A DNA stretch of 54,439 nucleotides from a virus. Lineage: Duplodnaviria; Caudoviricetes. A program made the translations under genes and the position numbers. Positions 1 through 54,439 of the stretch are shown one piece after another. The notes beneath the pieces were generated by a model. The model worked only from the letters and a program-made list of their open reading frames with translations, searched no databases and was not told where the DNA came from. Within the stretch, counting starts at the first letter, position 1. Each line of letters begins with the position of its first letter. The DNA lies in the IMG/VR virus record IMGVR_UViG_3300034073_002739, positions 1 to 54,439 of that record; one strand, given 5' to 3'.

Positions 1-83
1 GCCCAGGTGGTGAAATTGGTAGACACGCTGGTCTTAGAAGCCAGTGCTTCGGCGTGACGGTTCGAGTCCGTCCCAGGGCACCA
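1..83 (+). tRNA. tRNA-Leu(TAG)
   Basis: Cloverleaf with long variable arm, anticodon loop CT-TAG-AA, GGTTCGAGTCC T arm, encoded CCA. Confidence 0.95.
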
Positions 84-179
84 TACTAGAGCATATTGGC
101 ACAGTAATATTTTAGCTCGGTGAAAGCTTTGTGCAAAAATCCAGATGCTATAGCTTTACTCTAATATGTTCTAATATGG
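81..179 (+). ncRNA. CCATA...TATGG stem-closed RNA cassette A
   Basis: 81-99 pairs with 161-179 (18/19, two G-U); starts on the CCA of tRNA-Leu; internal GCACAG/TTGTGC stem. Confidence 0.6.
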
Positions 180-280
180 TAGATAGTCAATGTTAAAAAT
201 GGGTATTCAGAGTATCCGTTCCAAAAAGGTGCAAATCCTGATTAAGCATAGAGCTTGGTAAAAACAACATAGACTAGCCA
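177..280 (+). ncRNA. Stem-closed structured RNA with T-loop-like hairpin (A')
   Basis: TAGTCAATGTT/AACATAGACTA closing stem; hairpins ATGGGTATT/AGTATCCGT, AGG-TGCAAAT-CCT and AAGC/GCTT. Confidence 0.45.
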
Positions 281-465
281 TAGTTAAGTATTTTGTTCGT
301 CCTAGGTGAAATAAACAGGACATTGCAGCCCAGAGAAATAAGGGTATCCGGCCGGTATATCCCTAAAGCGGGCTGAAGTTAATCGTAGCCGATCTTTAGC
401 GGGATCATATGGCGGGAAGATTAACTCATGCGCAAGCAGGCAGTAAGCAAAATACTTTACTATGG
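278..465 (+). ncRNA. CCATA...TATGG stem-closed RNA cassette B (multibranch)
   Basis: 278-297 pairs with 446-465 (19/20); internal stems GTCCT/AGGAC, CAGCCC/GGGCTG, AGTTAATC/GATTAACT, TGC-GCAA-GCA; terminal GG is the 5' end of tRNA-Tyr. Confidence 0.65.
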
Positions 466-550
466 ATGCGTAGCCAAATGGTTGACGGCAGCGGGCTGTA
501 AACTCGTGACACTAGAAACGCTGGTGGTTCGAATCCATCCGCATCCACCA
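464..550 (+). tRNA. tRNA-Tyr(GTA)
   Basis: GGATGCG/CGCATCC acceptor, CT-GTA-AA loop, long variable arm, ACCA. Confidence 0.95.
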
Positions 551-631
551 TAGTATAGCTAATTGACTAATAAGTAGGACACCCATAGGCATAGTATGGG
601 CCAACCTCACCTGCAGTTAGCTATACTATGG
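548..631 (+). ncRNA. CCATA...TATGG stem-closed RNA cassette C
   Basis: 548-565 pairs with 614-631 (18/18, one G-U); starts on tRNA-Tyr CCA; internal CCCATA/TATGGG hairpin. Confidence 0.6.
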
Positions 632-697
632 CTGTTGACTGGCCCGATAAGGCACTCTAAAGCCTGAAATGGGAAAACTTATTTCTAGTCAACACCC
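630..697 (+). ncRNA. Stem-closed three-way-junction RNA (C')
   Basis: GGCTGTTGACTGG pairs with CTAGTCAACACCC (one mismatch); internal GCC/GGC and GAAATGGG/CTTATTTC hairpins. Confidence 0.45.
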
Positions 698-951
698 GTA
701 ACTGCGCTGCTCACGCTGAACCTATAAACTCTAGGCTGGTGACTAGGATGGGGTCGTCCCCCGTAATGATACTGTGCCGAATAACGTAACCGGCCGAGCC
801 TAGAGCAAGCAGGGATGAGCTCCTGCATAGCTCATATGCCATGTGTATAAAGAGTAACAGAACTGGCTAAGGCCAATTCTAGCAAAAGTTCCCGCAACGC
901 TTAAATAGTCGTATCCCTAGACTATACCGCGCACTATGCGAAAAAAGTTAC
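698..951 (+). ncRNA. ~250-nt multi-stem RNA with H-type pseudoknot, unknown class
   Basis: GTAACT/AGTTAC closing stem, CTCTAGGCT/AGCCTAGAG, GCAGG/CCTGC with loop ATGAGCT complementary to downstream AGCTCAT, AGAACTGGC/GCCAATTCT, ATAGTC/GACTAT; no credible ORF. Confidence 0.55.
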
Positions 952-1044
952 AAGTGATGGTGGACTACGTAACTGGATATTTTAGACCTGCGGGCCGTCG
1001 CCCAAGAGTCAAAAGACACTATGAATCCACTTTAGGGAGTGGGG

Positions 1045-1127
1045 CCATAGTTCACCATACTGGTGTAGTTGAGGTCGTTCCTCATTTATGCGGTAACACT
1101 GCTAAAATCCAGTATGTTGAACTATGG
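1045..1127 (+). ncRNA. CCATA...TATGG stem-closed RNA cassette D
   Basis: 1045-1063 pairs with 1109-1127 (18/19); internal TGAGG/CCTCA hairpin. Confidence 0.55.
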
Positions 1128-1141
1128 TTTCAGGAGGTTTT

Positions 1142-1468
1142 ATGAGTCGTACATATAAAGATAAACCTGAAGATATTAAGTGGCCAGAAGAGCGACTAGA
1201 CTATAATACAGTTCGACTAGCCATAGACTTTGGTTGCCGTTTAGGTTATCGACGCATTGAAGTCGCAGGCCGGAAAACCAAAAAACCAAGAACTTATTGT
1301 CATCATCGCTGGTGGGCAAAGTCCCCGGGATGGTGGGTACGACTAACAATGACCCGGCCTCAGCGCAGAGCTGGGCGGGTGTGGGAAGCCAACATAAAAT
1401 ATGCTAAAGATTTGGATCTATTAGATCCGCCACAAGTTAGTCGTAAACCTCATGTATATTATTATTAA
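1142..1468 (+). CDS. Basic Trp-rich hypothetical phage protein
   Basis: ORF; AGGAGG Shine-Dalgarno before ATG 1142 (preferred over 1124). Confidence 0.75.
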   Translation: MSRTYKDKPEDIKWPEERLDYNTVRLAIDFGCRLGYRRIEVAGRKTKKPRTYCHHRWWAKSPGWWVRLTMTRPQRRAGRVWEANIKYAKDLDLLDPPQVSRKPHVYYY

Positions 1469-1469
1469 T

Positions 1470-1544
1470 GGGCTGCTAGTGATAATGGGAGCACGGTGCC
1501 TTTGCACGGCATAGGTCGGAGTTCGATCCTCCGGCGGTCCACCA
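1470..1544 (+). tRNA. tRNA-Ala(TGC)
   Basis: G3-U70 acceptor GGGCTGC/GCGGTCC, TT-TGC-AC loop, ACCA. Confidence 0.95.
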
Positions 1545-1605
1545 TCCAATAAGATTTGGGAACCAACCCAAACGGCCCCGCAAGGGAATTTTTAAACACA
1601 CGGAG

Positions 1606-1809
1606 ATGTGTATGATGGCATATAACGGATTAGACGTTGTTTCAGTCGATGTTCCGCTAATGCTTAGACTAATGGAATTTGCTCGTGAAGATGCTACATC
1701 CGACAAGGATTTGCATTTTGTAGCAGAACACTTAGTCAGGCTAATGCAGACAAATACTCTCCTTACCATGAAACACTATGATATGATAGTTGACAGGGAG
1801 GGTTTTTAA
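1606..1809 (+). CDS. Hypothetical protein (probable paralogue of 1809..2012)
   Basis: ORF, GGAG RBS region, translational coupling to next gene; exact start may be 1612/1615. Confidence 0.7.
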   Translation: MCMMAYNGLDVVSVDVPLMLRLMEFAREDATSDKDLHFVAEHLVRLMQTNTLLTMKHYDMIVDREGF

Positions 1810-2012
1810 TGGGCGATAAGTATTATAAGTTCGTAGAGATAGAGGTTAGCCCTAAACTCTTAAAAAAGCTCTTAGAACACGCAAAAGATCCTAAAGTAAC
1901 GCAAGATCATATAAACTATATGATTGAAAACATGAAATTGTTAGCACGGCATGACGAGTGCTTAACCTTAGACGAGTTTGATGTAATCACAGAAAAATCC
2001 TTAGTCATGTGA
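1809..2012 (+). CDS. Hypothetical protein
   Basis: ORF with GGAGG RBS; shares V-x-P/LL..L.E.A...LT...Y/FD.I pattern with previous gene. Confidence 0.75.
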   Translation: MGDKYYKFVEIEVSPKLLKKLLEHAKDPKVTQDHINYMIENMKLLARHDECLTLDEFDVITEKSLVM

Positions 2013-2090
2013 TTAAGGTCGGCAAGAAGGCGTGCCGGCCTTTCTTGTTGTTTTTAAACTCCAAAATAAAAATAATAACAGGAGAACAAA

Positions 2091-2849
2091 ATGGCAGAAT
2101 CAATCACCCCTGCAGGAATGATGATGAGCGGTGGCGACAGCCTTTTCGGAGGCAGTGGTCTTATTGGCGGTCTTATCTTAGGCTCACTCTTACGCAACAA
2201 CGGCAATCTATTCGGAGGCGAAGGCGCAGCAGCTGGAGCGGTTCTTCGTAACCCGCCCGAGCAAACTCAAGCCAATATGAGCTTAATGCAATCTATTGGT
2301 GCAGTAGACAAAGCTGTAGCTGTTGGCACAGCAGCCATGGAATCATCTCAGGCAGCACAAAGCGCAGCTATTGTTGCAGAAATTGGTCGCACAACTGGTA
2401 ATGTTGTTGGTCGTATTGATGCTACAACAGCAGCAGTTAATGCTAGTACTATGGTTTTAGCACAACAGCTAAACGGTATTCAGCAACAAGTAATGGAAAA
2501 CCGTTATGAGCTCAGCAAGGACATTAGTGCTGATGGCGACAAAACTCGTGCCTTAATTACTCAACAGTATGAGGCTACCCTAAACCGTCAGCTAAGTGAT
2601 GCAAATGCAGCAGTTATCGCCTTACAAGCTAAACTAGACAATGGCGCAGTTGCTCGTGGTGTTGAGGTTACTACAACCAACAACATCAATCAAATGCAAC
2701 AGCAGGCTCAACAGCAGCAACAGTGGGGTCAGCTCTACAATGCTATTTGGGGTCTAGCACAGAACATTCGTTCAAATAATGAAGCAATTAATGTTGGAAG
2801 CGGTACACTTACTGCTAGCCCAACAAACACAAATACTAACATTAGATAA
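2091..2849 (+). CDS. Gly-rich N-terminal hydrophobic, coiled-coil protein
   Basis: 252 aa ORF, AGGAG RBS, GGSGLIGGLILGSLL segment then Ala/Gln heptads. Confidence 0.85.
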   Translation: MAESITPAGMMMSGGDSLFGGSGLIGGLILGSLLRNNGNLFGGEGAAAGAVLRNPPEQTQANMSLMQSIGAVDKAVAVGTAAMESSQAAQSAAIVAEIGRTTGNVVGRIDATTAAVNASTMVLAQQLNGIQQQVMENRYELSKDISADGDKTRALITQQYEATLNRQLSDANAAVIALQAKLDNGAVARGVEVTTTNNINQMQQQAQQQQQWGQLYNAIWGLAQNIRSNNEAINVGSGTLTASPTNTNTNIR

Positions 2850-2866
2850 TCTCTAATTATTGGTTA

Positions 2867-2898
2867 GCCCCCTGTTCACAAGACACGGGGGCACTTTT
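2867..2898 (+). terminator. Intrinsic terminator
   Basis: GCCCCC.../...GGGGGC hairpin followed by ACTTTT. Confidence 0.55.
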
Positions 2899-2914
2899 AC
2901 TAGGAGATTATTAT

Positions 2915-3385
2915 ATGTATCCGTATTATTTACCTCCTCCTTGGATATTTAATTCCTACTGTCCCCCACCTATTGGTGGACAAGGTATTAGCGATAATGA
3001 TGTTATCATAAATCATCAAGGTACTGGTATGCCGGGACCGCCCGGACCTCCAGGACCGCCCGGACCTCCAGGCCCTAGTGTTGCTTGTACAAACACTAGC
3101 CGTGTTATCTTCAAAGACTATGAGGCGGAACCAACAGACTACTACATCGGAGTTAATAGTAAGGGACCCGTTACTATTACACTACCAGAAAAATCAGATA
3201 AGTGTCAGACACTTATAATTAAGGCGGAGATGGGTCCGCCACTGGGAACTAGGAAGATTACAGTTACTACAGCAGATGGATCATTAATAGACGATAAAAC
3301 TGAAATAGTCTTACAGAATCCATATGAATCAATCATGTTAGTACGTAGTCAACATATATGGTCAATTATTTCAAACTATAAATAA
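2915..3385 (+). CDS. Collagen-like (GPP repeat) protein with C-terminal beta domain
   Basis: GPPGPPGPPGPPGP encoded partly by an exact 18-nt tandem repeat at 3035-3070; AGGAG RBS. Confidence 0.8.
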   Translation: MYPYYLPPPWIFNSYCPPPIGGQGISDNDVIINHQGTGMPGPPGPPGPPGPPGPSVACTNTSRVIFKDYEAEPTDYYIGVNSKGPVTITLPEKSDKCQTLIIKAEMGPPLGTRKITVTTADGSLIDDKTEIVLQNPYESIMLVRSQHIWSIISNYK

Positions 3386-3392
3386 ATATATT

Positions 3393-3557
3393 ATGTTAAT
3401 CGTTACTAGAGAAACATTGACCCAAGAGCAGCAAGACATCCTAGATGCAGTAAACAATTTAATTGGTTGTAGCAAAGATGTTAGTGCCCATGGGTTTTAT
3501 CAATATTGTGAAGCTGAAAAAACCTTGGCAAATTTAATCTTGAATTTATCAAACTAA
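3393..3557 (+). CDS. Small hypothetical protein (54 aa)
   Basis: MLIVTRETLTQEQQDILDAV...; fills gap after previous stop, below ORF-track cutoff. Confidence 0.5.
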   Translation: MLIVTRETLTQEQQDILDAVNNLIGCSKDVSAHGFYQYCEAEKTLANLILNLSN

Positions 3558-3568
3558 TAGTGTATAAT
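3540..3568 (+). promoter_or_regulatory. Sigma70-type promoter
   Basis: TTGAAT-17-TATAAT. Confidence 0.7.
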
Positions 3569-3599
3569 TATTACTTCGGCGTTGATTGAAAGAGAAAAA

Positions 3600-3794
3600 A
3601 TGACAAAACAAGAAGCCTTAATTATCTTACAAGCTCTACCAGACGATGCCGAAGTAACCCTTATTGTAGGCCAATGTAACTTGTGGCAAATTCCTGAATA
3701 TAATCCACACCTCTGGAAGGCTCCACAATGGCAAATGCCTCAATATGATCCAAACAATCTATATAGGATAACTTGTGAAAATAAAACCTCGTAA
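3600..3794 (+). CDS. Hypothetical protein
   Basis: ORF downstream of promoter, AGAG RBS. Confidence 0.6.
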   Translation: MTKQEALIILQALPDDAEVTLIVGQCNLWQIPEYNPHLWKAPQWQMPQYDPNNLYRITCENKTS

Positions 3795-3891
3795 TCCCCT
3801 TGTGGCTCTAGCACATAAACGTCGTGCTGGATCGCACACCAAAACCCACAAGCAAATTCGTGGTAAACTAAATCGCAAACTGGATGCATAA
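3775..3891 (+). CDS. Small very basic peptide (38 aa) overlapping tRNA-Lys 5' end
   Basis: GTG start after AGGA; MKIKPRNPLVALAHKRRAGSHTKTHKQIRGKLNRKLDA; stop lies inside tRNA-Lys. Confidence 0.5.
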   Translation: MKIKPRNPLVALAHKRRAGSHTKTHKQIRGKLNRKLDA

Positions 3892-3956
3892 CTCAACGGT
3901 AGAGTAACCGGCTTTTAACCGGTAAGCTGTGGGTTCGAATCCCCCTGCATCCACCA
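3882..3956 (+). tRNA. tRNA-Lys(TTT)
   Basis: GGATGCA/TGCATCC, ACCGG-CT-TTT-AA-CCGGT, ACCA. Confidence 0.95.
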
Positions 3957-4016
3957 TATTAAAACATACTACTAAGAGTCCAGGTTCATAGCGTGGCATA
4001 GTGTGTTTCAATATGG
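3954..4016 (+). ncRNA. CCATA...TATGG stem-closed RNA cassette E
   Basis: 3954-3971 pairs with 3999-4016 (17/18, one G-U); starts on tRNA-Lys CCA. Confidence 0.6.
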
Positions 4017-4024
4017 AAAACTTT

Positions 4025-4118
4025 ACTAGCATAGTTTAATGGTAGAACTCCGAGCTTATACCTCGGCATGGCTCTAGATTGGGGCACGGTCTAGGTTCGA
4101 ATCCTAGTGCTAGTACCA
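4025..4118 (+). tRNA. tRNA with TAT (Ile) anticodon and long variable arm
   Basis: ACTAGCA/TGCTAGT acceptor, CCGAG-CT-TAT-AC-CTCGG, 24-nt variable region with GCTCT/GGGGC stem, GGTTCGAATCC, ACCA. Confidence 0.85.
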
Positions 4119-4121
4119 CTT

Positions 4122-4191
4122 AAGGCGAAAAGGGTAGCTCCCCTGTTAATTCTGCAAAATTAACTAGCCTATTAATACTCTTGCAGGAGTA
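4122..4191 (+). promoter_or_regulatory. Structured leader with kissing loop over HNH gene RBS
   Basis: AGGC/GCCT junction with AGGG/CCCT and GTTAATT/AATTAAC hairpins; loop CTGCAA complementary to loop TTGCAG of TACTC/GAGTA hairpin containing GGAG. Confidence 0.55.
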
Positions 4192-4196
4192 CACAA

Positions 4197-4718
4197 ATGT
4201 ACACTAAACCTATTAAAATATTAGAAGGCCTAAAGGCCGGATACCAGCAATTTAGAGACCCTGAACATCCTCTAAGTTATTCTTCTGATGGGTCTGTTTA
4301 TTTACATAGACATATTGCTAGCCTAAAAATAGGCAGATGGTTAAAAAGTAATGAACACGTACACCACATAGATGGTAATAAATTAAATAATGATCCAGAT
4401 AATCTACAAGTATTAACTAATAAAGAACATGGATTATTACATAACTTAAGTAATACGTCTACAATATCATGCACAGTTTGTAAAACTTTATTTAAACAAA
4501 TAAATAAAACAGTAAAATACTGTAGTACAAAATGCTTTCATGAATCAACAGTAAAAAACAATGAAATAACCAAAGAATTATTAGATAGTCTTATACCTTA
4601 TAATTCTTGGGTTTCTTTAGGTAAAAAATTTAATTACTCAGATGTAGGAATAAAAAAGAGAGCAAAAGCACTTGGATGTGATTTATCTAAAATAAATTCC
4701 TACAAATATAAAATTTAG
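4197..4718 (+). CDS. Free-standing HNH homing endonuclease with C-terminal Zn finger
   Basis: YLHRHIA...VHHIDGNKLNNDPDNL HNH motif; CTVC...YCSTKC; AT-rich relative to neighbours. Confidence 0.9.
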   Translation: MYTKPIKILEGLKAGYQQFRDPEHPLSYSSDGSVYLHRHIASLKIGRWLKSNEHVHHIDGNKLNNDPDNLQVLTNKEHGLLHNLSNTSTISCTVCKTLFKQINKTVKYCSTKCFHESTVKNNEITKELLDSLIPYNSWVSLGKKFNYSDVGIKKRAKALGCDLSKINSYKYKI

Positions 4719-4808
4719 TGAGTTGGATGAGAGGCTTAAATCAACGGTTTGCTAAACCGTCGTTTCAGGAAACTGGGACCGTGGGTTCGAATCCCACACT
4801 CACTGCCA
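4717..4808 (+). tRNA. tRNA-Ser(GCT)
   Basis: AGTGAGT/ACTCACT, TT-GCT-AA loop, long variable arm, G73 + CCA. Confidence 0.95.
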
Positions 4809-4819
4809 CGGAGAATACT

Positions 4820-5119
4820 ATGGATCATGATAAACTAATAGCCGCTTTAGATAGCATAATTATTAAAGCTAAAAATGTTAAACGCGGAGATAGCGTTAGG
4901 TGGAACTCTAGTGGCGGTGTAGCTAGAGGCAAAGTTACCAAAGTAATTACAGACGGCGAGGAGCAAATCCCCAACTCTAGTTTTAAGATTACAGGCACAC
5001 CGGATGATCCAGGGGCTCTTATTCGTGTTTACCGTGAACAAGACGGCGAATACAAACCTACAGACACTATTGTAGGGCATAAGGTAAAAACTCTAACAAA
5101 AATTCCTGCACTGGATTAA
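4820..5119 (+). CDS. DUF2945/Hva1 Tudor-like protein
   Basis: GDSVRWNSSGGVARGKV...GTPDDP...VGHK pattern; GGAG RBS; true start 4820, not 4718. Confidence 0.7.
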   Translation: MDHDKLIAALDSIIIKAKNVKRGDSVRWNSSGGVARGKVTKVITDGEEQIPNSSFKITGTPDDPGALIRVYREQDGEYKPTDTIVGHKVKTLTKIPALD

Positions 5120-5121
5120 TT

Positions 5122-5274
5122 ATGCCTTGCTATAAATGTTCAAATGGTAAGTACAAATACGGTCAAAAAGGCAATTGTCAGTTTGATACCCTAGCGGCGT
5201 GTAAGGCTGCTGAAGCAGCTATTCATGCCCGCGAAAACGAAAAGCCTAAAAAAGAAGAAAAACCTAAAAAATAA
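5122..5274 (+). CDS. Small Cys-containing hypothetical protein (50 aa)
   Basis: MPCYKCSNGKYKYGQKGNC...; fills gap exactly up to tRNA-Glu. Confidence 0.6.
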   Translation: MPCYKCSNGKYKYGQKGNCQFDTLAACKAAEAAIHARENEKPKKEEKPKK

Positions 5275-5349
5275 GCACCCATCGACTATCGGTTAGGTCA
5301 ACACCCTTTCAAGGTGTAGAGACGGGTTCGACTCCCGTTGGGTGTACCA
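5275..5349 (+). tRNA. tRNA-Glu(TTC)
   Basis: GCACCCA/TGGGTGT, CT-TTC-AA loop, ACCA. Confidence 0.95.
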
Positions 5350-5354
5350 ACTAT

Positions 5355-5433
5355 CTGAGTGTAGGAAAGTCAGGCTCAATCCGTCTCGTTTGGGGCGAGA
5401 AGATCGCAGGTTCGAATCCTGCCACTCAGACCA
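5355..5433 (+). tRNA. tRNA-Pro(TGG)
   Basis: CTGAGTG/CACTCAG, TT-TGG-GG loop, ACCA. Confidence 0.95.
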
Positions 5434-5438
5434 ACAAA

Positions 5439-5514
5439 ACCACTGTAGTTCAATGGACAAGAATATCTTGCTACGAACGAGAAGATAAAGGTTCGATTCC
5501 TTTCAGTGGTTCCA
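5439..5514 (+). tRNA. tRNA-Arg(ACG)
   Basis: ACCACTG/CAGTGGT, CT-ACG-AA loop, TCCA. Confidence 0.95.
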
Positions 5515-5526
5515 AGAACAATTAGG

Positions 5527-5601
5527 TGTGACTGAACCCAAAAAGTGAGGGAGCAGGCTGTGAACCTGTTTTGCTAGCGGGAGCGTTACCCGTCAGTCAC
5601 C
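5527..5601 (+). tRNA. Atypical tRNA-His(GTG)
   Basis: GTGACTG/CAGTCAC, CT-GTG-AA loop, C73; T at -1, T-loop AGCGTTA, no encoded CCA. Confidence 0.75.
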
Positions 5602-5608
5602 CCTAATT

Positions 5609-5684
5609 GCTGCTTTAGCTGATGTGGTCATAGCAACGGTCTGAAGAATCGTGGAACCCTGTTCGATCCGGGGAAGCAGCACCA
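5609..5684 (+). tRNA. tRNA-Phe(GAA)
   Basis: GCTGCTT/AAGCAGC, CT-GAA-GA loop, ACCA. Confidence 0.95.
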
Positions 5685-5685
5685 C

Positions 5686-5760
5686 AGCCGATTAGCTCAG
5701 TGGTAGAGCAATGTTTTGATAAAGCAGAGGTCGCTGGTTCAATCCCAGCATCGGCTACCA
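5686..5760 (+). tRNA. tRNA-Ile(GAT)
   Basis: AGCCGAT/ATCGGCT, TT-GAT-AA loop, ACCA. Confidence 0.93.
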
Positions 5761-5873
5761 GTTTCGGTTAGCTATAGAGCCTTAATACCTATAGTCGCAT
5801 TCTATACCGGCGTAAGAGTATAGCGTTAACCATAGCAGACGATAAGTGCTATGCCGGACAGGTAACCGGCTCC
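5761..5873 (+). ncRNA. Four-way-junction RNA directly after tRNA-Ile
   Basis: CGGTTA/TAACCG encloses hairpins GCTATAG/CTATAGT, CTATAC/GTATAG and CATAGCA/TGCTATG. Confidence 0.55.
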
Positions 5874-5897
5874 TTACACACAACACACGAGGTTATA

Positions 5898-6137
5898 ATG
5901 ACAACTAAAAATCCCTATGAGATTCGTACTGAGCTTCTGCAACTTGCTCAGACTTATCTTGAAAACCAGTTTCAAGCTAACAAACAGTTTGCCGAACAAA
6001 GCTATCAACAAATGGTAGAGCTTGGCCAAGTTCAGCCAGAAGATTGGGCTAAACATATGCCCAAATTCTATGATTTCAAAGACATTTTGGAACGAGCCAA
6101 AGAACTCTACGGCTTTGTAAATAATGAAAGTCGCTGA
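5898..6137 (+). CDS. Phage hypothetical protein
   Basis: KNPYEIRTELLQLA...ILERAKELYGFV; GAGG RBS. Confidence 0.8.
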   Translation: MTTKNPYEIRTELLQLAQTYLENQFQANKQFAEQSYQQMVELGQVQPEDWAKHMPKFYDFKDILERAKELYGFVNNESR

Positions 6138-6282
6138 GCTATGGCAGCGCGTCTTGGAGTGTGTTCGTCCGTACACATTCGAGGATTATGTCAAAGAATA
6201 CGGCCCCCAAGATCACAAAGAACTAGAAGAACTTGAGCGTAAATGGTCGCAAAGTGGCGGCTGGTTTAACAAATCACAATAA
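6124..6282 (+). CDS. Small hypothetical protein (52 aa)
   Basis: MKVAELWQRVLECVRPY...ELEELERKW; overlaps previous stop. Confidence 0.55.
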   Translation: MKVAELWQRVLECVRPYTFEDYVKEYGPQDHKELEELERKWSQSGGWFNKSQ

Positions 6283-6289
6283 CAACAGA

Positions 6290-6363
6290 CGCGCGGTAGA
6301 GAAAAGGCATCTTACCAGTCTCATAAGCTGGAGTTGAGGGTTCGAGTCCCTCCTGCGCAACCA
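6290..6363 (+). tRNA. tRNA-Met(CAT), initiator-like
   Basis: C1xA72 mismatch, CT-CAT-AA loop, ACCA; lacks the three G-C anticodon-stem pairs. Confidence 0.88.
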
Positions 6364-6380
6364 ACACACAGGACACACAA

Positions 6381-6839
6381 ATGTCACAAACTATTAAAAA
6401 TTTGGAAGCAGCATTTGCTGGCGAGAGTCAGGCTTATGCTAAATATTTGTATTTTGGTCGTCTAGCAGATGAGCTGGGCCAATATAAAATTGCTGATCAC
6501 TTTTATCAAACCGCCGAACAAGAAATCAAACACGCCCATAGTCATCTTCAGCTCTTAATCGGCGAACCCGACATCCTAGAGTGCATTCAAATGGCCATTG
6601 ATGGTGAAACTTACGAATATACAGTAATGTATCCTGAAATGGAGCAACAAGCTATTCACGAAGGCAGAGAACTGGACGCTAAAGAAGCACACGAACAAGC
6701 ACGAGAGAGTAAGATTCATGCTGATGAATTTAGAGAACTACTTGAAATGGCAACAAAACGCTTTGGCGCACTGGCTCGAATTGAGCAAAAACATGCTGAA
6801 GGTTATCGTCGACTACAGGAGGCAGCAAATGAGGAGTGA
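6381..6839 (+). CDS. rbr: Rubrerythrin (ferritin-like di-iron domain)
   Basis: TIKNLEAAFAGESQA..KY...E..HA...AIDGETYEYTVMYP...E..H motifs. Confidence 0.92.
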   Translation: MSQTIKNLEAAFAGESQAYAKYLYFGRLADELGQYKIADHFYQTAEQEIKHAHSHLQLLIGEPDILECIQMAIDGETYEYTVMYPEMEQQAIHEGRELDAKEAHEQARESKIHADEFRELLEMATKRFGALARIEQKHAEGYRRLQEAANEE

Positions 6840-6963
6840 TATGGTTTGTGTAGTTTGTGGTCATGTTCATGACACTGATCTTGAAGGCGAATGGGGATTG
6901 CTTCCCGACGACTTTGAGTGTCCCGAGTGTGGCTGTGGTAAAGAAGATTACATGGCTATGTGA
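6829..6963 (+). CDS. Rubredoxin
   Basis: CVVCGH...LPDDFECPECG; AGGAGG RBS before ATG 6829. Confidence 0.88.
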   Translation: MRSDMVCVVCGHVHDTDLEGEWGLLPDDFECPECGCGKEDYMAM

Positions 6964-6970
6964 TCCCCTT

Positions 6971-7044
6971 CTCCTAGTGGTGTAATGGCAGCACGATAGT
7001 CTCCAAAACTATTAGTTGCGGTTCGAGTCCGTACTAGGAGGCCA
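6971..7044 (+). tRNA. tRNA-Trp(CCA)
   Basis: CTCCTAG/CTAGGAG, CT-CCA-AA loop, GCCA. Confidence 0.95.
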
Positions 7045-7058
7045 CGAAAAATTTTGTC

Positions 7059-7087
7059 TTGACCCTAAACCTCAGCGATGCTATAAT
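7059..7087 (+). promoter_or_regulatory. Sigma70-type promoter
   Basis: TTGACC-17-TATAAT, extended -10 TG, upstream A/T tract. Confidence 0.8.
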
Positions 7088-7117
7088 ATTGTTTCTGTGA
7101 TTGATTTAGGAAACCAA

Positions 7118-7342
7118 ATGAACCACTGTACAGCCTTGCAGCAAGTTACTACTCCCTTGTTCTTGATTCCTGCCTATGGTCGCCGCTATCGCTCACGCGA
7201 AGCAGCCTTGCAAGACTGGCTAAAAGGCAAAGACTTTCAGATTCTTGGAGGGCCGTACTGTTCAATTCGTGACGTAAATCAAATGCGACAAGAATATGCT
7301 CGTATGTACATTCAGTACGAGTTTGGCACTGTTGAGGTTTAA
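7118..7342 (+). CDS. Hypothetical protein
   Basis: AGGA RBS; LIPAYGRRY...DWLKGKDF; start 7118 rather than 7016 (inside tRNA). Confidence 0.75.
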   Translation: MNHCTALQQVTTPLFLIPAYGRRYRSREAALQDWLKGKDFQILGGPYCSIRDVNQMRQEYARMYIQYEFGTVEV

Positions 7343-7349
7343 CCCATTT

Positions 7350-7433
7350 GCGACTGTGGCGTAATAGGTAGCCGCAAGGGACTTAAAATCCCTCGCCTTG
7401 TGCGTGCCGGTTCGAGTCCGGCCAGTCGCACCA
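7350..7433 (+). tRNA. tRNA-Leu(TAA)
   Basis: GCGACTG/CAGTCGC, CT-TAA-AA loop, variable arm, ACCA. Confidence 0.95.
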
Positions 7434-7583
7434 TAACACTAGACCCGAAAGCGAAGCAGGCTTAGCTAGCCTGGCCTGACTATCGAGGCTAGACCTCTCC
7501 CACTACTGTTTAGCCACAGACCACTAGTAGGGATGCCCGCCACGATTGGCATTAAACGGATATGATAGTGTCTAGTACTATGG
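7431..7583 (+). ncRNA. CCATA...TATGG stem-closed RNA cassette F
   Basis: 7431-7444 pairs with 7570-7583 (12/14); internal CAGGCT/AGCCTG, GCCT/AGGC, CTACTG/TAGTAG, GCCA/TGGC; loop ACTATC complementary to GATAGT near 3' end. Confidence 0.6.
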
Positions 7584-7783
7584 AAACAACATATAAATAC
7601 CCACTTTACCCAACCCTTAACGCGTATTTGTTTAGTATGCTTGGGTCTCGAGAACTAGTAAATAAGTGGTACGAGTCACCTAATCGAGCATTTGATCTTA
7701 AACCGCCTATACAACTAATCGAATCAGGAGATGTTGGTAGAGCCCAAGTATACAAATATGTGTTAAATATTGCACACAGATAA
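7580..7783 (+). CDS. Stand-alone Xre/MbcA/ParS antitoxin C-terminal domain-like (DUF2384) protein
   Basis: MLGSRELVNKWYESPNRAFDLKPPIQLI...GRAQV matches W..PN.A....P..L....G...V pattern; start 7580 or 7562. Confidence 0.6.
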   Translation: METTYKYPLYPTLNAYLFSMLGSRELVNKWYESPNRAFDLKPPIQLIESGDVGRAQVYKYVLNIAHR

Positions 7784-7859
7784 TGTCTAGTAGCTCAGTA
7801 GGTAGAGCAGGTGACTGTTAATCACCCTGTCGCTGGTTCGATCCCAGCCTAGACAGCCA
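7784..7859 (+). tRNA. tRNA-Asn(GTT)
   Basis: TGTCTAG/CTAGACA, CT-GTT-AA loop, GCCA. Confidence 0.95.
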
Positions 7860-7861
7860 TG

Positions 7862-7936
7862 GCTGATATAACACAGAGGTAGTGTACTTTCTTGGTAAGA
7901 AAGAGGTCACAGGTTCGAATCCTGTTATCAGCACCA
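7862..7936 (+). tRNA. tRNA-Thr(GGT)
   Basis: GCTGATA/TATCAGC, TT-GGT-AA loop, ACCA. Confidence 0.95.
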
Positions 7937-7942
7937 TAAATC

Positions 7943-8410
7943 ATGAAAAAATTTGACTTAGAACAAATCAAACAATTTATTCAACAGCAAAAACCAAGTA
8001 CCAAAATCTACCTTGGAGTAGATTCAGAACGTGTTTGCTCTAACAATAAATGGTACGCAGACTATCACATAGCCATTGTAGCCCATATTGAGGGCAAGCA
8101 CGGATGTAAAGTATTTGGGCAAATTGTTCGTGAGCGTGATTACGATAAGCATAAAAATAAACCTACTATGCGTTTAATGCAAGAGGTTTATAAGGCCGGA
8201 GAACTATTCTTGGCACTAGAAGATGTGCTTAAAGACAGAGATGTAGAAATTCACCTAGATATAAATCCCAGTGAAAAGTACGCAAGTAATCATGTTGTTA
8301 GTCAAGCTCTTGGATACATAAAAAGTACTTGCAATCTTCAAGCCAGAATCAAACCACAAGCCTTTGCAGCTACCGGAGCTGCTAATCGACTAAAACACTT
8401 ACTCAAATGA
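7943..8410 (+). CDS. RNase H-like YkuK family protein
   Basis: IYLGVDS...RLMQEV...EIHLDIN...IKP.AFAA..AA motifs. Confidence 0.82.
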   Translation: MKKFDLEQIKQFIQQQKPSTKIYLGVDSERVCSNNKWYADYHIAIVAHIEGKHGCKVFGQIVRERDYDKHKNKPTMRLMQEVYKAGELFLALEDVLKDRDVEIHLDINPSEKYASNHVVSQALGYIKSTCNLQARIKPQAFAATGAANRLKHLLK

Positions 8411-8628
8411 ACAAAGATCGTTTTGACCTTGAACAAGAAATTCTAGACTGCTGGCACATTGTTGATGACCTAGATGTTGTTATTAACAGCGAACAGCTCA
8501 ATCTTAATGACGATATGCTTAATATCTTGATAGGACTTAAGCAACTATACCAACTTAAGTTTGAGCGCACGTTTCAAACATTTGAGCAGCTTGTTTCAAA
8601 ACGTGAACTAGATAAACACATTCTATAA
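8407..8628 (+). CDS. Hypothetical protein
   Basis: DRFDLEQEILDCW...; ATGA-type overlap with previous gene. Confidence 0.75.
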   Translation: MNKDRFDLEQEILDCWHIVDDLDVVINSEQLNLNDDMLNILIGLKQLYQLKFERTFQTFEQLVSKRELDKHIL

Positions 8629-8632
8629 TATA

Positions 8633-8706
8633 GCCCCGTTAGTTAAATGGCATAACACTTGACTTGTAATCATGAATTGTTAGTTCGATTCTAGCACGGG
8701 GCACCA
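8633..8706 (+). tRNA. tRNA-Thr(TGT)
   Basis: GCCCCGT/ACGGGGC, CT-TGT-AA loop, ACCA. Confidence 0.93.
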
Positions 8707-8717
8707 TAAGGACTTAT

Positions 8718-9113
8718 ATGGATACTCAAAAACAAGACTTAGTAGATACACTGGCTAAAGCTAGTGATGCTTGGAATGAGGCTATGGATGAGATTGAACA
8801 AGATAGTGAACAGTACTGGAATAGCTTGTCCAAAGAAGATCAACTAAAAGTGTTTTGTGCAGTATGCCGCCGCATCTATCAAGGTGATATTGTAGACAAA
8901 GGCACTTATCGCTATGTGCTCTATCAAGTATTTGGTTTTGGACCAGAAGCCTATGCCCCTGCACAACTAGCAGGGTATTTAGCCATTCATAATAGTATTT
9001 TTGACAACGAGCATGATTTTAAGCTACTAGCTGCATTTGCAAGTTTTCTAGGACAAACTACTGACGAAGTTGCTAAAAATGTCGACAGATTCTTACATAA
9101 ACAGTACCTATAA
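8718..9113 (+). CDS. Hypothetical protein
   Basis: 131 aa ORF, AAGGA RBS. Confidence 0.8.
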   Translation: MDTQKQDLVDTLAKASDAWNEAMDEIEQDSEQYWNSLSKEDQLKVFCAVCRRIYQGDIVDKGTYRYVLYQVFGFGPEAYAPAQLAGYLAIHNSIFDNEHDFKLLAAFASFLGQTTDEVAKNVDRFLHKQYL

Positions 9114-9285
9114 GCCCGTAGCTAGCCCTTGCGTTTTTGTTTGCCGTTTAAATAGTGAAAATTATTGCGTAGGTTGTTTTCGACACCTAGATGAAATCAG
9201 AGATTGGTCACAAATGAACATTCAAGAACAGCGACGTATTATGCAAGACTTGGAGACTAGAAGTGACAAAATCTTCGGACCCTAA
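9079..9285 (+). CDS. DUF1289 family Cys-rich protein
   Basis: SPCVFVCRL...CVGCFRHLDEIRDWSQM. Confidence 0.8.
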   Translation: MSTDSYINSTYKPVASPCVFVCRLNSENYCVGCFRHLDEIRDWSQMNIQEQRRIMQDLETRSDKIFGP

Positions 9286-9365
9286 ATCATTAGCTTGGTC
9301 AGATCGTTTTCCTGCACTTAACCTATTCAACTACAATAGATTTTGGCATTGGCTAAAGGAATTTA

Positions 9366-9494
9366 ATGGTGATAAAAAAGCTGGCTAGCTATTTCATACT
9401 AGGCTTAATCCTTTTCGGATTAAGCCTAGTTATCATTCCCATTATAGGCATTGTTGTAGGCATTGTCTGGGACTATATAAAAGTGCTCTTTTAA
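9366..9494 (+). CDS. Small hydrophobic membrane peptide (42 aa)
   Basis: AAGGA RBS; MVIKKLASYFILGLILFGLSLVIIPIIGIVVGIVWDYIKVLF. Confidence 0.55.
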   Translation: MVIKKLASYFILGLILFGLSLVIIPIIGIVVGIVWDYIKVLF

Positions 9495-9818
9495 GCCCTT
9501 TTATATAGTTGTATGAAGTTAACCAAAAAGTGTCTTGGACGCGGCTATCGTATGCCGCCACCTCCACCAAAAGCATACTTCTCTGACCACAAGATGACTG
9601 GCATACCGGGCCGGACTTGGCAGAGTATAATCAACCCCAAGTATGCTTTTGATGGGGGTGACAGGATTCGACAGGGCAAAGAGTAGGGCGATGGACAACT
9701 CGACACAGAGAGTCGTAAAAAACTAAACAAAATAAACGCAAACGATGAAACGTGGGCATTAGCCGCCTAAACTCGGCTTAGGGTTTCCCCAGTTTTCCTC
9801 GTAACAGAAAAACTGGGA
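9495..9818 (+). ncRNA. ssrA: Circularly permuted (two-piece) tmRNA; tag ANDETWALAA
   Basis: Acceptor piece ends GGAC-GCGGC/GCCGC-CACCTCC-ACCA (9569) upstream of coding piece starting GGGGGTGACAGGATTCGAC (9654); G3-U70; tag ORF 9738-9770; outer ends approximate. Confidence 0.9.
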
Positions 9819-9821
9819 CAC

Positions 9822-9872
9822 AATGGCCTTTTAAGGCATTTTAATTTAACTTTCTTGCTCTCATGAGGAGAA
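9822..9872 (+). promoter_or_regulatory. ROSE-like RNA thermometer
   Basis: TTCTTGCT pairs over AGGAGAA Shine-Dalgarno of the sHsp gene, preceded by GCCTT/AAGGC hairpin. Confidence 0.6.
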
Positions 9873-9877
9873 CACCG

Positions 9878-10318
9878 ATGACACTAAAAGATATTAATAA
9901 ATACTTTCTAGGCTTTGACGAGGCTCAGGCTCGTATCAACCAGCTACACAATCACATGGTTTCTAAAGCAAATGTAAACTATCCACCTTATAATGTTCGT
10001 AAGGCCGGAGAACACCAATACTTGCTAGAACTTGCTGTTGCTGGTTTCCATGAAGATGAAATTACTGTAGAAACAACAAAAGGTGAGCTTATTATCTCTG
10101 CCAAAAAATCAGAGAGTGAAAGCGATGCAAACTACAGTACTTGGATTCATCAAGGCATTGCCTACAGAGGTTTTACACGTACCTTTTATCTAGACAATCA
10201 CTATGAGGTTCTACAGGCTGAGCTTAAAGATGGCTTGCTAAAGGTTTACCTAGGACTTCACGAAGATAAAAAGCCTAAACGCATTCCGATTGGCAATAAA
10301 CAACATATTGAGCTTTAG
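9878..10318 (+). CDS. Small heat-shock protein (Hsp20, IbpA-like)
   Basis: NYPPYNV...LELAVAGF...IHQGIAYRGFTRTF...LKDGLL...KRIPI. Confidence 0.93.
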   Translation: MTLKDINKYFLGFDEAQARINQLHNHMVSKANVNYPPYNVRKAGEHQYLLELAVAGFHEDEITVETTKGELIISAKKSESESDANYSTWIHQGIAYRGFTRTFYLDNHYEVLQAELKDGLLKVYLGLHEDKKPKRIPIGNKQHIEL

Positions 10319-10406
10319 AAGCGTGGTCGAGTGGTTTAAGGCACCTGTCTTGAAAACAGACGATCCTTTACGGGGTCCGTGAGTTCGAATCTCACCGCTT
10401 CTGCCA
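10317..10406 (+). tRNA. tRNA-Ser(TGA)
   Basis: AGAAGCG/CGCTTCT, CT-TGA-AA loop, long variable arm, GCCA. Confidence 0.95.
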
Positions 10407-10408
10407 AC

Positions 10409-10441
10409 AAAATCAGCAGCCCAAATAGGCTGCTGATTTTT
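10409..10441 (+). terminator. Intrinsic terminator
   Basis: AAAATCAGCAGCC/GGCTGCTGATTTT hairpin with T tract. Confidence 0.75.
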
Positions 10442-10577
10442 ACACTGCGCCAAACCAACATGACAAAAATTGCACCTAGTGGTTACTTGATGATTTTCTT
10501 TCCAAAACAATTTATCAAGTGGTCTATGGACGAACACGGATTCTGGGCTATAGACCTTATAACCTTAGATTAAACTA

Positions 10578-10654
10578 GCGGATATAGTGTTTAATGGTTA
10601 GCACGTAAGTCTTCCAAACTCAAAGTATCAGTTCGAATCTGATTATCCGCTCCA
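10578..10654 (+). tRNA. tRNA-Gly(TCC)
   Basis: GCGGATA/TATCCGC, CT-TCC-AA loop, U73 + CCA. Confidence 0.95.
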
Positions 10655-11223
10655 TGAAAAAAATTATACTCTCCTTATTTGACTATAGCGGCAATTGGCC
10701 TAAATATTATCGTGATAGTGGCAACTATGATGTATATCAAGTAGATATTAAACTTGGTTTAGATATACTTAGTATAGATCCTAGTGAATTACCACAACCC
10801 ATACATGGCATCTTAGCCGCTCCACCATGTACTGACTTTGCTAGCAGCGGAGCACAATACTGGCAGCAAAAAGACTTGGATGGGCGTACGGCGGCTAGCC
10901 TAGAGCTCGTAGATAAAACTCTAGAAATTATTGAGTATCACAAGCCCACATGGTGGGCGCTAGAAAATCCAGTAGGCAGACTATCAAAACTACGGCCCAA
11001 ACTAGGCAATCCTTGGTATTTTCAGCCACACTGGTTTGGTGATGCCTATACAAAGAAAACTGGATTGTGGGGCACATTTAACCGTGAACTACCTCAATCG
11101 CCAGTCGATCCCGATCCTAATTCGTGGATAATGAAATTAGGCGGTAAATCAGAACGAACAAAAGAATTGCGAAGCATGACTCCGCTTGGATTTGCTTTTG
11201 CATTTTACTTAGCCAATCCCTAG
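10654..11223 (+). CDS. Short C5-cytosine DNA methyltransferase
   Basis: LSLFDYSG (motif I), AAPPCTDF (IV), ALENPVG (VI), C-terminal RS.TP.GFA. Confidence 0.85.
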   Translation: MKKIILSLFDYSGNWPKYYRDSGNYDVYQVDIKLGLDILSIDPSELPQPIHGILAAPPCTDFASSGAQYWQQKDLDGRTAASLELVDKTLEIIEYHKPTWWALENPVGRLSKLRPKLGNPWYFQPHWFGDAYTKKTGLWGTFNRELPQSPVDPDPNSWIMKLGGKSERTKELRSMTPLGFAFAFYLANP

Positions 11224-11296
11224 TACCTTAGCTCAGTGGTAGAGCATTGCCTTTACACGGCAAGGGTCGTGGGTTCGAAACCCTCAGGTACTACCA
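11222..11296 (+). tRNA. tRNA-Val(TAC)
   Basis: AGTACCT/AGGTACT, TT-TAC-AC loop, ACCA. Confidence 0.95.
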
Positions 11297-11302
11297 AATA
11301 GT

Positions 11303-11590
11303 ATGCAACCAAAAGATACAGTACAAACTATCCATTTTAAAGGCTATACTAATAACAAGTGTGAATTCTTTCCGTGCCATACCGGTGTTAAAAAAGAATT
11401 TAATTGCTTGTTTTGTTACTGCCCCTTAGTATTCTTAAAATGCCCTGGCCCCTATAAAGTATTCCAAGATAAAAATGGTATAACTCGTAAAGATTGTTCA
11501 GACTGTATACTACCACATAACGGTATAGAACAATCGTGGCGATTTATTCAACAGTGGCTAGAAAAGCCAGAGCCTTGGGATTTAACTTAA
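11303..11590 (+). CDS. Cysteine-rich small domain (zf-like) protein
   Basis: CEFFPCH...FNCLFCYCPL...KDCSDCILPH. Confidence 0.82.
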   Translation: MQPKDTVQTIHFKGYTNNKCEFFPCHTGVKKEFNCLFCYCPLVFLKCPGPYKVFQDKNGITRKDCSDCILPHNGIEQSWRFIQQWLEKPEPWDLT

Positions 11591-11608
11591 AGATTAAAAA
11601 ATATTAAC

Positions 11609-11637
11609 TTGAATTGGCTTGGTATCTGTGATATAAT
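11609..11637 (+). promoter_or_regulatory. Sigma70-type promoter
   Basis: TTGAAT-17-TATAAT with TG extension. Confidence 0.75.
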
Positions 11638-11683
11638 ATTATTTTATTGCAGATACCAAGCCTTTTCTATTTTAGGCATAAAA

Positions 11684-12238
11684 ATGAATATCTTTTTTTG
11701 TTCAGACCATCATCTCTATCATCAAAACATTCTTAAGTTTACCAGAGATGATAACACTCCGCTCAGAGTATTTCGTGATCTAGAGCATATGCACGAGCAT
11801 ATTATTGAGCAACACAATCGAGTAGTTATGCCTAAAGATAAAGTATATTTTTTAGGCGATGTTACCATGAGTCGTAATCTTAAAGGCTTAGATATTCTCA
11901 ACAGATTTAACGGCACAAAAATTTTAGTCAGAGGCAATCACGACGAATGTAAGCTATCACAGTATGCAGAATTTTTTGAAGATGTTCGAGGGGTTACTCA
12001 CAGATACGGCTTTGTAATGACTCATGTGCCTATTCATCCCGATAGCCTAGAGCGTTGGGGATTTAACTTACATGGGCATTTACACTACAGGCGAGTTTTA
12101 TTACCAAACGGACACCCAGACCCCAGATATATAAATGTAAGCATGGAGTGTTTAAACGACTATACTCCTATAAGTCTAGATGAAATTAATAAAAGGATTA
12201 AAGATGCAGAACAATGCTTGGCAGTGGCCAAAGAGTGA
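11684..12238 (+). CDS. Calcineurin-like metallophosphoesterase
   Basis: SDHH, LGD, GNHD, TH.P, HGHLH motifs. Confidence 0.9.
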   Translation: MNIFFCSDHHLYHQNILKFTRDDNTPLRVFRDLEHMHEHIIEQHNRVVMPKDKVYFLGDVTMSRNLKGLDILNRFNGTKILVRGNHDECKLSQYAEFFEDVRGVTHRYGFVMTHVPIHPDSLERWGFNLHGHLHYRRVLLPNGHPDPRYINVSMECLNDYTPISLDEINKRIKDAEQCLAVAKE

Positions 12239-12392
12239 GTATACCCTGACTAATACTAGTACTGAAAACACAGCGCAAGTGCCAACCACAAAACAAACCA
12301 TTATTACATTAAAAGATCCAAGCTGGATTATTGCTGTATTTATTGGTTTGTTACTATTTATTCCACTTATTTATGCTGCATTTTACTTATAA
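12204..12392 (+). CDS. Small membrane protein
   Basis: AAGGA RBS; C-terminal TM helix. Confidence 0.6.
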   Translation: MQNNAWQWPKSEYTLTNTSTENTAQVPTTKQTIITLKDPSWIIAVFIGLLLFIPLIYAAFYL

Positions 12393-12394
12393 AT

Positions 12395-12589
12395 ATGATT
12401 ACAGTAGATAATACTAATATTCTTCCATGCCCATTTTGTGGTAATGACCATATAGCTCATATTATAGTGCCACAATATGACAAGCCCGGATTTCCGCCCG
12501 ATAGTTGGATTGTATGTAATAGCTGCGGCGTAGAAGTTCGTGCAAATAATACTACTAGTGCTTTAGATTTGTGGAATAAAAGACCCTAA
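12395..12589 (+). CDS. Lar-family restriction alleviation Zn-ribbon protein
   Basis: LPCPFCG...CNSCG...A..LWNKR. Confidence 0.75.
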   Translation: MITVDNTNILPCPFCGNDHIAHIIVPQYDKPGFPPDSWIVCNSCGVEVRANNTTSALDLWNKRP

Positions 12590-12597
12590 AGTATAGC

Positions 12598-12675
12598 GGG
12601 CCTCTAGCTCACGGTGGTTAGAGCATTCGACTCATAATCGACAGGTACTGGGTTCGACTCCCAGGGGGCCCACCA
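12598..12675 (+). tRNA. tRNA-Ile2(CAT, lysidine type) or elongator Met
   Basis: GGGCCTC/GGGGCCC acceptor and CGACTCATAATCG anticodon arm resemble ileX-type tRNAs. Confidence 0.88.
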
Positions 12676-12695
12676 ATTTTTTACAAGGATAATCC

Positions 12696-12953
12696 TTGAG
12701 TATTTTAACACAACCAAATAAAACTATAATGACGCTAATTCAGCTAGCACAAGACTGTGAAACCGAAGACCCCATTGACTGGGGAATGCTAGCTGTTGAT
12801 GAAAACAAAAGCTATGAGCTAATTGCTCTTGGAATCGTCGAACACTTTGGCTACCCACAAACAGAACGAGAGCTGTTAATGATGGCTAGTCTAGTAAAAA
12901 CTACAGTAGAAAATTTTACCCTAAATCTCAAACTGCTTGGAGACCCTAGATGA
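12696..12953 (+). CDS. Hypothetical protein
   Basis: ORF, AAGGA RBS before TTG. Confidence 0.7.
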   Translation: MSILTQPNKTIMTLIQLAQDCETEDPIDWGMLAVDENKSYELIALGIVEHFGYPQTERELLMMASLVKTTVENFTLNLKLLGDPR

Positions 12954-13144
12954 ATAAGTATGTGGTTGCGTGCTGCTTACACTCAGATCATGACCTAGAT
13001 CAACAAATTATAAAGGCTAAAACAGAATTTGACGCAGTTGTTGATTATTTGGGCACTAAACCTCCAGGCATACGAACCCTAGACGAACTCCTAGAGTGGG
13101 CCGAAGATCAAGATATGCTTATTAATCTAATTGAACTTAACTAA
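12950..13144 (+). CDS. Hypothetical protein
   Basis: ATGA overlap, GGAG RBS. Confidence 0.7.
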   Translation: MNKYVVACCLHSDHDLDQQIIKAKTEFDAVVDYLGTKPPGIRTLDELLEWAEDQDMLINLIELN

Positions 13145-13153
13145 GGAATAAAA

Positions 13154-13459
13154 ATGCGAATTTATTTTGGAAAAGCTGAATACGACACTAACAATGACTA
13201 CCCACTAGAGTTTGAAGGTGCTTTTAAACACCGAAACGAATACTTTTGGTTTTACCTAGAGTACGGCACAAATCCTGGTGGTTTGGATGAAGTTTCTATT
13301 ACTGATGGCTGTAATCGTATTATGCCTATTAGTATTGAACACGTTGGCGAGCTAATTGATGCACTTGAGCGAGTTAGAGAGCTAGACGGCAATATGAAAG
13401 CAGGCGCAGATAGTCAAAAACTAGCACTTAGTGATGCTTCTGAATCCCTAAGCTGGTAA
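13154..13459 (+). CDS. Hypothetical protein
   Basis: AAGGA RBS, 101 aa. Confidence 0.75.
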   Translation: MRIYFGKAEYDTNNDYPLEFEGAFKHRNEYFWFYLEYGTNPGGLDEVSITDGCNRIMPISIEHVGELIDALERVRELDGNMKAGADSQKLALSDASESLSW

Positions 13460-13464
13460 TATGA

Positions 13465-13725
13465 ATGATTGAATTATTATATGGATATTTAGCCTTTGCC
13501 CTAGCAACTGGTATTGTTAGTTGGTTATATTTGTTTCGCCCATGTTTAAAAGAGGCCCAACTGCTAGGAATTAAAAATGAGATTACAGACTCTCCTGGTT
13601 TGACTAGTATTGTGTGGATTTTAATTAATACCTTAATTGCTCCTGTAGTATTTTTAATTGTAATTGTGCCTACATTTTTTAATTCTGCTCTAGCTGGGGT
13701 TAGAAAGTCAATGTTTGAAGAATAA
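13465..13725 (+). CDS. Two-TM membrane protein
   Basis: Two hydrophobic segments. Confidence 0.7.
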   Translation: MIELLYGYLAFALATGIVSWLYLFRPCLKEAQLLGIKNEITDSPGLTSIVWILINTLIAPVVFLIVIVPTFFNSALAGVRKSMFEE

Positions 13726-13736
13726 AAATTTCTATA

Positions 13737-13765
13737 TTGACTTTAAAGCCTATAGTTGCTATAAT
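13737..13765 (+). promoter_or_regulatory. Sigma70-type promoter
   Basis: TTGACT-17-TATAAT with TG extension. Confidence 0.8.
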
Positions 13766-13792
13766 ATTATTTTATGGCAAAGGAAACCACAC

Positions 13793-14065
13793 ATGAAACT
13801 TGTAGAATTTAACTATACTAAAGTTAATGGTGTAAAAAGTAATCGTGCTGTTGTAGTTGTACAAGAGCCTGTTAACAATATTGCAGGCATTGATGTTACT
13901 GAACTCGATGAGCCGACTTTTGCTATGTTTTTGCAAGAGTACAGAGAAGTCAAGAATCGTCAGCACGCAGAACTCTTGGAGCTTATGCAACGTCACGATC
14001 TTAAACACAACTATCGACAGTTTAAACCAGAAAAAATGACTGATATAGAAACCACTTGGGTATGA
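13793..14065 (+). CDS. Hypothetical protein
   Basis: AAGGA RBS; FNYTK.NG..S.R...HNYRQFKPE. Confidence 0.78.
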   Translation: MKLVEFNYTKVNGVKSNRAVVVVQEPVNNIAGIDVTELDEPTFAMFLQEYREVKNRQHAELLELMQRHDLKHNYRQFKPEKMTDIETTWV

Positions 14066-14319
14066 CAGAAAAAGCATTTAGACTTATAGATAGTATAACT
14101 CTACAAGAAGCTGTTAAAACTGCTTCACAAGTTTTACATACAATAAATCAAGTTTGTGAAGAAAATAAAACAATTCCAGAGCTACTACCTGATAGTCTTG
14201 TACCAACACAGCATCTTTATCTACTAGCTGCTAGTATGGTTGCTAGCTACGATAAACTAATTGAATACGAACTCGTAAAAACCGGCAATTTAAAAACTGA
14301 CAGAAATAACATACACTAA
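14062..14319 (+). CDS. Hypothetical protein
   Basis: ATGA overlap. Confidence 0.7.
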   Translation: MTEKAFRLIDSITLQEAVKTASQVLHTINQVCEENKTIPELLPDSLVPTQHLYLLAASMVASYDKLIEYELVKTGNLKTDRNNIH

Positions 14320-14333
14320 CTAAAGGAAACAAA

Positions 14334-14696
14334 ATGACTACTAAATGGACCGACGAACTCAAAGCTAAAGTTGTTAAAATGTATCTTGATGCTGATCCCA
14401 GCCCTGAAACTAGCACAGAAATTATTAAAGATATTGCAGAAGAAATTGAAGCCTCACCTAACGGTGTTCGTATGCAATTGGTACAAGCTAAAGTTTATGT
14501 AAAGAAAGAGCCTTCAACTGGGTCTAAAACCTCAGGCAAAACCACTGAGGGCGGAGCTAAACGAGTAAGCAAAGAGTCAGCAATTCAAGAGCTGCGTGAA
14601 GCAATTGAAAGCCGCGGCGCTCCTATTGATGATGATATTCTTGGAAAACTCACTGGTAAAGCCGCTGTTTACTTGCTGAGTGTTATCAAGGCTTAA
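14334..14696 (+). CDS. T5 D3-like putative DNA-binding protein
   Basis: WTDELKAKVVKMY...SPNGVRM.L...VYVKK...KLTGKAAVY; position in T5-like replication module. Confidence 0.65.
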   Translation: MTTKWTDELKAKVVKMYLDADPSPETSTEIIKDIAEEIEASPNGVRMQLVQAKVYVKKEPSTGSKTSGKTTEGGAKRVSKESAIQELREAIESRGAPIDDDILGKLTGKAAVYLLSVIKA

Positions 14697-14703
14697 ACAA
14701 TGG

Positions 14704-14725
14704 GGCAGCATATAGCTGCCTTTTT
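14704..14725 (+). terminator. Intrinsic terminator
   Basis: GGCAGC/GCTGCC + TTTTT. Confidence 0.7.
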
Positions 14726-14755
14726 CTATAAAAGTTGATAAATACCGGAGTAATA

Positions 14756-15382
14756 ATGCCTAGAATGCGAAAAACAGAGCTTGAACAAGAGCGAATGACT
14801 GATACCAATATTGAGCGAGTACTTGGTCTACTCAATCCTACTCAAGAAGGTAAAAAGCCTATCACTAAAAAAGAAGCTTGTCAAATTCTGGGTATGTCCT
14901 ACAACACTCCTAGACTCGACAGCGTATTAGAAAAGTTTCAAGAACGCAAACAACGTGATCGCGAACGCAGAGCGGCTCTCCGTGGCAAGCCAGCTACGCA
15001 AGATGAGATTGCATATGTAATCAAACAGTACATTGAGGGCGCAACTGTAGAGTCTATTTCTAAAACTACCTATCGGGGCACAGAGTTTATTAAACGTATT
15101 TTAGAGGACAATCATATTCCTCGCAGAAATACTTCTCATGACTACTTCCATCCTCAGCTTATTCCAGACGGGGCAGTTAGAGATAGGTTTGAGATTGGCG
15201 AAACTGTTTATAGTGCCCGCTATGATTCTACTGCAAAAATTTTGCTAGAACAACCACATCCCACTTATGGCTGGGTGTACAGGGTATGGCTTACTAATGA
15301 GCGGTGGTTACAATATGCCTATCAGCCTGCCTGTGAACTAGCCTCACTCAAGCACTTAGAGCCTCTAGGAGTAAAGTTTTAA
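14756..15382 (+). CDS. Putative HTH DNA-binding protein
   Basis: ITKKEACQILGMSYNT HTH-like segment; GGAG RBS. Confidence 0.7.
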   Translation: MPRMRKTELEQERMTDTNIERVLGLLNPTQEGKKPITKKEACQILGMSYNTPRLDSVLEKFQERKQRDRERRAALRGKPATQDEIAYVIKQYIEGATVESISKTTYRGTEFIKRILEDNHIPRRNTSHDYFHPQLIPDGAVRDRFEIGETVYSARYDSTAKILLEQPHPTYGWVYRVWLTNERWLQYAYQPACELASLKHLEPLGVKF

Positions 15383-15663
15383 TGGATGATAATATTCATT
15401 TTTCCAGAGTTATCGAAGAAAACCTAGATAGAGGATTTCAAGTCAGGCTAGTAGTAAATGAATTCAGAGAGGTTTTGTACTTACAGCTTAGAAAGTATTT
15501 TTTAAGCTATGAAGGCGATTGGATCCCAAGTAGAGAAGGTGTAAGTATACCAGCTAGTTTAGAAAACATTTATCATCTCCTAGACGGCTTGCTAGAAATA
15601 TGTGCCGAGGCCGAAGGCATAGAGGTTATAGAAAAGTATCACCAGTTAGTTTCAAAAAAATAA
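15382..15663 (+). CDS. PC4/p15-like ssDNA-binding protein
   Basis: VRLVVNEFREVLYLQLRKYF...WIPSREGVSIP. Confidence 0.75.
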   Translation: MDDNIHFSRVIEENLDRGFQVRLVVNEFREVLYLQLRKYFLSYEGDWIPSREGVSIPASLENIYHLLDGLLEICAEAEGIEVIEKYHQLVSKK

Positions 15664-15665
15664 AC

Positions 15666-15694
15666 TTGCCAACCCGACCCTAAACTGCTATAAT
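15666..15694 (+). promoter_or_regulatory. Sigma70-type promoter of ligase subunit A
   Basis: TTGCCA-17-TATAAT; ATG 8 nt after -10. Confidence 0.75.
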
Positions 15695-15701
15695 ATTAGT
15701 T

Positions 15702-16655
15702 ATGAATAAATTAAAAACTTTTCTTGATGTGGCAAGCAAATACTACTATGACGGCAATCCCGTTATTAGTGATGAGCAGTTTGATCGACTTGCAGAACTT
15801 ATTGGCTATAACCAAGTAGGAGCAGTTAGTGATGGTAACAAAGCTAAACACTATCAGCAAATGTTTAGTTTGCAAAAGTTCTATGTAAATGAAGGCATGA
15901 CTAATCCCCTAGAGGGAATTACTGAAATTAGCATGAGTGTCAAACTAGACGGCGCAGCAATCTCTATTTTGTATGTTGACGGCGAATTAGTACAAGCACT
16001 TACTCGAGGTGATGGGATTGAGGGTCAACTGATTACTGACAAAATTCTGGCTACTAGTCTAGTGCCGCACAGAATTAACTACCAAGGCACTATTCAGATT
16101 ACTGGCGAGATTGTGGCCCCAATGCATATCCCAAATGCTCGTAATTATGCAGCGGGTGCTCTTAATCTCAAAGACATTGACGACTTCAAGACTAGAGCAA
16201 TTAGTTTCTTTGCATATGGTGTGTATCCTTACCTTACGGAAACATACGACGGCGATATGCAAAAGCTCAAGCGCATGGGCTTTGGCACAGTCAAAGAGGC
16301 CGAACTAGAAAAAATTTATCCTAATGACGGTGTTGTGTTTCGTGCCAATGTCAACAAACTGTTTGACCAGATGGGGTATACTAGCAAACATCCTCGCGGA
16401 GCTTATGCTAGAAAAGAACGGGCTGATCATGTGGAGACTAAACTCATTGATGTAGAGTGGCAGGTAGGCAAGACCGGTAAAGTAACACCAGTAGCAATCC
16501 TAGAGCCGGTTATGATTGGCGATGCACAAGTTAGCAGAGCCACTCTTAACAATCCAGGCTTTATTGAAGCCTTGGGACTTGAAATTGGAGATACTGTAGC
16601 TATTATCCGTGCAGGTGAAATCATTCCTTGTGTGCTGCACAAAGTTGATGCTTAA
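15702..16655 (+). CDS. ligA: NAD-dependent DNA ligase subunit A (adenylation + OB)
   Basis: YY.G.P.ISD..FD, KLDG, LTRGDG, NARNYAAGAL, WQVG.TG.VTPVA, RATL.N, RAGEIIP. Confidence 0.95.
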   Translation: MNKLKTFLDVASKYYYDGNPVISDEQFDRLAELIGYNQVGAVSDGNKAKHYQQMFSLQKFYVNEGMTNPLEGITEISMSVKLDGAAISILYVDGELVQALTRGDGIEGQLITDKILATSLVPHRINYQGTIQITGEIVAPMHIPNARNYAAGALNLKDIDDFKTRAISFFAYGVYPYLTETYDGDMQKLKRMGFGTVKEAELEKIYPNDGVVFRANVNKLFDQMGYTSKHPRGAYARKERADHVETKLIDVEWQVGKTGKVTPVAILEPVMIGDAQVSRATLNNPGFIEALGLEIGDTVAIIRAGEIIPCVLHKVDA

Positions 16656-16687
16656 TTTTTGCCGGGTTAGGCATCTAAAATTTTGAC

Positions 16688-16716
16688 TTGCCAAGAGCTT
16701 GGATTTCCGGTATAAT
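16688..16716 (+). promoter_or_regulatory. Sigma70-type promoter of ligase subunit B
   Basis: TTGCCA-17-TATAAT. Confidence 0.75.
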
Positions 16717-16742
16717 ACATATATTGTTTTTGAAAAAGCCCT

Positions 16743-17507
16743 ATGAAAATCAAAATTCCCACTAACTGCCCATGTTGTGACTATAGACTTGAGTTGGTTA
16801 ACGATCAACTTTTTTGTAGAAATCAGGCGTGTAGTGCTCAGCTCGGCAAAAAGTTAGAGCACTTTTGTAAAACTTTAGGAATTAAAGGATTAGGTGCAAA
16901 GACAATTGAGAAACTAGAGCTGGCAGATATTACAGAACTCTACTATCTTGAAGAATCAGAAATTGCAGAAGCCTTGGGCAGTGAGCGTATAGCTGAAAAA
17001 CTAATTCAAGAGATTGAACGCAGCAAACAGGCCTCACTTGCTCAAGTCTTGGCAAGTTTTAGTATTCCACTAATTGGTAACACAGCATCACAAAAGATAT
17101 GTAGGGTAGTTAACAACATAGACGAAATCACTAAGGATACGTGTAAACAAGCAGGTCTTGGTGATAAGGCAACACAAAATCTACTCTCTTGGCTAGAGAC
17201 TGATTTTCAAGAAATGAAACCATTTTTGCCGTTTTCATTTCAATCCAATAAAGCCACAGAAGCAGGCAACTCAACACAAAAAACTGTTTGCATAACTGGA
17301 AAACTAACTAGTTTTAAAACTAAACAACAAGCGTACGATCATCTAGAAGCAGCAGGATATAAAATACTAGAATCCGTTACAAAATCTCTTGACTACTTGA
17401 TTGATGAGTCCGATCGCTCTAGTTCTAAGCGCAAAAAAGCAGAAGAACTTAACATAAAAATCATAGATAATCTTTTACAATTCTTGAAAGAAACCACAAA
17501 TGACTGA
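16743..17507 (+). CDS. ligB: NAD-dependent DNA ligase subunit B (Zn finger, HhH, BRCT)
   Basis: PTNCPCC...FCRN..C, IKGLG, IPLIG, VCITGKL...SVTK BRCT. Confidence 0.92.
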   Translation: MKIKIPTNCPCCDYRLELVNDQLFCRNQACSAQLGKKLEHFCKTLGIKGLGAKTIEKLELADITELYYLEESEIAEALGSERIAEKLIQEIERSKQASLAQVLASFSIPLIGNTASQKICRVVNNIDEITKDTCKQAGLGDKATQNLLSWLETDFQEMKPFLPFSFQSNKATEAGNSTQKTVCITGKLTSFKTKQQAYDHLEAAGYKILESVTKSLDYLIDESDRSSSKRKKAEELNIKIIDNLLQFLKETTND

Positions 17508-18246
17508 AAAAACTAAAAAATGGAATGACGACGCAGTAGCCAGCCTTCTTAATATTGTTGGTGACGAAAGCCCTGTTAGCGTAAGTGCAGTTGAAGAGGC
17601 CGCAGAAACTCTTGGATTTACTACTCGGAGCGTTGCCGCAAAACTTCGACAGCTTGATCGCGACGTTGCATCAATGGCCAAAGAAAAAACCACTGCTTTT
17701 AGCGAAGACGAAACCGATCAGTTGGCTGATTTTGTTGAAAACAATGTTGGTCGTTATACCTATAAAGAAATTGCAGAAAACTTTGCTGGTGGCAAGTTTA
17801 CTGCAAAACAAATTCAGGGTAAGTTGCTTGCCCTTGAATTGACAGCAGCTGTTAAGCCTGCTGAAAAAGTTGAAGTTGCTCGTACTTACACTGAATCTGA
17901 AGAAAACAAGTTTGTTCAGATGGCAAATAGCGGAGCATACATCGAGGATATTGCTAGTGCCTTGAATAAGACTGTTGCCTCAGTCCGTGGTAAAGCTCTT
18001 AGCTTGACCCGTAAAGGCCAAATTGAGCGTATTCCTGCTCAGCGCGAATCTCATGCTCGCGATCAAGTTGATCCTATCGTTGCTCTTGGCGATAGTATTA
18101 CTAGCATGACCGTTGCTGAAATTGCTAAAGCTGTTGACAAAACCGAGCGCGGTCTGCGTACACTTCTTACCCGTCGTGGAATCAACGTTGCTGATTACAA
18201 AGGTGCAGACAAAAAAGCTAAAGCTGAGGCAAAAGCTGCGGCTTAA
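17500..18246 (+). CDS. D5: T5 D5-like DNA-binding protein/transcription factor
   Basis: Repeated HTH-like segments; follows split ligase as in T5. Confidence 0.8.
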   Translation: MTEKTKKWNDDAVASLLNIVGDESPVSVSAVEEAAETLGFTTRSVAAKLRQLDRDVASMAKEKTTAFSEDETDQLADFVENNVGRYTYKEIAENFAGGKFTAKQIQGKLLALELTAAVKPAEKVEVARTYTESEENKFVQMANSGAYIEDIASALNKTVASVRGKALSLTRKGQIERIPAQRESHARDQVDPIVALGDSITSMTVAEIAKAVDKTERGLRTLLTRRGINVADYKGADKKAKAEAKAAA

Positions 18247-18274
18247 TCTAAGATACTATTAAAAGTATCTTATA

Positions 18275-18305
18275 GGCCGGGAGTTCAAAAAGCTCCCGGC
18301 TTTTT
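18275..18305 (+). terminator. Intrinsic terminator
   Basis: GCCGGGAGTT/AGCTCCCGGC + TTTTT. Confidence 0.8.
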
Positions 18306-18321
18306 ACTTTGGAAACTGTAA

Positions 18322-18621
18322 ATGAAAGTTACAATTACATATCACGACACAGACTCGTTTACTGTCGAAGAAGTAGTAAAGCAAGCAGTCCACAATTACG
18401 GCCGCCAAGCACAAGTAGAAGTAATGCCAGAATCTACAATGGCTTATGATCACATATACTTTGGACTTCAGCAGCTGATAACCCACGAACAATTAAGTAT
18501 TTTGTTTGATAAGGGAACAAGCTATCAATCAGATATTAAAAAACTGAGAGATAGGGTAGTATATAAAATTACAGAAATTATAGATCAAGTTATAGTAGAC
18601 AACGAATCTAAGGTAGGATAA
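18322..18621 (+). CDS. Hypothetical protein
   Basis: 99 aa ORF between D5 and helicase. Confidence 0.72.
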   Translation: MKVTITYHDTDSFTVEEVVKQAVHNYGRQAQVEVMPESTMAYDHIYFGLQQLITHEQLSILFDKGTSYQSDIKKLRDRVVYKITEIIDQVIVDNESKVG

Positions 18622-18623
18622 AT

Positions 18624-20000
18624 GTGGATGTATCAGCCGTAGTCTTAAACAAACTGCTCTCAGAGCAAAGCCTAGATATATGGGCTAAGCTTAAGCTGGT
18701 GTTTTTAGATCCGGCATACTCCTCTTTGTATAGTGTCATCAATAAACACTACGAACGATATAATCGTTTGCCAAAATTTGATGATCTAGAACTTACCATT
18801 AGAGAAGGCCCGGCAGCTAAGACTCTAGCGACCCTAAAGCTTACCGAAGTACCAGATGTTTCAGCTGAAGTAGCTCTAGATGCACTTATAGATCAATATA
18901 CTCAAAATGAAACTGTTAAACTACTAGACAAATTTGTAGATAAACTGCCGCTTTACGATTCTAACGAAATAAAAGAGAATTTATCTAATATAGCCTTAAC
19001 TATTGAGGAAAAGACACACACTAGTGAAAAAGTATACACAATGAGTGATATACTTTTATTTCGTAATCCAGAAATGTTGGAAAAAGAACGTGTATATCTT
19101 GGACTTAATAATACTTTTGATGCTGTGCTTGGGGGTGTGGCTAGACAAGAACTCGTACTCATTGGTGGTAAAAGAGGTAGTGGTAAAAGTATTACTAGTA
19201 GTAATATTTTTATCAATCAGTACGAGGCCGGAAATAGTTGCCTCTATTTCTCAATAGAGATGACCGCAATGGAAGTCATGGAGCGGAATCTAGCTATTCT
19301 AGCAGGCGTAAACCATCAAAACTTAAAACAAAATAAACTAACTGACGAAGAAGTATTAAAAGTCGTAAAAGCTAGAGCTGGTATGTTTCAAGAAGCTGAT
19401 GAAACAGTCTTAGAGTTTTTACGACACAGAGACAGATTTAAATTTGAAGAAACTCTAGTTAGAAACTACAGACTCAAACCAGACAATCAAATGATTATCG
19501 TAGATGATCGTGAGCTTACTGTTGGAGCAATTGATCTTCATGTTGGTAAAATGAAAGCCAAATTTGGAGATAAACTTGCAGTTGTAGTAGTAGATTATGT
19601 CAATCAGATTGTTATGGAAGGAACTGATCAGTATGATTGGAAGCCTCAAATTGAGATTTCTAAAAAGCTAAAAAACTTGGCTAGAAAATATGAAATTGTA
19701 TTAGTCAGCCCATATCAAATTGATGCCAGTGGTGAGGCTAGATTTGCTAAAGGTATTCTTGATGCCGCAGATATTGCTCTAGTAATGGAAGCCCACGATA
19801 AAGAAAAACAAGCAATTAGTTTTGAAACTACTAAAATTCGTGGCGGCAAAGAAATGCGATTTACTTGTCCTATTGATTGGGATACTCTTAAAATTAGCCC
19901 ACAAAGTATAGATACACCAGAAACGCCAGAAAAAGTTAAAAAAGCCGGAAAACCAAAGAAACAGCAAGAACCAGTTGACGACTTGCCTTGGGATACATAA
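18624..20000 (+). CDS. Replicative DnaB-like helicase
   Basis: Walker A GGKRGSGKS, YFSIEM, VVVDY; GTG start with AGGA RBS. Confidence 0.93.
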   Translation: MDVSAVVLNKLLSEQSLDIWAKLKLVFLDPAYSSLYSVINKHYERYNRLPKFDDLELTIREGPAAKTLATLKLTEVPDVSAEVALDALIDQYTQNETVKLLDKFVDKLPLYDSNEIKENLSNIALTIEEKTHTSEKVYTMSDILLFRNPEMLEKERVYLGLNNTFDAVLGGVARQELVLIGGKRGSGKSITSSNIFINQYEAGNSCLYFSIEMTAMEVMERNLAILAGVNHQNLKQNKLTDEEVLKVVKARAGMFQEADETVLEFLRHRDRFKFEETLVRNYRLKPDNQMIIVDDRELTVGAIDLHVGKMKAKFGDKLAVVVVDYVNQIVMEGTDQYDWKPQIEISKKLKNLARKYEIVLVSPYQIDASGEARFAKGILDAADIALVMEAHDKEKQAISFETTKIRGGKEMRFTCPIDWDTLKISPQSIDTPETPEKVKKAGKPKKQQEPVDDLPWDT

Positions 20001-20875
20001 TGAGCGATCCAGTACTTGAACTATTACAAAAACACAACTTGGTTTATAAGCTAAGCGGCCGAGATTATGTTGTTAAGTGCCTAAATCCAGAACATGACGA
20101 CTCAAATCCGAGTTTTCGTATAGACAGAGTAACTGGAGTCGCCCATTGTTTTAGCTGTGGGTTTAAAACAAATGTATTTAAACACTTTGGTATTTTTACA
20201 AACCCAGTACCAATAAAAATAGCTAAACTAAAACAAAAACTGCGAGAACTATCAGCTAATATAAATGGTGTTGACTTGCCTCCTGGAATTGTGCCTTATA
20301 CAAAACCTTTTAGAGGTATTAGTCCTAAAACTTTAAAACACTTTGAAGCTTTTTATACTCATCAAGTTGAAGCACTTCAGGATAGAATTGCATTTCCTAT
20401 TAAAGATGTTACAGGGAAAATACAAGTTTTTGTGGCCAGACATACTTTAAGTAGTGGCAACCCTAGATACATTAATTATCCTGCAGGAGTACAGCTTCCT
20501 CTATTCCCAGCAAAAGTACCAGAAACAACAAGTATAATTTTAGTCGAAGGCATATTTGATTTATTAAATCTTTATGATAAAGGACTTCATCCTGTAGTTT
20601 GTACTTTTGGAACTAATACGCTTCAAAATGATACAAAACTAAAAATGCTGCCATATAAAGCTCAGGGAATTACCAAAGTATATATTATGTTTGACGGCGA
20701 CGATGCAGGACAAAAAGCAGCAAAAGTCTTAGAGCCATTAATTCAGGATTCTGGGTTTTTAACAGAAATTATTGATTTACCTGACGGTACTGACCCTGGC
20801 GAGCTAAATCAAGAAATGGTAACTAGCATACAAAACTATATCGGATACAAAGATGAAACACGTAGCCTTAATTGA
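20000..20875 (+). CDS. DNA primase (CHC2 Zn finger + TOPRIM)
   Basis: CLNPEH.D..PSF...HCFSCG, LVEGIFD, FDGDDAG, DP. Confidence 0.93.
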   Translation: MSDPVLELLQKHNLVYKLSGRDYVVKCLNPEHDDSNPSFRIDRVTGVAHCFSCGFKTNVFKHFGIFTNPVPIKIAKLKQKLRELSANINGVDLPPGIVPYTKPFRGISPKTLKHFEAFYTHQVEALQDRIAFPIKDVTGKIQVFVARHTLSSGNPRYINYPAGVQLPLFPAKVPETTSIILVEGIFDLLNLYDKGLHPVVCTFGTNTLQNDTKLKMLPYKAQGITKVYIMFDGDDAGQKAAKVLEPLIQDSGFLTEIIDLPDGTDPGELNQEMVTSIQNYIGYKDETRSLN

Positions 20876-22567
20876 TAAAGCACCTAATAGAACAAGATAC
20901 TCAGACTATTTTCCGTTTGAGTTTGAGCATTTTCATATGAGTAGTAAACCTATTACAAAATTACTCAAAAAAGACGTAGATTTAGATATTGATTTAGATA
21001 TTTACGACTTGGTAATTCTAGTAGGTGCAGAGGCTGCTAAAGAATATGCTAAAGTTACTTCAGTAACTAACATGGCTGGTCAGCTTATAAACGATAAGTT
21101 TGTTTGCATTACTAATCCAGCAATGTTAGCCTTTAAACCCGAAGGAAAACCAGATTTTGAACGTGCCCTAGACAAGATTCTTAAAATCTATAATGGACAG
21201 ACTAAGCCTGTTACTCAAGGCGACTATAAGGGCATTGACGATACACAAGAAGCCAAAGAGTTTTTACAAGAAGTTTTAGCTAATGCTCAAGGCGTAGTAT
21301 GCTTAGATACAGAGACTACTTCATTGTATCCTAGAGATGGTTATGTATTGGGTGTTAGTATTAGTTATAAGTCGAAACACGGCAGATACATTCTTACAGA
21401 CTGCCTAGACGAAGAATGTATTAATTTACTACAAGAAATCGCTAATACTTTTGATATAGTATTTCATAATCTTAAATTTGACTTCAAGATGATTCGTTAT
21501 CATCTTGCTGTTGATTTTAGACCTGAGCACGTACATGATACAATGGTCATGCACTATGTTTTAGATGAAACAGATAGTCATGGCTTAAAAGAATTGGCCC
21601 TAAAATATACTGATTTTGGGGACTATGATTCTGCTTTGGATACTTTCAAAAAAGAGTATTGTGCTCAAAAAGGTATTCTACAAGAAAATTTTACTTATGA
21701 CTTAATTCCATTTGATATTATTTCTGAATATGCCAGTATTGATACGGCTGTGACTTATGAGCTTTATCAAAAATTTTGGCATATTATTCAGAAAAACGAT
21801 AAGTTCTTGTGGGTATATAAAAATCTACTTATTCAAGGCACCGTATTCTTGATGAACATGGAAGAAGTAGGTATTCCTATTGATCGCAATCGCATGGAAC
21901 GAGCCAATCTTTATTTGGATACTGAAATTCAGAATGCCAAAGAAAAGATATTTTTCTTTGATGAGATTAAACAGTTTGAGCAAGCTAGCGGAAAGATTTT
22001 TAATCCAAACTCAGTATTTCATCTGCGAGAAGTACTGTTTGATTATCTAGGATTAACTCCTACTGGTAAGAAAACTGCTACAGGTGCAGTATCAACAGAT
22101 GCTGAAGTACTAGAGAAACTCAGCGAAGAACACCCACTACCAGGTGCAATTTTAAAAGTCAGACAGCTAACTAAGATTCAAAACACCTATATTCAAAAAA
22201 TCTTGCCGGAGTTAGACAGAGATGGCAGAATCCGTACTAATTTTAATCTTATTTTTACAACATCTGGGCGTCTTAGTTCTAGTGGTAAATTCAATGCTCA
22301 ACAAATACCTAGGGATGATCCAATCATTAAAGGATGTATTCGAGCTCCCACTGGATATAAGATAGTATCTCAAGACTTAACTACTGCTGAGATGTATTAT
22401 GCTGCCGTACTTAGTAATGATACTAATCTTCAAAAGGTGTTTTCTAGTGGCGGAGACTTTCACTCAACTATTGCAAAAATGGTATTTAATTTGCCTTGTC
22501 CGGTTGAGGAAGTTAAAAAGCTATATCCTGAAATGCGACAAAGTGCTAAAGCAATTTCATTTGGGAT
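20853..22567 (+). CDS. polA: Family A DNA polymerase, exon 1 (spliced product 760 aa)
   Basis: 3'-5' exo DTET, FHNLKFD; TSGRLSS, motif A DLTTAE, motif B RQSAKAISFG interrupted by intron. Confidence 0.93.
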
Positions 22568-22746
22568 TAACTTATAAGGTCCCACTAGCTAGTGATAGCT
22601 AGAATAATAATTCGCTCAATTGCTGGAACCCTTCCCACGTAATGGTGCAGGCAATCAGCAGCCAGAGTTAGCAGGAATGCTTTCAAATGGTTCAGAGACT
22701 CACAGCAAAACCAGAACGGTTTTGGACTGGGATACCAAAAATACTC

Positions 22747-22775
22747 TTGTAAAATTTTTATTTATAGTGTATAAT
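22747..22775 (+). promoter_or_regulatory. Intron-internal sigma70-like promoter for the endonuclease
   Basis: TTGTAA-17-TATAAT upstream of 22850 ORF. Confidence 0.5.
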
Positions 22776-22849
22776 AAAGCCTATACCATAAATTTTACGG
22801 GAGAGGTATAACACGGCGAATATCTCTCCACTCACTGAGGGGTGGATAA

Positions 22850-23638
22850 GTGGAATTAAATTTTGAAAACTACAGTGCATTAAAACAACAAAAATTATCT
22901 AGAGCAGATATAGCTGATATATTTAATATTCCTGAATGGAAATTAAAACGACATATTTCAGCTAATAACTGGGCGTCAAAAGCTCCAATATTATTAAATA
23001 TTAAAGCTTTTGATGAGTATACAGAAGAATCTTGTTATTGGGCAGGATTTTTAGCAGCCGATGGAAATGTAGATAGTAAGGGTCGTATTAGATTAATGTT
23101 AAAATACGATGATTTACTTCATTTAGAAAAATTCAAAAGTTATTTAAAATCAACACATACAATTTCTAGTAATACTACAAAATATAATAGATGTAGTTTT
23201 GAGTTTACTAATAAAGATATGTGCGAAGTTTTAGATATTAATTTTAATATAGTACCAAATAAAACTGAAACAATAGAATTTCCAAAGTGTATTCCTGAAA
23301 ATATGCTTAGACATTTTATTAGAGGATATTTTGACGGTGATGGTTCTATATGTGAAAGTTTTTCTAATATAAATTCTATAACTGCTACTTTATATACTAC
23401 TTTTTGTTCTGGTAGTTATACTTTTATAAAGTATTTATATGATATTTTAGCGCAGACTATTAATGTAGGCGGCCACTTACAGAATTTTAATACTGGTAAA
23501 AAATGGCAAATAAAATATAATACTTTAGATTCTATAAAACTACTTAATTTTATATATAAAGATTCAAAAGTATATCTAGATAGAAAATATAATTTATTCC
23601 ATAAAACTGTTGTAGAAAATAACAGATTAAAGAGATAA
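22850..23638 (+). CDS. Intron-encoded double-motif LAGLIDADG homing endonuclease
   Basis: YWAGFLAADG and FIRGYFDGDG motifs, N-terminal HTH-like segment, LDRKY. Confidence 0.9.
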   Translation: MELNFENYSALKQQKLSRADIADIFNIPEWKLKRHISANNWASKAPILLNIKAFDEYTEESCYWAGFLAADGNVDSKGRIRLMLKYDDLLHLEKFKSYLKSTHTISSNTTKYNRCSFEFTNKDMCEVLDINFNIVPNKTETIEFPKCIPENMLRHFIRGYFDGDGSICESFSNINSITATLYTTFCSGSYTFIKYLYDILAQTINVGGHLQNFNTGKKWQIKYNTLDSIKLLNFIYKDSKVYLDRKYNLFHKTVVENNRLKR

Positions 23639-23677
23639 AGGTATAGTCCATACCACTAGAAATAGTGGAGTAATATG

Positions 23678-24245
23678 TTTATACGGTTCAGGAGCACAAA
23701 AGGTATCGCAAACAGTTAGTAAAGCTACTGGCAAGCACTATCCTGTGCAACAGGCACAAGATGATATTGACGCTTACTTTACAAAATTCAATAAACTAAA
23801 AAAGTGGCTAAAATCACGCAAAGAGTTTATTGAACAAAATGGCTTTACTTATTCATTTTTTGGACGCAAACGCAGATTGCCTAATGTGTTCTCTACAGAT
23901 AAGGGGATTGCAGCACACGAAGTTCGTAGCGGAATTAATAGTGAAGTACAAAGTCTAGCAAGCGATATTAATTTGCTAGCAGCAATGGAAACACAACAAG
24001 AAATTAATCGTCTAGGACTAGATGCTAAAATCTTTATGCTAGTACATGACTCTATTGTTGCTCTAGTAAAAGAGCAAGATGTAGATACTTATTGCAAAAT
24101 CCTCAAAACGCAAACACAAACAAATCGTGGTTGTAGTATTCCAGGATCGCCTATTGGTGTAGATCAAGATATTGGGGATGATTATAGTTTTGGAGATTTT
24201 GAGGCAACCTATGAACCTAGCGGAGATAGCTTGGCCCGTATTTAG
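23678..24245 (+). CDS. polA: Family A DNA polymerase, exon 2
   Basis: LYGSG, GRKRRLP, N..VQS.ASD, motif C LVHDS. Confidence 0.93.
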
Positions 24246-24747
24246 GCTAGGAGAACATAAGCCTACTATAGAAAGTGGTGTAATATTCTATAGTAAAGAA
24301 TACTTAGATGTTGAGTCACAAGAATTGCGATTAGGCTTAAGAGTTGTAGATGATAAAAACATTAATAAACCAACTCTTGGCCTTCGTAGACTAGAGCTTA
24401 GAAAAGATCGGAAAGTAAATATGTTTGTAATTAAACGTGCAATATATTTCTTATCCGATCTTATTAAACTAGCCAAACAAACAACATGGTTTATTGATAA
24501 CCATGGACACATATTTCAGTATAAAAAAATAACACGCGCCAAACTTGTTTGCCGACGGATTAAAAAAGTTTTTCCTGCTAGAGACATAGGGTGTATTATT
24601 CAAGTTGAGGGTCTAGATACCAGATTTAAACTACTCAGGCATCCTAATAATGGGGAACAGTATGCCGGAATACTTCAGTGGGGTTTAGGTTATATATTAT
24701 ATGGCCTATATTTAGATCCTTTTAAACCTACGTACAGGCTAATATGA
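24211..24747 (+). CDS. T5-like hypothetical protein (between pol and D10)
   Basis: GAGG RBS; WPVF...LGLRRL...WFID..G..F.Y.K. Confidence 0.75.
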   Translation: MNLAEIAWPVFRLGEHKPTIESGVIFYSKEYLDVESQELRLGLRVVDDKNINKPTLGLRRLELRKDRKVNMFVIKRAIYFLSDLIKLAKQTTWFIDNHGHIFQYKKITRAKLVCRRIKKVFPARDIGCIIQVEGLDTRFKLLRHPNNGEQYAGILQWGLGYILYGLYLDPFKPTYRLI

Positions 24748-26036
24748 AAGCAGTCATAAGCAATAGAATATATCTTAGCGATCCAGGTAAAGAATTAGCA
24801 AAATCTATCATTGATAAACTTACTTATAAGTTTAAAAAAGAAACAGGTAGTAAAAGGTTTGAAGTAGTAGAAACTATAAAAAGCTATAAAATATTGCCAA
24901 AAGGTATTTTAGCTATTCCTCAAGGACGTCAAGAACTTATTCCTGATAACTGGGAAATTGTTGATAAAAGAGTACTAGTGCCTGCTCCTTTTCCCGACCC
25001 TAAATTTCAGCTAAGACCAGAACAACAGGTAGTTATAGATGAAATTACGGATACTTGTTTTATTAATGCCTTGGTAGGTTGGGGTAAAACATTTACCGCA
25101 CTGCATCTTGCCAGAAAACTAGGTCAAAAAACACTAGTAGTTACTCACACAACTGCGTTGCGAGATCAGTGGCGTGAAGAAGTAGAAACTCTATTTGGTA
25201 TGGAAGCTGGCGTAATTGGTGGTGGTCGACTAGATTGGGAAGACCATGCAATTACTATAGCTAATGTGCAAACACTGGTAAAACACTGCGACCAATTAAA
25301 TAAAGAGTTTGGAACAATTATCCTAGACGAAGCACATCACTGTCCAGCCTCAACGTTTACACAAATTATTGACACTTTCTACAGCAGGTTTCGGATTGCC
25401 CTGTCTGGAACAATGCAGCGCAAAGATGGAAAACATGTATTATTTCAAGACTATTTTGGAAATCATGTTATTAAACCACCACAAAGTAATACGCTTGCCC
25501 CAACTATTAGATTAGTTAAACCAGGACTTGTACTAAAACCTGGAGCTACTTGGGTTGAAAAAGTAAATGATTTAGCTAATAATCAAGACTATCAAGAGTT
25601 TATTGCCGCGGTGGCCAAGCATGAAATTAGAGAAGGCCATCAAGTACTTATCATTGCAGACAGAGTGGAGTTTTTACGAAATGTCAAAGAATACATCGGA
25701 GAAAACTGTGTGTTGGTTACTGGCGAAACCGGGTTCGATGAACGCCAACAAGTCAAAGAACAACTTCTCCGCCGAGAAAAAATGTCGATTGCTGGTAGCA
25801 GACAAATATTTTCAGAAGGAATCTCAATCAATTCCCTCTCGTGTGTTATCTTAGCAATACCTATGAATAATGATAGCTTACTAGAGCAAGTTATTGGCAG
25901 GATTCAACGACAACATCCGGGCAAATTAAATCCTCTAGTTATTGATATGCAATTTTCGGGCTGGGCGGATAAGAAACAAAATACTAGTCGCCTAGGGTTT
26001 TATATGCGAAAAGGCTGGAATATAGAGACGGTTTAA
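24744..26036 (+). CDS. D10: SF2 DEAD/H helicase, T5 D10-like
   Basis: GWGKT, DEAHH, LSGT, EQVIGRIQR. Confidence 0.92.
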   Translation: MKAVISNRIYLSDPGKELAKSIIDKLTYKFKKETGSKRFEVVETIKSYKILPKGILAIPQGRQELIPDNWEIVDKRVLVPAPFPDPKFQLRPEQQVVIDEITDTCFINALVGWGKTFTALHLARKLGQKTLVVTHTTALRDQWREEVETLFGMEAGVIGGGRLDWEDHAITIANVQTLVKHCDQLNKEFGTIILDEAHHCPASTFTQIIDTFYSRFRIALSGTMQRKDGKHVLFQDYFGNHVIKPPQSNTLAPTIRLVKPGLVLKPGATWVEKVNDLANNQDYQEFIAAVAKHEIREGHQVLIIADRVEFLRNVKEYIGENCVLVTGETGFDERQQVKEQLLRREKMSIAGSRQIFSEGISINSLSCVILAIPMNNDSLLEQVIGRIQRQHPGKLNPLVIDMQFSGWADKKQNTSRLGFYMRKGWNIETV

Positions 26037-26046
26037 AATTTTTGAC

Positions 26047-26075
26047 TTGAAAAATATTCTTAGCTATGATATAAT
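26047..26075 (+). promoter_or_regulatory. Sigma70-type promoter
   Basis: TTGAAA-17-TATAAT with TG extension. Confidence 0.75.
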
Positions 26076-26092
26076 ATAGTTTGAGTTTGAAA

Positions 26093-26503
26093 ATGATATT
26101 TTTCTTTAATCTAAACATACTGGAGTCTCAAACTAACAATGACCCAAAACATTTAGTTGAAGTACTTAAAAAAGCGTGGCAGGGAAGAACAATTCCTAAA
26201 AATATCAAAGAAAAGTACAAACCAATACCTCAAGTAATTCCTGGGACTAGTTTTTTAGTAAATCCTAAAGCACTGTTCTTAGATCGTACAACTCAAATAG
26301 TACATAAAGCTCAATATATAAGATTAGCTGGACGCAGAAACTATTTACTGTATAAACTAAAACTGCAAACCTATCTTGACTTAACGCTATACCCAGACCT
26401 AAACTTAGAGATTATAAAACACAATCCGCTTTTAACAATACAAAAAAACAATTTACGATTTAAATACGAGGAAAACAATGGCACTCTCATTCAAGCAAAC
26501 TAA
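26093..26503 (+). CDS. T5-like hypothetical protein
   Basis: G.SFLVNP...YIRLAGRRNY...HNPLL; between D10 and D11. Confidence 0.72.
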   Translation: MIFFFNLNILESQTNNDPKHLVEVLKKAWQGRTIPKNIKEKYKPIPQVIPGTSFLVNPKALFLDRTTQIVHKAQYIRLAGRRNYLLYKLKLQTYLDLTLYPDLNLEIIKHNPLLTIQKNNLRFKYEENNGTLIQAN

Positions 26504-27122
26504 AGGCAAAGCCCAAAAATCTAGCGTAGAATCCTATGAGTACAAAGATGGCGAAAATACAGTAAGGTTAATTGGCGGAGTTTTGCCTCGATATGTTTAC
26601 TGGGTAAAAGGCACTAATAACAAAGATATTCCTATCGAATGCTTGGCATTTAGTCGAGATAAAGAAAAATTTGACAATCTTGAAAAAGATTGGGTTCCTG
26701 AATTTTATCCTGATCTTAAGTGCTCGTGGAGTTATGCAGTTAATTGCATTGATTCCAGAGACGGAAAAGTTAAAGTACTCAATCTTAAAAAGAAACTATT
26801 TGAACAAATCTTGACAGCAGCAGAAGATTTAGGTGATCCTACTGATTACGATACTGGTTGGGATGTAGTATTCAAGCGTAATAAAACTGGCCCACTACCT
26901 TTTAATGTTGAATACACTCTGCAAGTCTTGCGATGCAAAGTTCGCAAACTCACAGATCAAGAGCGAGAACTGGCTGATAAAGCACAAAGTATTGATGACA
27001 AATATGCTCGTCCTACACCAGACGAAGTTAAAGCTCTTCTAGATAAGCTCCAACAAGGTCTAGATGAAGAAAATTCTGATCAAACAGAAGCTGAACGCGA
27101 AGCAGTTAAAGACCTAGCATAA
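26478..27122 (+). CDS. D11: T5 D11-like (putative ssDNA-binding) protein
   Basis: DGENTVRL.G.VLPRYVYW...GDPTD.DTGWD; acidic C-terminus; synteny. Confidence 0.8.
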   Translation: MALSFKQTKGKAQKSSVESYEYKDGENTVRLIGGVLPRYVYWVKGTNNKDIPIECLAFSRDKEKFDNLEKDWVPEFYPDLKCSWSYAVNCIDSRDGKVKVLNLKKKLFEQILTAAEDLGDPTDYDTGWDVVFKRNKTGPLPFNVEYTLQVLRCKVRKLTDQERELADKAQSIDDKYARPTPDEVKALLDKLQQGLDEENSDQTEAEREAVKDLA

Positions 27123-27128
27123 CAAAAT

Positions 27129-27162
27129 GCCTGCTAAATCTTAGGATTTAGCAGGCTATTTT
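27129..27162 (+). terminator. Intrinsic terminator
   Basis: GCCTGCTAAATC/GATTTAGCAGGC + TATTTT. Confidence 0.7.
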
Positions 27163-27173
27163 ATCAGGACATT

Positions 27174-28142
27174 ATGAAATTATTATTTACAGCTGATATA
27201 CACATTAAGCTAGGTCAGAAAAATGTTCCTGTAGACTGGGCTACAAATAGGTTTCAACTATTTATAACTCAGTTTCAAGAAATGCAAAAACAAGCAGATA
27301 TAATTATTATAGGCGGCGATGTTTTTGACAGGCTACCAAGTATGGATGAGCTTGAGCTATACTTTGATTTTGTAGCTAGTTTGACTAAACCTAGTATTAT
27401 TTATAGTGGTAATCATGAAATGTTAAAAAAGGATACAACCTTTTTAACATATCTTAAACGAGCCACTCACAGACAGAATCCCTTAGTTAGTATTCATGAC
27501 GACTATTTTAGTCAACTACTAGGTGGTCTTGTAGATATTATTCCCTACAATAAACTAAAAGATTTTCAGGATACATACACTCAACAACAATTTAAGGGAC
27601 GGATACTCTGTACTCATATTAGAGGAGATATTCCTCCTCATGTTAAAGCAGAAATTGATTTAAATTTACTTAATCGCTGGGATGTAGTTTTAGCAGGAGA
27701 TTTACATAGCTATGAGAATTCACAACGTAATATACTTTATCCTGGGAGTCCTTATACTACTAGCTTTCATCGTTCTAGCGTTAGAACAGGATGTATCCTA
27801 CTGGACGTATCCACTTTGGAGCATAAGTGGCTAGAGTTTGACCTACCGCAACTTATTAAGCGAACTGTAGGCGTTAATGACCCTAAACCGCAGACCTACC
27901 CTGATCACACAATTTATGAGATTGAGGGTAACCTACACGAACTAGGGCAACTAGAAGATTCGGAACTTATTGACAAAAAAGTTGTTAAACGAGCTCAAGA
28001 TACTCAACTTATCTTAGACCCTAATATGACTATAGCTGAAGAAGTCCGAGAGTATTTAACTTATATATTAAATCTTCCTGATGAAACCATTCAGCTAGTA
28101 TTAAAGGAATTATATGACAATACAGAAAAACTTGGACTTTAA
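27174..28142 (+). CDS. D12: SbcD/Mre11-like nuclease, T5 D12
   Basis: ADIH, GGDVFD, GNHE, GDLH, YPGSP. Confidence 0.9.
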   Translation: MKLLFTADIHIKLGQKNVPVDWATNRFQLFITQFQEMQKQADIIIIGGDVFDRLPSMDELELYFDFVASLTKPSIIYSGNHEMLKKDTTFLTYLKRATHRQNPLVSIHDDYFSQLLGGLVDIIPYNKLKDFQDTYTQQQFKGRILCTHIRGDIPPHVKAEIDLNLLNRWDVVLAGDLHSYENSQRNILYPGSPYTTSFHRSSVRTGCILLDVSTLEHKWLEFDLPQLIKRTVGVNDPKPQTYPDHTIYEIEGNLHELGQLEDSELIDKKVVKRAQDTQLILDPNMTIAEEVREYLTYILNLPDETIQLVLKELYDNTEKLGL

Positions 28143-28389
28143 AAATGTTGTAGTATGGTCTCAAGCTAATTGTTCTGCGTGCGAAACTGCTAAAAAGTTG
28201 CTTAGTCAATTAAACATTGCTTATACTGTTAAAATGCTGGATAGCGTAGAGACTAAACAAGTATTTTTTCATATTTTTCCAGGCGCTCGTAGCGTACCAC
28301 AAATTACTATTGATGGTAAATGGATTGGTGGCCTTCAAGAACTAAAGACATATTTAAATGATAATTCTAAAGCACTTAAAGTGGTCTAA
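28114..28389 (+). CDS. Glutaredoxin
   Basis: CSAC, SVPQI, IGG. Confidence 0.88.
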   Translation: MTIQKNLDFKNVVVWSQANCSACETAKKLLSQLNIAYTVKMLDSVETKQVFFHIFPGARSVPQITIDGKWIGGLQELKTYLNDNSKALKVV

Positions 28390-30154
28390 CTGTTTTAGCT
28401 ATGGCCCAAATAATCAAATAGATTTTACGCGAGCTCCACTTACTCAGCTTGTGGGTAAAAATGGTCATGGTAAAAGCTCTATAGCACTTATTCTTGAGGA
28501 AGTTCTCTACAACAAGAACTCTAAGGGTATCAAAAAAGCTGATATTTTAAATCGCTATATCAAAGACAACTGGTACTCAATAGAGCTAGAGTTTGAAAAG
28601 AATTCAGAATCCTATAAAATTGAGACTCGTCGTAGTAGTACTCAAACAGTTAAATTCTCAAAGAACTCTCAAGATATTAGTGCACATACAGCAACAGCTA
28701 CTTATAAAATGATTGAGTCTGTTATTGGCATTGATCATAAAACATTTGCACAAATTGTTTATCAGTCAAATGCTAATAGCCTAGAGTTTTTAACCAGTGC
28801 GGATACTGCTAGAAAAAAGTTCTTGATTGAATTACTCAATCTGGGGACTTATACCAGGACTGGTGAAGAATTTAAAAAACTCTATCATGAGCTTGAGGTC
28901 TTAGCTAGTGGGGCCGAATCTAAGGTTAAAACAATTGAAACTTGGATACAAAAGTATCAAAATCAAAACCTAGACGAAAAATTTACAGAACTTGTTCCAC
29001 AATTAGATGAATCTTTGATTGTTCAACTAGACAGAACACAACAAGATTTGTTAACAATTGCACAACAAAATAAACGTATTAATCAAAATAATACTTATAA
29101 AGAACTACAATCAAAACTTAAAGTATTTCCTAAAGTAGATAAGCCAGAAGATAATTCATCTGAGTTAGTAGCTAAAAAAGCAGAATATACTAAAGCTATA
29201 CAAGACGCTAATAAGTTTATTAAAAAACTTCAAGGACTGGGGCATAGTTGTCCTACTTGCGAACAACCTATTAATCAAACAAAAACACAAGAACTCTTAG
29301 ACGAACAACGATCAATAGTTACGACTAGTACTGAATTTTTAAATAGTGTTCAAGCGTCTATTGACACACTAAATACGGCAATTTCTACTTGGCAACAAGC
29401 AGTAAAGTCTCAAGAAGAATGGGAAAAATATTATCAACTTATTGATACAGAACTACCCACAGAACTGTTAAATCAAGAGGATCTTAAATCCCAAGTACTA
29501 GACTTAGAAAAAGAAATCACTAAACAACGAAAAGCAATTCAAGAAGCAGAAAAGCATAATAGTTTAGTCATAGATCATAACAATCGAGTTAAGCTAATTA
29601 AGTCGCAACTAGAAGAAATGAACCAAGAACTCAATACTTGGCAAACAAATCTCAAAGACTTGCAAACCAGATTAAATACAGTAGGTATTTTAGTAAAAAC
29701 CTTTAGCACAACTGGTTTAGTAGCTTATAAGATTGAAAACTTAGTCAAAGACTTAGAGCAAATAGCAAATGAGTATCTTGAAGAACTAAGCAGTGGTAGA
29801 TTTCAACTTACGTTTGAGATTTCAGGAAATGATAAATTAAATGTAATTATTGTTGATAACGGTAGAAATATTGATATTCAAGCACTAAGCGGTGGAGAGC
29901 GTGCTAGAGTTAATGTTGCTGCACTCCTAGCTATTCGTAGACTAATGCAAAGTTTATCCCAAAACAGGGTAAATTTACTAGTCTTAGACGAAACTATTGA
30001 AACCCTAGATGTCGAAGGCAAAGAAAAACTAGTAGAAGTCTTGTTAAAAGAAGTGGACTTAAATACTCTATTAGTATCTCACGGCTTTACCCATCCCCTA
30101 GTAGAAAAAGTTCAGGTAGTAAAACGAAAAAACATTTCCACAGTTGAGGACTAA
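28358..30154 (+). CDS. D13: SbcC/Rad50-like ATPase, T5 D13
   Basis: GKNGHGKS, CPTC Zn hook, LSGGE, LVLDE. Confidence 0.93.
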   Translation: MIILKHLKWSNCFSYGPNNQIDFTRAPLTQLVGKNGHGKSSIALILEEVLYNKNSKGIKKADILNRYIKDNWYSIELEFEKNSESYKIETRRSSTQTVKFSKNSQDISAHTATATYKMIESVIGIDHKTFAQIVYQSNANSLEFLTSADTARKKFLIELLNLGTYTRTGEEFKKLYHELEVLASGAESKVKTIETWIQKYQNQNLDEKFTELVPQLDESLIVQLDRTQQDLLTIAQQNKRINQNNTYKELQSKLKVFPKVDKPEDNSSELVAKKAEYTKAIQDANKFIKKLQGLGHSCPTCEQPINQTKTQELLDEQRSIVTTSTEFLNSVQASIDTLNTAISTWQQAVKSQEEWEKYYQLIDTELPTELLNQEDLKSQVLDLEKEITKQRKAIQEAEKHNSLVIDHNNRVKLIKSQLEEMNQELNTWQTNLKDLQTRLNTVGILVKTFSTTGLVAYKIENLVKDLEQIANEYLEELSSGRFQLTFEISGNDKLNVIIVDNGRNIDIQALSGGERARVNVAALLAIRRLMQSLSQNRVNLLVLDETIETLDVEGKEKLVEVLLKEVDLNTLLVSHGFTHPLVEKVQVVKRKNISTVED

Positions 30155-30805
30155 ATGTTAGAAACTATATGCGAAATATTTAAAGAAGCCTATACCAGAG
30201 GCTGGGTAACTGCCAGAGATGGAAATGCTAGTGTTAGGTATCGAGAACAAAAACACTTTTATGTAACCCCTAAAGGTTTACGAAAACAAACACTTCAACC
30301 AGATCAGTTTAAAAAGCTAGAAATTGTAACTGGAATAAGAAGTGGCAATTTAGGGCCGGATATGTTTTGGTATGATTATCAAGACATGGAGTATACCAAA
30401 CTAAGTAAAAACTTAGAGCCAACTGGTGAAATTCCTATGCACTTTCAGTTACAACGAGAAATTGATACTGATGTTAGAGTAGTCTTACATCTACACCCTA
30501 CTTATACAAATGCTGCAATGTATCGTGGAATCAATCTACAAAACCTCGTAGATGAATTTCCTGAGTTAAGTAGGTATACCAGTGTTGGACCTACTGTACC
30601 AGCTTGGATGCCTCTTACACAAGAACTAGCAGATGGCTGTGTAAAAAACCTTGGTTTAGAACAAGATGGAAGTTTAGGGTATAATATTGTTGGTATGGAT
30701 CGTCATGGTGTAGTTGCAGTAGATACTAGTCCTTGGCGCGCTTTTGAGCATATTGAACGTCTTGAACATATCTGTAAAATAGTTATCTTAGGCGGAGGTA
30801 CTTAG
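30155..30805 (+). CDS. Class II aldolase/adducin family protein
   Basis: DGNASVR, TP.G, PTGE.PMH, LHLHP, HGVV. Confidence 0.85.
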   Translation: MLETICEIFKEAYTRGWVTARDGNASVRYREQKHFYVTPKGLRKQTLQPDQFKKLEIVTGIRSGNLGPDMFWYDYQDMEYTKLSKNLEPTGEIPMHFQLQREIDTDVRVVLHLHPTYTNAAMYRGINLQNLVDEFPELSRYTSVGPTVPAWMPLTQELADGCVKNLGLEQDGSLGYNIVGMDRHGVVAVDTSPWRAFEHIERLEHICKIVILGGGT

Positions 30806-30984
30806 TGAAAAGAAAACCCCGACCCAAAATCGTTAAAGGCCGTCACACTACATTTGTACATAATCCTGATGGAACTGTAGAGATGATAACAGATTGGGAT
30901 CTTTTAGCTAAAGAAGTTAAGGATGCCATAAAAATGTCGGAAAAGTCTAATAAGCCCGTAAAGACTAAATCCACTAAACTCTAG
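30805..30984 (+). CDS. Small hypothetical protein (59 aa)
   Basis: GGAGG RBS, GTG start, coupled to both neighbours. Confidence 0.55.
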   Translation: MKRKPRPKIVKGRHTTFVHNPDGTVEMITDWDLLAKEVKDAIKMSEKSNKPVKTKSTKL

Positions 30985-31436
30985 TGGTAGATAGTAGACA
31001 AAAAGGCGCAAGAACCGAGCTAAAAGTCAGGGACTTACTTAGAGAGTGTACTGATTTAATGTGGGAACGAGTGCCAGCAAGTGGTGCCTTAGATGAAAAA
31101 CATGGGCTAAAAGGTGATTTATATGTTCCGGGCGAAAAGAACTTGTTCTGCGTAGAAGTAAAAGGTTACGCAGAAGATCACCTTACTAGCCACATACTAA
31201 CAAGTAAAAGTCCTACGCTACTAGACTGGTGGCAACAAACTTTACGACAAGCTAAACAAATTAATAAACTGCCACTATTGTTTTTTAAATTTGATCGTAG
31301 TAAAATATTTGTAGCATTTAGCAATATGCCTAATGATTCGTATCCTTACGTATTTGTAAACAGAGACGGATATGAGTTTTATGTTAGCTTAGCTGAAGAT
31401 TGGTTACAAAATGAAAGCATAGAATTTATAACTTGA
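30984..31436 (+). CDS. D14: T5 D14-like Holliday-junction resolvase (PD-(D/E)xK)
   Basis: SRQKGAR.E...RVPASGA...GD...VEVK. Confidence 0.82.
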   Translation: MVDSRQKGARTELKVRDLLRECTDLMWERVPASGALDEKHGLKGDLYVPGEKNLFCVEVKGYAEDHLTSHILTSKSPTLLDWWQQTLRQAKQINKLPLLFFKFDRSKIFVAFSNMPNDSYPYVFVNRDGYEFYVSLAEDWLQNESIEFIT

Positions 31437-31461
31437 CAATTATAGCGATTTAGGGTATAAT
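31433..31461 (+). promoter_or_regulatory. Consensus sigma70 promoter
   Basis: TTGACA-17-TATAAT. Confidence 0.88.
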
Positions 31462-31489
31462 ATATTATCCTGACTAAATAAATGAAATT

Positions 31490-32332
31490 ATGAGTAAAAC
31501 ATTTCAACAAGTTCAAGAGCAAGAAAACGTATTAATGATTGTAGATGCCTTGAACTTAGCTTTTCGTTGGAAGCATTCAGGCAGTACAGATTTCTACGAA
31601 GATTATTTAAATACTATTAATAGTCTCAAGAAAAGCTATAAAGCTCGCTGGGTTGTGGTAGCAGCAGATCAAGGCAGCTCAAGCTACAGAAAAGAAATTT
31701 TTCCTGAGTACAAACAAAACAGAAAAGATAAGTTTGCTGAACAAACTGAACTAGAACAAGCAGCATTTGAAAAATTCTTTGAAGATTATCAAGCTAGTCT
31801 AGATTGGATTCGTACTAAAACCGACTATCCAGTTATTCAATTTAAACAAACAGAAGCAGACGATATTGCTGCATATATTGCTAGTACGGCTCAAAAATAT
31901 TTTATTGACCATACTTGGCTAATTAGTAGTGATAAAGACTGGGATCTTTTAGTTGATAAAAATACTAGTAGATTCAGCTACGTTACCCGTAAAGAAGTTA
32001 CAGCTAACAACTGGCATACACACTATGAGTTTCCTCAGGAAAGCTATATCAGCATTAAGTGCTTAATGGGAGATAGTGGTGACGGTATTCCTGGTGTTGA
32101 GGGTATTGGGCCTAAACGAGCCACCCTGCTTGTTGAAGAATACGGCACAGCTTTAGATATAGTTGCAAACCTACCTATTCAAAGTAAACTAAAGTATATT
32201 AAAACCTTGAATGAACAAGGTGATAGAATTATGCTAAACTATCAACTTATGGATTTAGTTACTTTTTGCAGAGACGCACTAGGCGAAAATACTAAACAAA
32301 TTGACGAAACCTTAAATAACTATATTGTATAA
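31490..32332 (+). CDS. D15: Flap endonuclease / 5'-3' exonuclease, T5 D15
   Basis: IVDALNLAFR, YRK...EYK.NR, EADD, SSDKD, GDSGD.IPGVEGIG.K. Confidence 0.94.
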   Translation: MSKTFQQVQEQENVLMIVDALNLAFRWKHSGSTDFYEDYLNTINSLKKSYKARWVVVAADQGSSSYRKEIFPEYKQNRKDKFAEQTELEQAAFEKFFEDYQASLDWIRTKTDYPVIQFKQTEADDIAAYIASTAQKYFIDHTWLISSDKDWDLLVDKNTSRFSYVTRKEVTANNWHTHYEFPQESYISIKCLMGDSGDGIPGVEGIGPKRATLLVEEYGTALDIVANLPIQSKLKYIKTLNEQGDRIMLNYQLMDLVTFCRDALGENTKQIDETLNNYIV

Positions 32333-32334
32333 TT

Positions 32335-32805
32335 ATGTTTATTAATATTAATCGCGATTACGACCACAATACCGATCAAAAAATCAAACAAGTTATTAAC
32401 TGCCGGGTAGACGATCCGGCATTTTTACCTGTTCGCGCACATCCTAGAGACGCCGGAGCTGATCTCAAAAGTACCGAAACTATTGACTTGTATCCCAACG
32501 AACAAAAATTGATTGATACTGGTGTAGCGGTAAAAATTCCGGAGGGCTATGCCGGGTTCGTATTTAACAGATCCAGTCAAGGAAAATTGGGAATTATTCT
32601 GCCCCATTCAGTTGGAGTTATAGATAGTGATTATCGTGGCAATATCAAAGTGCCACTAAAAAATATCAGCGACAGCCCTTATAAAATTCAGCGTGGCGAT
32701 AGAATTGCTCAACTAGTAATTGTTCCAGTTCTGTTAGCCGAATTTGTAGATGCTTGGAATGATACAGAACGTGGAACAGGCGGGTTTGGAAGCACAGGAC
32801 GATGA
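32335..32805 (+). CDS. dut: dUTPase
   Basis: AGADL, RSS, GVIDSDYRG, RIAQL, RG.GGFGSTG. Confidence 0.96.
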   Translation: MFININRDYDHNTDQKIKQVINCRVDDPAFLPVRAHPRDAGADLKSTETIDLYPNEQKLIDTGVAVKIPEGYAGFVFNRSSQGKLGIILPHSVGVIDSDYRGNIKVPLKNISDSPYKIQRGDRIAQLVIVPVLLAEFVDAWNDTERGTGGFGSTGR

Positions 32806-32836
32806 AAATAGGATTTAAAATTAAACAAGGAGTATC

Positions 32837-33187
32837 ATGACAAGTACAAGAGCACAAGTAATTACTAGACGAACTTATAATCGACCCATCTCAGACGATG
32901 GAAAACAATTTGAAACTTGGCAGGATACTGTTAGCCGAGTTATTAGTCATCAGGCCTGGCTTTGGCAACGTGCCTTAGGCAGAGATTTAGGTGTAAAACA
33001 ATATTTAGAACTTGAACAGCTTGAACAGCTAATGTTAGAGCGTAAAGTATCTATGAGTGGTCGTACACTCTGGCTAGGTGGTACTCAAGTAGCTAAAACC
33101 AGAGAAGCCTCTCAATTTAACTGCTCATTTACAGAAGTAGAAACTGTTTATGATATAGTTGATGTGCTTTGGCTTCTACTGCAGGGT
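32837..33187 (+). CDS. nrdJ: Class II (AdoCbl-dependent) ribonucleotide reductase, exon 1 (spliced product 653 aa)
   Basis: RRTYNR, ETW, SGRTLW.GG, QFNCSF, LLLQG. Confidence 0.9.
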
Positions 33188-34158
33188 AAACCGGCTGCTG
33201 CCCTGCATTAAAATAAAGAGTATTAATTGCTGGAAACTCCTTAGAGCTTACTTACTACAACGCAGCCTGGAAAGGCATACGTGAAAGTTTAAAAAAAGTA
33301 AGATTGGACAATCAGCAGCCTTAGACTAGTAGGTCAAAAGGTTCAACGACTAAACATATACAGAATAGAGGAAGGTTATGTACAACCAGTCCCGAAATCA
33401 AGCAGAAGTTAAGGGTGCACTATACGGAACACTATTGGGAGATAGTACCGTAACTAATAGAAATGAGTTTTCCTGTGAACAAATATCAGAAAACTTAATA
33501 AAATATAAAGGAGCAATTTTAGAAAATATTGCTCCAGATATGAAAGTTTATTATCATACTAGAGATAGAGGTAGTAAACAAACAATAAATAATAAAGAAT
33601 ATAATAGAAATATATCTTATGTTGTACAAACAAATCAACATAAGTATTTTGAAAATTATAGACAGGCATTATATAATACAGGAACAAAACAAGTAACTAA
33701 AGATATTTTAAAATATCTAACTCCAGAAGGCCTAGCTCTATGGTTCATGGATGACGGTTACTTAGATTATAAACCTTCTAATAATACAAGAAATCTAAGA
33801 ATTTGTACCGATTCTTTTGATGAGCTTAGTATTAAAAATATAATGCAATATTTTAATGATACTTGGCATATACAAACTAAACTGTATATGCATAATGCAG
33901 GGTACGGTCGTCAACCAAAACCCAGAGTATCATTTAATCCAGAAAATGCACAAAAATTTATAGTATTAGTACATAAGTACTTTCTCCCAGAATTTTACTA
34001 TAAAATAAATCTTCACTATAGCGAAAAAACATTAAATAGTAAACGCTGTAGTAAGCCTTATATTACTGCTGTAGAGTATATGTTACAACGTACTCCTTCT
34101 TTAAATAAAGAAGATGATATAGTCTGATCTATATGGAAACATATAGTTAACATAAATG
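33188..34158 (+). mobile_element. Group I intron in nrdJ
   Basis: P1 GCAGGGT/GCCCTGC; core AATTGCTGGAA, AATCAGCAG, TTCAACGACTA, GATATAGTCT; terminal G 34158; splicing restores LLQGCGVGF. Confidence 0.9.
33378..34127 (+). CDS. Intron-encoded LAGLIDADG (type 2) homing endonuclease
   Basis: LYGTLLGDS and LTP.GLALWFMDDG, ICTDSF; GAGGA RBS. Confidence 0.9.
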   Translation: MYNQSRNQAEVKGALYGTLLGDSTVTNRNEFSCEQISENLIKYKGAILENIAPDMKVYYHTRDRGSKQTINNKEYNRNISYVVQTNQHKYFENYRQALYNTGTKQVTKDILKYLTPEGLALWFMDDGYLDYKPSNNTRNLRICTDSFDELSIKNIMQYFNDTWHIQTKLYMHNAGYGRQPKPRVSFNPENAQKFIVLVHKYFLPEFYYKINLHYSEKTLNSKRCSKPYITAVEYMLQRTPSLNKEDDIV

Positions 34159-35769
34159 TGTGGTGTGGGCTTCAAACCTATTATTGGTACTCTAAATGGT
34201 TTCTCAAAGCCTATTAGAAATATCGAAGTTGTTCGTTCTCAACGTACTGAGAAAGGCGGAGATGAACAAAATAAAGAGTTTTGGAATCCAGAAACTAAAA
34301 CTTGGCGTATTCAAGTCGGTGACTCAGCAGAAGCTTGGGCAAAGTCTATCGGCAAACTACTAGCAGGTAAATACCCAGCAGACACTCTTATCCTAGACTT
34401 TAGTCAACTACGTCCTGCTGGAGAAAGACTAAAAGGTTATGGCTGGATTAGTTCAGGTGATAGTGCTATTTCTACTGCTTATGTTGCTATCGCCCGTATC
34501 CTTAATGGACGGGCCGATTCACTACTCACCAGAATGGACATTCTGGATATTGTTAATTGGCTTGGCACCATCCTGTCTAGCCGCCGAAGTGCTGAGATTG
34601 CGTTATTTGACTACGGCCAACCCGAATGGCAAGAGTTTGCAGTAGCTAAAAAAGATTGGTGGCTATATAATAATGCGCATCGTCAGCAGTCAAACAACAG
34701 TTTAGTGTTTAATGAAAAACCTGCACGAGATCAACTTGAGCACCTGTTCAATCTAATGCAAGAAGCCGGCGGATCAGAACCTGGGTTTATTAATGCTCAA
34801 GAAGCACGTCGTCGTGCACCTTGGTATAAAGGAGCAAATCCTTGTGTTGAAATTTTGCTTGGAAACAAATCATTCTGTAATCTTACAGAAACAGATATTG
34901 GAAAGTTTAAAGGCGATACCGCAGGACTTCACGAAGCTATACGGCTTGCCGCCAGAGCTAATTATCGTCAAACCTGTGTTAACCTCAAAGACGGTATCCT
35001 ACAAGAAGCATGGCACCTCAACAATTACTTCTTGCGACTTTGTGGTGTAGGTTTAACTGGCATTGCTAAACGCCCTGATATGACTGGCTATGATTATGAA
35101 TATCTTAAGCGTACTGCAACTGCAGCAGCTATTGGAATGGCAGACGAGCTTGGTTTGCCCAGACCAAAGAACGTGACTTGTATTAAACCAAGTGGGACGC
35201 TTTCTAAGATCATGGACTGTACTGAAGGAGTTCATAAGCCTTTAGGTAAGTACATTTTCAATAATGTACAATTTAGTAAATATGATCCAGTAGTAGAAAA
35301 GCTACGCGAAGCAAATTACAAAGTATTTAATCATCCTACCGATGATACTGGTGTTCTGGTAACATTTCCAGTTGAATGGAATGATGTTCCGTTCCATAAA
35401 CAAAATGGAAAAGAAGTTAATTTAGAAACAGCCATTGATCAGCTAGAGCGTTATAAGCTAATTCAGACTAGTTGGACTCAGCAAAATACGTCAGTAACTA
35501 TTAGTTACGATCCAAGCGAAGTTCCAGATATTATTGATTGGCTAATGAATAACTGGGATTGCTATGTTGGCGTAAGTTTTATTTATAGAACTGACCCTAC
35601 AAAAACAGCAAAAGACTTAGGTTATCTTTATTTACCACAAGAAGTTGTAGATGAGTATACTTTCCGAACCTATGTACAAGATCTAAAACCCGTCGTACTA
35701 GACGACGCCAATAGTTTTGATGCAATTCTAGACGATGAATGTTTAACGGGCGCTTGCCCAGTAAAATAA
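34159..35769 (+). CDS. nrdJ: Class II ribonucleotide reductase, exon 2
   Basis: RRSAEI, SNNS, EPG, GANPCVEI, FCNL, TCIKPSGT, C-terminal CLTGACPVK. Confidence 0.92.
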   Translation, partial: CGVGFKPIIGTLNGFSKPIRNIEVVRSQRTEKGGDEQNKEFWNPETKTWRIQVGDSAEAWAKSIGKLLAGKYPADTLILDFSQLRPAGERLKGYGWISSGDSAISTAYVAIARILNGRADSLLTRMDILDIVNWLGTILSSRRSAEIALFDYGQPEWQEFAVAKKDWWLYNNAHRQQSNNSLVFNEKPARDQLEHLFNLMQEAGGSEPGFINAQEARRRAPWYKGANPCVEILLGNKSFCNLTETDIGKFKGDTAGLHEAIRLAARANYRQTCVNLKDGILQEAWHLNNYFLRLCGVGLTGIAKRPDMTGYDYEYLKRTATAAAIGMADELGLPRPKNVTCIKPSGTLSKIMDCTEGVHKPLGKYIFNNVQFSKYDPVVEKLREANYKVFNHPTDDTGVLVTFPVEWNDVPFHKQNGKEVNLETAIDQLERYKLIQTSWTQQNTSVTISYDPSEVPDIIDWLMNNWDCYVGVSFIYRTDPTKTAKDLGYLYLPQEVVDEYTFRTYVQDLKPVVLDDANSFDAILDDECLTGACPVK

Positions 35770-35778
35770 AGATAAAAT

Positions 35779-35946
35779 ATGAATCCAACCTTTACTATCA
35801 CAGACCTTAGTGTAGATGAAGTTAACCTAATCCTAGCAGGCCTACAGGAGATTCCTGTAGCCGCTAAAATTACAAATCCACTAACTCAAAAAGTTAAAAC
35901 TCAAGCTGAACAACAGTTAAAAACCTACCAAGAATCTCAGCAGTAG
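35779..35946 (+). CDS. Small hypothetical protein (55 aa)
   Basis: LSVDEVNLILAGLQEIP...QAEQQL. Confidence 0.6.
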   Translation: MNPTFTITDLSVDEVNLILAGLQEIPVAAKITNPLTQKVKTQAEQQLKTYQESQQ

Positions 35947-35962
35947 CTAGCCGTTAAGAAAT

Positions 35963-36002
35963 AAAAAATCCCGGTATACTTTATGTATACCGGGATTTTT
36001 TT
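35963..36002. terminator. Bidirectional intrinsic terminator between convergent blocks
   Basis: AAAAAATCCCGGTATAC/GTATACCGGGATTTTTT. Confidence 0.88.
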
Positions 36003-36003
36003 A

Positions 36004-36651
36004 TTAACGCTGATCTGGCGTATCGTCATCACTATCTGAATCGTCTACTGAGTCATCGTCGTCATCATTATCATAAAGAGTGCTTACTATTTCTACTAAA
36101 ATATCTCTATAAGGTTGTTCGACTTGGGGCAAGTCTACTAGATAAATATCTACATGACCATTTCTGAGTAGTTCTGCATGATACATAAACTGACCAAAAG
36201 CATTTACCGTTTCAGGAATATTATCATTTGCATAATCCTCAACAGCTTGAGCTACTATATCTAAATAACCTTGTTCAATCATGCTTTTTGTAGAAATAAA
36301 ACTTAGCAGTTTTTGTGCTTTTCTAGTTCGTTCGCGTACTATTTGATCACGTTTTTGACGTGCCCAAGTCTGTCCACCATCGCCACCCCAGAGATCCCAA
36401 GCTACTCGACCTTTACTTGGAAAGCCTTCTTCACCACTATAAAACCCTTCTGCTTGTTTGTCTACTTCATGTCTGGAGAAAAAGCTGTGCATGCGCATTA
36501 CAGTTGATGCTGATAGAGGCTCTCTATCTTTGAGTTGATTTGCCCTGGCTAAGCCCACTAGGGTGCCGCCAGGCTTTCCTTCATCTTTCCACTTTAGGGC
36601 ACGACGGGCCGCAGAAGCCATGCCACTAGTTGGTTTATATGTTTTTGCCAT
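36004..36651 (-). CDS. Phage hypothetical protein
   Basis: PTSGMASAARRAL...GT.VG.ARANQL...RM.SFFSRH...AW.LWGGD; acidic tail. Confidence 0.8.
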   Translation of the reverse strand: MAKTYKPTSGMASAARRALKWKDEGKPGGTLVGLARANQLKDREPLSASTVMRMHSFFSRHEVDKQAEGFYSGEEGFPSKGRVAWDLWGGDGGQTWARQKRDQIVRERTRKAQKLLSFISTKSMIEQGYLDIVAQAVEDYANDNIPETVNAFGQFMYHAELLRNGHVDIYLVDLPQVEQPYRDILVEIVSTLYDNDDDDDSVDDSDSDDDTPDQR

Positions 36652-37339
36652 GTTGATCCTTGTAGGCTAAAATAATTTGTTTACACATTTTTGATCTAAC
36701 AATATCTTCATCCAAGAATCTAACTATTTCAATTCCTGGTAATCCTTCTAGTCTTTTAACAGCATCGTCTAATCCAGAATTATTAATATCACGTTGTTCT
36801 GGATCTCCACTTAAGATTACTTTGCAGTTTTTACCAATCCTACTCAGCATCATTTTTAATTCAGTTTTAGTTAAGTTTTGTGCTTCATCTACTAAAACTA
36901 TTGCATTATCAAATGTTGCTCCTCGCATAAATCCAATAGGTCTTGGTTCAATATCTTTATGTTTAAGTGCATACTCATAAAAACCTTTGCCTAAACATCG
37001 CTGAAATATATGTTCAAAAGGTTCTAGATATGGAGCATATTTTTCATCTAGTTCTCCAGGCAAAAACCCTAAACCGCGGCCAGTTTCTATGTTTGGTCTG
37101 GTTAGGATAATTTTATGAATACGTCTGTGAAATAACTCTCCAGCAGCGTAGCTAGCAGCTATAAAAGTTTTGCCTGTGCCTGCGCTACCTATACCAAAAA
37201 TAACTTCTGCATGTTTAATTGCTTGTAGATATTGATCCTGAATGTAATTAAGTGGTTTAACATCTTTGAACCCATACTCAATAGGATTCATAGGGTTGGA
37301 TTGCTGTTTGCGAGCTTTTTTGCTAGATGATTGAGACAT
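36635..37339 (-). CDS. phoH: PhoH-like ATPase
   Basis: GSAGTGKT, LGFLPG, MRG.TF, DEAQN, GD..Q.D. Confidence 0.95.
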   Translation of the reverse strand: MSQSSSKKARKQQSNPMNPIEYGFKDVKPLNYIQDQYLQAIKHAEVIFGIGSAGTGKTFIAASYAAGELFHRRIHKIILTRPNIETGRGLGFLPGELDEKYAPYLEPFEHIFQRCLGKGFYEYALKHKDIEPRPIGFMRGATFDNAIVLVDEAQNLTKTELKMMLSRIGKNCKVILSGDPEQRDINNSGLDDAVKRLEGLPGIEIVRFLDEDIVRSKMCKQIILAYKDQHGKNI

Positions 37340-37348
37340 AGGATACCT

Positions 37349-37528
37349 TTACTGCTTTGTTTGGGATTCTAGTTTTTTATGTATTTTAATTGTTTTACAT
37401 ACTTCTCTAGTTTTACCATCTGCTTGTTTTTGCATTGTGCAAACACGTTTAGTTTTAGCAGGTTCTTGACTAGAGTCTGCCCAAGCAGTGCTCATAAAGA
37501 GCGAAAAAGCAATAATTAAATATTTCAT
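37349..37528 (-). CDS. Small secreted protein (59 aa)
   Basis: Signal peptide MKYLIIAFSLFMSTAWA, two Cys; AAGGA RBS. Confidence 0.6.
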   Translation of the reverse strand: MKYLIIAFSLFMSTAWADSSQEPAKTKRVCTMQKQADGKTREVCKTIKIHKKLESQTKQ

Positions 37529-37529
37529 A

Positions 37530-37748
37530 TTAGTCCTTGTTACGGGAAAATTTTTCGGCTATAACAAAACCTAATCCGGCCATGGTTAAATAAACCATAT
37601 TTTCATACATAAACTCGCTTACTGTAAGAGACCAAAATAAGTCAGCTATAAAAGCTATAGCACATAATAAAAAGGATAAAAAAGTAATAATTCTACGACT
37701 ACTTATAGAATGGTTTACACCATCTTCAAATATACTTTTAATCCACAC
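37530..37748 (-). CDS. Two-TM holin-like protein
   Basis: SSRR motif, two TM helices, basic tail; lysis region. Confidence 0.55.
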   Translation of the reverse strand: MWIKSIFEDGVNHSISSRRIITFLSFLLCAIAFIADLFWSLTVSEFMYENMVYLTMAGLGFVIAEKFSRNKD

Positions 37749-37749
37749 A

Positions 37750-38178
37750 TTATAGCTCCGGTTGAGGGGCGGGTTCAGGAGCAGCTTTACCTTTATAACC
37801 TGTATGTACTAAACTTGGCGTAAGCGTAGGTTCTTTTCGTACTGGTTCTTTGGGTTTTGTTGCTTCCATTGTTTTAACAAAACTTTGTTCAGCCTGTTTA
37901 TGGGCCTGCAACATTGCTTCTTTATCTTCTTTGCTGTGGCCTGCTAACATAATTCCACTAAGCGTACCAGTTAAAAATGTAGCTATAGGAACTATAAGTT
38001 CAAAGAATTTTTGATCTATTGGCGACATAGCATCTAGTGGCTGTGTAACAAATATGATTGAGTAGAGAACAACAAATACAATACCTGTTAAAGTAAGTGC
38101 TAAACATACACCTACAAAAAACTTAAGACGAGCCATTAGCTGATCGTCAGTATAAACAAAAGGAGGCTTATTTTCCAC
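37750..38178 (-). CDS. Two-TM membrane protein (holin candidate)
   Basis: Two hydrophobic helices; near endolysin. Confidence 0.6.
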   Translation of the reverse strand: MENKPPFVYTDDQLMARLKFFVGVCLALTLTGIVFVVLYSIIFVTQPLDAMSPIDQKFFELIVPIATFLTGTLSGIMLAGHSKEDKEAMLQAHKQAEQSFVKTMEATKPKEPVRKEPTLTPSLVHTGYKGKAAPEPAPQPEL

Positions 38179-38428
38179 TCTTTACTCCTGGCTGGCACTG
38201 TTGACATTGTTGAGCTGGTTTTATGTTTTCAACTGCCAATTTATTTTTAAATATATTTTCTGGACAAGTTCTAGTAACTTCGCATTGAGGTTTTTTACAC
38301 TGTGCAGTTTCCCAATTTTTAGGATTTTGACAAGGGTACCTAAACCTATCTTCAGCAAATACAGCCAAGGTTAGAGGTATGAATAAGATAACTAACAAAC
38401 TCCAGAACAGCTTTTTATCGCTAATCAT
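38168..38428 (-). CDS. Membrane-anchored Cys-rich periplasmic protein
   Basis: N-terminal TM, FRYPCQNP.NW...C..P.C....CP. Confidence 0.65.
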   Translation of the reverse strand: MISDKKLFWSLLVILFIPLTLAVFAEDRFRYPCQNPKNWETAQCKKPQCEVTRTCPENIFKNKLAVENIKPAQQCQQCQPGVKSGK

Positions 38429-38429
38429 A

Positions 38430-39053
38430 TTAAGCTCCTAGAACTTGTTTAGCATGCTCGTAGTGTTTTTTGCGATCCTCTATACCTATTGTACCACCAT
38501 TAATTCGTTTTGTCAAGGTTAAAATATCGTCTGCATCTGCCCAACGATTTAAATTATTGGTTTCCCAAAACCAACATGCTCCTTGTGCTGCTCCCTCAAA
38601 AGTTTCTAAGAATTCGGCAGCTTCTTCTGGCTCAATTTCTATGCTATGAGCAAACCAAGTATAATTATCTCTGCCAGTTAGTTGAATTAAGCCTCGGCCA
38701 CGAAATCTCCAGCCATCTCCACTTGCTTCATCGCCATTACCCATACGACTAGCATAAATACGATTGGCTATAGCTTCTTGTTTGTTGGATTTACTGGCAT
38801 ACTGTTGTGCGAGTTCGTCATTGGGGAAGTATTTTGGAAATACCCTGCGTAAACTTTGCCAACGATAATTTAAATTTTCTTGTAGAACAGTAAACTCTAG
38901 TGATTCGTGTGCACATTGAGCTATAAACGCTGCTTGTCGTTTTGGAGTTGTAATATCATACTCTGGAAATAACTGATTTAAAACCTCTAGCCAATAATTA
39001 ATATGTTTATTTCTAGGTATTAAACTTTTTAATTGTTCATGGGTTAGTTGCAT
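38430..39053 (-). CDS. Endolysin, glycoside hydrolase family 19
   Basis: AAFIAQCAHES, ENLNY, RMGNG, FRGRGLIQLTGR.NY, RINGG..G. Confidence 0.93.
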   Translation of the reverse strand: MQLTHEQLKSLIPRNKHINYWLEVLNQLFPEYDITTPKRQAAFIAQCAHESLEFTVLQENLNYRWQSLRRVFPKYFPNDELAQQYASKSNKQEAIANRIYASRMGNGDEASGDGWRFRGRGLIQLTGRDNYTWFAHSIEIEPEEAAEFLETFEGAAQGACWFWETNNLNRWADADDILTLTKRINGGTIGIEDRKKHYEHAKQVLGA

Positions 39054-39319
39054 TACTTAACTTCCTCAAAAATTCTTTTTTGTGCCTGATACCAGCCAAT
39101 CCAGGCTTTGACTTTAACACCACATTCGTGATACTGAGAGTAGTTTTCTGTAACTACTTTAGCTACATCACTTAATTGAACACCTTTATCTAAAGTTTTT
39201 AACTGTTCGGGGCAAGGTGTTAGTAGAACCTGTGGAGCTTCAGGAAATACGCGTTTAACAGGTACTGCAGTAGTACATCCTGTTAGTACTAGTAAGCCCA
39301 AAATTAGTAATATTTTCAT
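39053..39319 (-). CDS. o-spanin (Rz1-like lipoprotein)
   Basis: Lipobox LTGC, Pro-rich, P..LL.PC...NY..YHEC. Confidence 0.8.
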   Translation of the reverse strand: MKILLILGLLVLTGCTTAVPVKRVFPEAPQVLLTPCPEQLKTLDKGVQLSDVAKVVTENYSQYHECGVKVKAWIGWYQAQKRIFEEVK

Positions 39320-39750
39320 TCCTGAACTCCAGCCGCTCTATTATGTGCATCAACAAAAGGTTCTGGTATTTCGCATATGTTATTGTACTTGACAATTTCA
39401 CGATCAACATACTTGACAATTTCTTCACCACGTTGTTTGATTATGTTATTTTTTACCACAACTTTTTCTACAATCTCTTTAGTTACTTGCTGACTTTTTG
39501 CCTCTGCTTCAGCAACTTTGGCTTCTAAAGCTTTTACTCTTTCTTGCCATTTAGTTTCATTTGCTCTAGCACCTAAAAGATATATACAAATAGCGGCTAT
39601 AATAACTGTTACAATCTGTATAGGTATTTTATAAAGATAGAGTGCCGGTAGGGGAATAAATCGTAAAAAATAAGTTAGGGTAAATACCACTAAACTTATA
39701 AGTAATAAACCTAAAAATAACCAACTAGGTAACCATTCTACAATCCACAT
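39316..39750 (-). CDS. i-spanin (Rz-like)
   Basis: TM segments, coiled coil, C-terminal C.IP..FV..HN.AA; adjacent o-spanin. Confidence 0.78.
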   Translation of the reverse strand: MWIVEWLPSWLFLGLLLISLVVFTLTYFLRFIPLPALYLYKIPIQIVTVIIAAICIYLLGARANETKWQERVKALEAKVAEAEAKSQQVTKEIVEKVVVKNNIIKQRGEEIVKYVDREIVKYNNICEIPEPFVDAHNRAAGVQE

Positions 39751-39758
39751 AGTATCTC

Positions 39759-40376
39759 CTAGTTTGCAAGTGGGTTATCAAGGGCTTTTTTAATCTTTTC
39801 TTCAACCTCGCGGCGAATTGCTCTTAGTTCCTGATTAGTTTCCCTGTCAATACGATTTACTCTTTCGTTAACATTTTGTACTGTTGTATCAACTTGTTTT
39901 TGCATTTCACGAACATTTTGGTCTACACTTCTGCGAACATCTTTTGTTTCCAAGTCAACTTGTTGTCTGATTGCGTTTATGTCTTTTTCTACTTCACGCT
40001 GGCTAGTTTTAGCAGTTCTTTCAACTTGATCAACAACTTGTTCAATACGTCTAATATCACCTTTTAAATTGGTGTTTATTTCTCTGGTATACTCTAAGCC
40101 TTTTTCTGAATTTTGCTCTAAGACAATAATACGTTTTTCATATTCTGAAAAGTCCGGAGCAGTATAGTTTTGTATGGCTTGTTTCATGTCCATGTAGTCT
40201 TTGTAGACTTCAAAAGCCCCATATAAACCACCAATAACAGAACTAATAATTCCGCCAGCAACAATTAATTTTGCTGGAGTAAAGTTAACTCCAGCTACAC
40301 TAATAACAGTATTACCTTCAGCAAGTGTTTCTAGTTTTTCAACTTGTTGGTCTAAGTCTTTATTTGTATTGCTCAT
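39759..40376 (-). CDS. Single-TM coiled-coil protein
   Basis: Hydrophobic segment then heptads, ending KALDNPL. Confidence 0.75.
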   Translation of the reverse strand: MSNTNKDLDQQVEKLETLAEGNTVISVAGVNFTPAKLIVAGGIISSVIGGLYGAFEVYKDYMDMKQAIQNYTAPDFSEYEKRIIVLEQNSEKGLEYTREINTNLKGDIRRIEQVVDQVERTAKTSQREVEKDINAIRQQVDLETKDVRRSVDQNVREMQKQVDTTVQNVNERVNRIDRETNQELRAIRREVEEKIKKALDNPLAN

Positions 40377-41358
40377 CGACCATCCCCTTATGGGTTATGT
40401 TAGACCCTCTAGTTAGACCACGTAGTAGTCTTTGATTGTCTATGGGCTTAACATTTTTATAAATATCTTTAACTACATAAAAAGTACTATCTGGTAATGT
40501 AGCTTGTTGATATGCTTGTAAACTAGGAGCTTGTTCTATAATTGTAGATATAGTTACAGTTTCTCGGGTAGATTCTTGGTTAGCTTGAGGTTGTCTAGTA
40601 CTAATTCTCAAACTTGTGGTTTGAGGCTTTGGTTTTTCTGGTTCTGCGGGCTTGAGCAAACTGCCGCGATTTAGGGTGGTGGGAGTATATGTTTGTAGCG
40701 GCTCTGGTGTTTCTAAAACCTGAGCCGCTATAGGATTTTCTACTAATCGTGGTAAACTGTCTTTGACAGGGTCAATATATACAGATTCTGGTAAAAGCTC
40801 ATAGGTTTCTTTTGGAAGTATAACTGGTTTTTCTGTTACTATGGGCTCGTATGCTAATTTATAGTATGGATTGTTTATTGTGGGACCAGTCCAAGGTTTA
40901 GTATTTGAAGTCTGCTGCCCAGAAAAACTTAAACTAAACCTGTCTAAATCTTTAGCCAATAATTCTTGAAAACTTACTTTTTCTTGTACAATACCAGAAC
41001 CTGTTAACATATAGTTTTTAATATAAACAGTATCTGTTTTACTAGTTAAAATAACTTTAGCTGATAAATAATTTATACACTCAGAACATCCTAAACTGTA
41101 CTCCCAGCCATATTCTAAACCAGAAATCTTAACAGGAATATTTGTAGCACGAAACAGTTTTTCATTAAATACACTAGAGTAGTAGACACTGCCGCCGGCT
41201 TTACCAAAAATAATAGGGTCTCCAGGAGAAACTTTTACGTTTCCCTGGACGGTTAAACTACTAAAAGGTATTAAATTAACAGTAGTTTCACTATAAGAGT
41301 AACAAGAGTAAGATAGCACTGCCCAAGCCAAAGCTAAACTTTTTCCAAAACGATTCAT
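40360..41358 (-). CDS. Hypothetical secreted/structural protein
   Basis: 332 aa ORF, possible signal peptide; start uncertain. Confidence 0.68.
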   Translation of the reverse strand: MNRFGKSLALAWAVLSYSCYSYSETTVNLIPFSSLTVQGNVKVSPGDPIIFGKAGGSVYYSSVFNEKLFRATNIPVKISGLEYGWEYSLGCSECINYLSAKVILTSKTDTVYIKNYMLTGSGIVQEKVSFQELLAKDLDRFSLSFSGQQTSNTKPWTGPTINNPYYKLAYEPIVTEKPVILPKETYELLPESVYIDPVKDSLPRLVENPIAAQVLETPEPLQTYTPTTLNRGSLLKPAEPEKPKPQTTSLRISTRQPQANQESTRETVTISTIIEQAPSLQAYQQATLPDSTFYVVKDIYKNVKPIDNQRLLRGLTRGSNITHKGMVDEQYK

Positions 41359-41848
41359 TTGTTGTAGCCTCTAGTGGTTTAGGTTTCTTATCTGGATTTT
41401 GTTCCCATAACTGTCGGGCTTGTTCTCCAATCTTTCCCTCAATAGGACAAGGAGTACCAGCATCCATCATGGCTGAAAATACTCTGGGATCTTGACATAG
41501 GGTACTAACCGCAGCTACCTTCATGCCCATATCATATAAATTTTTAGCTAATTTTAGTCTTTCACAGTTTAGGTCACGAACAGTACTACCTCCACTAACT
41601 CCTAAGATTTGAGTTTGTACTGCTCCCGATACACCTACAGTACACAAGTCATTACTAATAATAGTTATAGGAGGACTTGTAGCTGTAGGTGGAGGAGAGT
41701 TTACAGTAGTTTCGTTTATACTAGTAGTCGTTGAATTAACTTGACTACTACTGGTTGATTCTGTTACAATCTTGTCCGTGGTTTGAGAAAAAGAAAGGGT
41801 TGAAACTAACAATAGTAACCAAGTTAAATAACGCATATGCTGCCTCAA
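41291..41848 (-). CDS. Secreted Cys-rich protein with C-terminal TM
   Basis: Signal peptide, LCTVGVSGAVQTQILG...NCERLKL...LCQD...AGTPCP. Confidence 0.78.
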   Translation of the reverse strand: MRQHMRYLTWLLLLVSTLSFSQTTDKIVTESTSSSQVNSTTTSINETTVNSPPPTATSPPITIISNDLCTVGVSGAVQTQILGVSGGSTVRDLNCERLKLAKNLYDMGMKVAAVSTLCQDPRVFSAMMDAGTPCPIEGKIGEQARQLWEQNPDKKPKPLEATTNESFWKKFSFGLGSAILLLLLL

Positions 41849-42613
41849 TTATTTACGAACTATATCAGACTCTATACATTTTTCACCATATTGTATTTCT
41901 ATAATCTCTAGTGGTTCAGTACCTGTATTAGTAACTCTATGCCAACTTCCTACAGGTACTTCAAATAAGCTATGTGTGTTTATGTTTTTAATTGGCTTTT
42001 CAGTTTCGCCAACTAGAGTACTTACAGTACCCTTACCACTTTCTACAAACCACAATTCAGACCTATGGTTGTGATACTGCATTGATATTTGCTTATCAGG
42101 ATCAATAATTAATCTTTTAATCTTTGCAGAATTAGAGTTGTAGTAAGTTATAAATCTACCCCAAATTCTTTGTTCTTGAGAGTATTTCCAGTTTTCTAAA
42201 ATCCAACTTGAACTATTCTTTTTATTTTTACCGCCAATTTCAAACAAGAACTCTACTTTAGGATCGTTTTTAAATTTGTCCATCTCAGGGATATTCGATT
42301 TAGTACGGTCTCCTCCATTGGCAAATATAATTTTTTGATTCGGAAACATTTGCTTAACCATATATATAGCATCGCACGCAGATCCATCAGTGTCATCAAA
42401 GCCTATTGCTGTCATAACATTTTTTATATTACTTATGATCGAAATACGCTCAGTAAAGGGCATGAATGCTTGACCTTTTTTACTAATAAGCCATGCATCA
42501 CTATTTACACCAACTACTACTCTACCATATTTATGTGCATCTTGAATATATGCAATATGACCTGAATGTATGGGATCAAATCCGCCAGTTACAACAATAA
42601 TATTGTCAGTCAT
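41849..42613 (-). CDS. Bifunctional cytidylyltransferase + mannose-6-P isomerase-type cupin
   Basis: TGGFDPIHSGH, GVNSD, FANGGDR, SSS; then R.WG...SMQYHNHRSE.W...IIEIQYG..C.E.DIVR. Confidence 0.88.
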   Translation of the reverse strand: MTDNIIVVTGGFDPIHSGHIAYIQDAHKYGRVVVGVNSDAWLISKKGQAFMPFTERISIISNIKNVMTAIGFDDTDGSACDAIYMVKQMFPNQKIIFANGGDRTKSNIPEMDKFKNDPKVEFLFEIGGKNKKNSSSWILENWKYSQEQRIWGRFITYYNSNSAKIKRLIIDPDKQISMQYHNHRSELWFVESGKGTVSTLVGETEKPIKNINTHSLFEVPVGSWHRVTNTGTEPLEIIEIQYGEKCIESDIVRK

Positions 42614-42664
42614 CTATAATTCCACTGTAATTTATTTTAGAGATATTTATACAGATAAATATTT

Positions 42665-44209
42665 TTATCTACTAAAACTCGTTCTTTTTTGTAATAAATT
42701 ATTTAGTTTTTTCCTAGAGTTATCTCTATTATGGGTGGCAATTTCTTCTGCGTTTCCAAATAAAAATACTTTTACTTTTTTGTAGATTTCATCTTTATTG
42801 AAAACTTCTTGCCAGTTATCATACTGATGTTTACCAGTCCAACCAATATTATGAATAAATTTAGATTTAATTTCAGGATGTTGAAAAGTACAGTTTGGAT
42901 CAGACTGAATTCCTCCTAGACCATAACGAGCATTTAAATTAATATAATTAAGTTTGCTCATTGCTAGCGATTTAAACACAACAAATCCATCATACGGCTC
43001 TCCCATTGGAAGTAGCTCTTCAAAAGTATAATTTTTAATGAATTTTTCGTTGAACTTTTTAGTGTCAGGATGTTTGCCATTGAATATTAGAATACCACTT
43101 TCAACATGATTAAGATCGTGATTTTCTTCTACTTGACACGCTAAAAACTTATCTTCTAATAAGTTCTTTGGAAAGTTGCTATAATCTGCTGCTTTAAATA
43201 CACAATCACCATCAAGCCAGATTAAATAATCATCATCATGTTTGTTTAATACATCCTGAATTACAAATGCTTTGTAACTAAATCTTTCAATCATTGTTTT
43301 AACATAATCATGATGTTTTGACTTTTTGTGTAGTTGATCTTTCCACACTTTATGCTGAGGAATCTCCTTGGCAAAATTTACATATGTAATATTGGAATGA
43401 TAGATTGGAGGCTGCTTTCCTTCATAATAAATTTTAGCTTTTATAGAAGGATAGTAATTAGCTAATTGAATAAAGGTTTCAATCCATGTTTTTCCATATA
43501 AATTATAACCATTTTCATTAAAAGTAGTAAAAAACAATATATCGCAGGTATTAGTTCTTTTTTCTTGCATGATTTTGTCTAGTGTACGCCATGAAACATA
43601 ATCAGAAGATGTATTATTGATACTAGCAACATTATGAACTAATATGTTATTAGCTTTTAGTTCTTCAGTACTTAATACTTGAACTTCTTTATTATTAGGA
43701 TAATTTGTTCCTATAACAGAATAATATTCGCACATAGATCTATGAAGATTATGCATACCGTATGATTGAGTATTTTTGTCTATTATTGTTTTAGCCTCTT
43801 CAATCATATAATTCAAAGCTAGTTTTAAAACTGGATGTTTTGGTTCAGCAGCAAAGAAAAAGTTTGCAATATTATTATGCTCTTTTATAAATACGGCTTT
43901 AGCATCTGTATCCATAAAAGTTGCTAGTAGTCTATTGCAGGTAATATCTAAATCAGCGTAGTAGCCACCATTTATATAAATGATGGCTACACGCCAAAAA
44001 TCAGCACGCATAATTGGTTGAGGAAGTGCTAAGTATAGCCTATGCACTTCCTCACCAAAATGTTCTAGTATAAAATGGGAACATTCCGTATCATCACACA
44101 ACTTCATATGTAGTTGTGGATTACTAGTGTGCCATGAACGCAATTGATCTACTAAAAATTTTGGAATATTTTTAGTTTTCCAAGTCTGCCATAGTATATT
44201 TGGAATCAT
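42665..44209 (-). CDS. Two-domain glycosyltransferase (GT32/Och1-like + second GT-A)
   Basis: IPNILWQTWK, RADFWR...GGYYADLD; second domain RFSYK...LIWLDGD...ESG. Confidence 0.85.
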   Translation of the reverse strand: MIPNILWQTWKTKNIPKFLVDQLRSWHTSNPQLHMKLCDDTECSHFILEHFGEEVHRLYLALPQPIMRADFWRVAIIYINGGYYADLDITCNRLLATFMDTDAKAVFIKEHNNIANFFFAAEPKHPVLKLALNYMIEEAKTIIDKNTQSYGMHNLHRSMCEYYSVIGTNYPNNKEVQVLSTEELKANNILVHNVASINNTSSDYVSWRTLDKIMQEKRTNTCDILFFTTFNENGYNLYGKTWIETFIQLANYYPSIKAKIYYEGKQPPIYHSNITYVNFAKEIPQHKVWKDQLHKKSKHHDYVKTMIERFSYKAFVIQDVLNKHDDDYLIWLDGDCVFKAADYSNFPKNLLEDKFLACQVEENHDLNHVESGILIFNGKHPDTKKFNEKFIKNYTFEELLPMGEPYDGFVVFKSLAMSKLNYINLNARYGLGGIQSDPNCTFQHPEIKSKFIHNIGWTGKHQYDNWQEVFNKDEIYKKVKVFLFGNAEEIATHNRDNSRKKLNNLLQKRTSFSR

Positions 44210-44931
44210 TTTTCAATAGATTGTTTACTCTTATTTAAATCTGAAAGAAAATTACCACTAAATGTCTGTGATGTTTCTGCGGTTAACAGATTTTGTTGTG
44301 GGTTTTCTTTAGCCAATCTTTGTGCAGTTTTTAGAGGCCCTATAATGTTCATAACTTCAGCAGGTCCAGCACCTGGACTTATCATTTTTGCTCGGTTTTC
44401 TAAGGCAAGCATTAATGATTCTTTTTGATGAGTGTTAACGTTTTGTGTATCAAAAGACCCGTCATCGAGTTCCGCTTTTAATTTAGACCACAAATCTAAT
44501 TCGCGAATTCTATCCTTGGCAACCAACTCCATATTTGATCGGCCATATAGTTTTTGTTCTAGTTCGATTTGAAGTAGTTCTTTTTCAAGTTCATCTATTT
44601 CTTGGTCAATTGCACGCTCAAGTTTTTTGATTTCTACTTCATTTTTGCGATACTCAAACGATAGCTGCATTGTTGTTTCAAAGAATGCGTTTTGTTCGCG
44701 AATACATTGCCAGTATTTTGCTGCTCTAGTAGGAAACTTAGCATCATTCAAAACAGAGACCCGCATTTCGGTCTCTGTTCTAAAGATTTGCTTTTTAGTC
44801 CAAGTATCTTTTAATTCATCCTTTAGTTCTACTAGCTTATCAAAATCATTAGCATCAAGAATATTACTAAGATAATTTTTTTGATTAGCAAAAGTTGGTA
44901 CAATATCACGCAAGTTAGAGGTATTTTTCAT
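44206..44931 (-). CDS. Hypothetical coiled-coil protein
   Basis: 241 aa ORF, QIFRTETEMR.SVL...KYWQC.REQ. Confidence 0.78.
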   Translation of the reverse strand: MKNTSNLRDIVPTFANQKNYLSNILDANDFDKLVELKDELKDTWTKKQIFRTETEMRVSVLNDAKFPTRAAKYWQCIREQNAFFETTMQLSFEYRKNEVEIKKLERAIDQEIDELEKELLQIELEQKLYGRSNMELVAKDRIRELDLWSKLKAELDDGSFDTQNVNTHQKESLMLALENRAKMISPGAGPAEVMNIIGPLKTAQRLAKENPQQNLLTAETSQTFSGNFLSDLNKSKQSIEK

Positions 44932-44943
44932 TTATTTAAAATT

Positions 44944-45231
44944 TTAAGTTGGTAGTGTTACAGAGGTAGGTCTTTCACCAAGTCTAGCAATTTTTTGTTC
45001 GGCGGTTTCGCCTTCTCGAGTGTTACTATCCCAAGCTTGTTGTGCTTGTGATAGTACAATGGCTTGAGCTTCAGCAAGAGTTTTCTCTACTCCGCCAACT
45101 CTGGCAATCCAAGCAGTCATATTATCTGCTACTGCATAAATATCTGCTCCGTGACCGCTCATGTGGCCTAATTCTCTGTCGGCATGAGTAATAAAGCCCT
45201 TGCCTGTGTTTGTTGCTTGTACATATTTCAT
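44944..45231 (-). CDS. Hypothetical protein
   Basis: AAGGA RBS, 95 aa. Confidence 0.75.
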   Translation of the reverse strand: MKYVQATNTGKGFITHADRELGHMSGHGADIYAVADNMTAWIARVGGVEKTLAEAQAIVLSQAQQAWDSNTREGETAEQKIARLGERPTSVTLPT

Positions 45232-45262
45232 GTTATTTCCTTTTGTTTAAAAAACGTAATTA

Positions 45263-48022
45263 TTACGCGGTAAATATAATCTCTTTCCATGAAGTACCAT
45301 CGTGTGCCTCAAATTTTAGAGTATCTTTATTAAAGCGAATATAGCCTTGGGATCCTGTTGTAGTTGGATAGTCAAATGTTTGTAATAACGTATCAGCGTA
45401 TTCTAGAGTTGATCGAGCTACATATTCTTGATTTGACTCCCCTCCGAATATCAAACCCTCTGCAAGAGTTCCGGCTGCTGCAAAGTCACGTCTTTCTTGA
45501 GGTAGGCTACTACGACTAGACCAAGTGGTACCATTGTATGCCTCAACTGAAGCTGTCGAAACAAAGGCAAATCCAATACCACTTACTGCTAGCGCAGCAG
45601 TTTGAGCACCTAGTCCTGCACCACTTGACCTACCTGCAATTAAATTACCACCACTAGACCAAGTGGCACCGTCGTATTCTTCAGTTGTATTAACAGAAAA
45701 ATAGCCACCACCACCAAATGCTAATGCAGCAGTTTGAGTACCTGCTCCTGCAAGATAGCTTCTAGTTTCAATTAAATTACCACCACTAGCCCAAGTGGTA
45801 CCATCGTATTCTTCGGTAAGAACGGTTGCGAATTCAAGAGAAGTAATACCGCCAATTGCTAATGCAGCAGTTTGGGTACCTGCCCCCGCATGTCTTGATC
45901 TACCCGACAATAAATTGCCGCCATAAGTCCAAGTGGTACCGTCGTACTCTTCGGTTGTACCAGAAGGGGGCGAAGTATGTGCGCCACCAAACACTAATCC
46001 GGCAGTTTGGGTACCCGCAGCGGCCGTGTAGTATCTAAATTCATTTAGCAAACCACCCGTAGACCAAGTTGTACCATCATATCCTTCAGAAATAGACGTC
46101 GCCCCACCACCTATTGCTAGTGCAGCGGTTTGAGAGCCTATGCCTGCATGCCCATATCGAGAATAACTTAAACTACCACCAGTAGTCCAGACTCCATAAA
46201 CTTCTGACAAGAGTACTGTTTCAACTGTGGGTACTTTTATCCAGCCGCTAGTGGGAGAGGTATTATCTACTTGTAAATTTCCAGCTAAAACTACAGAACC
46301 ACTAGTAATTAATGGTTTAATACTATTTGTATTTACATCCCCTAGAGCAGTTATATTTTGCTGTACTGTTAGTGATTGATTTGCATTCAGAGCTCCAGCA
46401 ACTGTAAAACTACCAGCAATAGAACCAGAGCCCAATGAGCTTAAAGTGCCGCTAGTAAGGGCACCACTAACAGTCGAATTACCTGTAACAGTTGAATTAC
46501 CTGTAATGGTCGAATTACCTGTAATAGTTGAATTACCTGTAATAGTTGAATTACCTGTAACGGTCGAATTACCTTCTGTTTTTAAATTACCAGCAATAAT
46601 GATAGGAGGTATGTTTCCGTATAAAGAATTGTTTAGTGGTGTTATAGTATTATCAACTATAGCAATGCCATCTAGTAGTAGTGAAGAGCCAAAAATATCA
46701 CTTGCACTTAAATCAGAAGTTAAAACAAGTCTGGGTGTTGTAGTAATTATTTCATCTGTTACCGTGGTAGTTCTAAGAACAGTGCCTAGACTGTATTCTT
46801 CAGTTGATAAATTAAGGCTAGCCCAAGTGGTAGGATTTAAACCACCAAATGCTAATGCATCGGTTTGAGCGCCTGCCCCGCAATGCTGCGCTCTAGCAGC
46901 AAGCATATTATTGCCACTAGACCACAAATTACCATCATACTTTTCCGTTGTGTTGCCGCTCAAGAAGTGACCATAACCACCAAACGCTAATGCGGCGGTT
47001 TGAGTACCTGCTCCTGCATGAGAGTATCTACTTTTAATTAAATTACCACCACTTGACCAAGTGGTACCGTCATATTCTTCGGTTAAGTTTGCACTTAACT
47101 CTCCACCAAAAGATAGTGCAGCGGTTTGAGTGCCTGCTCCTGCGTTAAGCCTAGTAGCTATAATTAAATTACCACCACTTGACCAAGTGGTACCGTCATA
47201 TTCTTCAGTTGTGTTGTACGGCGGCCAATTGTTAGTGCCACCAAACGCTAATGCGGCAGTTTGAGTACCTGCTCCTGCATGGGTCGCTCTAGCTTGAAGT
47301 AAATTACCACCAGTAGACCAAGTAGTACCGTCGTACTCCTCGGTTGAGGTTGTGACCTCAACAACAGGAACAAAAGTCTCCCCACCAAACACTAATGCAG
47401 CAGTTTGAGTACCTGCTGCTGCAGGGATGTATCTAGAATAAATTAAACTACCACCACTTGACCAAGTGGTACCATCATAGTGTTCGCTTGAGCCCCTAGC
47501 ACTAGCCTCACCACCACCTATTGCTAGTGCAGCGGTTTGAGAGCCTGTGCCTGCATGATTAATTCTAGGATTAATCAGATTACCACCAGTAGACCAAATA
47601 TTCTCTAGACTCTCTGTAACAACATCACGATCTAGATAGTTGGTAATGATTGTTTCGCCAGCGGTAAGTGGAATGTCTTCACCAAGATAAAGACCGTTTG
47701 TAAAGTATCCATTATACCAAGGACTATTAACAGAACCTATATCATATATACTTGGTACGCTAGGTATAACATCGCTAGATATTTGTGTAAGGTCTGGAAC
47801 TGCTTGTTCAATATTACCACTACCAAGTATGCTTTCGCCATTAATTGTTTTAATAGTTTGACCACTAATTAATTCTGGCTGTAGTGGTTGACCACCCTGT
47901 GTTACGCCATCCATAACCACAAGGGTATCTTTAGTTAAATCAACAAAGAGTTCACCTTCAGCTCCTGTAGTGGCTAATATTTCAGCAGTAGTGCCTCTTC
48001 TAAATTGTAGAGTTTTTGGCAT
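45263..48022 (-). CDS. Virion fibre-type protein: Mtd-like N-terminus + two Kelch-like repeat blocks
   Basis: LQFRRGTTAE...GAEGELFVD; ~12 repeats of GAGTQTAALAFGG...TEEYDGTTWSSGGNL. Confidence 0.8.
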   Translation of the reverse strand: MPKTLQFRRGTTAEILATTGAEGELFVDLTKDTLVVMDGVTQGGQPLQPELISGQTIKTINGESILGSGNIEQAVPDLTQISSDVIPSVPSIYDIGSVNSPWYNGYFTNGLYLGEDIPLTAGETIITNYLDRDVVTESLENIWSTGGNLINPRINHAGTGSQTAALAIGGGEASARGSSEHYDGTTWSSGGSLIYSRYIPAAAGTQTAALVFGGETFVPVVEVTTSTEEYDGTTWSTGGNLLQARATHAGAGTQTAALAFGGTNNWPPYNTTEEYDGTTWSSGGNLIIATRLNAGAGTQTAALSFGGELSANLTEEYDGTTWSSGGNLIKSRYSHAGAGTQTAALAFGGYGHFLSGNTTEKYDGNLWSSGNNMLAARAQHCGAGAQTDALAFGGLNPTTWASLNLSTEEYSLGTVLRTTTVTDEIITTTPRLVLTSDLSASDIFGSSLLLDGIAIVDNTITPLNNSLYGNIPPIIIAGNLKTEGNSTVTGNSTITGNSTITGNSTITGNSTVTGNSTVSGALTSGTLSSLGSGSIAGSFTVAGALNANQSLTVQQNITALGDVNTNSIKPLITSGSVVLAGNLQVDNTSPTSGWIKVPTVETVLLSEVYGVWTTGGSLSYSRYGHAGIGSQTAALAIGGGATSISEGYDGTTWSTGGLLNEFRYYTAAAGTQTAGLVFGGAHTSPPSGTTEEYDGTTWTYGGNLLSGRSRHAGAGTQTAALAIGGITSLEFATVLTEEYDGTTWASGGNLIETRSYLAGAGTQTAALAFGGGGYFSVNTTEEYDGATWSSGGNLIAGRSSGAGLGAQTAALAVSGIGFAFVSTASVEAYNGTTWSSRSSLPQERRDFAAAGTLAEGLIFGGESNQEYVARSTLEYADTLLQTFDYPTTTGSQGYIRFNKDTLKFEAHDGTSWKEIIFTA
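46474..46574. repeat. 18-nt tandem repeat (GNSTIT/GNSTVT)
   Basis: GAATTACCTGTAA units at 18-nt period, about six copies. Confidence 0.85.
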
Positions 48023-48064
48023 TTCAGTATTTCCTAATTGGGTTTATCTATTACTTATAATTTG

Positions 48065-48682
48065 TTAATTCATTAGATCAACGATTCCAGTACCCGATAT
48101 TAAATCTTCAGTATCTGATTGACTCATTAAATCACCAGACAAATCACTAATAGTTGTATTGCCAGTGTTAGCTAGGAGTGTTCGGGTAAATACTAAGCTG
48201 CTAGTTTCGTGAGCTTGTGCAGGAGTAAATTTTAATCTAACTTGACCAGACACAATATCTGCGGTGAAAACTCCAGAAGATTCTGAAACAGTTATGTCAT
48301 TTGTTTTTAATACATATGCAGTAGTCCCATTATGCAATACGGAAATTTCACATATGTGATAAGTAATTGATGTAGTTACTTGTACTTGATAGCGACAGCT
48401 TCTGTATTGAGAAGCTAAAAATTCATCAACTACGGCAGTACTAGTGCCAATATGATTATATGTTTTAGAGTCTATTCTGTAATTAGAATTAGATAAATAA
48501 TCTGTAGAAGCTTGGCTACTGTTGCCAGATATTTGTTGTATTTGATTATTACTAGACTTATAGTAGAGTATACCAGCTGCATAATTTAAGGCAAGTTCAC
48601 CATATTCTAAATCTTGGGGTTGGGGTGCTTTAGGCACGCCATCTTCAATAACCGAAGATTTTTTAAGTATTATCTTGGACAT
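48065..48682 (-). CDS. Virion structural protein
   Basis: IILKKSS...P...L.YGELALNYA.G.LYYK; YRSC.YQVQV domain. Confidence 0.72.
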   Translation of the reverse strand: MSKIILKKSSVIEDGVPKAPQPQDLEYGELALNYAAGILYYKSSNNQIQQISGNSSQASTDYLSNSNYRIDSKTYNHIGTSTAVVDEFLASQYRSCRYQVQVTTSITYHICEISVLHNGTTAYVLKTNDITVSESSGVFTADIVSGQVRLKFTPAQAHETSSLVFTRTLLANTGNTTISDLSGDLMSQSDTEDLISGTGIVDLMN

Positions 48683-48742
48683 TTTTAATAGACCCTAAAA
48701 AGGAGTTTTAATAACAAGTAAAAACTTGTTAATTTTTATAGC

Positions 48743-50119
48743 TTAATAAGTTCCGCCATCTACAGTAGCTATACTTACCCAACCAGCATCTACTATAAAG
48801 TTTGCACTATCAAACTTTGCTAAGCCTAATGTAGCCGCTCCACTAGTTGCGGCTGCAGTTGCAATTGAAATTGGTGTTGTACTTACTGCAGTTACTAAAC
48901 CTTTGGCATTAACAGTTACTGTGGGTACATTATAGCCATCACCAAATGCACCAGGATTTGCATTAACAGTAGCTAGAGTAATTGCGGCATCTACTGCAGC
49001 ACTACCATTAACTCCAGTAAACGTAGCTGTTGCATCTCCACTAATAGTAAGATCACGGGCAGTCTGCCAAGTAGTTGCTGTTGTAGCATTGCCATTTAGT
49101 GCGGCTGTAATAATACCAGCACTAAAATCTCCACTAGCATCTCTAGCAACTATTTTGCTAGCTGTATTAGCAGAAGTTGCATCTACTGACCAAGTACGTG
49201 CTGTAGTTCCGTCAAAAGCATCGCCTATTAAATATGTTCCAGCACTATGGCTATTAGAAACATTAGTAGCAGTTCCATATACTCTGGCAACATTTAAATC
49301 TTTATTTAAATTCCAGCGATTATCGGCACTAGTATAAGTAAGTGTTGCGGGAATCTCAGGACCAGTTACTGTTATACCAGCTCCATTTGCTTCGGCAGCT
49401 GTCGTGGCATCTTTAGCTAATTCAAGATTAAGATCAGTAATTGCAACTGTTGTACTATTTACTGTAGTAGTAGTTCCACTAACAGTAAGATTACCGGTAA
49501 TTGTAGCATTACCAGTAACACTAATATTAGTAGATGTAATATCATCACTGTTTAGTGTGCCGTTTACTGTAACATTATTAAATGTTACGTTACTTGTAGT
49601 ACTTACATCTTGACCAATACTAATTGTAGTAGTATTACCTTCATCATTATTAGTAACTGTAACACCAGTTCCTGCTATAACAGCACCACCTACTATATCA
49701 TATATAAATTCAGCAAGACTAGTATCAGTATCCGGCCAAATATTACTAATAATAGTTTTACCACTACCATTTGGCGTAATTAAAATATTGCCGTTTTCAT
49801 CTGTGCTGGTAAGTGCGTTACCGTCTAGACGAAGATTATCTACATTAAATTGATTAATTTTTGAATCGGCATCTACTATTAGTGCCGAACTAGCAGTCAA
49901 TGTACCACGTGCGTGGTCTAACATATCTGTAAAGTACTTACCACCAATTACTACGTGATTTACAGCATTGCCATTAGTTTCGGTACCCGTACCGATATAT
50001 AAACGATCACCGCCATTTGAACCATTGTCCAATAATCCAGAGTAGGCTAATTCGCCTGCAGCTAGAACAGTTGGATTTCCAGCTACCTCTGAACGTTTAA
50101 TTCTAATAATAGAAGCCAT
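48743..50119 (-). CDS. Tail fibre-like protein
   Basis: IRIKRS...L.AGELAYS; GNLTVSGTTTTVNST; TVTVNAKGLVT; ends DGGTY. Confidence 0.8.
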   Translation of the reverse strand: MASIIRIKRSEVAGNPTVLAAGELAYSGLLDNGSNGGDRLYIGTGTETNGNAVNHVVIGGKYFTDMLDHARGTLTASSALIVDADSKINQFNVDNLRLDGNALTSTDENGNILITPNGSGKTIISNIWPDTDTSLAEFIYDIVGGAVIAGTGVTVTNNDEGNTTTISIGQDVSTTSNVTFNNVTVNGTLNSDDITSTNISVTGNATITGNLTVSGTTTTVNSTTVAITDLNLELAKDATTAAEANGAGITVTGPEIPATLTYTSADNRWNLNKDLNVARVYGTATNVSNSHSAGTYLIGDAFDGTTARTWSVDATSANTASKIVARDASGDFSAGIITAALNGNATTATTWQTARDLTISGDATATFTGVNGSAAVDAAITLATVNANPGAFGDGYNVPTVTVNAKGLVTAVSTTPISIATAAATSGAATLGLAKFDSANFIVDAGWVSIATVDGGTY

Positions 50120-50130
50120 TTTTGTCCCTT

Positions 50131-50367
50131 TTAATATTGTCCGGAATCAATTATTTGTTGATTCATTAAGGTAGTTGAAATCCATTTTTGAGTTTGTGCA
50201 TTGTATACCAAGATACTTCCTGCATTTAAAGATGTTACGTCAACATCTTCTAGTGCATTTATAGTGCTTTTTCCAGGAGGTCCCATAATGCCGGTAACAA
50301 TAGTTTTTGGCATTTGTGTATTTATTACTACTGTATTATTTTTTTCTGTTACTATGGCTTGTGTCAT
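50131..50367 (-). CDS. Small structural protein
   Basis: GPPG...L.DVD...GSILVYN...KW, ends IDSGQY. Confidence 0.7.
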   Translation of the reverse strand: MTQAIVTEKNNTVVINTQMPKTIVTGIMGPPGKSTINALEDVDVTSLNAGSILVYNAQTQKWISTTLMNQQIIDSGQY

Positions 50368-50963
50368 CTGGTAATCTCCTTGACAAGAACAAGATTACCT
50401 TGTAAAAACGGTACTACTACTCCTGCATTTGTAAATAGTTCCATTGAATACACTGCAGTTTCAAATGTAAACAATTCAGTAGCTGAAGCAGGTATAGTTA
50501 ATTCAATGGTTTTATATGTTTGATCTAGTACAATTTGACCATTCTGTGTGGTTGCTTCATGTAAAACCTGTGTACTATCTACTGATTCACGAATTTGCAT
50601 ACGTGCTGAATAGCCTGTTAAGTCTACCCAGTCGTTATATTCTACAACTCCGCCACTGGTATATTGTGTATAACCTAAACTATTTACTTGATTTATTGTG
50701 ATTTGGGTGTTGTTAACTAAAGTAGCTAAATAGTAGCTATCTTCGCTTTGAGAATTAATTTCTTTCATTCCGCCAGCACCTACTACACGAAATCTCCAAC
50801 TACTTGGCATTTGTAGAGCAGTTTGAGTAGTTATTATACAAGGAGCACTTTTAGAAATATTTGCGATAGGTACGTAAACTTTTGTTTCCGATTCCCACCT
50901 GTAGGTTTCTTTAAATGTAGCACCTTGATATACTTTATAATTAATTTTAGCTGGTTGTTGCAT
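50364..50963 (-). CDS. Baseplate/fibre adaptor-like structural protein
   Basis: YQGATF...DLTGYSARMQIR...AVYSMEL...QG...V.KEITR. Confidence 0.72.
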   Translation of the reverse strand: MQQPAKINYKVYQGATFKETYRWESETKVYVPIANISKSAPCIITTQTALQMPSSWRFRVVGAGGMKEINSQSEDSYYLATLVNNTQITINQVNSLGYTQYTSGGVVEYNDWVDLTGYSARMQIRESVDSTQVLHEATTQNGQIVLDQTYKTIELTIPASATELFTFETAVYSMELFTNAGVVVPFLQGNLVLVKEITR

Positions 50964-51300
50964 CTGGTGGCACTCCTTGTTTAGCTATGCGTTTAAATAT
51001 GCCAACTTCATTTGTTAGTGCAACTACCTCTACCTGTAGTCGTTGATTTTCTACAGTAAGTTTTTCTAGTTCGCGATTAAGAGCTATAATTTGATCGTGT
51101 AACCTACCAAGTTCTTGACTTAGTTTTGTATTCTGCTCACTCATGCGCTCTATTTCTCTGTGCATGATTTGAATAATCCCAGACTCAGCTTGGGTTGCCT
51201 TCCAACCTTTCATTAGCTGCTGGATGCCAAAAAATGCGGCTACAACGGCTAGTGCTATCATTCCCAAGACTTGAATTAAGGGGTCTATATTTTCTGGCAT
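50947..51300 (-). CDS. Single-TM coiled-coil protein
   Basis: GGAGG RBS before ATG 51300; TM then leucine heptads. Confidence 0.72.
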   Translation of the reverse strand: MPENIDPLIQVLGMIALAVVAAFFGIQQLMKGWKATQAESGIIQIMHREIERMSEQNTKLSQELGRLHDQIIALNRELEKLTVENQRLQVEVVALTNEVGIFKRIAKQGVPPDATTS

Positions 51301-51379
51301 TGTTTCCTCCAAAATTTGGCTAGCAGCCCGTACTATGTATAACGAAAAAATTAGGGCTTTAAAACTATTATTTTCAACT

Positions 51380-51408
51380 ATTGTAACATAAAGGCAAGAA
51401 TTTGTCAA
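51380..51408 (-). promoter_or_regulatory. Sigma70-type promoter (minus strand)
   Basis: TTGACA-17-TACAAT with TG extension. Confidence 0.75.
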
Positions 51409-51411
51409 TGT

Positions 51412-51448
51412 AAAAAATAACCGCCCCTAAACTGGGGCGGTTATTTTT
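51412..51448 (-). terminator. Intrinsic terminator (bidirectional form)
   Basis: AAAAATAACCGCCCC/GGGGCGGTTATTTTT. Confidence 0.82.
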
Positions 51449-51869
51449 AATTAGGAGTAACAGGCCAAGTTATGTTAAATGGATCAGCTTGATTAGTTAC
51501 ATCGCGTAACTGTTGTCTGTATGTAGCCCATAATTCTTTTGTTTGTATGGGTACATCAGGAAGCTGGGTCCAATCTGATTGTTGTAGTAATTGATTTCTT
51601 TGCTTTCTTATTTGATGCCATTTTTCACTTAATATTTGTTCTTGAGTTCTAGGATCTACCCATTGCTCAAGTTGAGGGTCAAAACTATGAAATTCTGTAG
51701 GAGGCTCTGGCCTAGAAGTTATTTGTCCGTTTTTTACCCAGTTGGTAATATCATTATACTTACCTTGTAAGTAAGCTTCGTTTGTTTGTAATTGAAGCTC
51801 TATATCTTGAACAGTTTCAATAATCCTTAAAATTTCACCGGATTGTGTATTATAAATAGTATACGTCAT
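51447..51869 (-). CDS. Tail fibre assembly chaperone
   Basis: [18 protein letters not shown]...WA.YRQ.LRD...WP..P. Confidence 0.88.
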
Positions 51870-54439
51870 TTTTTAGTCTCAATAACAAACATAGAACGAA
51901 TAGAAACTCCAGGTTGATTACTACCATAGTTTACATTATTAGCAGACCTTCCTTGTAATTTATAAGTATATGTTCCAGCACTAGGCGTTTCAGAATAAGA
52001 ACCAATAGGGGTTGTACTTAAATTTACTAATTCTGTTGTATCTCGTATAAGCCTAAATAAAGGAGGATCAATAATATCTTGATCACCTGAAGAATATTGT
52101 CCTGTTTTTGGAAGGGCTGAAAATGCAATATATACTCGCTGACCTGTAGTAGTAAATGTAATTGTTTGTACATCTTGCCAAGCTGTATTATTGCTAGGAA
52201 AAGATTGTAATCCGCTAGTATATGCACTTGCAGATACTGTAACTGCATTATTTGCTATTTTAATAGTATTAACTTCTAAGTCTCCAATCTTTGCTGAAGT
52301 AATAGCTGCAGTACCAATTTTAGCAGCTGTAATAGCTGCATCTGCAATTTTTGCTGAAGTAATAGCGGCGGATGCAATTTTTGCATCTGTAATAGCGGCG
52401 GATGCAATTTTTGCAGTTGTTATAGCTGCATCTTCAATTTTTGCGCTGGTAATACTGGCGGATTCTATAGCAGCAGAATTAATATACACTATACCATTAT
52501 TAACAATAAAGGGTACAGTTGTTTTACCTACTTTAATTGTTCCTGATCCAGGAGTAGTCAAACTACTAGAAACTGTAAAAGTAAACTGTGTTGTATTAAT
52601 AACTGTTGCAACAGTATATGAACCGTTCCAATTAGTATCATTAGTAACACCACGTATAGTAAAAGTATCACCAGCAACTAATCCATGTGAAGTAGCTGTT
52701 ATTATTGTTGCAGTTGTACTACTACGTGTTAGCTGTGTAACAGAAACTAAATTTACTCCTGGATTAACTATACTAAATTTATCTGCACGAATATCAAAAC
52801 TGGATGAGGTGGTGCCATTTACAGTTTCACTAGCTAATCCAAACCCACTAGTAAATCCATTTGTATCTACTTTTACAGTATACTGTGCAAAAAGATCTCC
52901 GGTTTCACTTACTCTAGTATTTATTTCTTGTTGTACTGTGGCCGATAAATCTTCAACTGTGGCCGATAACTCTTCAACCTCTGATACATCATATATAGTA
53001 AAATCTTGAATAAGCCAACCTCTACTATACCCGTTACCTGAAGTTGCTGGATATAGTGCTTGATCTAAAAATTCTGGTTTAAAATATTTGCTTGTAGTAT
53101 TATAAACATAAGGTTCTGTAACTGCCCAAATATCAAAATTAGAACCACTTGAATTAGATTGAATAAATCTTAATAGTACACCATTTAGTGTTTTTGCATT
53201 TGTAGGTACTGCAAAGATTTTTTCAGTCCATATATTACTAGTAGTATCTTCTGTGCTTACACTAGTCATATTAATCCAAGTACTTCCATTATTGGTTGAA
53301 TACTGTAATAGTAAATCTTCACCCAAATCTGGTGACTCTCCCCACCCGCCTCCTCCTTTATTAAAATTAAAAGCTAAAAAATTAACTGCATTTAAGTAAA
53401 TATATCTAGGTATATAGATACTTCTAGTAGAGGGAAATGAATTAGCGGTAATCCAAATTGGCGTATTACTAGATACTAAACCATTAGTACTCATTCCAAC
53501 TACACTTTGTGGAGTAGTTACTAATGTACCGGTGCTTATATTAACATTTGGTTCGGAAAATTTAAAAACTTTAAATGTAGAAGTTAACCAATCTTCTTCT
53601 TCCCATATATAGCTATATTCTCCCCAAGTTGAGGCTCCATACGTATTTATATGTTCTTGTTGTGTTACAAGTGGTTTAAAATTACCACTAGGTAAACCTG
53701 CAGTAGTTAAAGTATCAGTATATTGTCTAAGATTAAAATATAAAGGCATCGTAAAAGTAGTTGTTCCAGCGTCATCTGGTTTTGCCCAAAATTTTACTTT
53801 ATATTTCTTTTTTGAATTTAAAGGTATAAAATTATCTTGAGTAGCATTTGGTGCAGTACCAAATAATTTTAAAGCCGTTTGCCCTGATATTCCGTTAGAA
53901 ATAGTAACTATTTGATTAGATATATTTGACCATTGATCAACTGGCAAACCTAATGATGTGTTTCTAATAATTGATTGAACTTGTGTTAAACTAGTAGCAG
54001 ACGATGTAGCCGAACCGCTAGCAGCAGTAGCTGAAGCTGCTGCATTAGTAGCTGAAACGCTGGCTGAAGTAGCTGAGGTTTCTGCAGCTACTTTAGAAGT
54101 TTCGCTTGCTGTAGCTGACTCTCCTGCAGCAGTAGCTGAAGCTGCTGCATTAGTAGCTGAAGTACTAGCAGCTGTAGCTGAAGCACCTGCTGCATTAGCA
54201 GCTGTAACAGCTGTGGTAGCTGAAGTACTAGCTTGTGTAGCTGAACCGCTAGCATTAGTAGCTGAGGTAGCTGCTTGAGTAGCTGAAACACTAGCTTCAC
54301 CTGCTGCAGTTACTGCAGCTACTTTAGAAGTTTCGCTTGCTGTAGCTGACTCTCCTGCAGCAGTAGCTGAAGCTGCTGCATTAGTAGCTGAAGTACTAGC
54401 AGCTGTAGCTGAAGCACCTGCTGCATTAGCAGCTGTAAC
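51866..54439 (-). CDS. Large tail fibre/tail tip protein, 5'-truncated by window edge
   Basis: Frame stays open upstream of the TTG at 53947 into Ala/Ser/Thr repeats; [15 protein letters not shown]...F.IRADKF (DUF1983-like), PFIV.NG.VYI, AITSAKI repeats. Confidence 0.85.
54082..54439. repeat. Exact 127-nt direct repeat, 231-nt period, in tail fibre gene
   Basis: 54082-54208 identical to 54313-54439 (second copy runs to window end). Confidence 0.85.

What the first reader, a model, noticed from the sequence alone, without database searches (positions are those of the whole stretch)
81..7583. Family of tRNA-anchored CCATA...TATGG hairpin cassettes, each with a different structured RNA cargo
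Seen: six elements (81-179, 278-465, 548-631, 1045-1127, 3954-4016, 7431-7583) begin CCATA, end TATGG and are closed by 14-20 bp stems. Four start exactly on the encoded CCA of a tRNA (Leu, Tyr, Lys, Leu), and one ends on the 5' GG of tRNA-Tyr. Stem sequences differ beyond the terminal 5 bp yet keep pairing, four of them using G-U pairs, which points to selection on RNA rather than a DNA inverted repeat. The enclosed ~25-150 nt cargoes are unrelated to each other and mostly structured. Inference: a modular small-RNA delivery system in which tRNA processing releases stem-stabilised cargo RNAs (decoys, aptamers or antitoxin mimics against host defence), or a switch controlling tRNA 3' maturation by sequestering CCA. 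I know of no named family with this architecture, but could not search.
Basis: partly seen in the sequence, partly recalled or inferred. Interest (0 to 1): 0.88.

Follow-up and report, generated by a model that had tools for sequence, protein, structure and literature searches.

The report
Phage hairpin spacers anchored on tRNA CCA
The six elements belong to a large, previously undescribed family of RNA hairpins found only in phage tRNA gene arrays; each starts on the CCA end of a tRNA or similar small RNA, and they most likely act as spacers that are cut out during RNA maturation while carrying swappable inserts.

Summary
The core observation holds. All six CCATA...TATGG hairpins exist, with closing helices of 18, 19, 18, 18, 17 and 12 bp. 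Four start on the encoded CCA of a tRNA and one ends on tRNA-Tyr G1G2.

They are not six unrelated stems. Four (E1, E3, E4, E5) match a covariance model built from other phages. The family has a conserved 17-bp stem.
- Its 3' arm occurs as an exact 17-mer in at least 120 IMG/VR contigs, 114 with a true hairpin.
- In cellular genomes it forms a hairpin only on 3 tRNA-dense MAG contigs.
- The stems covary, and G.U outnumbers A.C 338 to 48 on the tRNA strand.
- Of 126 hairpins near a tRNA 3' end, 122 start on C74.

Inserts are very diverse, only weakly structured and exchangeable. Hairpins favour tRNA-Lys, Glu and Gln.

The intervening sequence of the phages' permuted tmRNA carries the same inner stem. 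My best reading is therefore excised, IVS-like spacer hairpins that also serve as recombination junctions. No RNA data were available. I found no Rfam match and no description in seven literature searches.

The parts
1..83 (+). tRNA-Leu(UAG) with encoded CCA (81-83), which is also the first 3 nt of E1
   Evidence: ARAGORN; Rfam tRNA
81..179 (+). E1, a 99-nt family hairpin with an 18-bp closing helix, 2 G.U pairs and 1 mismatch
   Evidence: model R1 35.9 bits on + against 26.8 on -. E1 plus X1 form a 197-nt block that is absent in relatives L027 and L037
180..280 (+). X1, a roughly 100-nt non-tRNA RNA ending ...G-CCA; its CCA (278-280) starts E2
   Evidence: fold z -3.1; homologues in 4 loci; no Rfam match
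278..465 (+). E2, 188 nt, with a 19-bp closing helix around a conserved 148-nt core; its last GG is G1G2 of tRNA-Tyr
   Evidence: 14 loci at 97-98% identity; a second subgroup shares ACAUUGCAG...GGCAGUAARCA, with covarying inner helices; not matched by R1
464..550 (+). tRNA-Tyr(GUA), flanked by E2 on the 5' side and E3 on the 3' side
548..631 (+). E3, an 84-nt family hairpin with an 18-bp helix and 1 U.G pair
   Evidence: R1 35.9 bits on + against 27.3 on -. Relatives L001 and L027 hold a different 99-nt cassette at this site
632..1047 (+). X2, a conserved non-coding RNA of about 415 nt ending GGGG-CCA; its CCA starts E4
   Evidence: no Rfam match
1045..1127 (+). E4, an 83-nt hairpin with an 18-bp helix, 5 nt upstream of the AGGAGG of ORF 1142-1468
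   Evidence: R1 32.4 bits on + and 33.8 on -. The outer stem is conserved while the inside is 36, 83, 84 or 88 nt in relatives
3882..3956 (+). tRNA-Lys(UUU)
3954..4016 (+). E5, a 63-nt canonical family member with a 17-bp helix
   Evidence: R1 48.9 bits, E 9e-12. The same cassette occurs at 78-95% identity in 14 loci, behind at least 10 different upstream RNAs
7350..7433 (+). tRNA-Leu(UAA)
7431..7583 (+). E6, 153 nt, a divergent member placed by position only: a 5+7 bp helix with two A.C/C.A mismatches
   Evidence: R1 only 7.5 bits. Relatives carry canonical family hairpins after the same tRNA (L013, L036); E6 homologues at 92% in 3 loci
9473..9508 (+). degenerate family-like hairpin (CUAUAUAAAAG...CUUUUAUAUAG) that abuts the start of the permuted tmRNA
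   Evidence: R1 16-19 bits, E 0.002-0.02. In relatives a canonical ...TATGG arm sits at this place
9567..9653 (+). intervening sequence of the permuted tmRNA gene, running from the acceptor piece's CCA to just before the coding piece's first G; it folds as a hairpin related to the family
   Evidence: Rfam tmRNA_permuted 107 bits; R1 13.5-15.2 bits, E 0.03-0.1. The same IVS in 4 of 4 relatives tested matches R1 at E 4e-5 to 4e-3; folds

Best explanation
The six elements are members of a virus-specific family of transcribed spacer hairpins that punctuate phage RNA-gene arrays. E6 is placed in the family by position only; E2 only by its CCAUA/UAUGG ends, long closing stem and CCA-anchored position.

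Anatomy. Each hairpin begins on the encoded C74-C75-A76 of a tRNA or of another small RNA that ends in CCA. It forms a stem of about 17-20 bp with a conserved sequence (consensus CCAUAUUGAARCACAUU ... AGUGUGUUUCAAUAUGG, usually followed by U) and a conserved U.G wobble. It encloses an insert of 0 to about 150 nt.

Proposed action (inferred). The hairpin works at the RNA level as a self-contained intervening sequence.
- It folds locally in the polycistronic transcript.
- It is then removed by the tRNA-maturation machinery. The upstream RNA is trimmed or cut back to its CCA. Where a tRNA follows, RNase P cuts at the hairpin's last G residues. A double-strand-specific nuclease may open the stem first.
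- This is the route by which the intervening sequence of a circularly permuted tmRNA gene is removed. In these phages that tmRNA intervening sequence carries the same inner stem.

Recombination (partly shown). Because the stems of different copies are nearly identical, they also act as homology junctions. Inserts, and probably the neighbouring RNA genes, are exchanged within and between phages. Most inserts are passengers. A few look like RNAs in their own right: the E2 core, the E5-type loop and the tRNA-like inserts.

Shown versus inferred. Shown: family membership, the CCA anchoring, strand-specific pairing selection, restriction to viruses, insert turnover, and kinship with the tmRNA IVS. 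Inferred: transcription as one precursor, excision, and the enzymes involved.
For: Family and conservation:
Of these, 114 of 120 hold a true hairpin and 96 of 120 hold 5 or more tRNAs.
- A model built from 44 elements of other phages finds E5, E3, E1 and E4 at 32-49 bits.

Selection on RNA pairing:
- 98.1% of stem cells pair, against 91.3 +/- 0.5% in 500 shuffles (0 of 500 reach the observed value).
- 9 of 17 pairs show changes on both sides. Slid controls pair at 27-52%. U.G sits at position 16 in 39 of 44 elements.
- On the tRNA strand, G.U outnumbers A.C 338 to 48 over 225 hairpins, and 68 to 18 in the first set.

Registration with RNA ends:
- 122 of the 126 hairpins lying within 60 nt of a same-strand tRNA 3' end start exactly on C74.
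- 31 of 225 overlap the next tRNA's 5' end by 1-2 nt.
- 94 distinct upstream contexts of the 103 hairpins not behind a called tRNA were printed. By my reading, many look like structured non-tRNA RNAs, several are recurrent, and nearly all end in CCA.

Link to a known excised element:
- The IVS of the permuted tmRNA starts at the acceptor piece's CCA and ends at the coding piece's 5' G.
- In relatives it carries the arms GAAACACAUU ... AGUGUGUUUC.
- R1 hits this IVS in 4 of 4 relatives tested (E 3.7e-5 to 3.6e-3) and in the window (E 0.03-0.1).
[quoted passage not shown] PMC3985003 (passages read) names RNase P and tRNase Z as probable.

Junction role:
- A different cassette sits at the same site after tRNA-Tyr and after X2.
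- tRNA-Glu sites hold 25 hairpins with 19 insert types.
- The E5-type cassette lies behind at least 10 different RNAs.
- Four element pairs are at least 82% identical with both flanks unrelated.
- No empty sites were found; only shorter hairpins occupy the same sites.

Other:
- No promoter or terminator signal at the hairpins.
- Restricted to RNA arrays in the window and in two complete carrier genomes, G001 (a close relative) and G004.
Against: - There is no RNA evidence at all. No listed run is on record as RNA, and the laid contigs cannot show ends.
- Only 31 of 225 hairpins abut a tRNA 5' end. For most of them, RNase P cannot define the 3' side.
- Simple excised spacers need no conserved sequence. 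The 17-bp conservation, the fixed U.G and the near-identity of E5-type copies across unrelated contexts suggest either a sequence-specific partner or recent spread, and this reading does not explain them.
- The strong bias towards tRNA-Lys, Glu and Gln (63 of 185 against 44 of 1222) is not predicted by a generic spacer role.
- No phage-encoded RNase III was found in 0 of 5 complete carrier genomes.
- E2 and E6 do not match the family model.
- The 3' arm conservation in the second data set is inflated, because those loci were fished with that arm.
Confidence: 0.5

Rival explanations
1. A selfish, MITE-like palindromic DNA element that targets the junction just after tRNA genes (CCA|TA). It is tolerated there because tRNA 3' processing removes it from the RNA.
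For: - It has conserved termini and a variable interior, and minimal 35-43 nt forms consist of the arms alone.
- TA lies next to CCA and TGG, as in TA-duplicating elements (my recall of IS630/Tc1 and Correia elements).
- The E5-type cassette is 78-95% identical in 14 loci, behind at least 10 different upstream RNAs and with different downstream flanks.
- Four pairs are at least 82% identical with both flanks unrelated.
- It is spread over contigs of 4-400 kb.
- A 197-nt block (E1+X1) bounded by a CCATA direct repeat is present in the window and L001 but absent in L027 and L037.
Against: - No clean empty site was found when the flanks of 584 strand-wise hairpin detections were searched across all loci; the only matches were shorter hairpins at the same site.
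- No IS630-type DDE_3 transposase and no tyrosine recombinase was found in 0 of 5 complete carrier genomes.
- The element is absent from bona fide cellular genomes.
- Orientation is fixed with tRNA transcription, and the G.U to A.C bias is 7 to 1.
- Compensatory changes keep the stem paired.
Confidence: 0.2
2. The inserts are the point. The conserved stem is a handle that stabilises, releases or loads diverse small RNAs made from the tRNA operon (tRNA-like decoys, aptamers, regulators).
For: - The E2 core is 97-98% conserved in 14 loci, while a neighbouring protein is only 54-60% identical. Its inner helices covary.
- 13 of 141 insert types carry a canonical T-arm, mostly 2-6 nt before the 3' arm, which gives a cloverleaf closed by the long stem. 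Shuffles give a mean of 2.0 and a maximum of 7.
- Insert GC is 0.495, against 0.375 for the window.
- The E5-type loop is conserved across phages.
Against: - Insert-only folding is barely better than shuffles (mean z -0.31; 8.5% below -2; n = 129). In the window only E4's insert is clearly structured.
- There are 141 insert types among 198 elements.
- Insert-less hairpins occupy the same sites.
- ARAGORN tRNA genes inside the 198 elements. Three are ordinary tRNA-Lys genes spanned by a pairing between two neighbouring hairpins, one lies on the opposite strand, and one is an aberrant call.
Confidence: 0.15
3. A maturation brake. By pairing CCA, the hairpin keeps particular tRNAs (Lys, Glu, Gln, Leu) inert or protected until a specific cut is made. 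This would time their supply, allow wobble-base modification, or shield a reserve from host attack on these tRNAs.
For: - Hairpin frequency by tRNA: Lys(UUU) 22 of 49, Glu(UUC) 27 of 75, Lys(CUU) 3 of 11, Gln(UUG) 11 of 50, Leu(UAA) 8 of 43 and Leu(UAG) 10 of 54. Against these: Met 0 of 111, Ser(GCU) 0 of 66, Pro 0 of 64, Cys 0 of 61, Asp 0 of 60 and Ala 0 of 56. The odds ratio is 13.8 for Lys/Glu/Gln against the rest.
- AAA and GAA are the two commonest codons in the window.
- From my own knowledge, Lys, Glu and Gln tRNAs share thiolated U34, and tRNA-Lys is a known target of anticodon nucleases. A PARIS paper was seen as a search listing only (PMC11464382).
Against: - The counts are not corrected for shared ancestry.
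- Equally used codons such as AAT, ATT, GAT and ACT have tRNAs that rarely carry hairpins.
- Roughly half the hairpins follow non-tRNA RNAs.
- In the first set, tRNA-Asp and tRNA-Tyr also carry hairpins.
- No kinetic or expression data exist.
Confidence: 0.1
4. An integron-like system in which the hairpins are single-stranded-DNA recombination sites (attC-like) bounding RNA-gene cassettes.
For: - The hairpins have conserved ends and conserved structure with a variable centre and variable length, and they sit at gene boundaries.
- Tandem hairpins separated by only 2 nt exist (L104, L132, L200).
- The 197-nt block has its boundaries inside the conserved CCATA.
- G.T pairs are also tolerated in folded DNA (my own knowledge).
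Against: - No tyrosine recombinase was found in 0 of 5 complete carrier genomes.
- The ends do not resemble the attC core, which I recall as GTTRRRY.
- Most tRNAs in the arrays have no hairpin (107 of 1407).
- The exact registration with C74 and with RNase P sites points to RNA.
Confidence: 0.03

Closest known systems
Intervening sequence (IVS) of circularly permuted, two-piece tmRNA genes
   Same: It starts directly at the encoded CCA of an upstream tRNA-like piece and ends at the 5' G of a downstream piece. It is a hairpin and is absent from the mature RNA (PMC11915505 and PMC3985003, passages read). In these phages the tmRNA IVS shares the family's inner stem and is hit by the family model.
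   Different: The elements studied here follow ordinary tRNAs and other small RNAs, recur several times per genome, and have a conserved 17-bp sequence with a CCAUAUU base. They often do not abut a downstream tRNA-like 5' end, and they carry exchangeable inserts.
RNase III processing stems and rRNA intervening sequences (T7 early RNA, rRNA operons, 23S IVS); recalled, not tested
   Same: They are long double-stranded stems within polycistronic transcripts that separate mature units. They are sporadic and variable in length, and they are removed without religation.
   Different: The hairpins here are anchored to the nucleotide on CCA, their sequence is conserved across many phages, and they are biased by tRNA identity. 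No cleavage data exist, and no phage RNase III was found (0 of 5 genomes).
PeSL motifs of T4-type phages (PMC2839356, PMC4122927; search listing and start of abstracts only)
   Same: They are a repeated stem-loop motif at module borders in phage genomes, and they are proposed to mediate modular shuffling.
   Different: From the paper's title, PeSLs are composite promoter-terminator motifs; that they flank ORFs is my recollection. Here no promoter or terminator signal is present. The flanked units are RNA genes, and the motif is tied to CCA.
MITE-like palindromic repeats (Correia elements of Neisseria, REP, Nezha); recalled
   Same: They are short elements with conserved inverted termini and variable interiors, with TA at the junction, and they are dispersed in many copies. 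As I recall, Correia transcripts are cut by RNase III.
   Different: No target duplication or empty site was found, and no transposase. Wobble pairing is strand-specific, orientation is fixed, and the elements occur only in viruses.
Bacterial Y RNAs of the YrlA type (PMC4201824, passages read)
   Same: A long stem formed by the two ends encloses a tRNA-like domain with a T-arm. This is seen in 13 of 141 insert types.
   Different: No Ro60/TROVE gene was found in the window, in 4 IMG/VR carrier contigs or in the cultured phage BUCT-ZZ01. There is no Rfam match. Most inserts are not tRNA-like, and the stem sequence is unrelated.

Membership tests
IVS of permuted tmRNA genes | Begins immediately at the encoded CCA of the upstream RNA | tested here: met
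   Four of the six start on a called tRNA's CCA and two on the CCA of X1 or X2. In relatives, 122 of the 126 hairpins near a tRNA 3' end start on C74.
IVS of permuted tmRNA genes | Ends at the 5' end of a downstream RNase P substrate | tested here: inconclusive
   This is met by E2 (tRNA-Tyr) and by 31 of 225 family members. It is not met by E1, E3, E4, E5 (8 nt short of tRNA-Ile) or E6.
IVS of permuted tmRNA genes | Lies between the acceptor piece and the coding piece of a tmRNA | tested here: not met
   The six elements follow tRNAs, X1 or X2. Only the separate hairpin at 9567-9653 is the tmRNA IVS. The relationship is sequence and structure kinship, not membership.
IVS of permuted tmRNA genes | Absent from the mature RNA (excised) | not testable with these tools
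   No RNA run is listed, and contigs cannot show ends.
RNase III processing stem | Uninterrupted or near-uninterrupted dsRNA of about two helical turns | tested here: met
   The helices are 17-19 bp with 0-1 mismatch in E1-E5 and 12 bp in E6.
RNase III processing stem | Cleaved by RNase III | not testable with these tools
   No biochemical or RNA-end data are available. The phages encode no RNase III (0 of 5 genomes), so a host enzyme would be needed.
MITE (TA-duplicating, IS630/Tc1-type) | Terminal inverted repeats shared by copies | tested here: met
   There is a consensus 17-bp arm.
MITE (TA-duplicating, IS630/Tc1-type) | Empty sites and target-site duplication | tested here: not met
   No empty site was found among the flanks of 584 strand-wise hairpin detections; the four hits were shorter hairpins at the same site.
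MITE (TA-duplicating, IS630/Tc1-type) | A cognate transposase somewhere in carrier genomes | tested here: not met
   PF13358 was found in 0 of 5 complete carrier genomes. Other transposase families were not searched.
Integron attC site | Tyrosine recombinase (integrase) partner | tested here: not met
   PF00589 was found in 0 of 5 complete carrier genomes.
PeSL (promoter plus stem-loop/terminator) | Promoter and terminator elements within the motif | tested here: not met
   No + strand promoter-like site lies in any hairpin (two weak - strand matches overlap E1), no terminator-like site coincides with a closing stem (one - strand site lies inside E6's insert), and there is no U-tract after the stems. 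Promoter-like sites number 35, against 31 +/- 5.3 in shuffles.
Bacterial Y RNA (YrlA) | Encoded next to, and bound by, a Ro60/TROVE protein | tested here: not met
   PF05731 was found in 0 of 1 (window) and in 0 of 5 other carriers: 4 IMG/VR contigs and the cultured phage BUCT-ZZ01. Binding is not testable.
Bacterial Y RNA (YrlA) | tRNA-like domain with T- and D-arm inside a long closing stem | tested here: inconclusive
   A canonical T-arm is present in 13 of 141 insert types. None of the six window inserts has a canonical one. There is no Rfam Y-RNA match.
Any Rfam 15 family | Covariance-model match | tested here: not met
   No match to any of the six elements at gathering score, at E up to 1 over 8 kb, or at E up to 10 over 84-1130, apart from chance-level hits.

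The most novel reading that the evidence does not exclude
The conserved 17-bp stem is the portable handle of a phage RNA-cassette system. A sequence-specific factor would recognise the stem and its fixed U.G wobble; it could be phage-encoded, for example the RNase H-like DUF458 protein that accompanies tRNA arrays. Phages would swap inserts through the stems, building arsenals of small RNAs. These would include tRNA-like mimics placed behind exactly those tRNAs (Lys, Glu, Gln) that anticodon nucleases attack, so the hairpins would form part of a counter-defence device rather than being mere spacers.
Probability: 0.12. Interest if true: 0.9.

Novelty: new variant of a known kind. Interest (0 to 1): 0.64.

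Why it matters
Phage tRNA arrays are usually annotated as tRNAs plus 'intergenic' DNA. This work shows a different picture for a large group of uncultured phages and at least one cultured freshwater cyanophage.
- A conserved RNA hairpin punctuates the arrays, registered to the nucleotide on the CCA end.
- The arrays hold many further CCA-ending small RNAs of unknown function.

The family gives three things.
1. A concrete, testable model for how polycistronic RNA-gene arrays are matured in phages. It links that maturation to the poorly studied removal of the intervening sequence from two-piece tmRNA.
2. A likely recombination junction that explains modular turnover in these arrays.
3. An unexplained and strong preference for tRNA-Lys, Glu and Gln, the tRNAs at the centre of several phage-host conflicts.

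The family is also a ready candidate for a new Rfam entry and a marker of viral contigs mis-binned into MAGs.

Tried and rejected
- Rfam. No family matches any hairpin, X1, X2 or the E2 core. The hits at E 0.4-8 (Guanidine-II, Tombus_IRE, mir-4081, CRISPR-DR30) lie far below gathering scores and were treated as chance.
- X2 as RNase P RNA. A motif resembling ACAGAAC..GGCU caught my eye, but that stretch is absent from the X2 homologues of L001, L027 and L037 and Rfam finds nothing. Rejected.
- Cultured phages. blastn of the window against INPHARED matched only tRNAs. A 63-nt query is too short to reach E of 1 or below (no match). A direct scan then found two family hairpins in Synechococcus phage BUCT-ZZ01 and none behind the tRNAs of KVP40 or DLP_6.
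- RNA evidence. No RNA holder was listed. The run labelled RNA-Seq is 'probably DNA' and is kept as contigs. The laid contigs gave no ends, only joints typical of relatives and repeats. This counts neither for nor against expression.
- DUF458 as the hairpin-specific nuclease. It co-occurs with hairpins in 30 of 120 arm-pattern loci and in 4 of 5 complete carriers. It is equally present in arrays without hairpins: 9 of 9 hairpin-less loci with 5 or more tRNAs, plus KVP40 and DLP_6. It is therefore a tRNA-array gene, not a hairpin marker.
- Ro/TROVE, RtcB, RNase III, tyrosine recombinase and DDE_3. None was found in the carriers searched.
- Promoter or terminator role. No signal.
- Pairing of the discriminator base with the base after UGG. 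It is 82% paired, but no more than shuffled partners. This is a composition effect, and the helix does not demonstrably extend.
- Literature. Searches returned no description of a CCA-anchored hairpin family in phage tRNA arrays.

Full report
**What the window is.** The window is a 54.4-kb phage contig, 51% complete by CheckV.
- It encodes family A DNA polymerase, a DnaB-like helicase, an SbcC/Rad50-like protein and tail-tip proteins.
- Its first 12.7 kb is an RNA-gene array on the + strand. The array holds 21 tRNAs, all followed by CCA where I read the sequence, and a circularly permuted tmRNA.
- Small ORFs are interspersed in the array.

**The observation.** All six elements are present as described.
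- Closing helices in the minimum-free-energy folds are 18, 19, 18, 18, 17 and 12 bp. They contain 2, 1, 1, 0, 1 and 0 G.U pairs.
- E1, E3, E5 and E6 start on the CCA of tRNA-Leu(UAG), Tyr, Lys(UUU) and Leu(UAA). E2 ends on G1G2 of tRNA-Tyr.
- E2 and E4 also start on a CCA, that of two non-tRNA RNAs which I call X1 (180-280) and X2 (632-1047).
- Chance does not give this. Shuffled windows hold a mean of 0.4 such hairpins (max 2 in 20) against 6 observed. For 73 tRNAs in the arrays of three cultured phages, the best stem starting at C74 is 3-10 bp, against 17-18 bp here.
- 'Mostly structured cargo' fails. Insert-only z-scores are -0.18, -1.42, -0.22, -2.84, -1.10 and -0.76.

**A sequence family, not six unrelated stems.**
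- Relatives fetched through two array proteins (85 loci) hold 49 distinct hairpins of this kind. Their common stem is roughly CCAUAUUGAARCACAUU ... AGUGUGUUUCAAUAUGG.
- Of those 120 loci, 114 hold a true hairpin, 116 hold a tRNA and 96 hold five or more tRNAs.
- In one genome for each of 185,579 prokaryote species the same 17-mer occurs 23 times, which I estimate to be about chance level. It forms a hairpin in only 3 cases, all on short MAG contigs packed with 9-21 tRNAs, which I take to be mis-binned phage DNA.
- A covariance model (R1) was built from 44 elements of other phages. One of these, L131, comes from a contig related to the window and is the counterpart of E4.
- R1 finds E5 (48.9 bits), E3 and E1 (35.9 each) and E4 (32-34). 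It does not find E2, and it finds E6 only at 7.5 bits.
- E6 sits where relatives have canonical members, after tRNA-Leu(UAA). Some other phages carry canonical family hairpins after tRNA-Leu(UAG), the tRNA that E2 follows directly in close relatives. I therefore count E6 as a divergent relative by position, and E2 by its shared CCAUA/UAUGG ends, long closing stem and CCA anchoring; neither by sequence.

**Selection acts on an RNA, or at least on one strand.**
- On the 44-row alignment, 98.1% of stem cells pair, against 91.3 +/- 0.5% when partners are shuffled (0 of 500 shuffles reach the observed value).
- 9 of 17 pairs show changes on both sides. Sliding the partner gives 27-52% pairing.
- Position 16 is a U.G wobble in 39 of 44 rows.
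- Over 225 hairpins oriented by the tRNA strand, G.U pairs number 338 and A.C mismatches 48.
- R1 scores are higher on the tRNA strand for E5, E3 and E1.
- Caveat: the second set was fished with the 3' arm, so its sequence conservation is inflated. The pairing statistics rest on the positions that vary.

**Registration with RNA ends.**
- Of 126 hairpins lying within 60 nt downstream of a same-strand tRNA, 122 start exactly on C74. Of all 225, 31 overlap the next tRNA's first one or two nucleotides.
- The other 103 hairpins follow no tRNA that ARAGORN called. Their 94 distinct upstream contexts were printed. By my reading, many look like structured non-tRNA RNAs, several are recurrent and include homologues of X1 and X2, and nearly all end in CCA.
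- The base after the final GG is usually U.
- No promoter-like or terminator-like signal attaches to the hairpins.
- In the window and in two complete carrier genomes, G001 (a close relative) and G004, the hairpins lie only in the RNA array.

**Turnover of inserts.**
- Sites are stable while insides are not. After tRNA-Tyr, the window and L037 have one 84-nt cassette, while L001 and L027 have an unrelated 99-nt one.
- After X2 the outer stem is conserved, while the inside makes elements of 36, 83, 84 or 88 nt.
- No empty site was found; only shorter hairpins occupy the same place.
- The 198 distinct oriented elements fall into 141 insert types. The tRNA-Glu site alone shows 19 types in 25 loci.
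- Conversely, one cassette can sit in many places. The E5-type 63-mer, loop included, is 78-95% identical in 14 loci. It lies behind tRNA-Lys, Glu, Pro, Leu and at least six non-tRNA RNAs, with unrelated downstream flanks. Four further pairs are at least 82% identical with both flanks unrelated.
- E1 plus X1 form a 197-nt block bounded by a CCATA repeat. It is present in the window and L001 and absent in L027 and L037, where tRNA-Leu runs straight into E2.
- I read this as exchange by crossovers in the near-identical arms. True transposition is not excluded.

**What the inserts are.**
- On average they are only slightly more foldable than shuffles (mean z -0.31, n = 129). They are richer in G+C (0.495) than the window (0.375).
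- Thirteen of 141 types hold a canonical T-arm, usually 2-6 nt before the 3' arm (shuffles: mean 2.0, max 7). Folded, they look like cloverleaves closed by the long stem.
- ARAGORN finds no ordinary tRNA gene inside a single hairpin. Its 5 calls are three tRNA-Lys genes spanned by a pairing between neighbouring hairpins, one opposite-strand call and one aberrant call.
- The E2 core is a conserved RNA of its own. It is 97-98% identical in 14 loci, and a second subgroup shares two motifs and covarying helices.

**The link to tmRNA.**
- In the window's permuted tmRNA the acceptor piece ends in CCA. A hairpin follows at once and runs up to the G that starts the coding piece.
- R1 hits this hairpin weakly (E 0.03-0.1). 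It also hits a degenerate hairpin that abuts the tmRNA's start.
- In relatives the same intervening sequence begins CCA-GAAACACAUU and ends AGUGUGUUUC-UGAUGG. This is the family's inner stem, including its U.G.
- R1 hits this intervening sequence in 4 of 4 relatives tested, at E 3.7e-5 to 3.6e-3.
- The literature describes this intervening sequence as absent from mature tmRNA and removed by tRNA-processing enzymes, probably RNase P and tRNase Z (PMC11915505 and PMC3985003, passages read).
- This is the one point where the family touches a known maturation pathway, and it is the basis of my preferred mechanism.

**An unexpected bias.**
- Among 1407 distinct tRNA-plus-flank sequences in the arm-pattern loci, 107 carry a hairpin on their CCA.
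- The rate is 22 of 49 for Lys(UUU), 27 of 75 for Glu(UUC), 11 of 50 for Gln(UUG) and 3 of 11 for Lys(CUU). It is about 19% for Leu(UAA) and Leu(UAG).
- It is 0 of 111 for Met, 0 of 66 for Ser(GCU), 0 of 64 for Pro, 0 of 61 for Cys, 0 of 60 for Asp and 0 of 56 for Ala.
- Lys/Glu/Gln against the rest gives 63 of 185 against 44 of 1222, an odds ratio of 13.8. This is not corrected for shared ancestry.
- Codon demand explains only part of it. AAA and GAA are the commonest codons in the window, but AAT, ATT, GAT and ACT are nearly as common and their tRNAs rarely carry hairpins.
- I have no tested explanation.

**Enzymes.**
- No RNase III, Ro/TROVE, RtcB, tyrosine recombinase or DDE_3 transposase was found in five complete carrier genomes.
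- An RNase H-like DUF458 protein (window 7943-8410) is a regular companion of tRNA arrays. It appears in 30 of 120 and 36 of 85 loci, in 4 of 5 complete carriers and in 76 cultured-phage records.
- It is equally present where hairpins are absent.
- DUF458 is classed in the RNase H1 clade of the RNase H-like superfamily (PMC3985635, passages read).
- It remains a candidate array nuclease, but nothing ties it to the hairpins.

**Verdict.**
- The family is much larger and more uniform than six local stems suggest. It is restricted to viruses and related to the permuted-tmRNA intervening sequence.
- It most likely acts as an excised spacer and recombination junction (confidence about 0.5). Rival or complementary readings are a selfish mobile palindrome (0.2), an insert payload (0.15) and a maturation brake on particular tRNAs (0.1).
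- I found no description of it in Rfam 15 or in seven full-text searches.
- The decisive missing piece is RNA-end mapping, which is feasible in Synechococcus phage BUCT-ZZ01 because it carries two family members.

Noticed in passing
window 632-1047: X2 is a conserved non-coding RNA of about 415 nt that ends GGGG-CCA. It covers at least 70% of its length in 14 loci at about 77-78% identity and gives some hit in 24 loci. It has no Rfam match. In L113 and L185 a family hairpin sits inside the X2 homologue, after an internal stem-loop, which suggests that X2 is fragmented there.
   Followed up: partly
window 180-280: X1 is a CCA-ending RNA of about 100 nt (fold z -3.1) with homologues in 4 loci. 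Together with E1 it forms a 197-nt block that is present or absent between close relatives.
   Followed up: partly
relatives, e.g. L089:1770-1842, L090, L098, L105, L118, L124 (upstream of hairpins): Several recurrent families of non-tRNA structured RNAs, all ending in NCCA just before a family hairpin, populate these phage arrays. They include one ending ...GCAACACUGRCA-CCA that is also present in cultured phage BUCT-ZZ01.
   Followed up: no
arm-pattern loci L086-L205: Hairpin presence depends strongly on tRNA identity: Lys(UUU) 45%, Glu(UUC) 36% and Gln(UUG) 22%, against 0% for Met, Ser(GCU), Pro, Cys, Asp, Ala, Trp and His. The cause is unexplained, and the counts are not corrected for phylogeny.
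   Followed up: partly
window 7943-8410 (+): An RNase H-like DUF458/YkuK-family protein (PF04308, E 8e-18) is a hallmark of phage tRNA arrays. It is found in 30 of 120 and 36 of 85 loci and in 76 cultured-phage records, including KVP40 (next to an annotated RNA-binding protein), DLP_6 and BUCT-ZZ01. Its function is unknown.
   Followed up: partly
window 11609-12238 (+): A phosphoesterase (phrog_547, E 9e-53; weak Metallophos match) co-occurs with the arrays in 28 of 120 arm-pattern loci. HSP20 (9863-10318) co-occurs in 15 of 120.
   Followed up: no
window 9507-9770 (+): A permuted (two-piece) tmRNA gene is present. I read the tag from the sequence as ANDETWALAA. The best Rfam family is beta_tmRNA, and ARAGORN did not list the gene.
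   Followed up: partly
window 7562-7783 (+): A small ORF carries an Xre/MbcA/ParS antitoxin C-terminal domain (E 1e-7). Its in-frame ATG at 7580 lies inside the 3' arm of E6, so the hairpin could occlude or define its 5' end.
   Followed up: no
window 4025-4118 and 4197-4718 (+): tRNA-Ile(UAU) is unusually long at 94 nt. An HNH_3 homing-type endonuclease gene sits between it and tRNA-Ser and has no homologue in the 205 related loci.
   Followed up: no
window 6381-6963, 12395-12589, 45263-48022: A 152-aa ORF that I read by eye as rubrerythrin-like, followed by a small Cys-rich rubredoxin-like ORF, lies inside the RNA array; neither was scanned against any family library. There is also a Lar restriction-alleviation homologue and a 919-aa protein with an Mtd_N (major tropism determinant) N-terminus.
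   Followed up: no
L225, L228, L232 (genome collection): Three short contigs binned into freshwater MAGs (labelled Planktophila, Crocinitomicaceae and Planctomycetia) carry 9-21 tRNAs and family hairpins. They look like mis-binned phage DNA.
   Followed up: partly

Follow-up and report, generated by a model that had tools for sequence, protein, structure and literature searches.

A small-protein gene running into tRNA-Lys in a phage tRNA/tmRNA cluster as a candidate programmed non-stop gene

Four genes in a phage tRNA/tmRNA cluster end inside the tRNA genes that follow them. We put at about 0.55 the probability that three of these overlaps, in which a TAG stop shares its AG with a tRNA 5' end, reflect packing, and that the fourth belongs to a small ORF that is a programmed non-stop gene under arfA-like control. 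The family of this small ORF has a layout that appears designed to remove the stop codon upon RNA cleavage, as in arfA, a bacterial back-up gene for ribosome rescue. The window, which is the whole 54,439-nt stretch analysed, covers by estimate about half the genome of an uncultured phage of ~100 kb. The phage host is probably a betaproteobacterium, since the tmRNA is of the beta-type two-piece form and the small gene has homologues on chromosomes whose records mostly bear betaproteobacterial names. The features of the cluster discussed here are as follows.

3775-3891, + strand: 38-aa basic ORF with a GTG start, from an undescribed small-protein family (ORF list, homologues, alignments, coding test)
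3882-3956, + strand: tRNA-Lys(UUU), CCA encoded (ARAGORN; Rfam, 70 bits)
4025-4118, + strand: 94-nt tRNA with a long variable arm, Ile(UAU) according to ARAGORN (ARAGORN; Rfam, 61.5 bits)
4197-4718, + strand: free-standing HNH endonuclease gene, 173 aa, between two tRNAs (HNH_3, 2e-14)
4717-4808, + strand: tRNA-Ser(GCU), A1-U72, preceded by T (ARAGORN, Rfam, sequence)
9440-9844, + strand: two-piece (permuted) tmRNA gene (Rfam)
9863-10318, + strand: Hsp20/alpha-crystallin family gene, 151 aa (HSP20, 2.6e-13)
10317-10406, + strand: tRNA-Ser(UGA), A1-U72 (ARAGORN, Rfam, sequence)
10578-10654, + strand: tRNA-Gly(UCC) (ARAGORN, sequence, junction script)
10654-11223, + strand: C-5 cytosine DNA methyltransferase-like gene, 189 aa (DNA_methylase, 1.2e-5)
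11222-11296, + strand: tRNA-Val(UAC), A1-U72 (ARAGORN; Rfam, 68 bits; sequence)

Gene/tRNA overlaps in the cluster

The four predicted overlaps and the phage tmRNA are all present. ARAGORN, Rfam, the ORF list, the sequence and a junction script place every overlap where it had been predicted, with ARAGORN and Rfam putting the four tRNA 5' ends at identical bases. Sequence reading shows complete 7-bp acceptor stems that back the A1 start of tRNA-Ser(GCU), tRNA-Ser(UGA) and tRNA-Val. The tmRNA was not called by ARAGORN in the window, and its call rests on Rfam matches to RF04321 (107.1 bits; cut-off 47) and RF01850 (107.4 bits; cut-off 84). Its tag frame (9738-9770) encodes ANDETWALAA; the tag in close relatives is ANDETFALAA, and ARAGORN finds the tmRNA in all seven of them. 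By eye, a terminator-like hairpin lies 3' of tRNA-Ser(UGA) at ~10410-10442, absent from the hairpin scan output.

In clusters of this kind, it is common for a real gene and a tRNA to overlap by 4-24 nt. The overlapped tRNAs are 4 of the 21 in the window, and the offset from ORF to tRNA lies between -8 and +10 nt at all 13 junctions. A T precedes 11 of 20 tRNAs, and TAG or TAA occupies tRNA positions +8 to +10 in 15 of 21. In relatives, TGA or TAG closes a 73-aa protein at position +4 of an inserted tRNA-Cys with no change in the protein's length, and an Xre-like ORF stops at +10 of tRNA-Asn. With genes and tRNAs co-oriented and spacers of 0-8 nt, an ORF therefore often ends at the first stop that the next tRNA makes available, either T(-1) plus A1G2 (as in the three AG-starting tRNAs) or U8-A9-R10. 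For bacterial genomes, the available text of Hudson et al. (2014; PMC4131195) gives 250 upstream-CDS overlaps among 115,660 t(m)RNA genes.

Three stop codons shared with tRNA 5' ends

The overlaps of the HNH, Hsp20 and methyltransferase genes are best explained as side effects of packing and of the insertion of tRNA or homing-endonuclease genes. Simple compaction was the fallback of the original prediction, which otherwise held that RNase P cleavage at tRNA +1 leaves all four messages non-stop and couples their output to tRNA maturation and trans-translation. Such a cut would indeed remove part or all of the stop at each junction, but there is no sign of selection for this in the HNH, Hsp20 and methyltransferase genes; their stops would still be clipped during tRNA processing, with no sign of use.

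The HNH stop (TAG, 4716-4718) reaches 2 nt into tRNA-Ser(GCU), its AG common to both. The gene is absent from all seven close relatives, in each of which tRNA-Ser(GCU) keeps its T/AG without an upstream ORF of at least 45 aa. The two flanking tRNAs are only 5 nt apart in one relative (L001), with no HNH gene between them. The tRNA at 4025-4118 forms the upstream boundary of the insert; its counterpart in relatives is seen by Rfam only (L067 and L073, 1324-1421, 39.9 bits). As judged from these comparisons, the HNH gene is a mobile insert that exploits the pre-existing T/AG of tRNA-Ser(GCU). Free-standing homing endonucleases occur in phage tRNA clusters, for example the GIY-YIG enzyme SegB of T4. 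The HNH gene resembles segB in lying between tRNA genes and in varying in presence among close relatives; it differs in encoding an HNH rather than a GIY-YIG enzyme, and homing is putative here.

The Hsp20 stop (TAG, 10316-10318) likewise extends 2 nt into its tRNA and shares AG with tRNA-Ser(UGA). This junction is conserved in all seven close relatives and only in these; the sole distant relative (40% identity) has no tRNA there.

The methyltransferase gene abuts tRNAs at both ends. The A of its ATG is the last A of the tRNA-Gly(UCC) CCA, as also in L111-L116, and its TAG (11221-11223) enters tRNA-Val by 2 nt, again sharing AG. The tRNA-Val junction is conserved in all seven close relatives. 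We compared 51 methyltransferase relatives for + strand tRNAs in the 600 nt downstream: six have the +2 Val junction (five on contigs of the seven close relatives), one a +1 Asp junction, one a -1 Ser junction, six a tRNA 50-267 nt downstream, and 37 no + strand tRNA within this distance. Fifteen of these 37 (77-81% identity) end in ...LANP or ...LANS followed by TAG, as in the window. By this comparison, the methyltransferase TAG predates its tRNA junction.

We consider it highly improbable that these three messages are deliberately non-stop, with output tied to tRNA maturation and the phage tmRNA. The three stops do straddle the RNase P site, Hsp20 follows the tmRNA gene at a distance of 19 nt, and two of the junctions recur in all seven close relatives. 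However, that conservation is limited to relatives at 74-87% identity, 15 relatives have the methyltransferase TAG but no tRNA in the 600 nt downstream, the methyltransferase junction varies, the HNH gene uses a T/AG already in place, and an AG-starting tRNA after the common T(-1) gives TAG irrespective of coding.

Animal mitochondria offer another reading of the three junctions, through tRNA punctuation and incomplete stop codons. As there, tRNA excision would set the mRNA 3' end; cleavage at T/AG would leave exactly a terminal U at all three overlaps, and a host poly(A) polymerase could complete UAA, as added A could rebuild any stop overlapped by up to 2 nt. Poly(A) polymerase I is present in beta- and gammaproteobacteria. 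If this were true, the overlaps would be cost-free, which is compatible with packing. We nevertheless regard it as unlikely: the setting is bacterial and phage, with a minority of genes affected and polyadenylation putative, and bacterial poly(A) tails usually destabilise RNA and mark it for decay. The window, about half of the genome by estimate, contains no PolyA_pol gene, and the small ORF would not be rescued, since its stop is located at +8 to +10 or further inside.

A small-protein gene running into tRNA-Lys or a stem

The 38-aa ORF is a member of a conserved family of short and very basic proteins, which occurs both in Betaproteobacteria and in phages that have tRNA clusters. The family comprises 204 clusters at E <= 1e-3 and matches no Pfam or NCBIfam model; its core consensus is KPRNPxVALAxxRKAGSH, after which comes a tail rich in Lys and Arg. 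The coding test compared, pair by pair, the 34 different 28-codon cores present at 46 phage loci. Differences at codon positions 1, 2 and 3 number 5459, 4252 and 9485, and synonymous/nonsynonymous codon differences are 5626/5769 in frame against 926/10748 and 334/11166 in the other frames. By this test, the ORF does encode a protein. Purifying selection acts on its core; tails beyond the start of the tRNA or stem are not conserved.

In the window, the last 10 nt of the ORF are tRNA-Lys +1 to +10, and its TAA (3889-3891) occupies +8 to +10. An RNase P cut at +1 would leave 35 codons plus 2 nt, without a stop. An overlap of +10 is ordinary in itself, because the stop is the tRNA's own U8-A9-A10.

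The wider family shows two layouts. No stop precedes tRNA-Lys(UUU) in the window or in 23 of the 45 other phage loci; read-through into the tRNA spans 10 to 128 nt, with stops at +10, +30, +80 to +86 and +128 and all three codon phases used. Counted from the Gly codon of the AGxH motif, tRNA +1 lies 45-58 nt away and the stop 60-174 nt away in a set of 17 distinct junctions. Ten further phage loci carry a stem of 16-27 pairs that starts 50-56 nt after the Gly codon; their stops lie 19-120 nt past the stem start, and the stem sequences differ between loci. Folds of three phage hairpins gave z-scores of -4.3 to -8.0, with none of 200 shuffles as stable. Elsewhere, the stop lies 4 nt before tRNA-Val (L098) or abuts a tRNA (L077), and no structure was found at L081. 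One lineage of six loci (L067-L071, L073) has lost tRNA-Lys and kept its first 10 nt, including the stop, with a different tRNA 6 nt further on. The small protein thus evidently tolerates normal termination, as judged from this retained stop.

Chromosomal copies are mostly conventional. Of 58 such loci, mostly ~50 aa each, 54 end in an ordinary stop and lack any hairpin conspicuous against their GC-rich DNA. Four Rhodocyclales copies (L009, L022, L060, L082) have a hairpin of ~20 or more pairs inside an extended ORF (z-scores -5.0 to -8.1); the L054 hairpin has a dG of -36.7. In Thiobacillus, the family gene is part of an operon, flanked by rnfE and nth.

These layouts suggest a common mechanism. 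In the phage copies, the coding region would be ended 45-58 nt after the Gly codon by an RNA-processing signal, either tRNA-Lys(UUU) as an RNase P site or the 16-27-pair stem as an RNase III-like site, in place of a stop codon; the mature message would therefore be stop-less. Where trans-translation has spare capacity, the product would be ssrA-tagged and destroyed; where it has none, the product would be released untagged. Cleavage, tagging and their timing relative to translation are all predictions. Most likely, the small protein would bind the ribosomal mRNA channel and act in, or sense, ribosome rescue beside the phage tmRNA, and it is possibly a rescue factor itself. In the window the tmRNA lies 5.5 kb from the small ORF, and of 25 further phage records with the small gene, 6 contain a permuted tmRNA that scores above the cut-off. 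A Pfam ArfA match was found in none of five family-carrying host genomes.

It is possible, if doubtful, that all four overlaps, including that of the small ORF, are tight packing only. The small protein would then come from unprocessed or co-transcriptionally translated message with any tail tolerated, and the hairpins would be ordinary phage RNase III sites or intergenic terminators. The commonness of 4-24 nt overlaps in such clusters, the stop kept in six loci after loss of tRNA-Lys and the ordinary stops of most chromosomal copies are consistent with this; gene and tRNA-Lys could also be one inherited module with no selected pairing. Packing alone, however, does not readily account for a zero-spacer tRNA-Lys junction kept over 17 distinct junction sequences, with cores down to ~46% identity, when the methyltransferase junction is not so kept. 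Nor does it readily explain the use of all three phases with read-through up to 128 nt, a second structure type at the same 45-58 nt distance, or unconserved tails beside a core under purifying selection.

Relation to known non-stop systems

In our reading, the small ORF has the layout of arfA and brfA, and its product would be gated by trans-translation. RNase III or termination cuts short the message of E. coli arfA (alternative ribosome-rescue factor A) at an internal stem-loop, according to the available text of PMC8012679. Like arfA, the small ORF encodes a small basic protein, enters a long RNA stem before its stop, is poorly conserved past that structure, and is predicted to yield a non-stop message with a product under tmRNA control; it is the Rhodocyclales and hairpin-type phage copies that have this form. 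The arfA analogy of the original prediction is well supported for the 38-aa ORF, which had been overlooked as a possible arfA-like gene, but not for the HNH, Hsp20 and methyltransferase genes.

There are also differences from arfA. The small-ORF protein is shorter (32-38 codons before the cut), and the family has no detectable sequence similarity to ArfA or bS21: Pfam gave no match, hhalign probabilities were 0.15 (ArfA) and 0.1 (bS21), and with the family HMM E. coli ArfA and S21 were beaten or equalled by 466 and 503 of 3000 shuffles. The small gene is phage-borne, beside a phage tmRNA, with rescue activity putative. The element that would truncate the message is a tRNA gene, with its RNase P site, in 24 phage loci; our literature search turned up no arf gene with such an arrangement.

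In B. subtilis brfA, a rho-independent terminator precedes the stop codon (available text of PMC8012679). The small ORF resembles it in its predicted programmed non-stop message for a small factor binding the mRNA channel, but differs in the kind of truncating signal, in its unrelated sequence and in taxon; the RF2 dependence of brfA, moreover, was shown experimentally. The brfA case shows that such control has evolved more than once, from unrelated sequences.

That such overlaps give rise to non-stop mRNAs has been proposed in print before (Hudson, Lau and Williams 2014; PMC4131195). Its available text predicts this for same-orientation CDS/t(m)RNA overlaps and also describes the smpB-ssrA overlap in Carsonella; that maturation of the overlapping RNA leaves the upstream message stop-less is exactly the idea of the original prediction. 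The three T/AG junctions and the +10 junction add to the examples of this type. The survey described there covered bacterial chromosomes and Pfam-positive proteins only, and would therefore be blind to the small-ORF family. It found overlaps to be rare (~1 in 15,000 mRNAs) and confined to close relatives, whereas the small-ORF family retains its layout in many divergent phages.

A small gene that ends inside tRNA-Lys

The small ORF of this phage belongs to a so far undescribed family of small proteins whose genes have an arfA-like 3′ end, with tRNA-Lys as the putative cutting signal in phages. The original prediction listed four overlaps between stop codons and tRNAs, together with a phage tmRNA in the same region. 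Every coordinate of the four overlaps is correct, and the tmRNA is confirmed by Rfam scores above both cut-offs. The features are as follows.

3775-3891, + strand: 38-aa basic ORF with a GTG start; its TAA stop forms positions +8 to +10 of tRNA-Lys(UUU), 3882-3956
4716-4718, + strand: TAG stop of the HNH gene; provides A1 and G2 of tRNA-Ser(GCU)
9440-9844: two-piece (permuted) tmRNA; RF04321 107.1 bits (cut-off 47), RF01850 107.4 bits (cut-off 84)
10316-10318, + strand: TAG stop of the Hsp20 gene; provides A1 and G2 of tRNA-Ser(UGA)
10578-10660, + strand: tRNA-Gly and the start of the methyltransferase gene
11221-11223, + strand: TAG stop of the methyltransferase gene; provides A1 and G2 of tRNA-Val(UAC)

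We show that the small ORF is a conserved protein-coding gene. A word search returned seven homologues at 80-95% identity, and a HMMER scan with a profile built from these seven returned 204 clusters at E <= 1e-3, mostly of proteins of 40-110 aa whose similarity lies at the N-terminus. In the close relative L001 the gene starts with ATG. In the 34 distinct 28-codon cores found at 46 phage loci, differences in this frame, unlike in the other two, are mostly third-position and synonymous. Chromosomal copies, mostly of about 50 aa with an ordinary stop, were found at 58 loci when one genome of each species was scanned for sequence patterns; the patterns were narrow, and these loci need not represent the full taxonomic range of the family. 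The titles of 52 name Betaproteobacteria (Thiobacillus, Burkholderiales, Rhodocyclaceae, Azoarcus, Ideonella, and others), and those of the other six only Pseudomonadota or Proteobacteria.

No consistent clue comes from the genes next to the chromosomal copies. Polaromonas has EamA and DUF1345 there, and five other flanking ORFs matched nothing. The gene directly follows rtcB in Pseudoduganella (L024, 265-1620) and hslU in a Burkholderiaceae MAG (L012, 3-1370), and in Thiobacillus denitrificans (L041, 407-2278) it is flanked by rnfE and nth and has an ATGA overlap. Four copies with their own stop (P0016, P0018, L024, and L077) have a C-terminus of WDD or WDS, which could be a second conserved feature of the family.

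Many phage copies of the small gene run into RNA structures before they reach a stop. An IMG/VR scan found 45 other phage loci, all in tRNA clusters except L082, with 2-14 tRNAs in 2.5 kb or less. The window and 23 of these loci have no stop ahead of tRNA-Lys(UUU). The frame reads 10, 30, 80-86, or 128 nt into the tRNA, whose start falls in codon phase 0, 1, or 2, and these junctions use at least 10 distinct 5′ sequences of tRNA-Lys. Counted from the Gly codon of the AGxH motif in the family core, tRNA position +1 lies 45-58 nt away (17 distinct junctions) and the stop 60-174 nt away. A further 10 phage loci carry a stem of 16-27 pairs that begins 50-56 nt after the same codon, with the stop 19-120 nt past the stem start, in the loop or beyond. 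These stems differ in sequence among loci and the encoded peptide tails are not conserved; the three that we folded are far more stable than shuffles. Two unrelated putative processing signals lie at a fixed distance from the motif, and the stop drifts freely. Hairpins of about 20 or more pairs also lie inside an extended ORF, before the stop, in four Rhodocyclales chromosomal copies (L009, L022, L054, and L060) and in L082. According to PMC8012679, arfA carries an RNase III stem-loop and brfA a terminator; the small-ORF family has the same arrangement, with an RNA structure before the stop. Judged by layout, it would share the arfA/brfA mode of control.

The alternative for the small ORF would be tight packing against a tRNA. 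TAG or TAA occupies positions +8 to +10 in 15 of the 21 window tRNAs, so the +10 overlap taken alone is ordinary. In these phages, genuine genes, HNH among them, share 4-24 nt with tRNAs. A count of ORFs that read into tRNAs (80/267) is inflated by frames passing through upstream tRNAs and is unusable as a control. Several phage loci lack a processing structure ahead of the stop. In one lineage (L067-L071 and L073), tRNA-Lys has been lost, its first 10 nt and the stop have been kept, and another tRNA lies 6 nt on; the stop lies 4 nt ahead of tRNA-Val in L098, and abuts a weak tRNA (37.2 bits) in L077. Nor does such a structure stand out in the 54 of 58 chromosomal copies with ordinary stops. 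L096 has a tRNA-Lys-like anticodon stem, seen by eye only, no structure was found after the gene in L081, and L102 is cut by its contig end.

Two further arrangements were seen at these loci. In L095, L101, L103, L105, L107, and L108, a stem encloses about 80-100 nt, some 50-190 nt after the Gly codon, and its 3′ arm finishes where the next tRNA starts. In L098, about 270 nt separate the small ORF from an upstream GOLLD RNA (453-908; 223 bits), which contains an embedded tRNA.

Possible role in ribosome rescue

By sequence, the product of the small ORF is neither ArfA nor bS21. In Pfam, the ArfA profile (PF03889, including the KGKGS region) was not matched by the window ORF (E <= 1), by any of 10 homologues (E <= 10), or by any of five chromosomal copies (E <= 1), and a six-frame search of the window found nothing. 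Comparison with E. coli ArfA by hhalign gave a probability of 0.15, and the family HMM score was no better than 466 of 3000 shuffles. The ribosomal protein bS21, which is known in phages and which the product resembles by eye, gave an hhalign probability of 0.1, an HMM score no better than 503 of 3000 shuffles, and no Pfam match among the small proteins. Against the ArfT/KGG-repeat family, a family of charged-helix repeats (Burroughs and Aravind 2019), the evidence is that the small proteins matched nothing in either Pfam, which includes a KGG model, or NCBIfam. A PDB search with one protein gave a lone chance-level match (E = 2.5), a search with the profile gave no match, and the ESM Atlas yielded only unnamed small-protein clusters. 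The functional reading therefore rests on size, charge, and layout.

To our knowledge, arfA and brfA are the only two rescue factors, and the only genes, with programmed non-stop messages. Functional kinship with ArfA, BrfA, and ArfT would mean peptide release from non-stop ribosomes together with RF1 or RF2, and synthetic lethality with loss of ssrA. A third family with the arfA/brfA layout, unrelated to either, would suggest a candidate rescue factor. We tentatively propose, at a probability of about 0.3, a new class of alternative ribosome-rescue or rescue-sensing factors in Betaproteobacteria and their phages, with the small ORF as its phage representative. RNA processing would make the message stop-less, and trans-translation would thereby gate synthesis of the protein. 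In most phage copies the processing element would be the overlapping tRNA-Lys gene, cut by RNase P; cleavage of the message by RNase P or RNase III would lead to stalling and tagging, and the small protein would act in rescue. The cutting device of the family would then be tRNA maturation in phages and long hairpins in some bacteria.

Co-occurrence of the small gene with tmRNA is partial. A permuted tmRNA scored above cut-off in 6 of 25 other phage records with the small gene, most of which are fragments. These six comprise five of the tRNA-Lys group and L096, and include the one complete genome with terminal repeats. No one-piece tmRNA scored above cut-off in any of the 25. Among five bacterial genomes carrying the family, none had a Pfam match to ArfA. 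The candidate falls in Betaproteobacteria, only some of which have ArfA: a 2024 survey (PMC11633108) describes ArfA as confined to Gammaproteobacteria, some Betaproteobacteria, and a few Bacillus. We found no paper on a phage-encoded Arf-like gene, and no description of tRNA-based truncation for an arf-type gene or for any gene. If the rescue reading is true, the phage tRNA cluster holds both arms of rescue, a tmRNA and a back-up factor, and phages manipulate or supplement ribosome rescue beyond a tmRNA. The small gene could thus matter more than the TAG overlaps.

TAG stops shared with tRNAs

The three TAG overlaps are real but mostly ordinary. A complete 7-bp acceptor stem starts from the shared A in each tRNA, and the three ORFs are genuine genes, as had been predicted, with Pfam matches to HNH_3, HSP20, and DNA_methylase. 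Same-orientation overlap of CDS and tRNA, as defined by Hudson et al. 2014 (PMC4131195), occurs at four junctions, at three of which the CDS is Pfam-positive. Going by the sequence, tRNA excision would leave a T at each of the three TAG sites; in mitochondrial-type incomplete stop codons, polyadenylation completes such a T or TA to TAA. All 13 ORF-to-tRNA offsets in the window lie between -8 and +10 nt. T is the base before 11 of 20 window tRNAs, so TAG arises easily where the tRNA begins with AG.

Relatives argue that the methyltransferase stop is older than its tRNA junction. We compared 51 related loci, seeking a downstream tRNA on the + strand within 600 nt. The +2 junction with tRNA-Val is present at six, five of them on contigs of close relatives; one locus has a +1 junction with tRNA-Asp, one a -1 junction with tRNA-Ser, and six a tRNA 50-267 nt off. 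The remaining 37 have no such tRNA, and 15 of these end with the same final residues followed by TAG, from which the greater age of the stop follows. The start of this gene is equally compact: its ATG takes its A from the CCA end of tRNA-Gly in the window and in L111-L116, and from that of tRNA-Cys in L135. The ribosome-binding site therefore cannot be outside the tRNA, and the message is either translated ahead of 3′ processing or near-leaderless.

The HNH gene is missing in all seven close relatives, where tRNA-Ser(GCU) still starts with AG after a T and no ORF lies upstream. The gap between the flanking tRNAs is 5 nt in L001, against 598 nt holding the HNH gene in the window. The HNH_3 match (2e-14) and this presence or absence between collinear relatives fit a free-standing homing endonuclease of the HNH type. 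On this comparison, the mobile gene ends on a pre-existing TAG. The Hsp20 junction is at +2 in 7/7 close relatives, and the sole other relative found (40%) is without a tRNA. In L001-L007, a 73-aa protein whose length is unchanged stops at +4 of a tRNA-Cys insertion. Its stop codon, positions +2 to +4 of that tRNA, reads TGA in three of these relatives and TAG in the other four; the acceptor stems differ and the stop is retained.

Simple compaction, which the original prediction had offered as a fallback, thus explains the three TAG junctions, as shown by the offsets and the relatives. The proposed parallel with arfA is well supported for the 38-aa ORF, with its predicted processing-defined 3′ end, but not for these three genes, which are packed: the methyltransferase stop predates its tRNA and the HNH gene borrows its TAG. 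The TAG overlaps add little: they extend an idea published before and illustrate how compact phage tRNA clusters are.

Composition of the tRNA cluster

The record has 37.5% G+C across its 54,439 bases, which constitute a whole virus record with a CheckV completeness of 51 (about half of the genome). The 21 tRNA genes lie within its first 12.7 kb; every one is on the + strand and has CCA encoded. There are seven collinear relatives in IMG/VR of about 98 kb each, with Hsp20 identities of 74-77%. Against deposited phages, megablast of the region gave only tRNA-sized matches; relatives of the region are also present as contigs in a wastewater metagenome run (labelled RNA-Seq, probably DNA).

The tmRNA is of the two-piece type and encodes the tag ANDETWALAA, with a hydrophobic ...LAA ending. 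A permuted tmRNA is also present in 7/7 close relatives, from which the window tag differs by one residue (W for F). ARAGORN called the homologue in all seven and missed that of the window, which was found by Rfam. No SmpB or PolyA_pol gene was found in the window, which by estimate covers about half of the genome. A terminator-like hairpin at 10407-10445, read by eye and absent from the consensus scan, lies immediately 3′ of tRNA-Ser(UGA); this suggests that the tmRNA, Hsp20, and tRNA-Ser(UGA) form one transcription unit.

Elsewhere in the cluster, a 73-aa ORF at 7562-7783 has an Xre/MbcA/ParS-type antitoxin C-terminal domain (9.7e-8) and zero spacer to tRNA-Asn; in the relatives, an Xre-like ORF reaches +10 of tRNA-Asn before it stops. 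At 4025-4118 there is a tRNA of 94 nt whose variable arm is long and which ARAGORN assigns to Ile(UAU). Its counterpart in L067 and L073 (1324-1421) was missed by ARAGORN and scores only 39.9 bits with Rfam.
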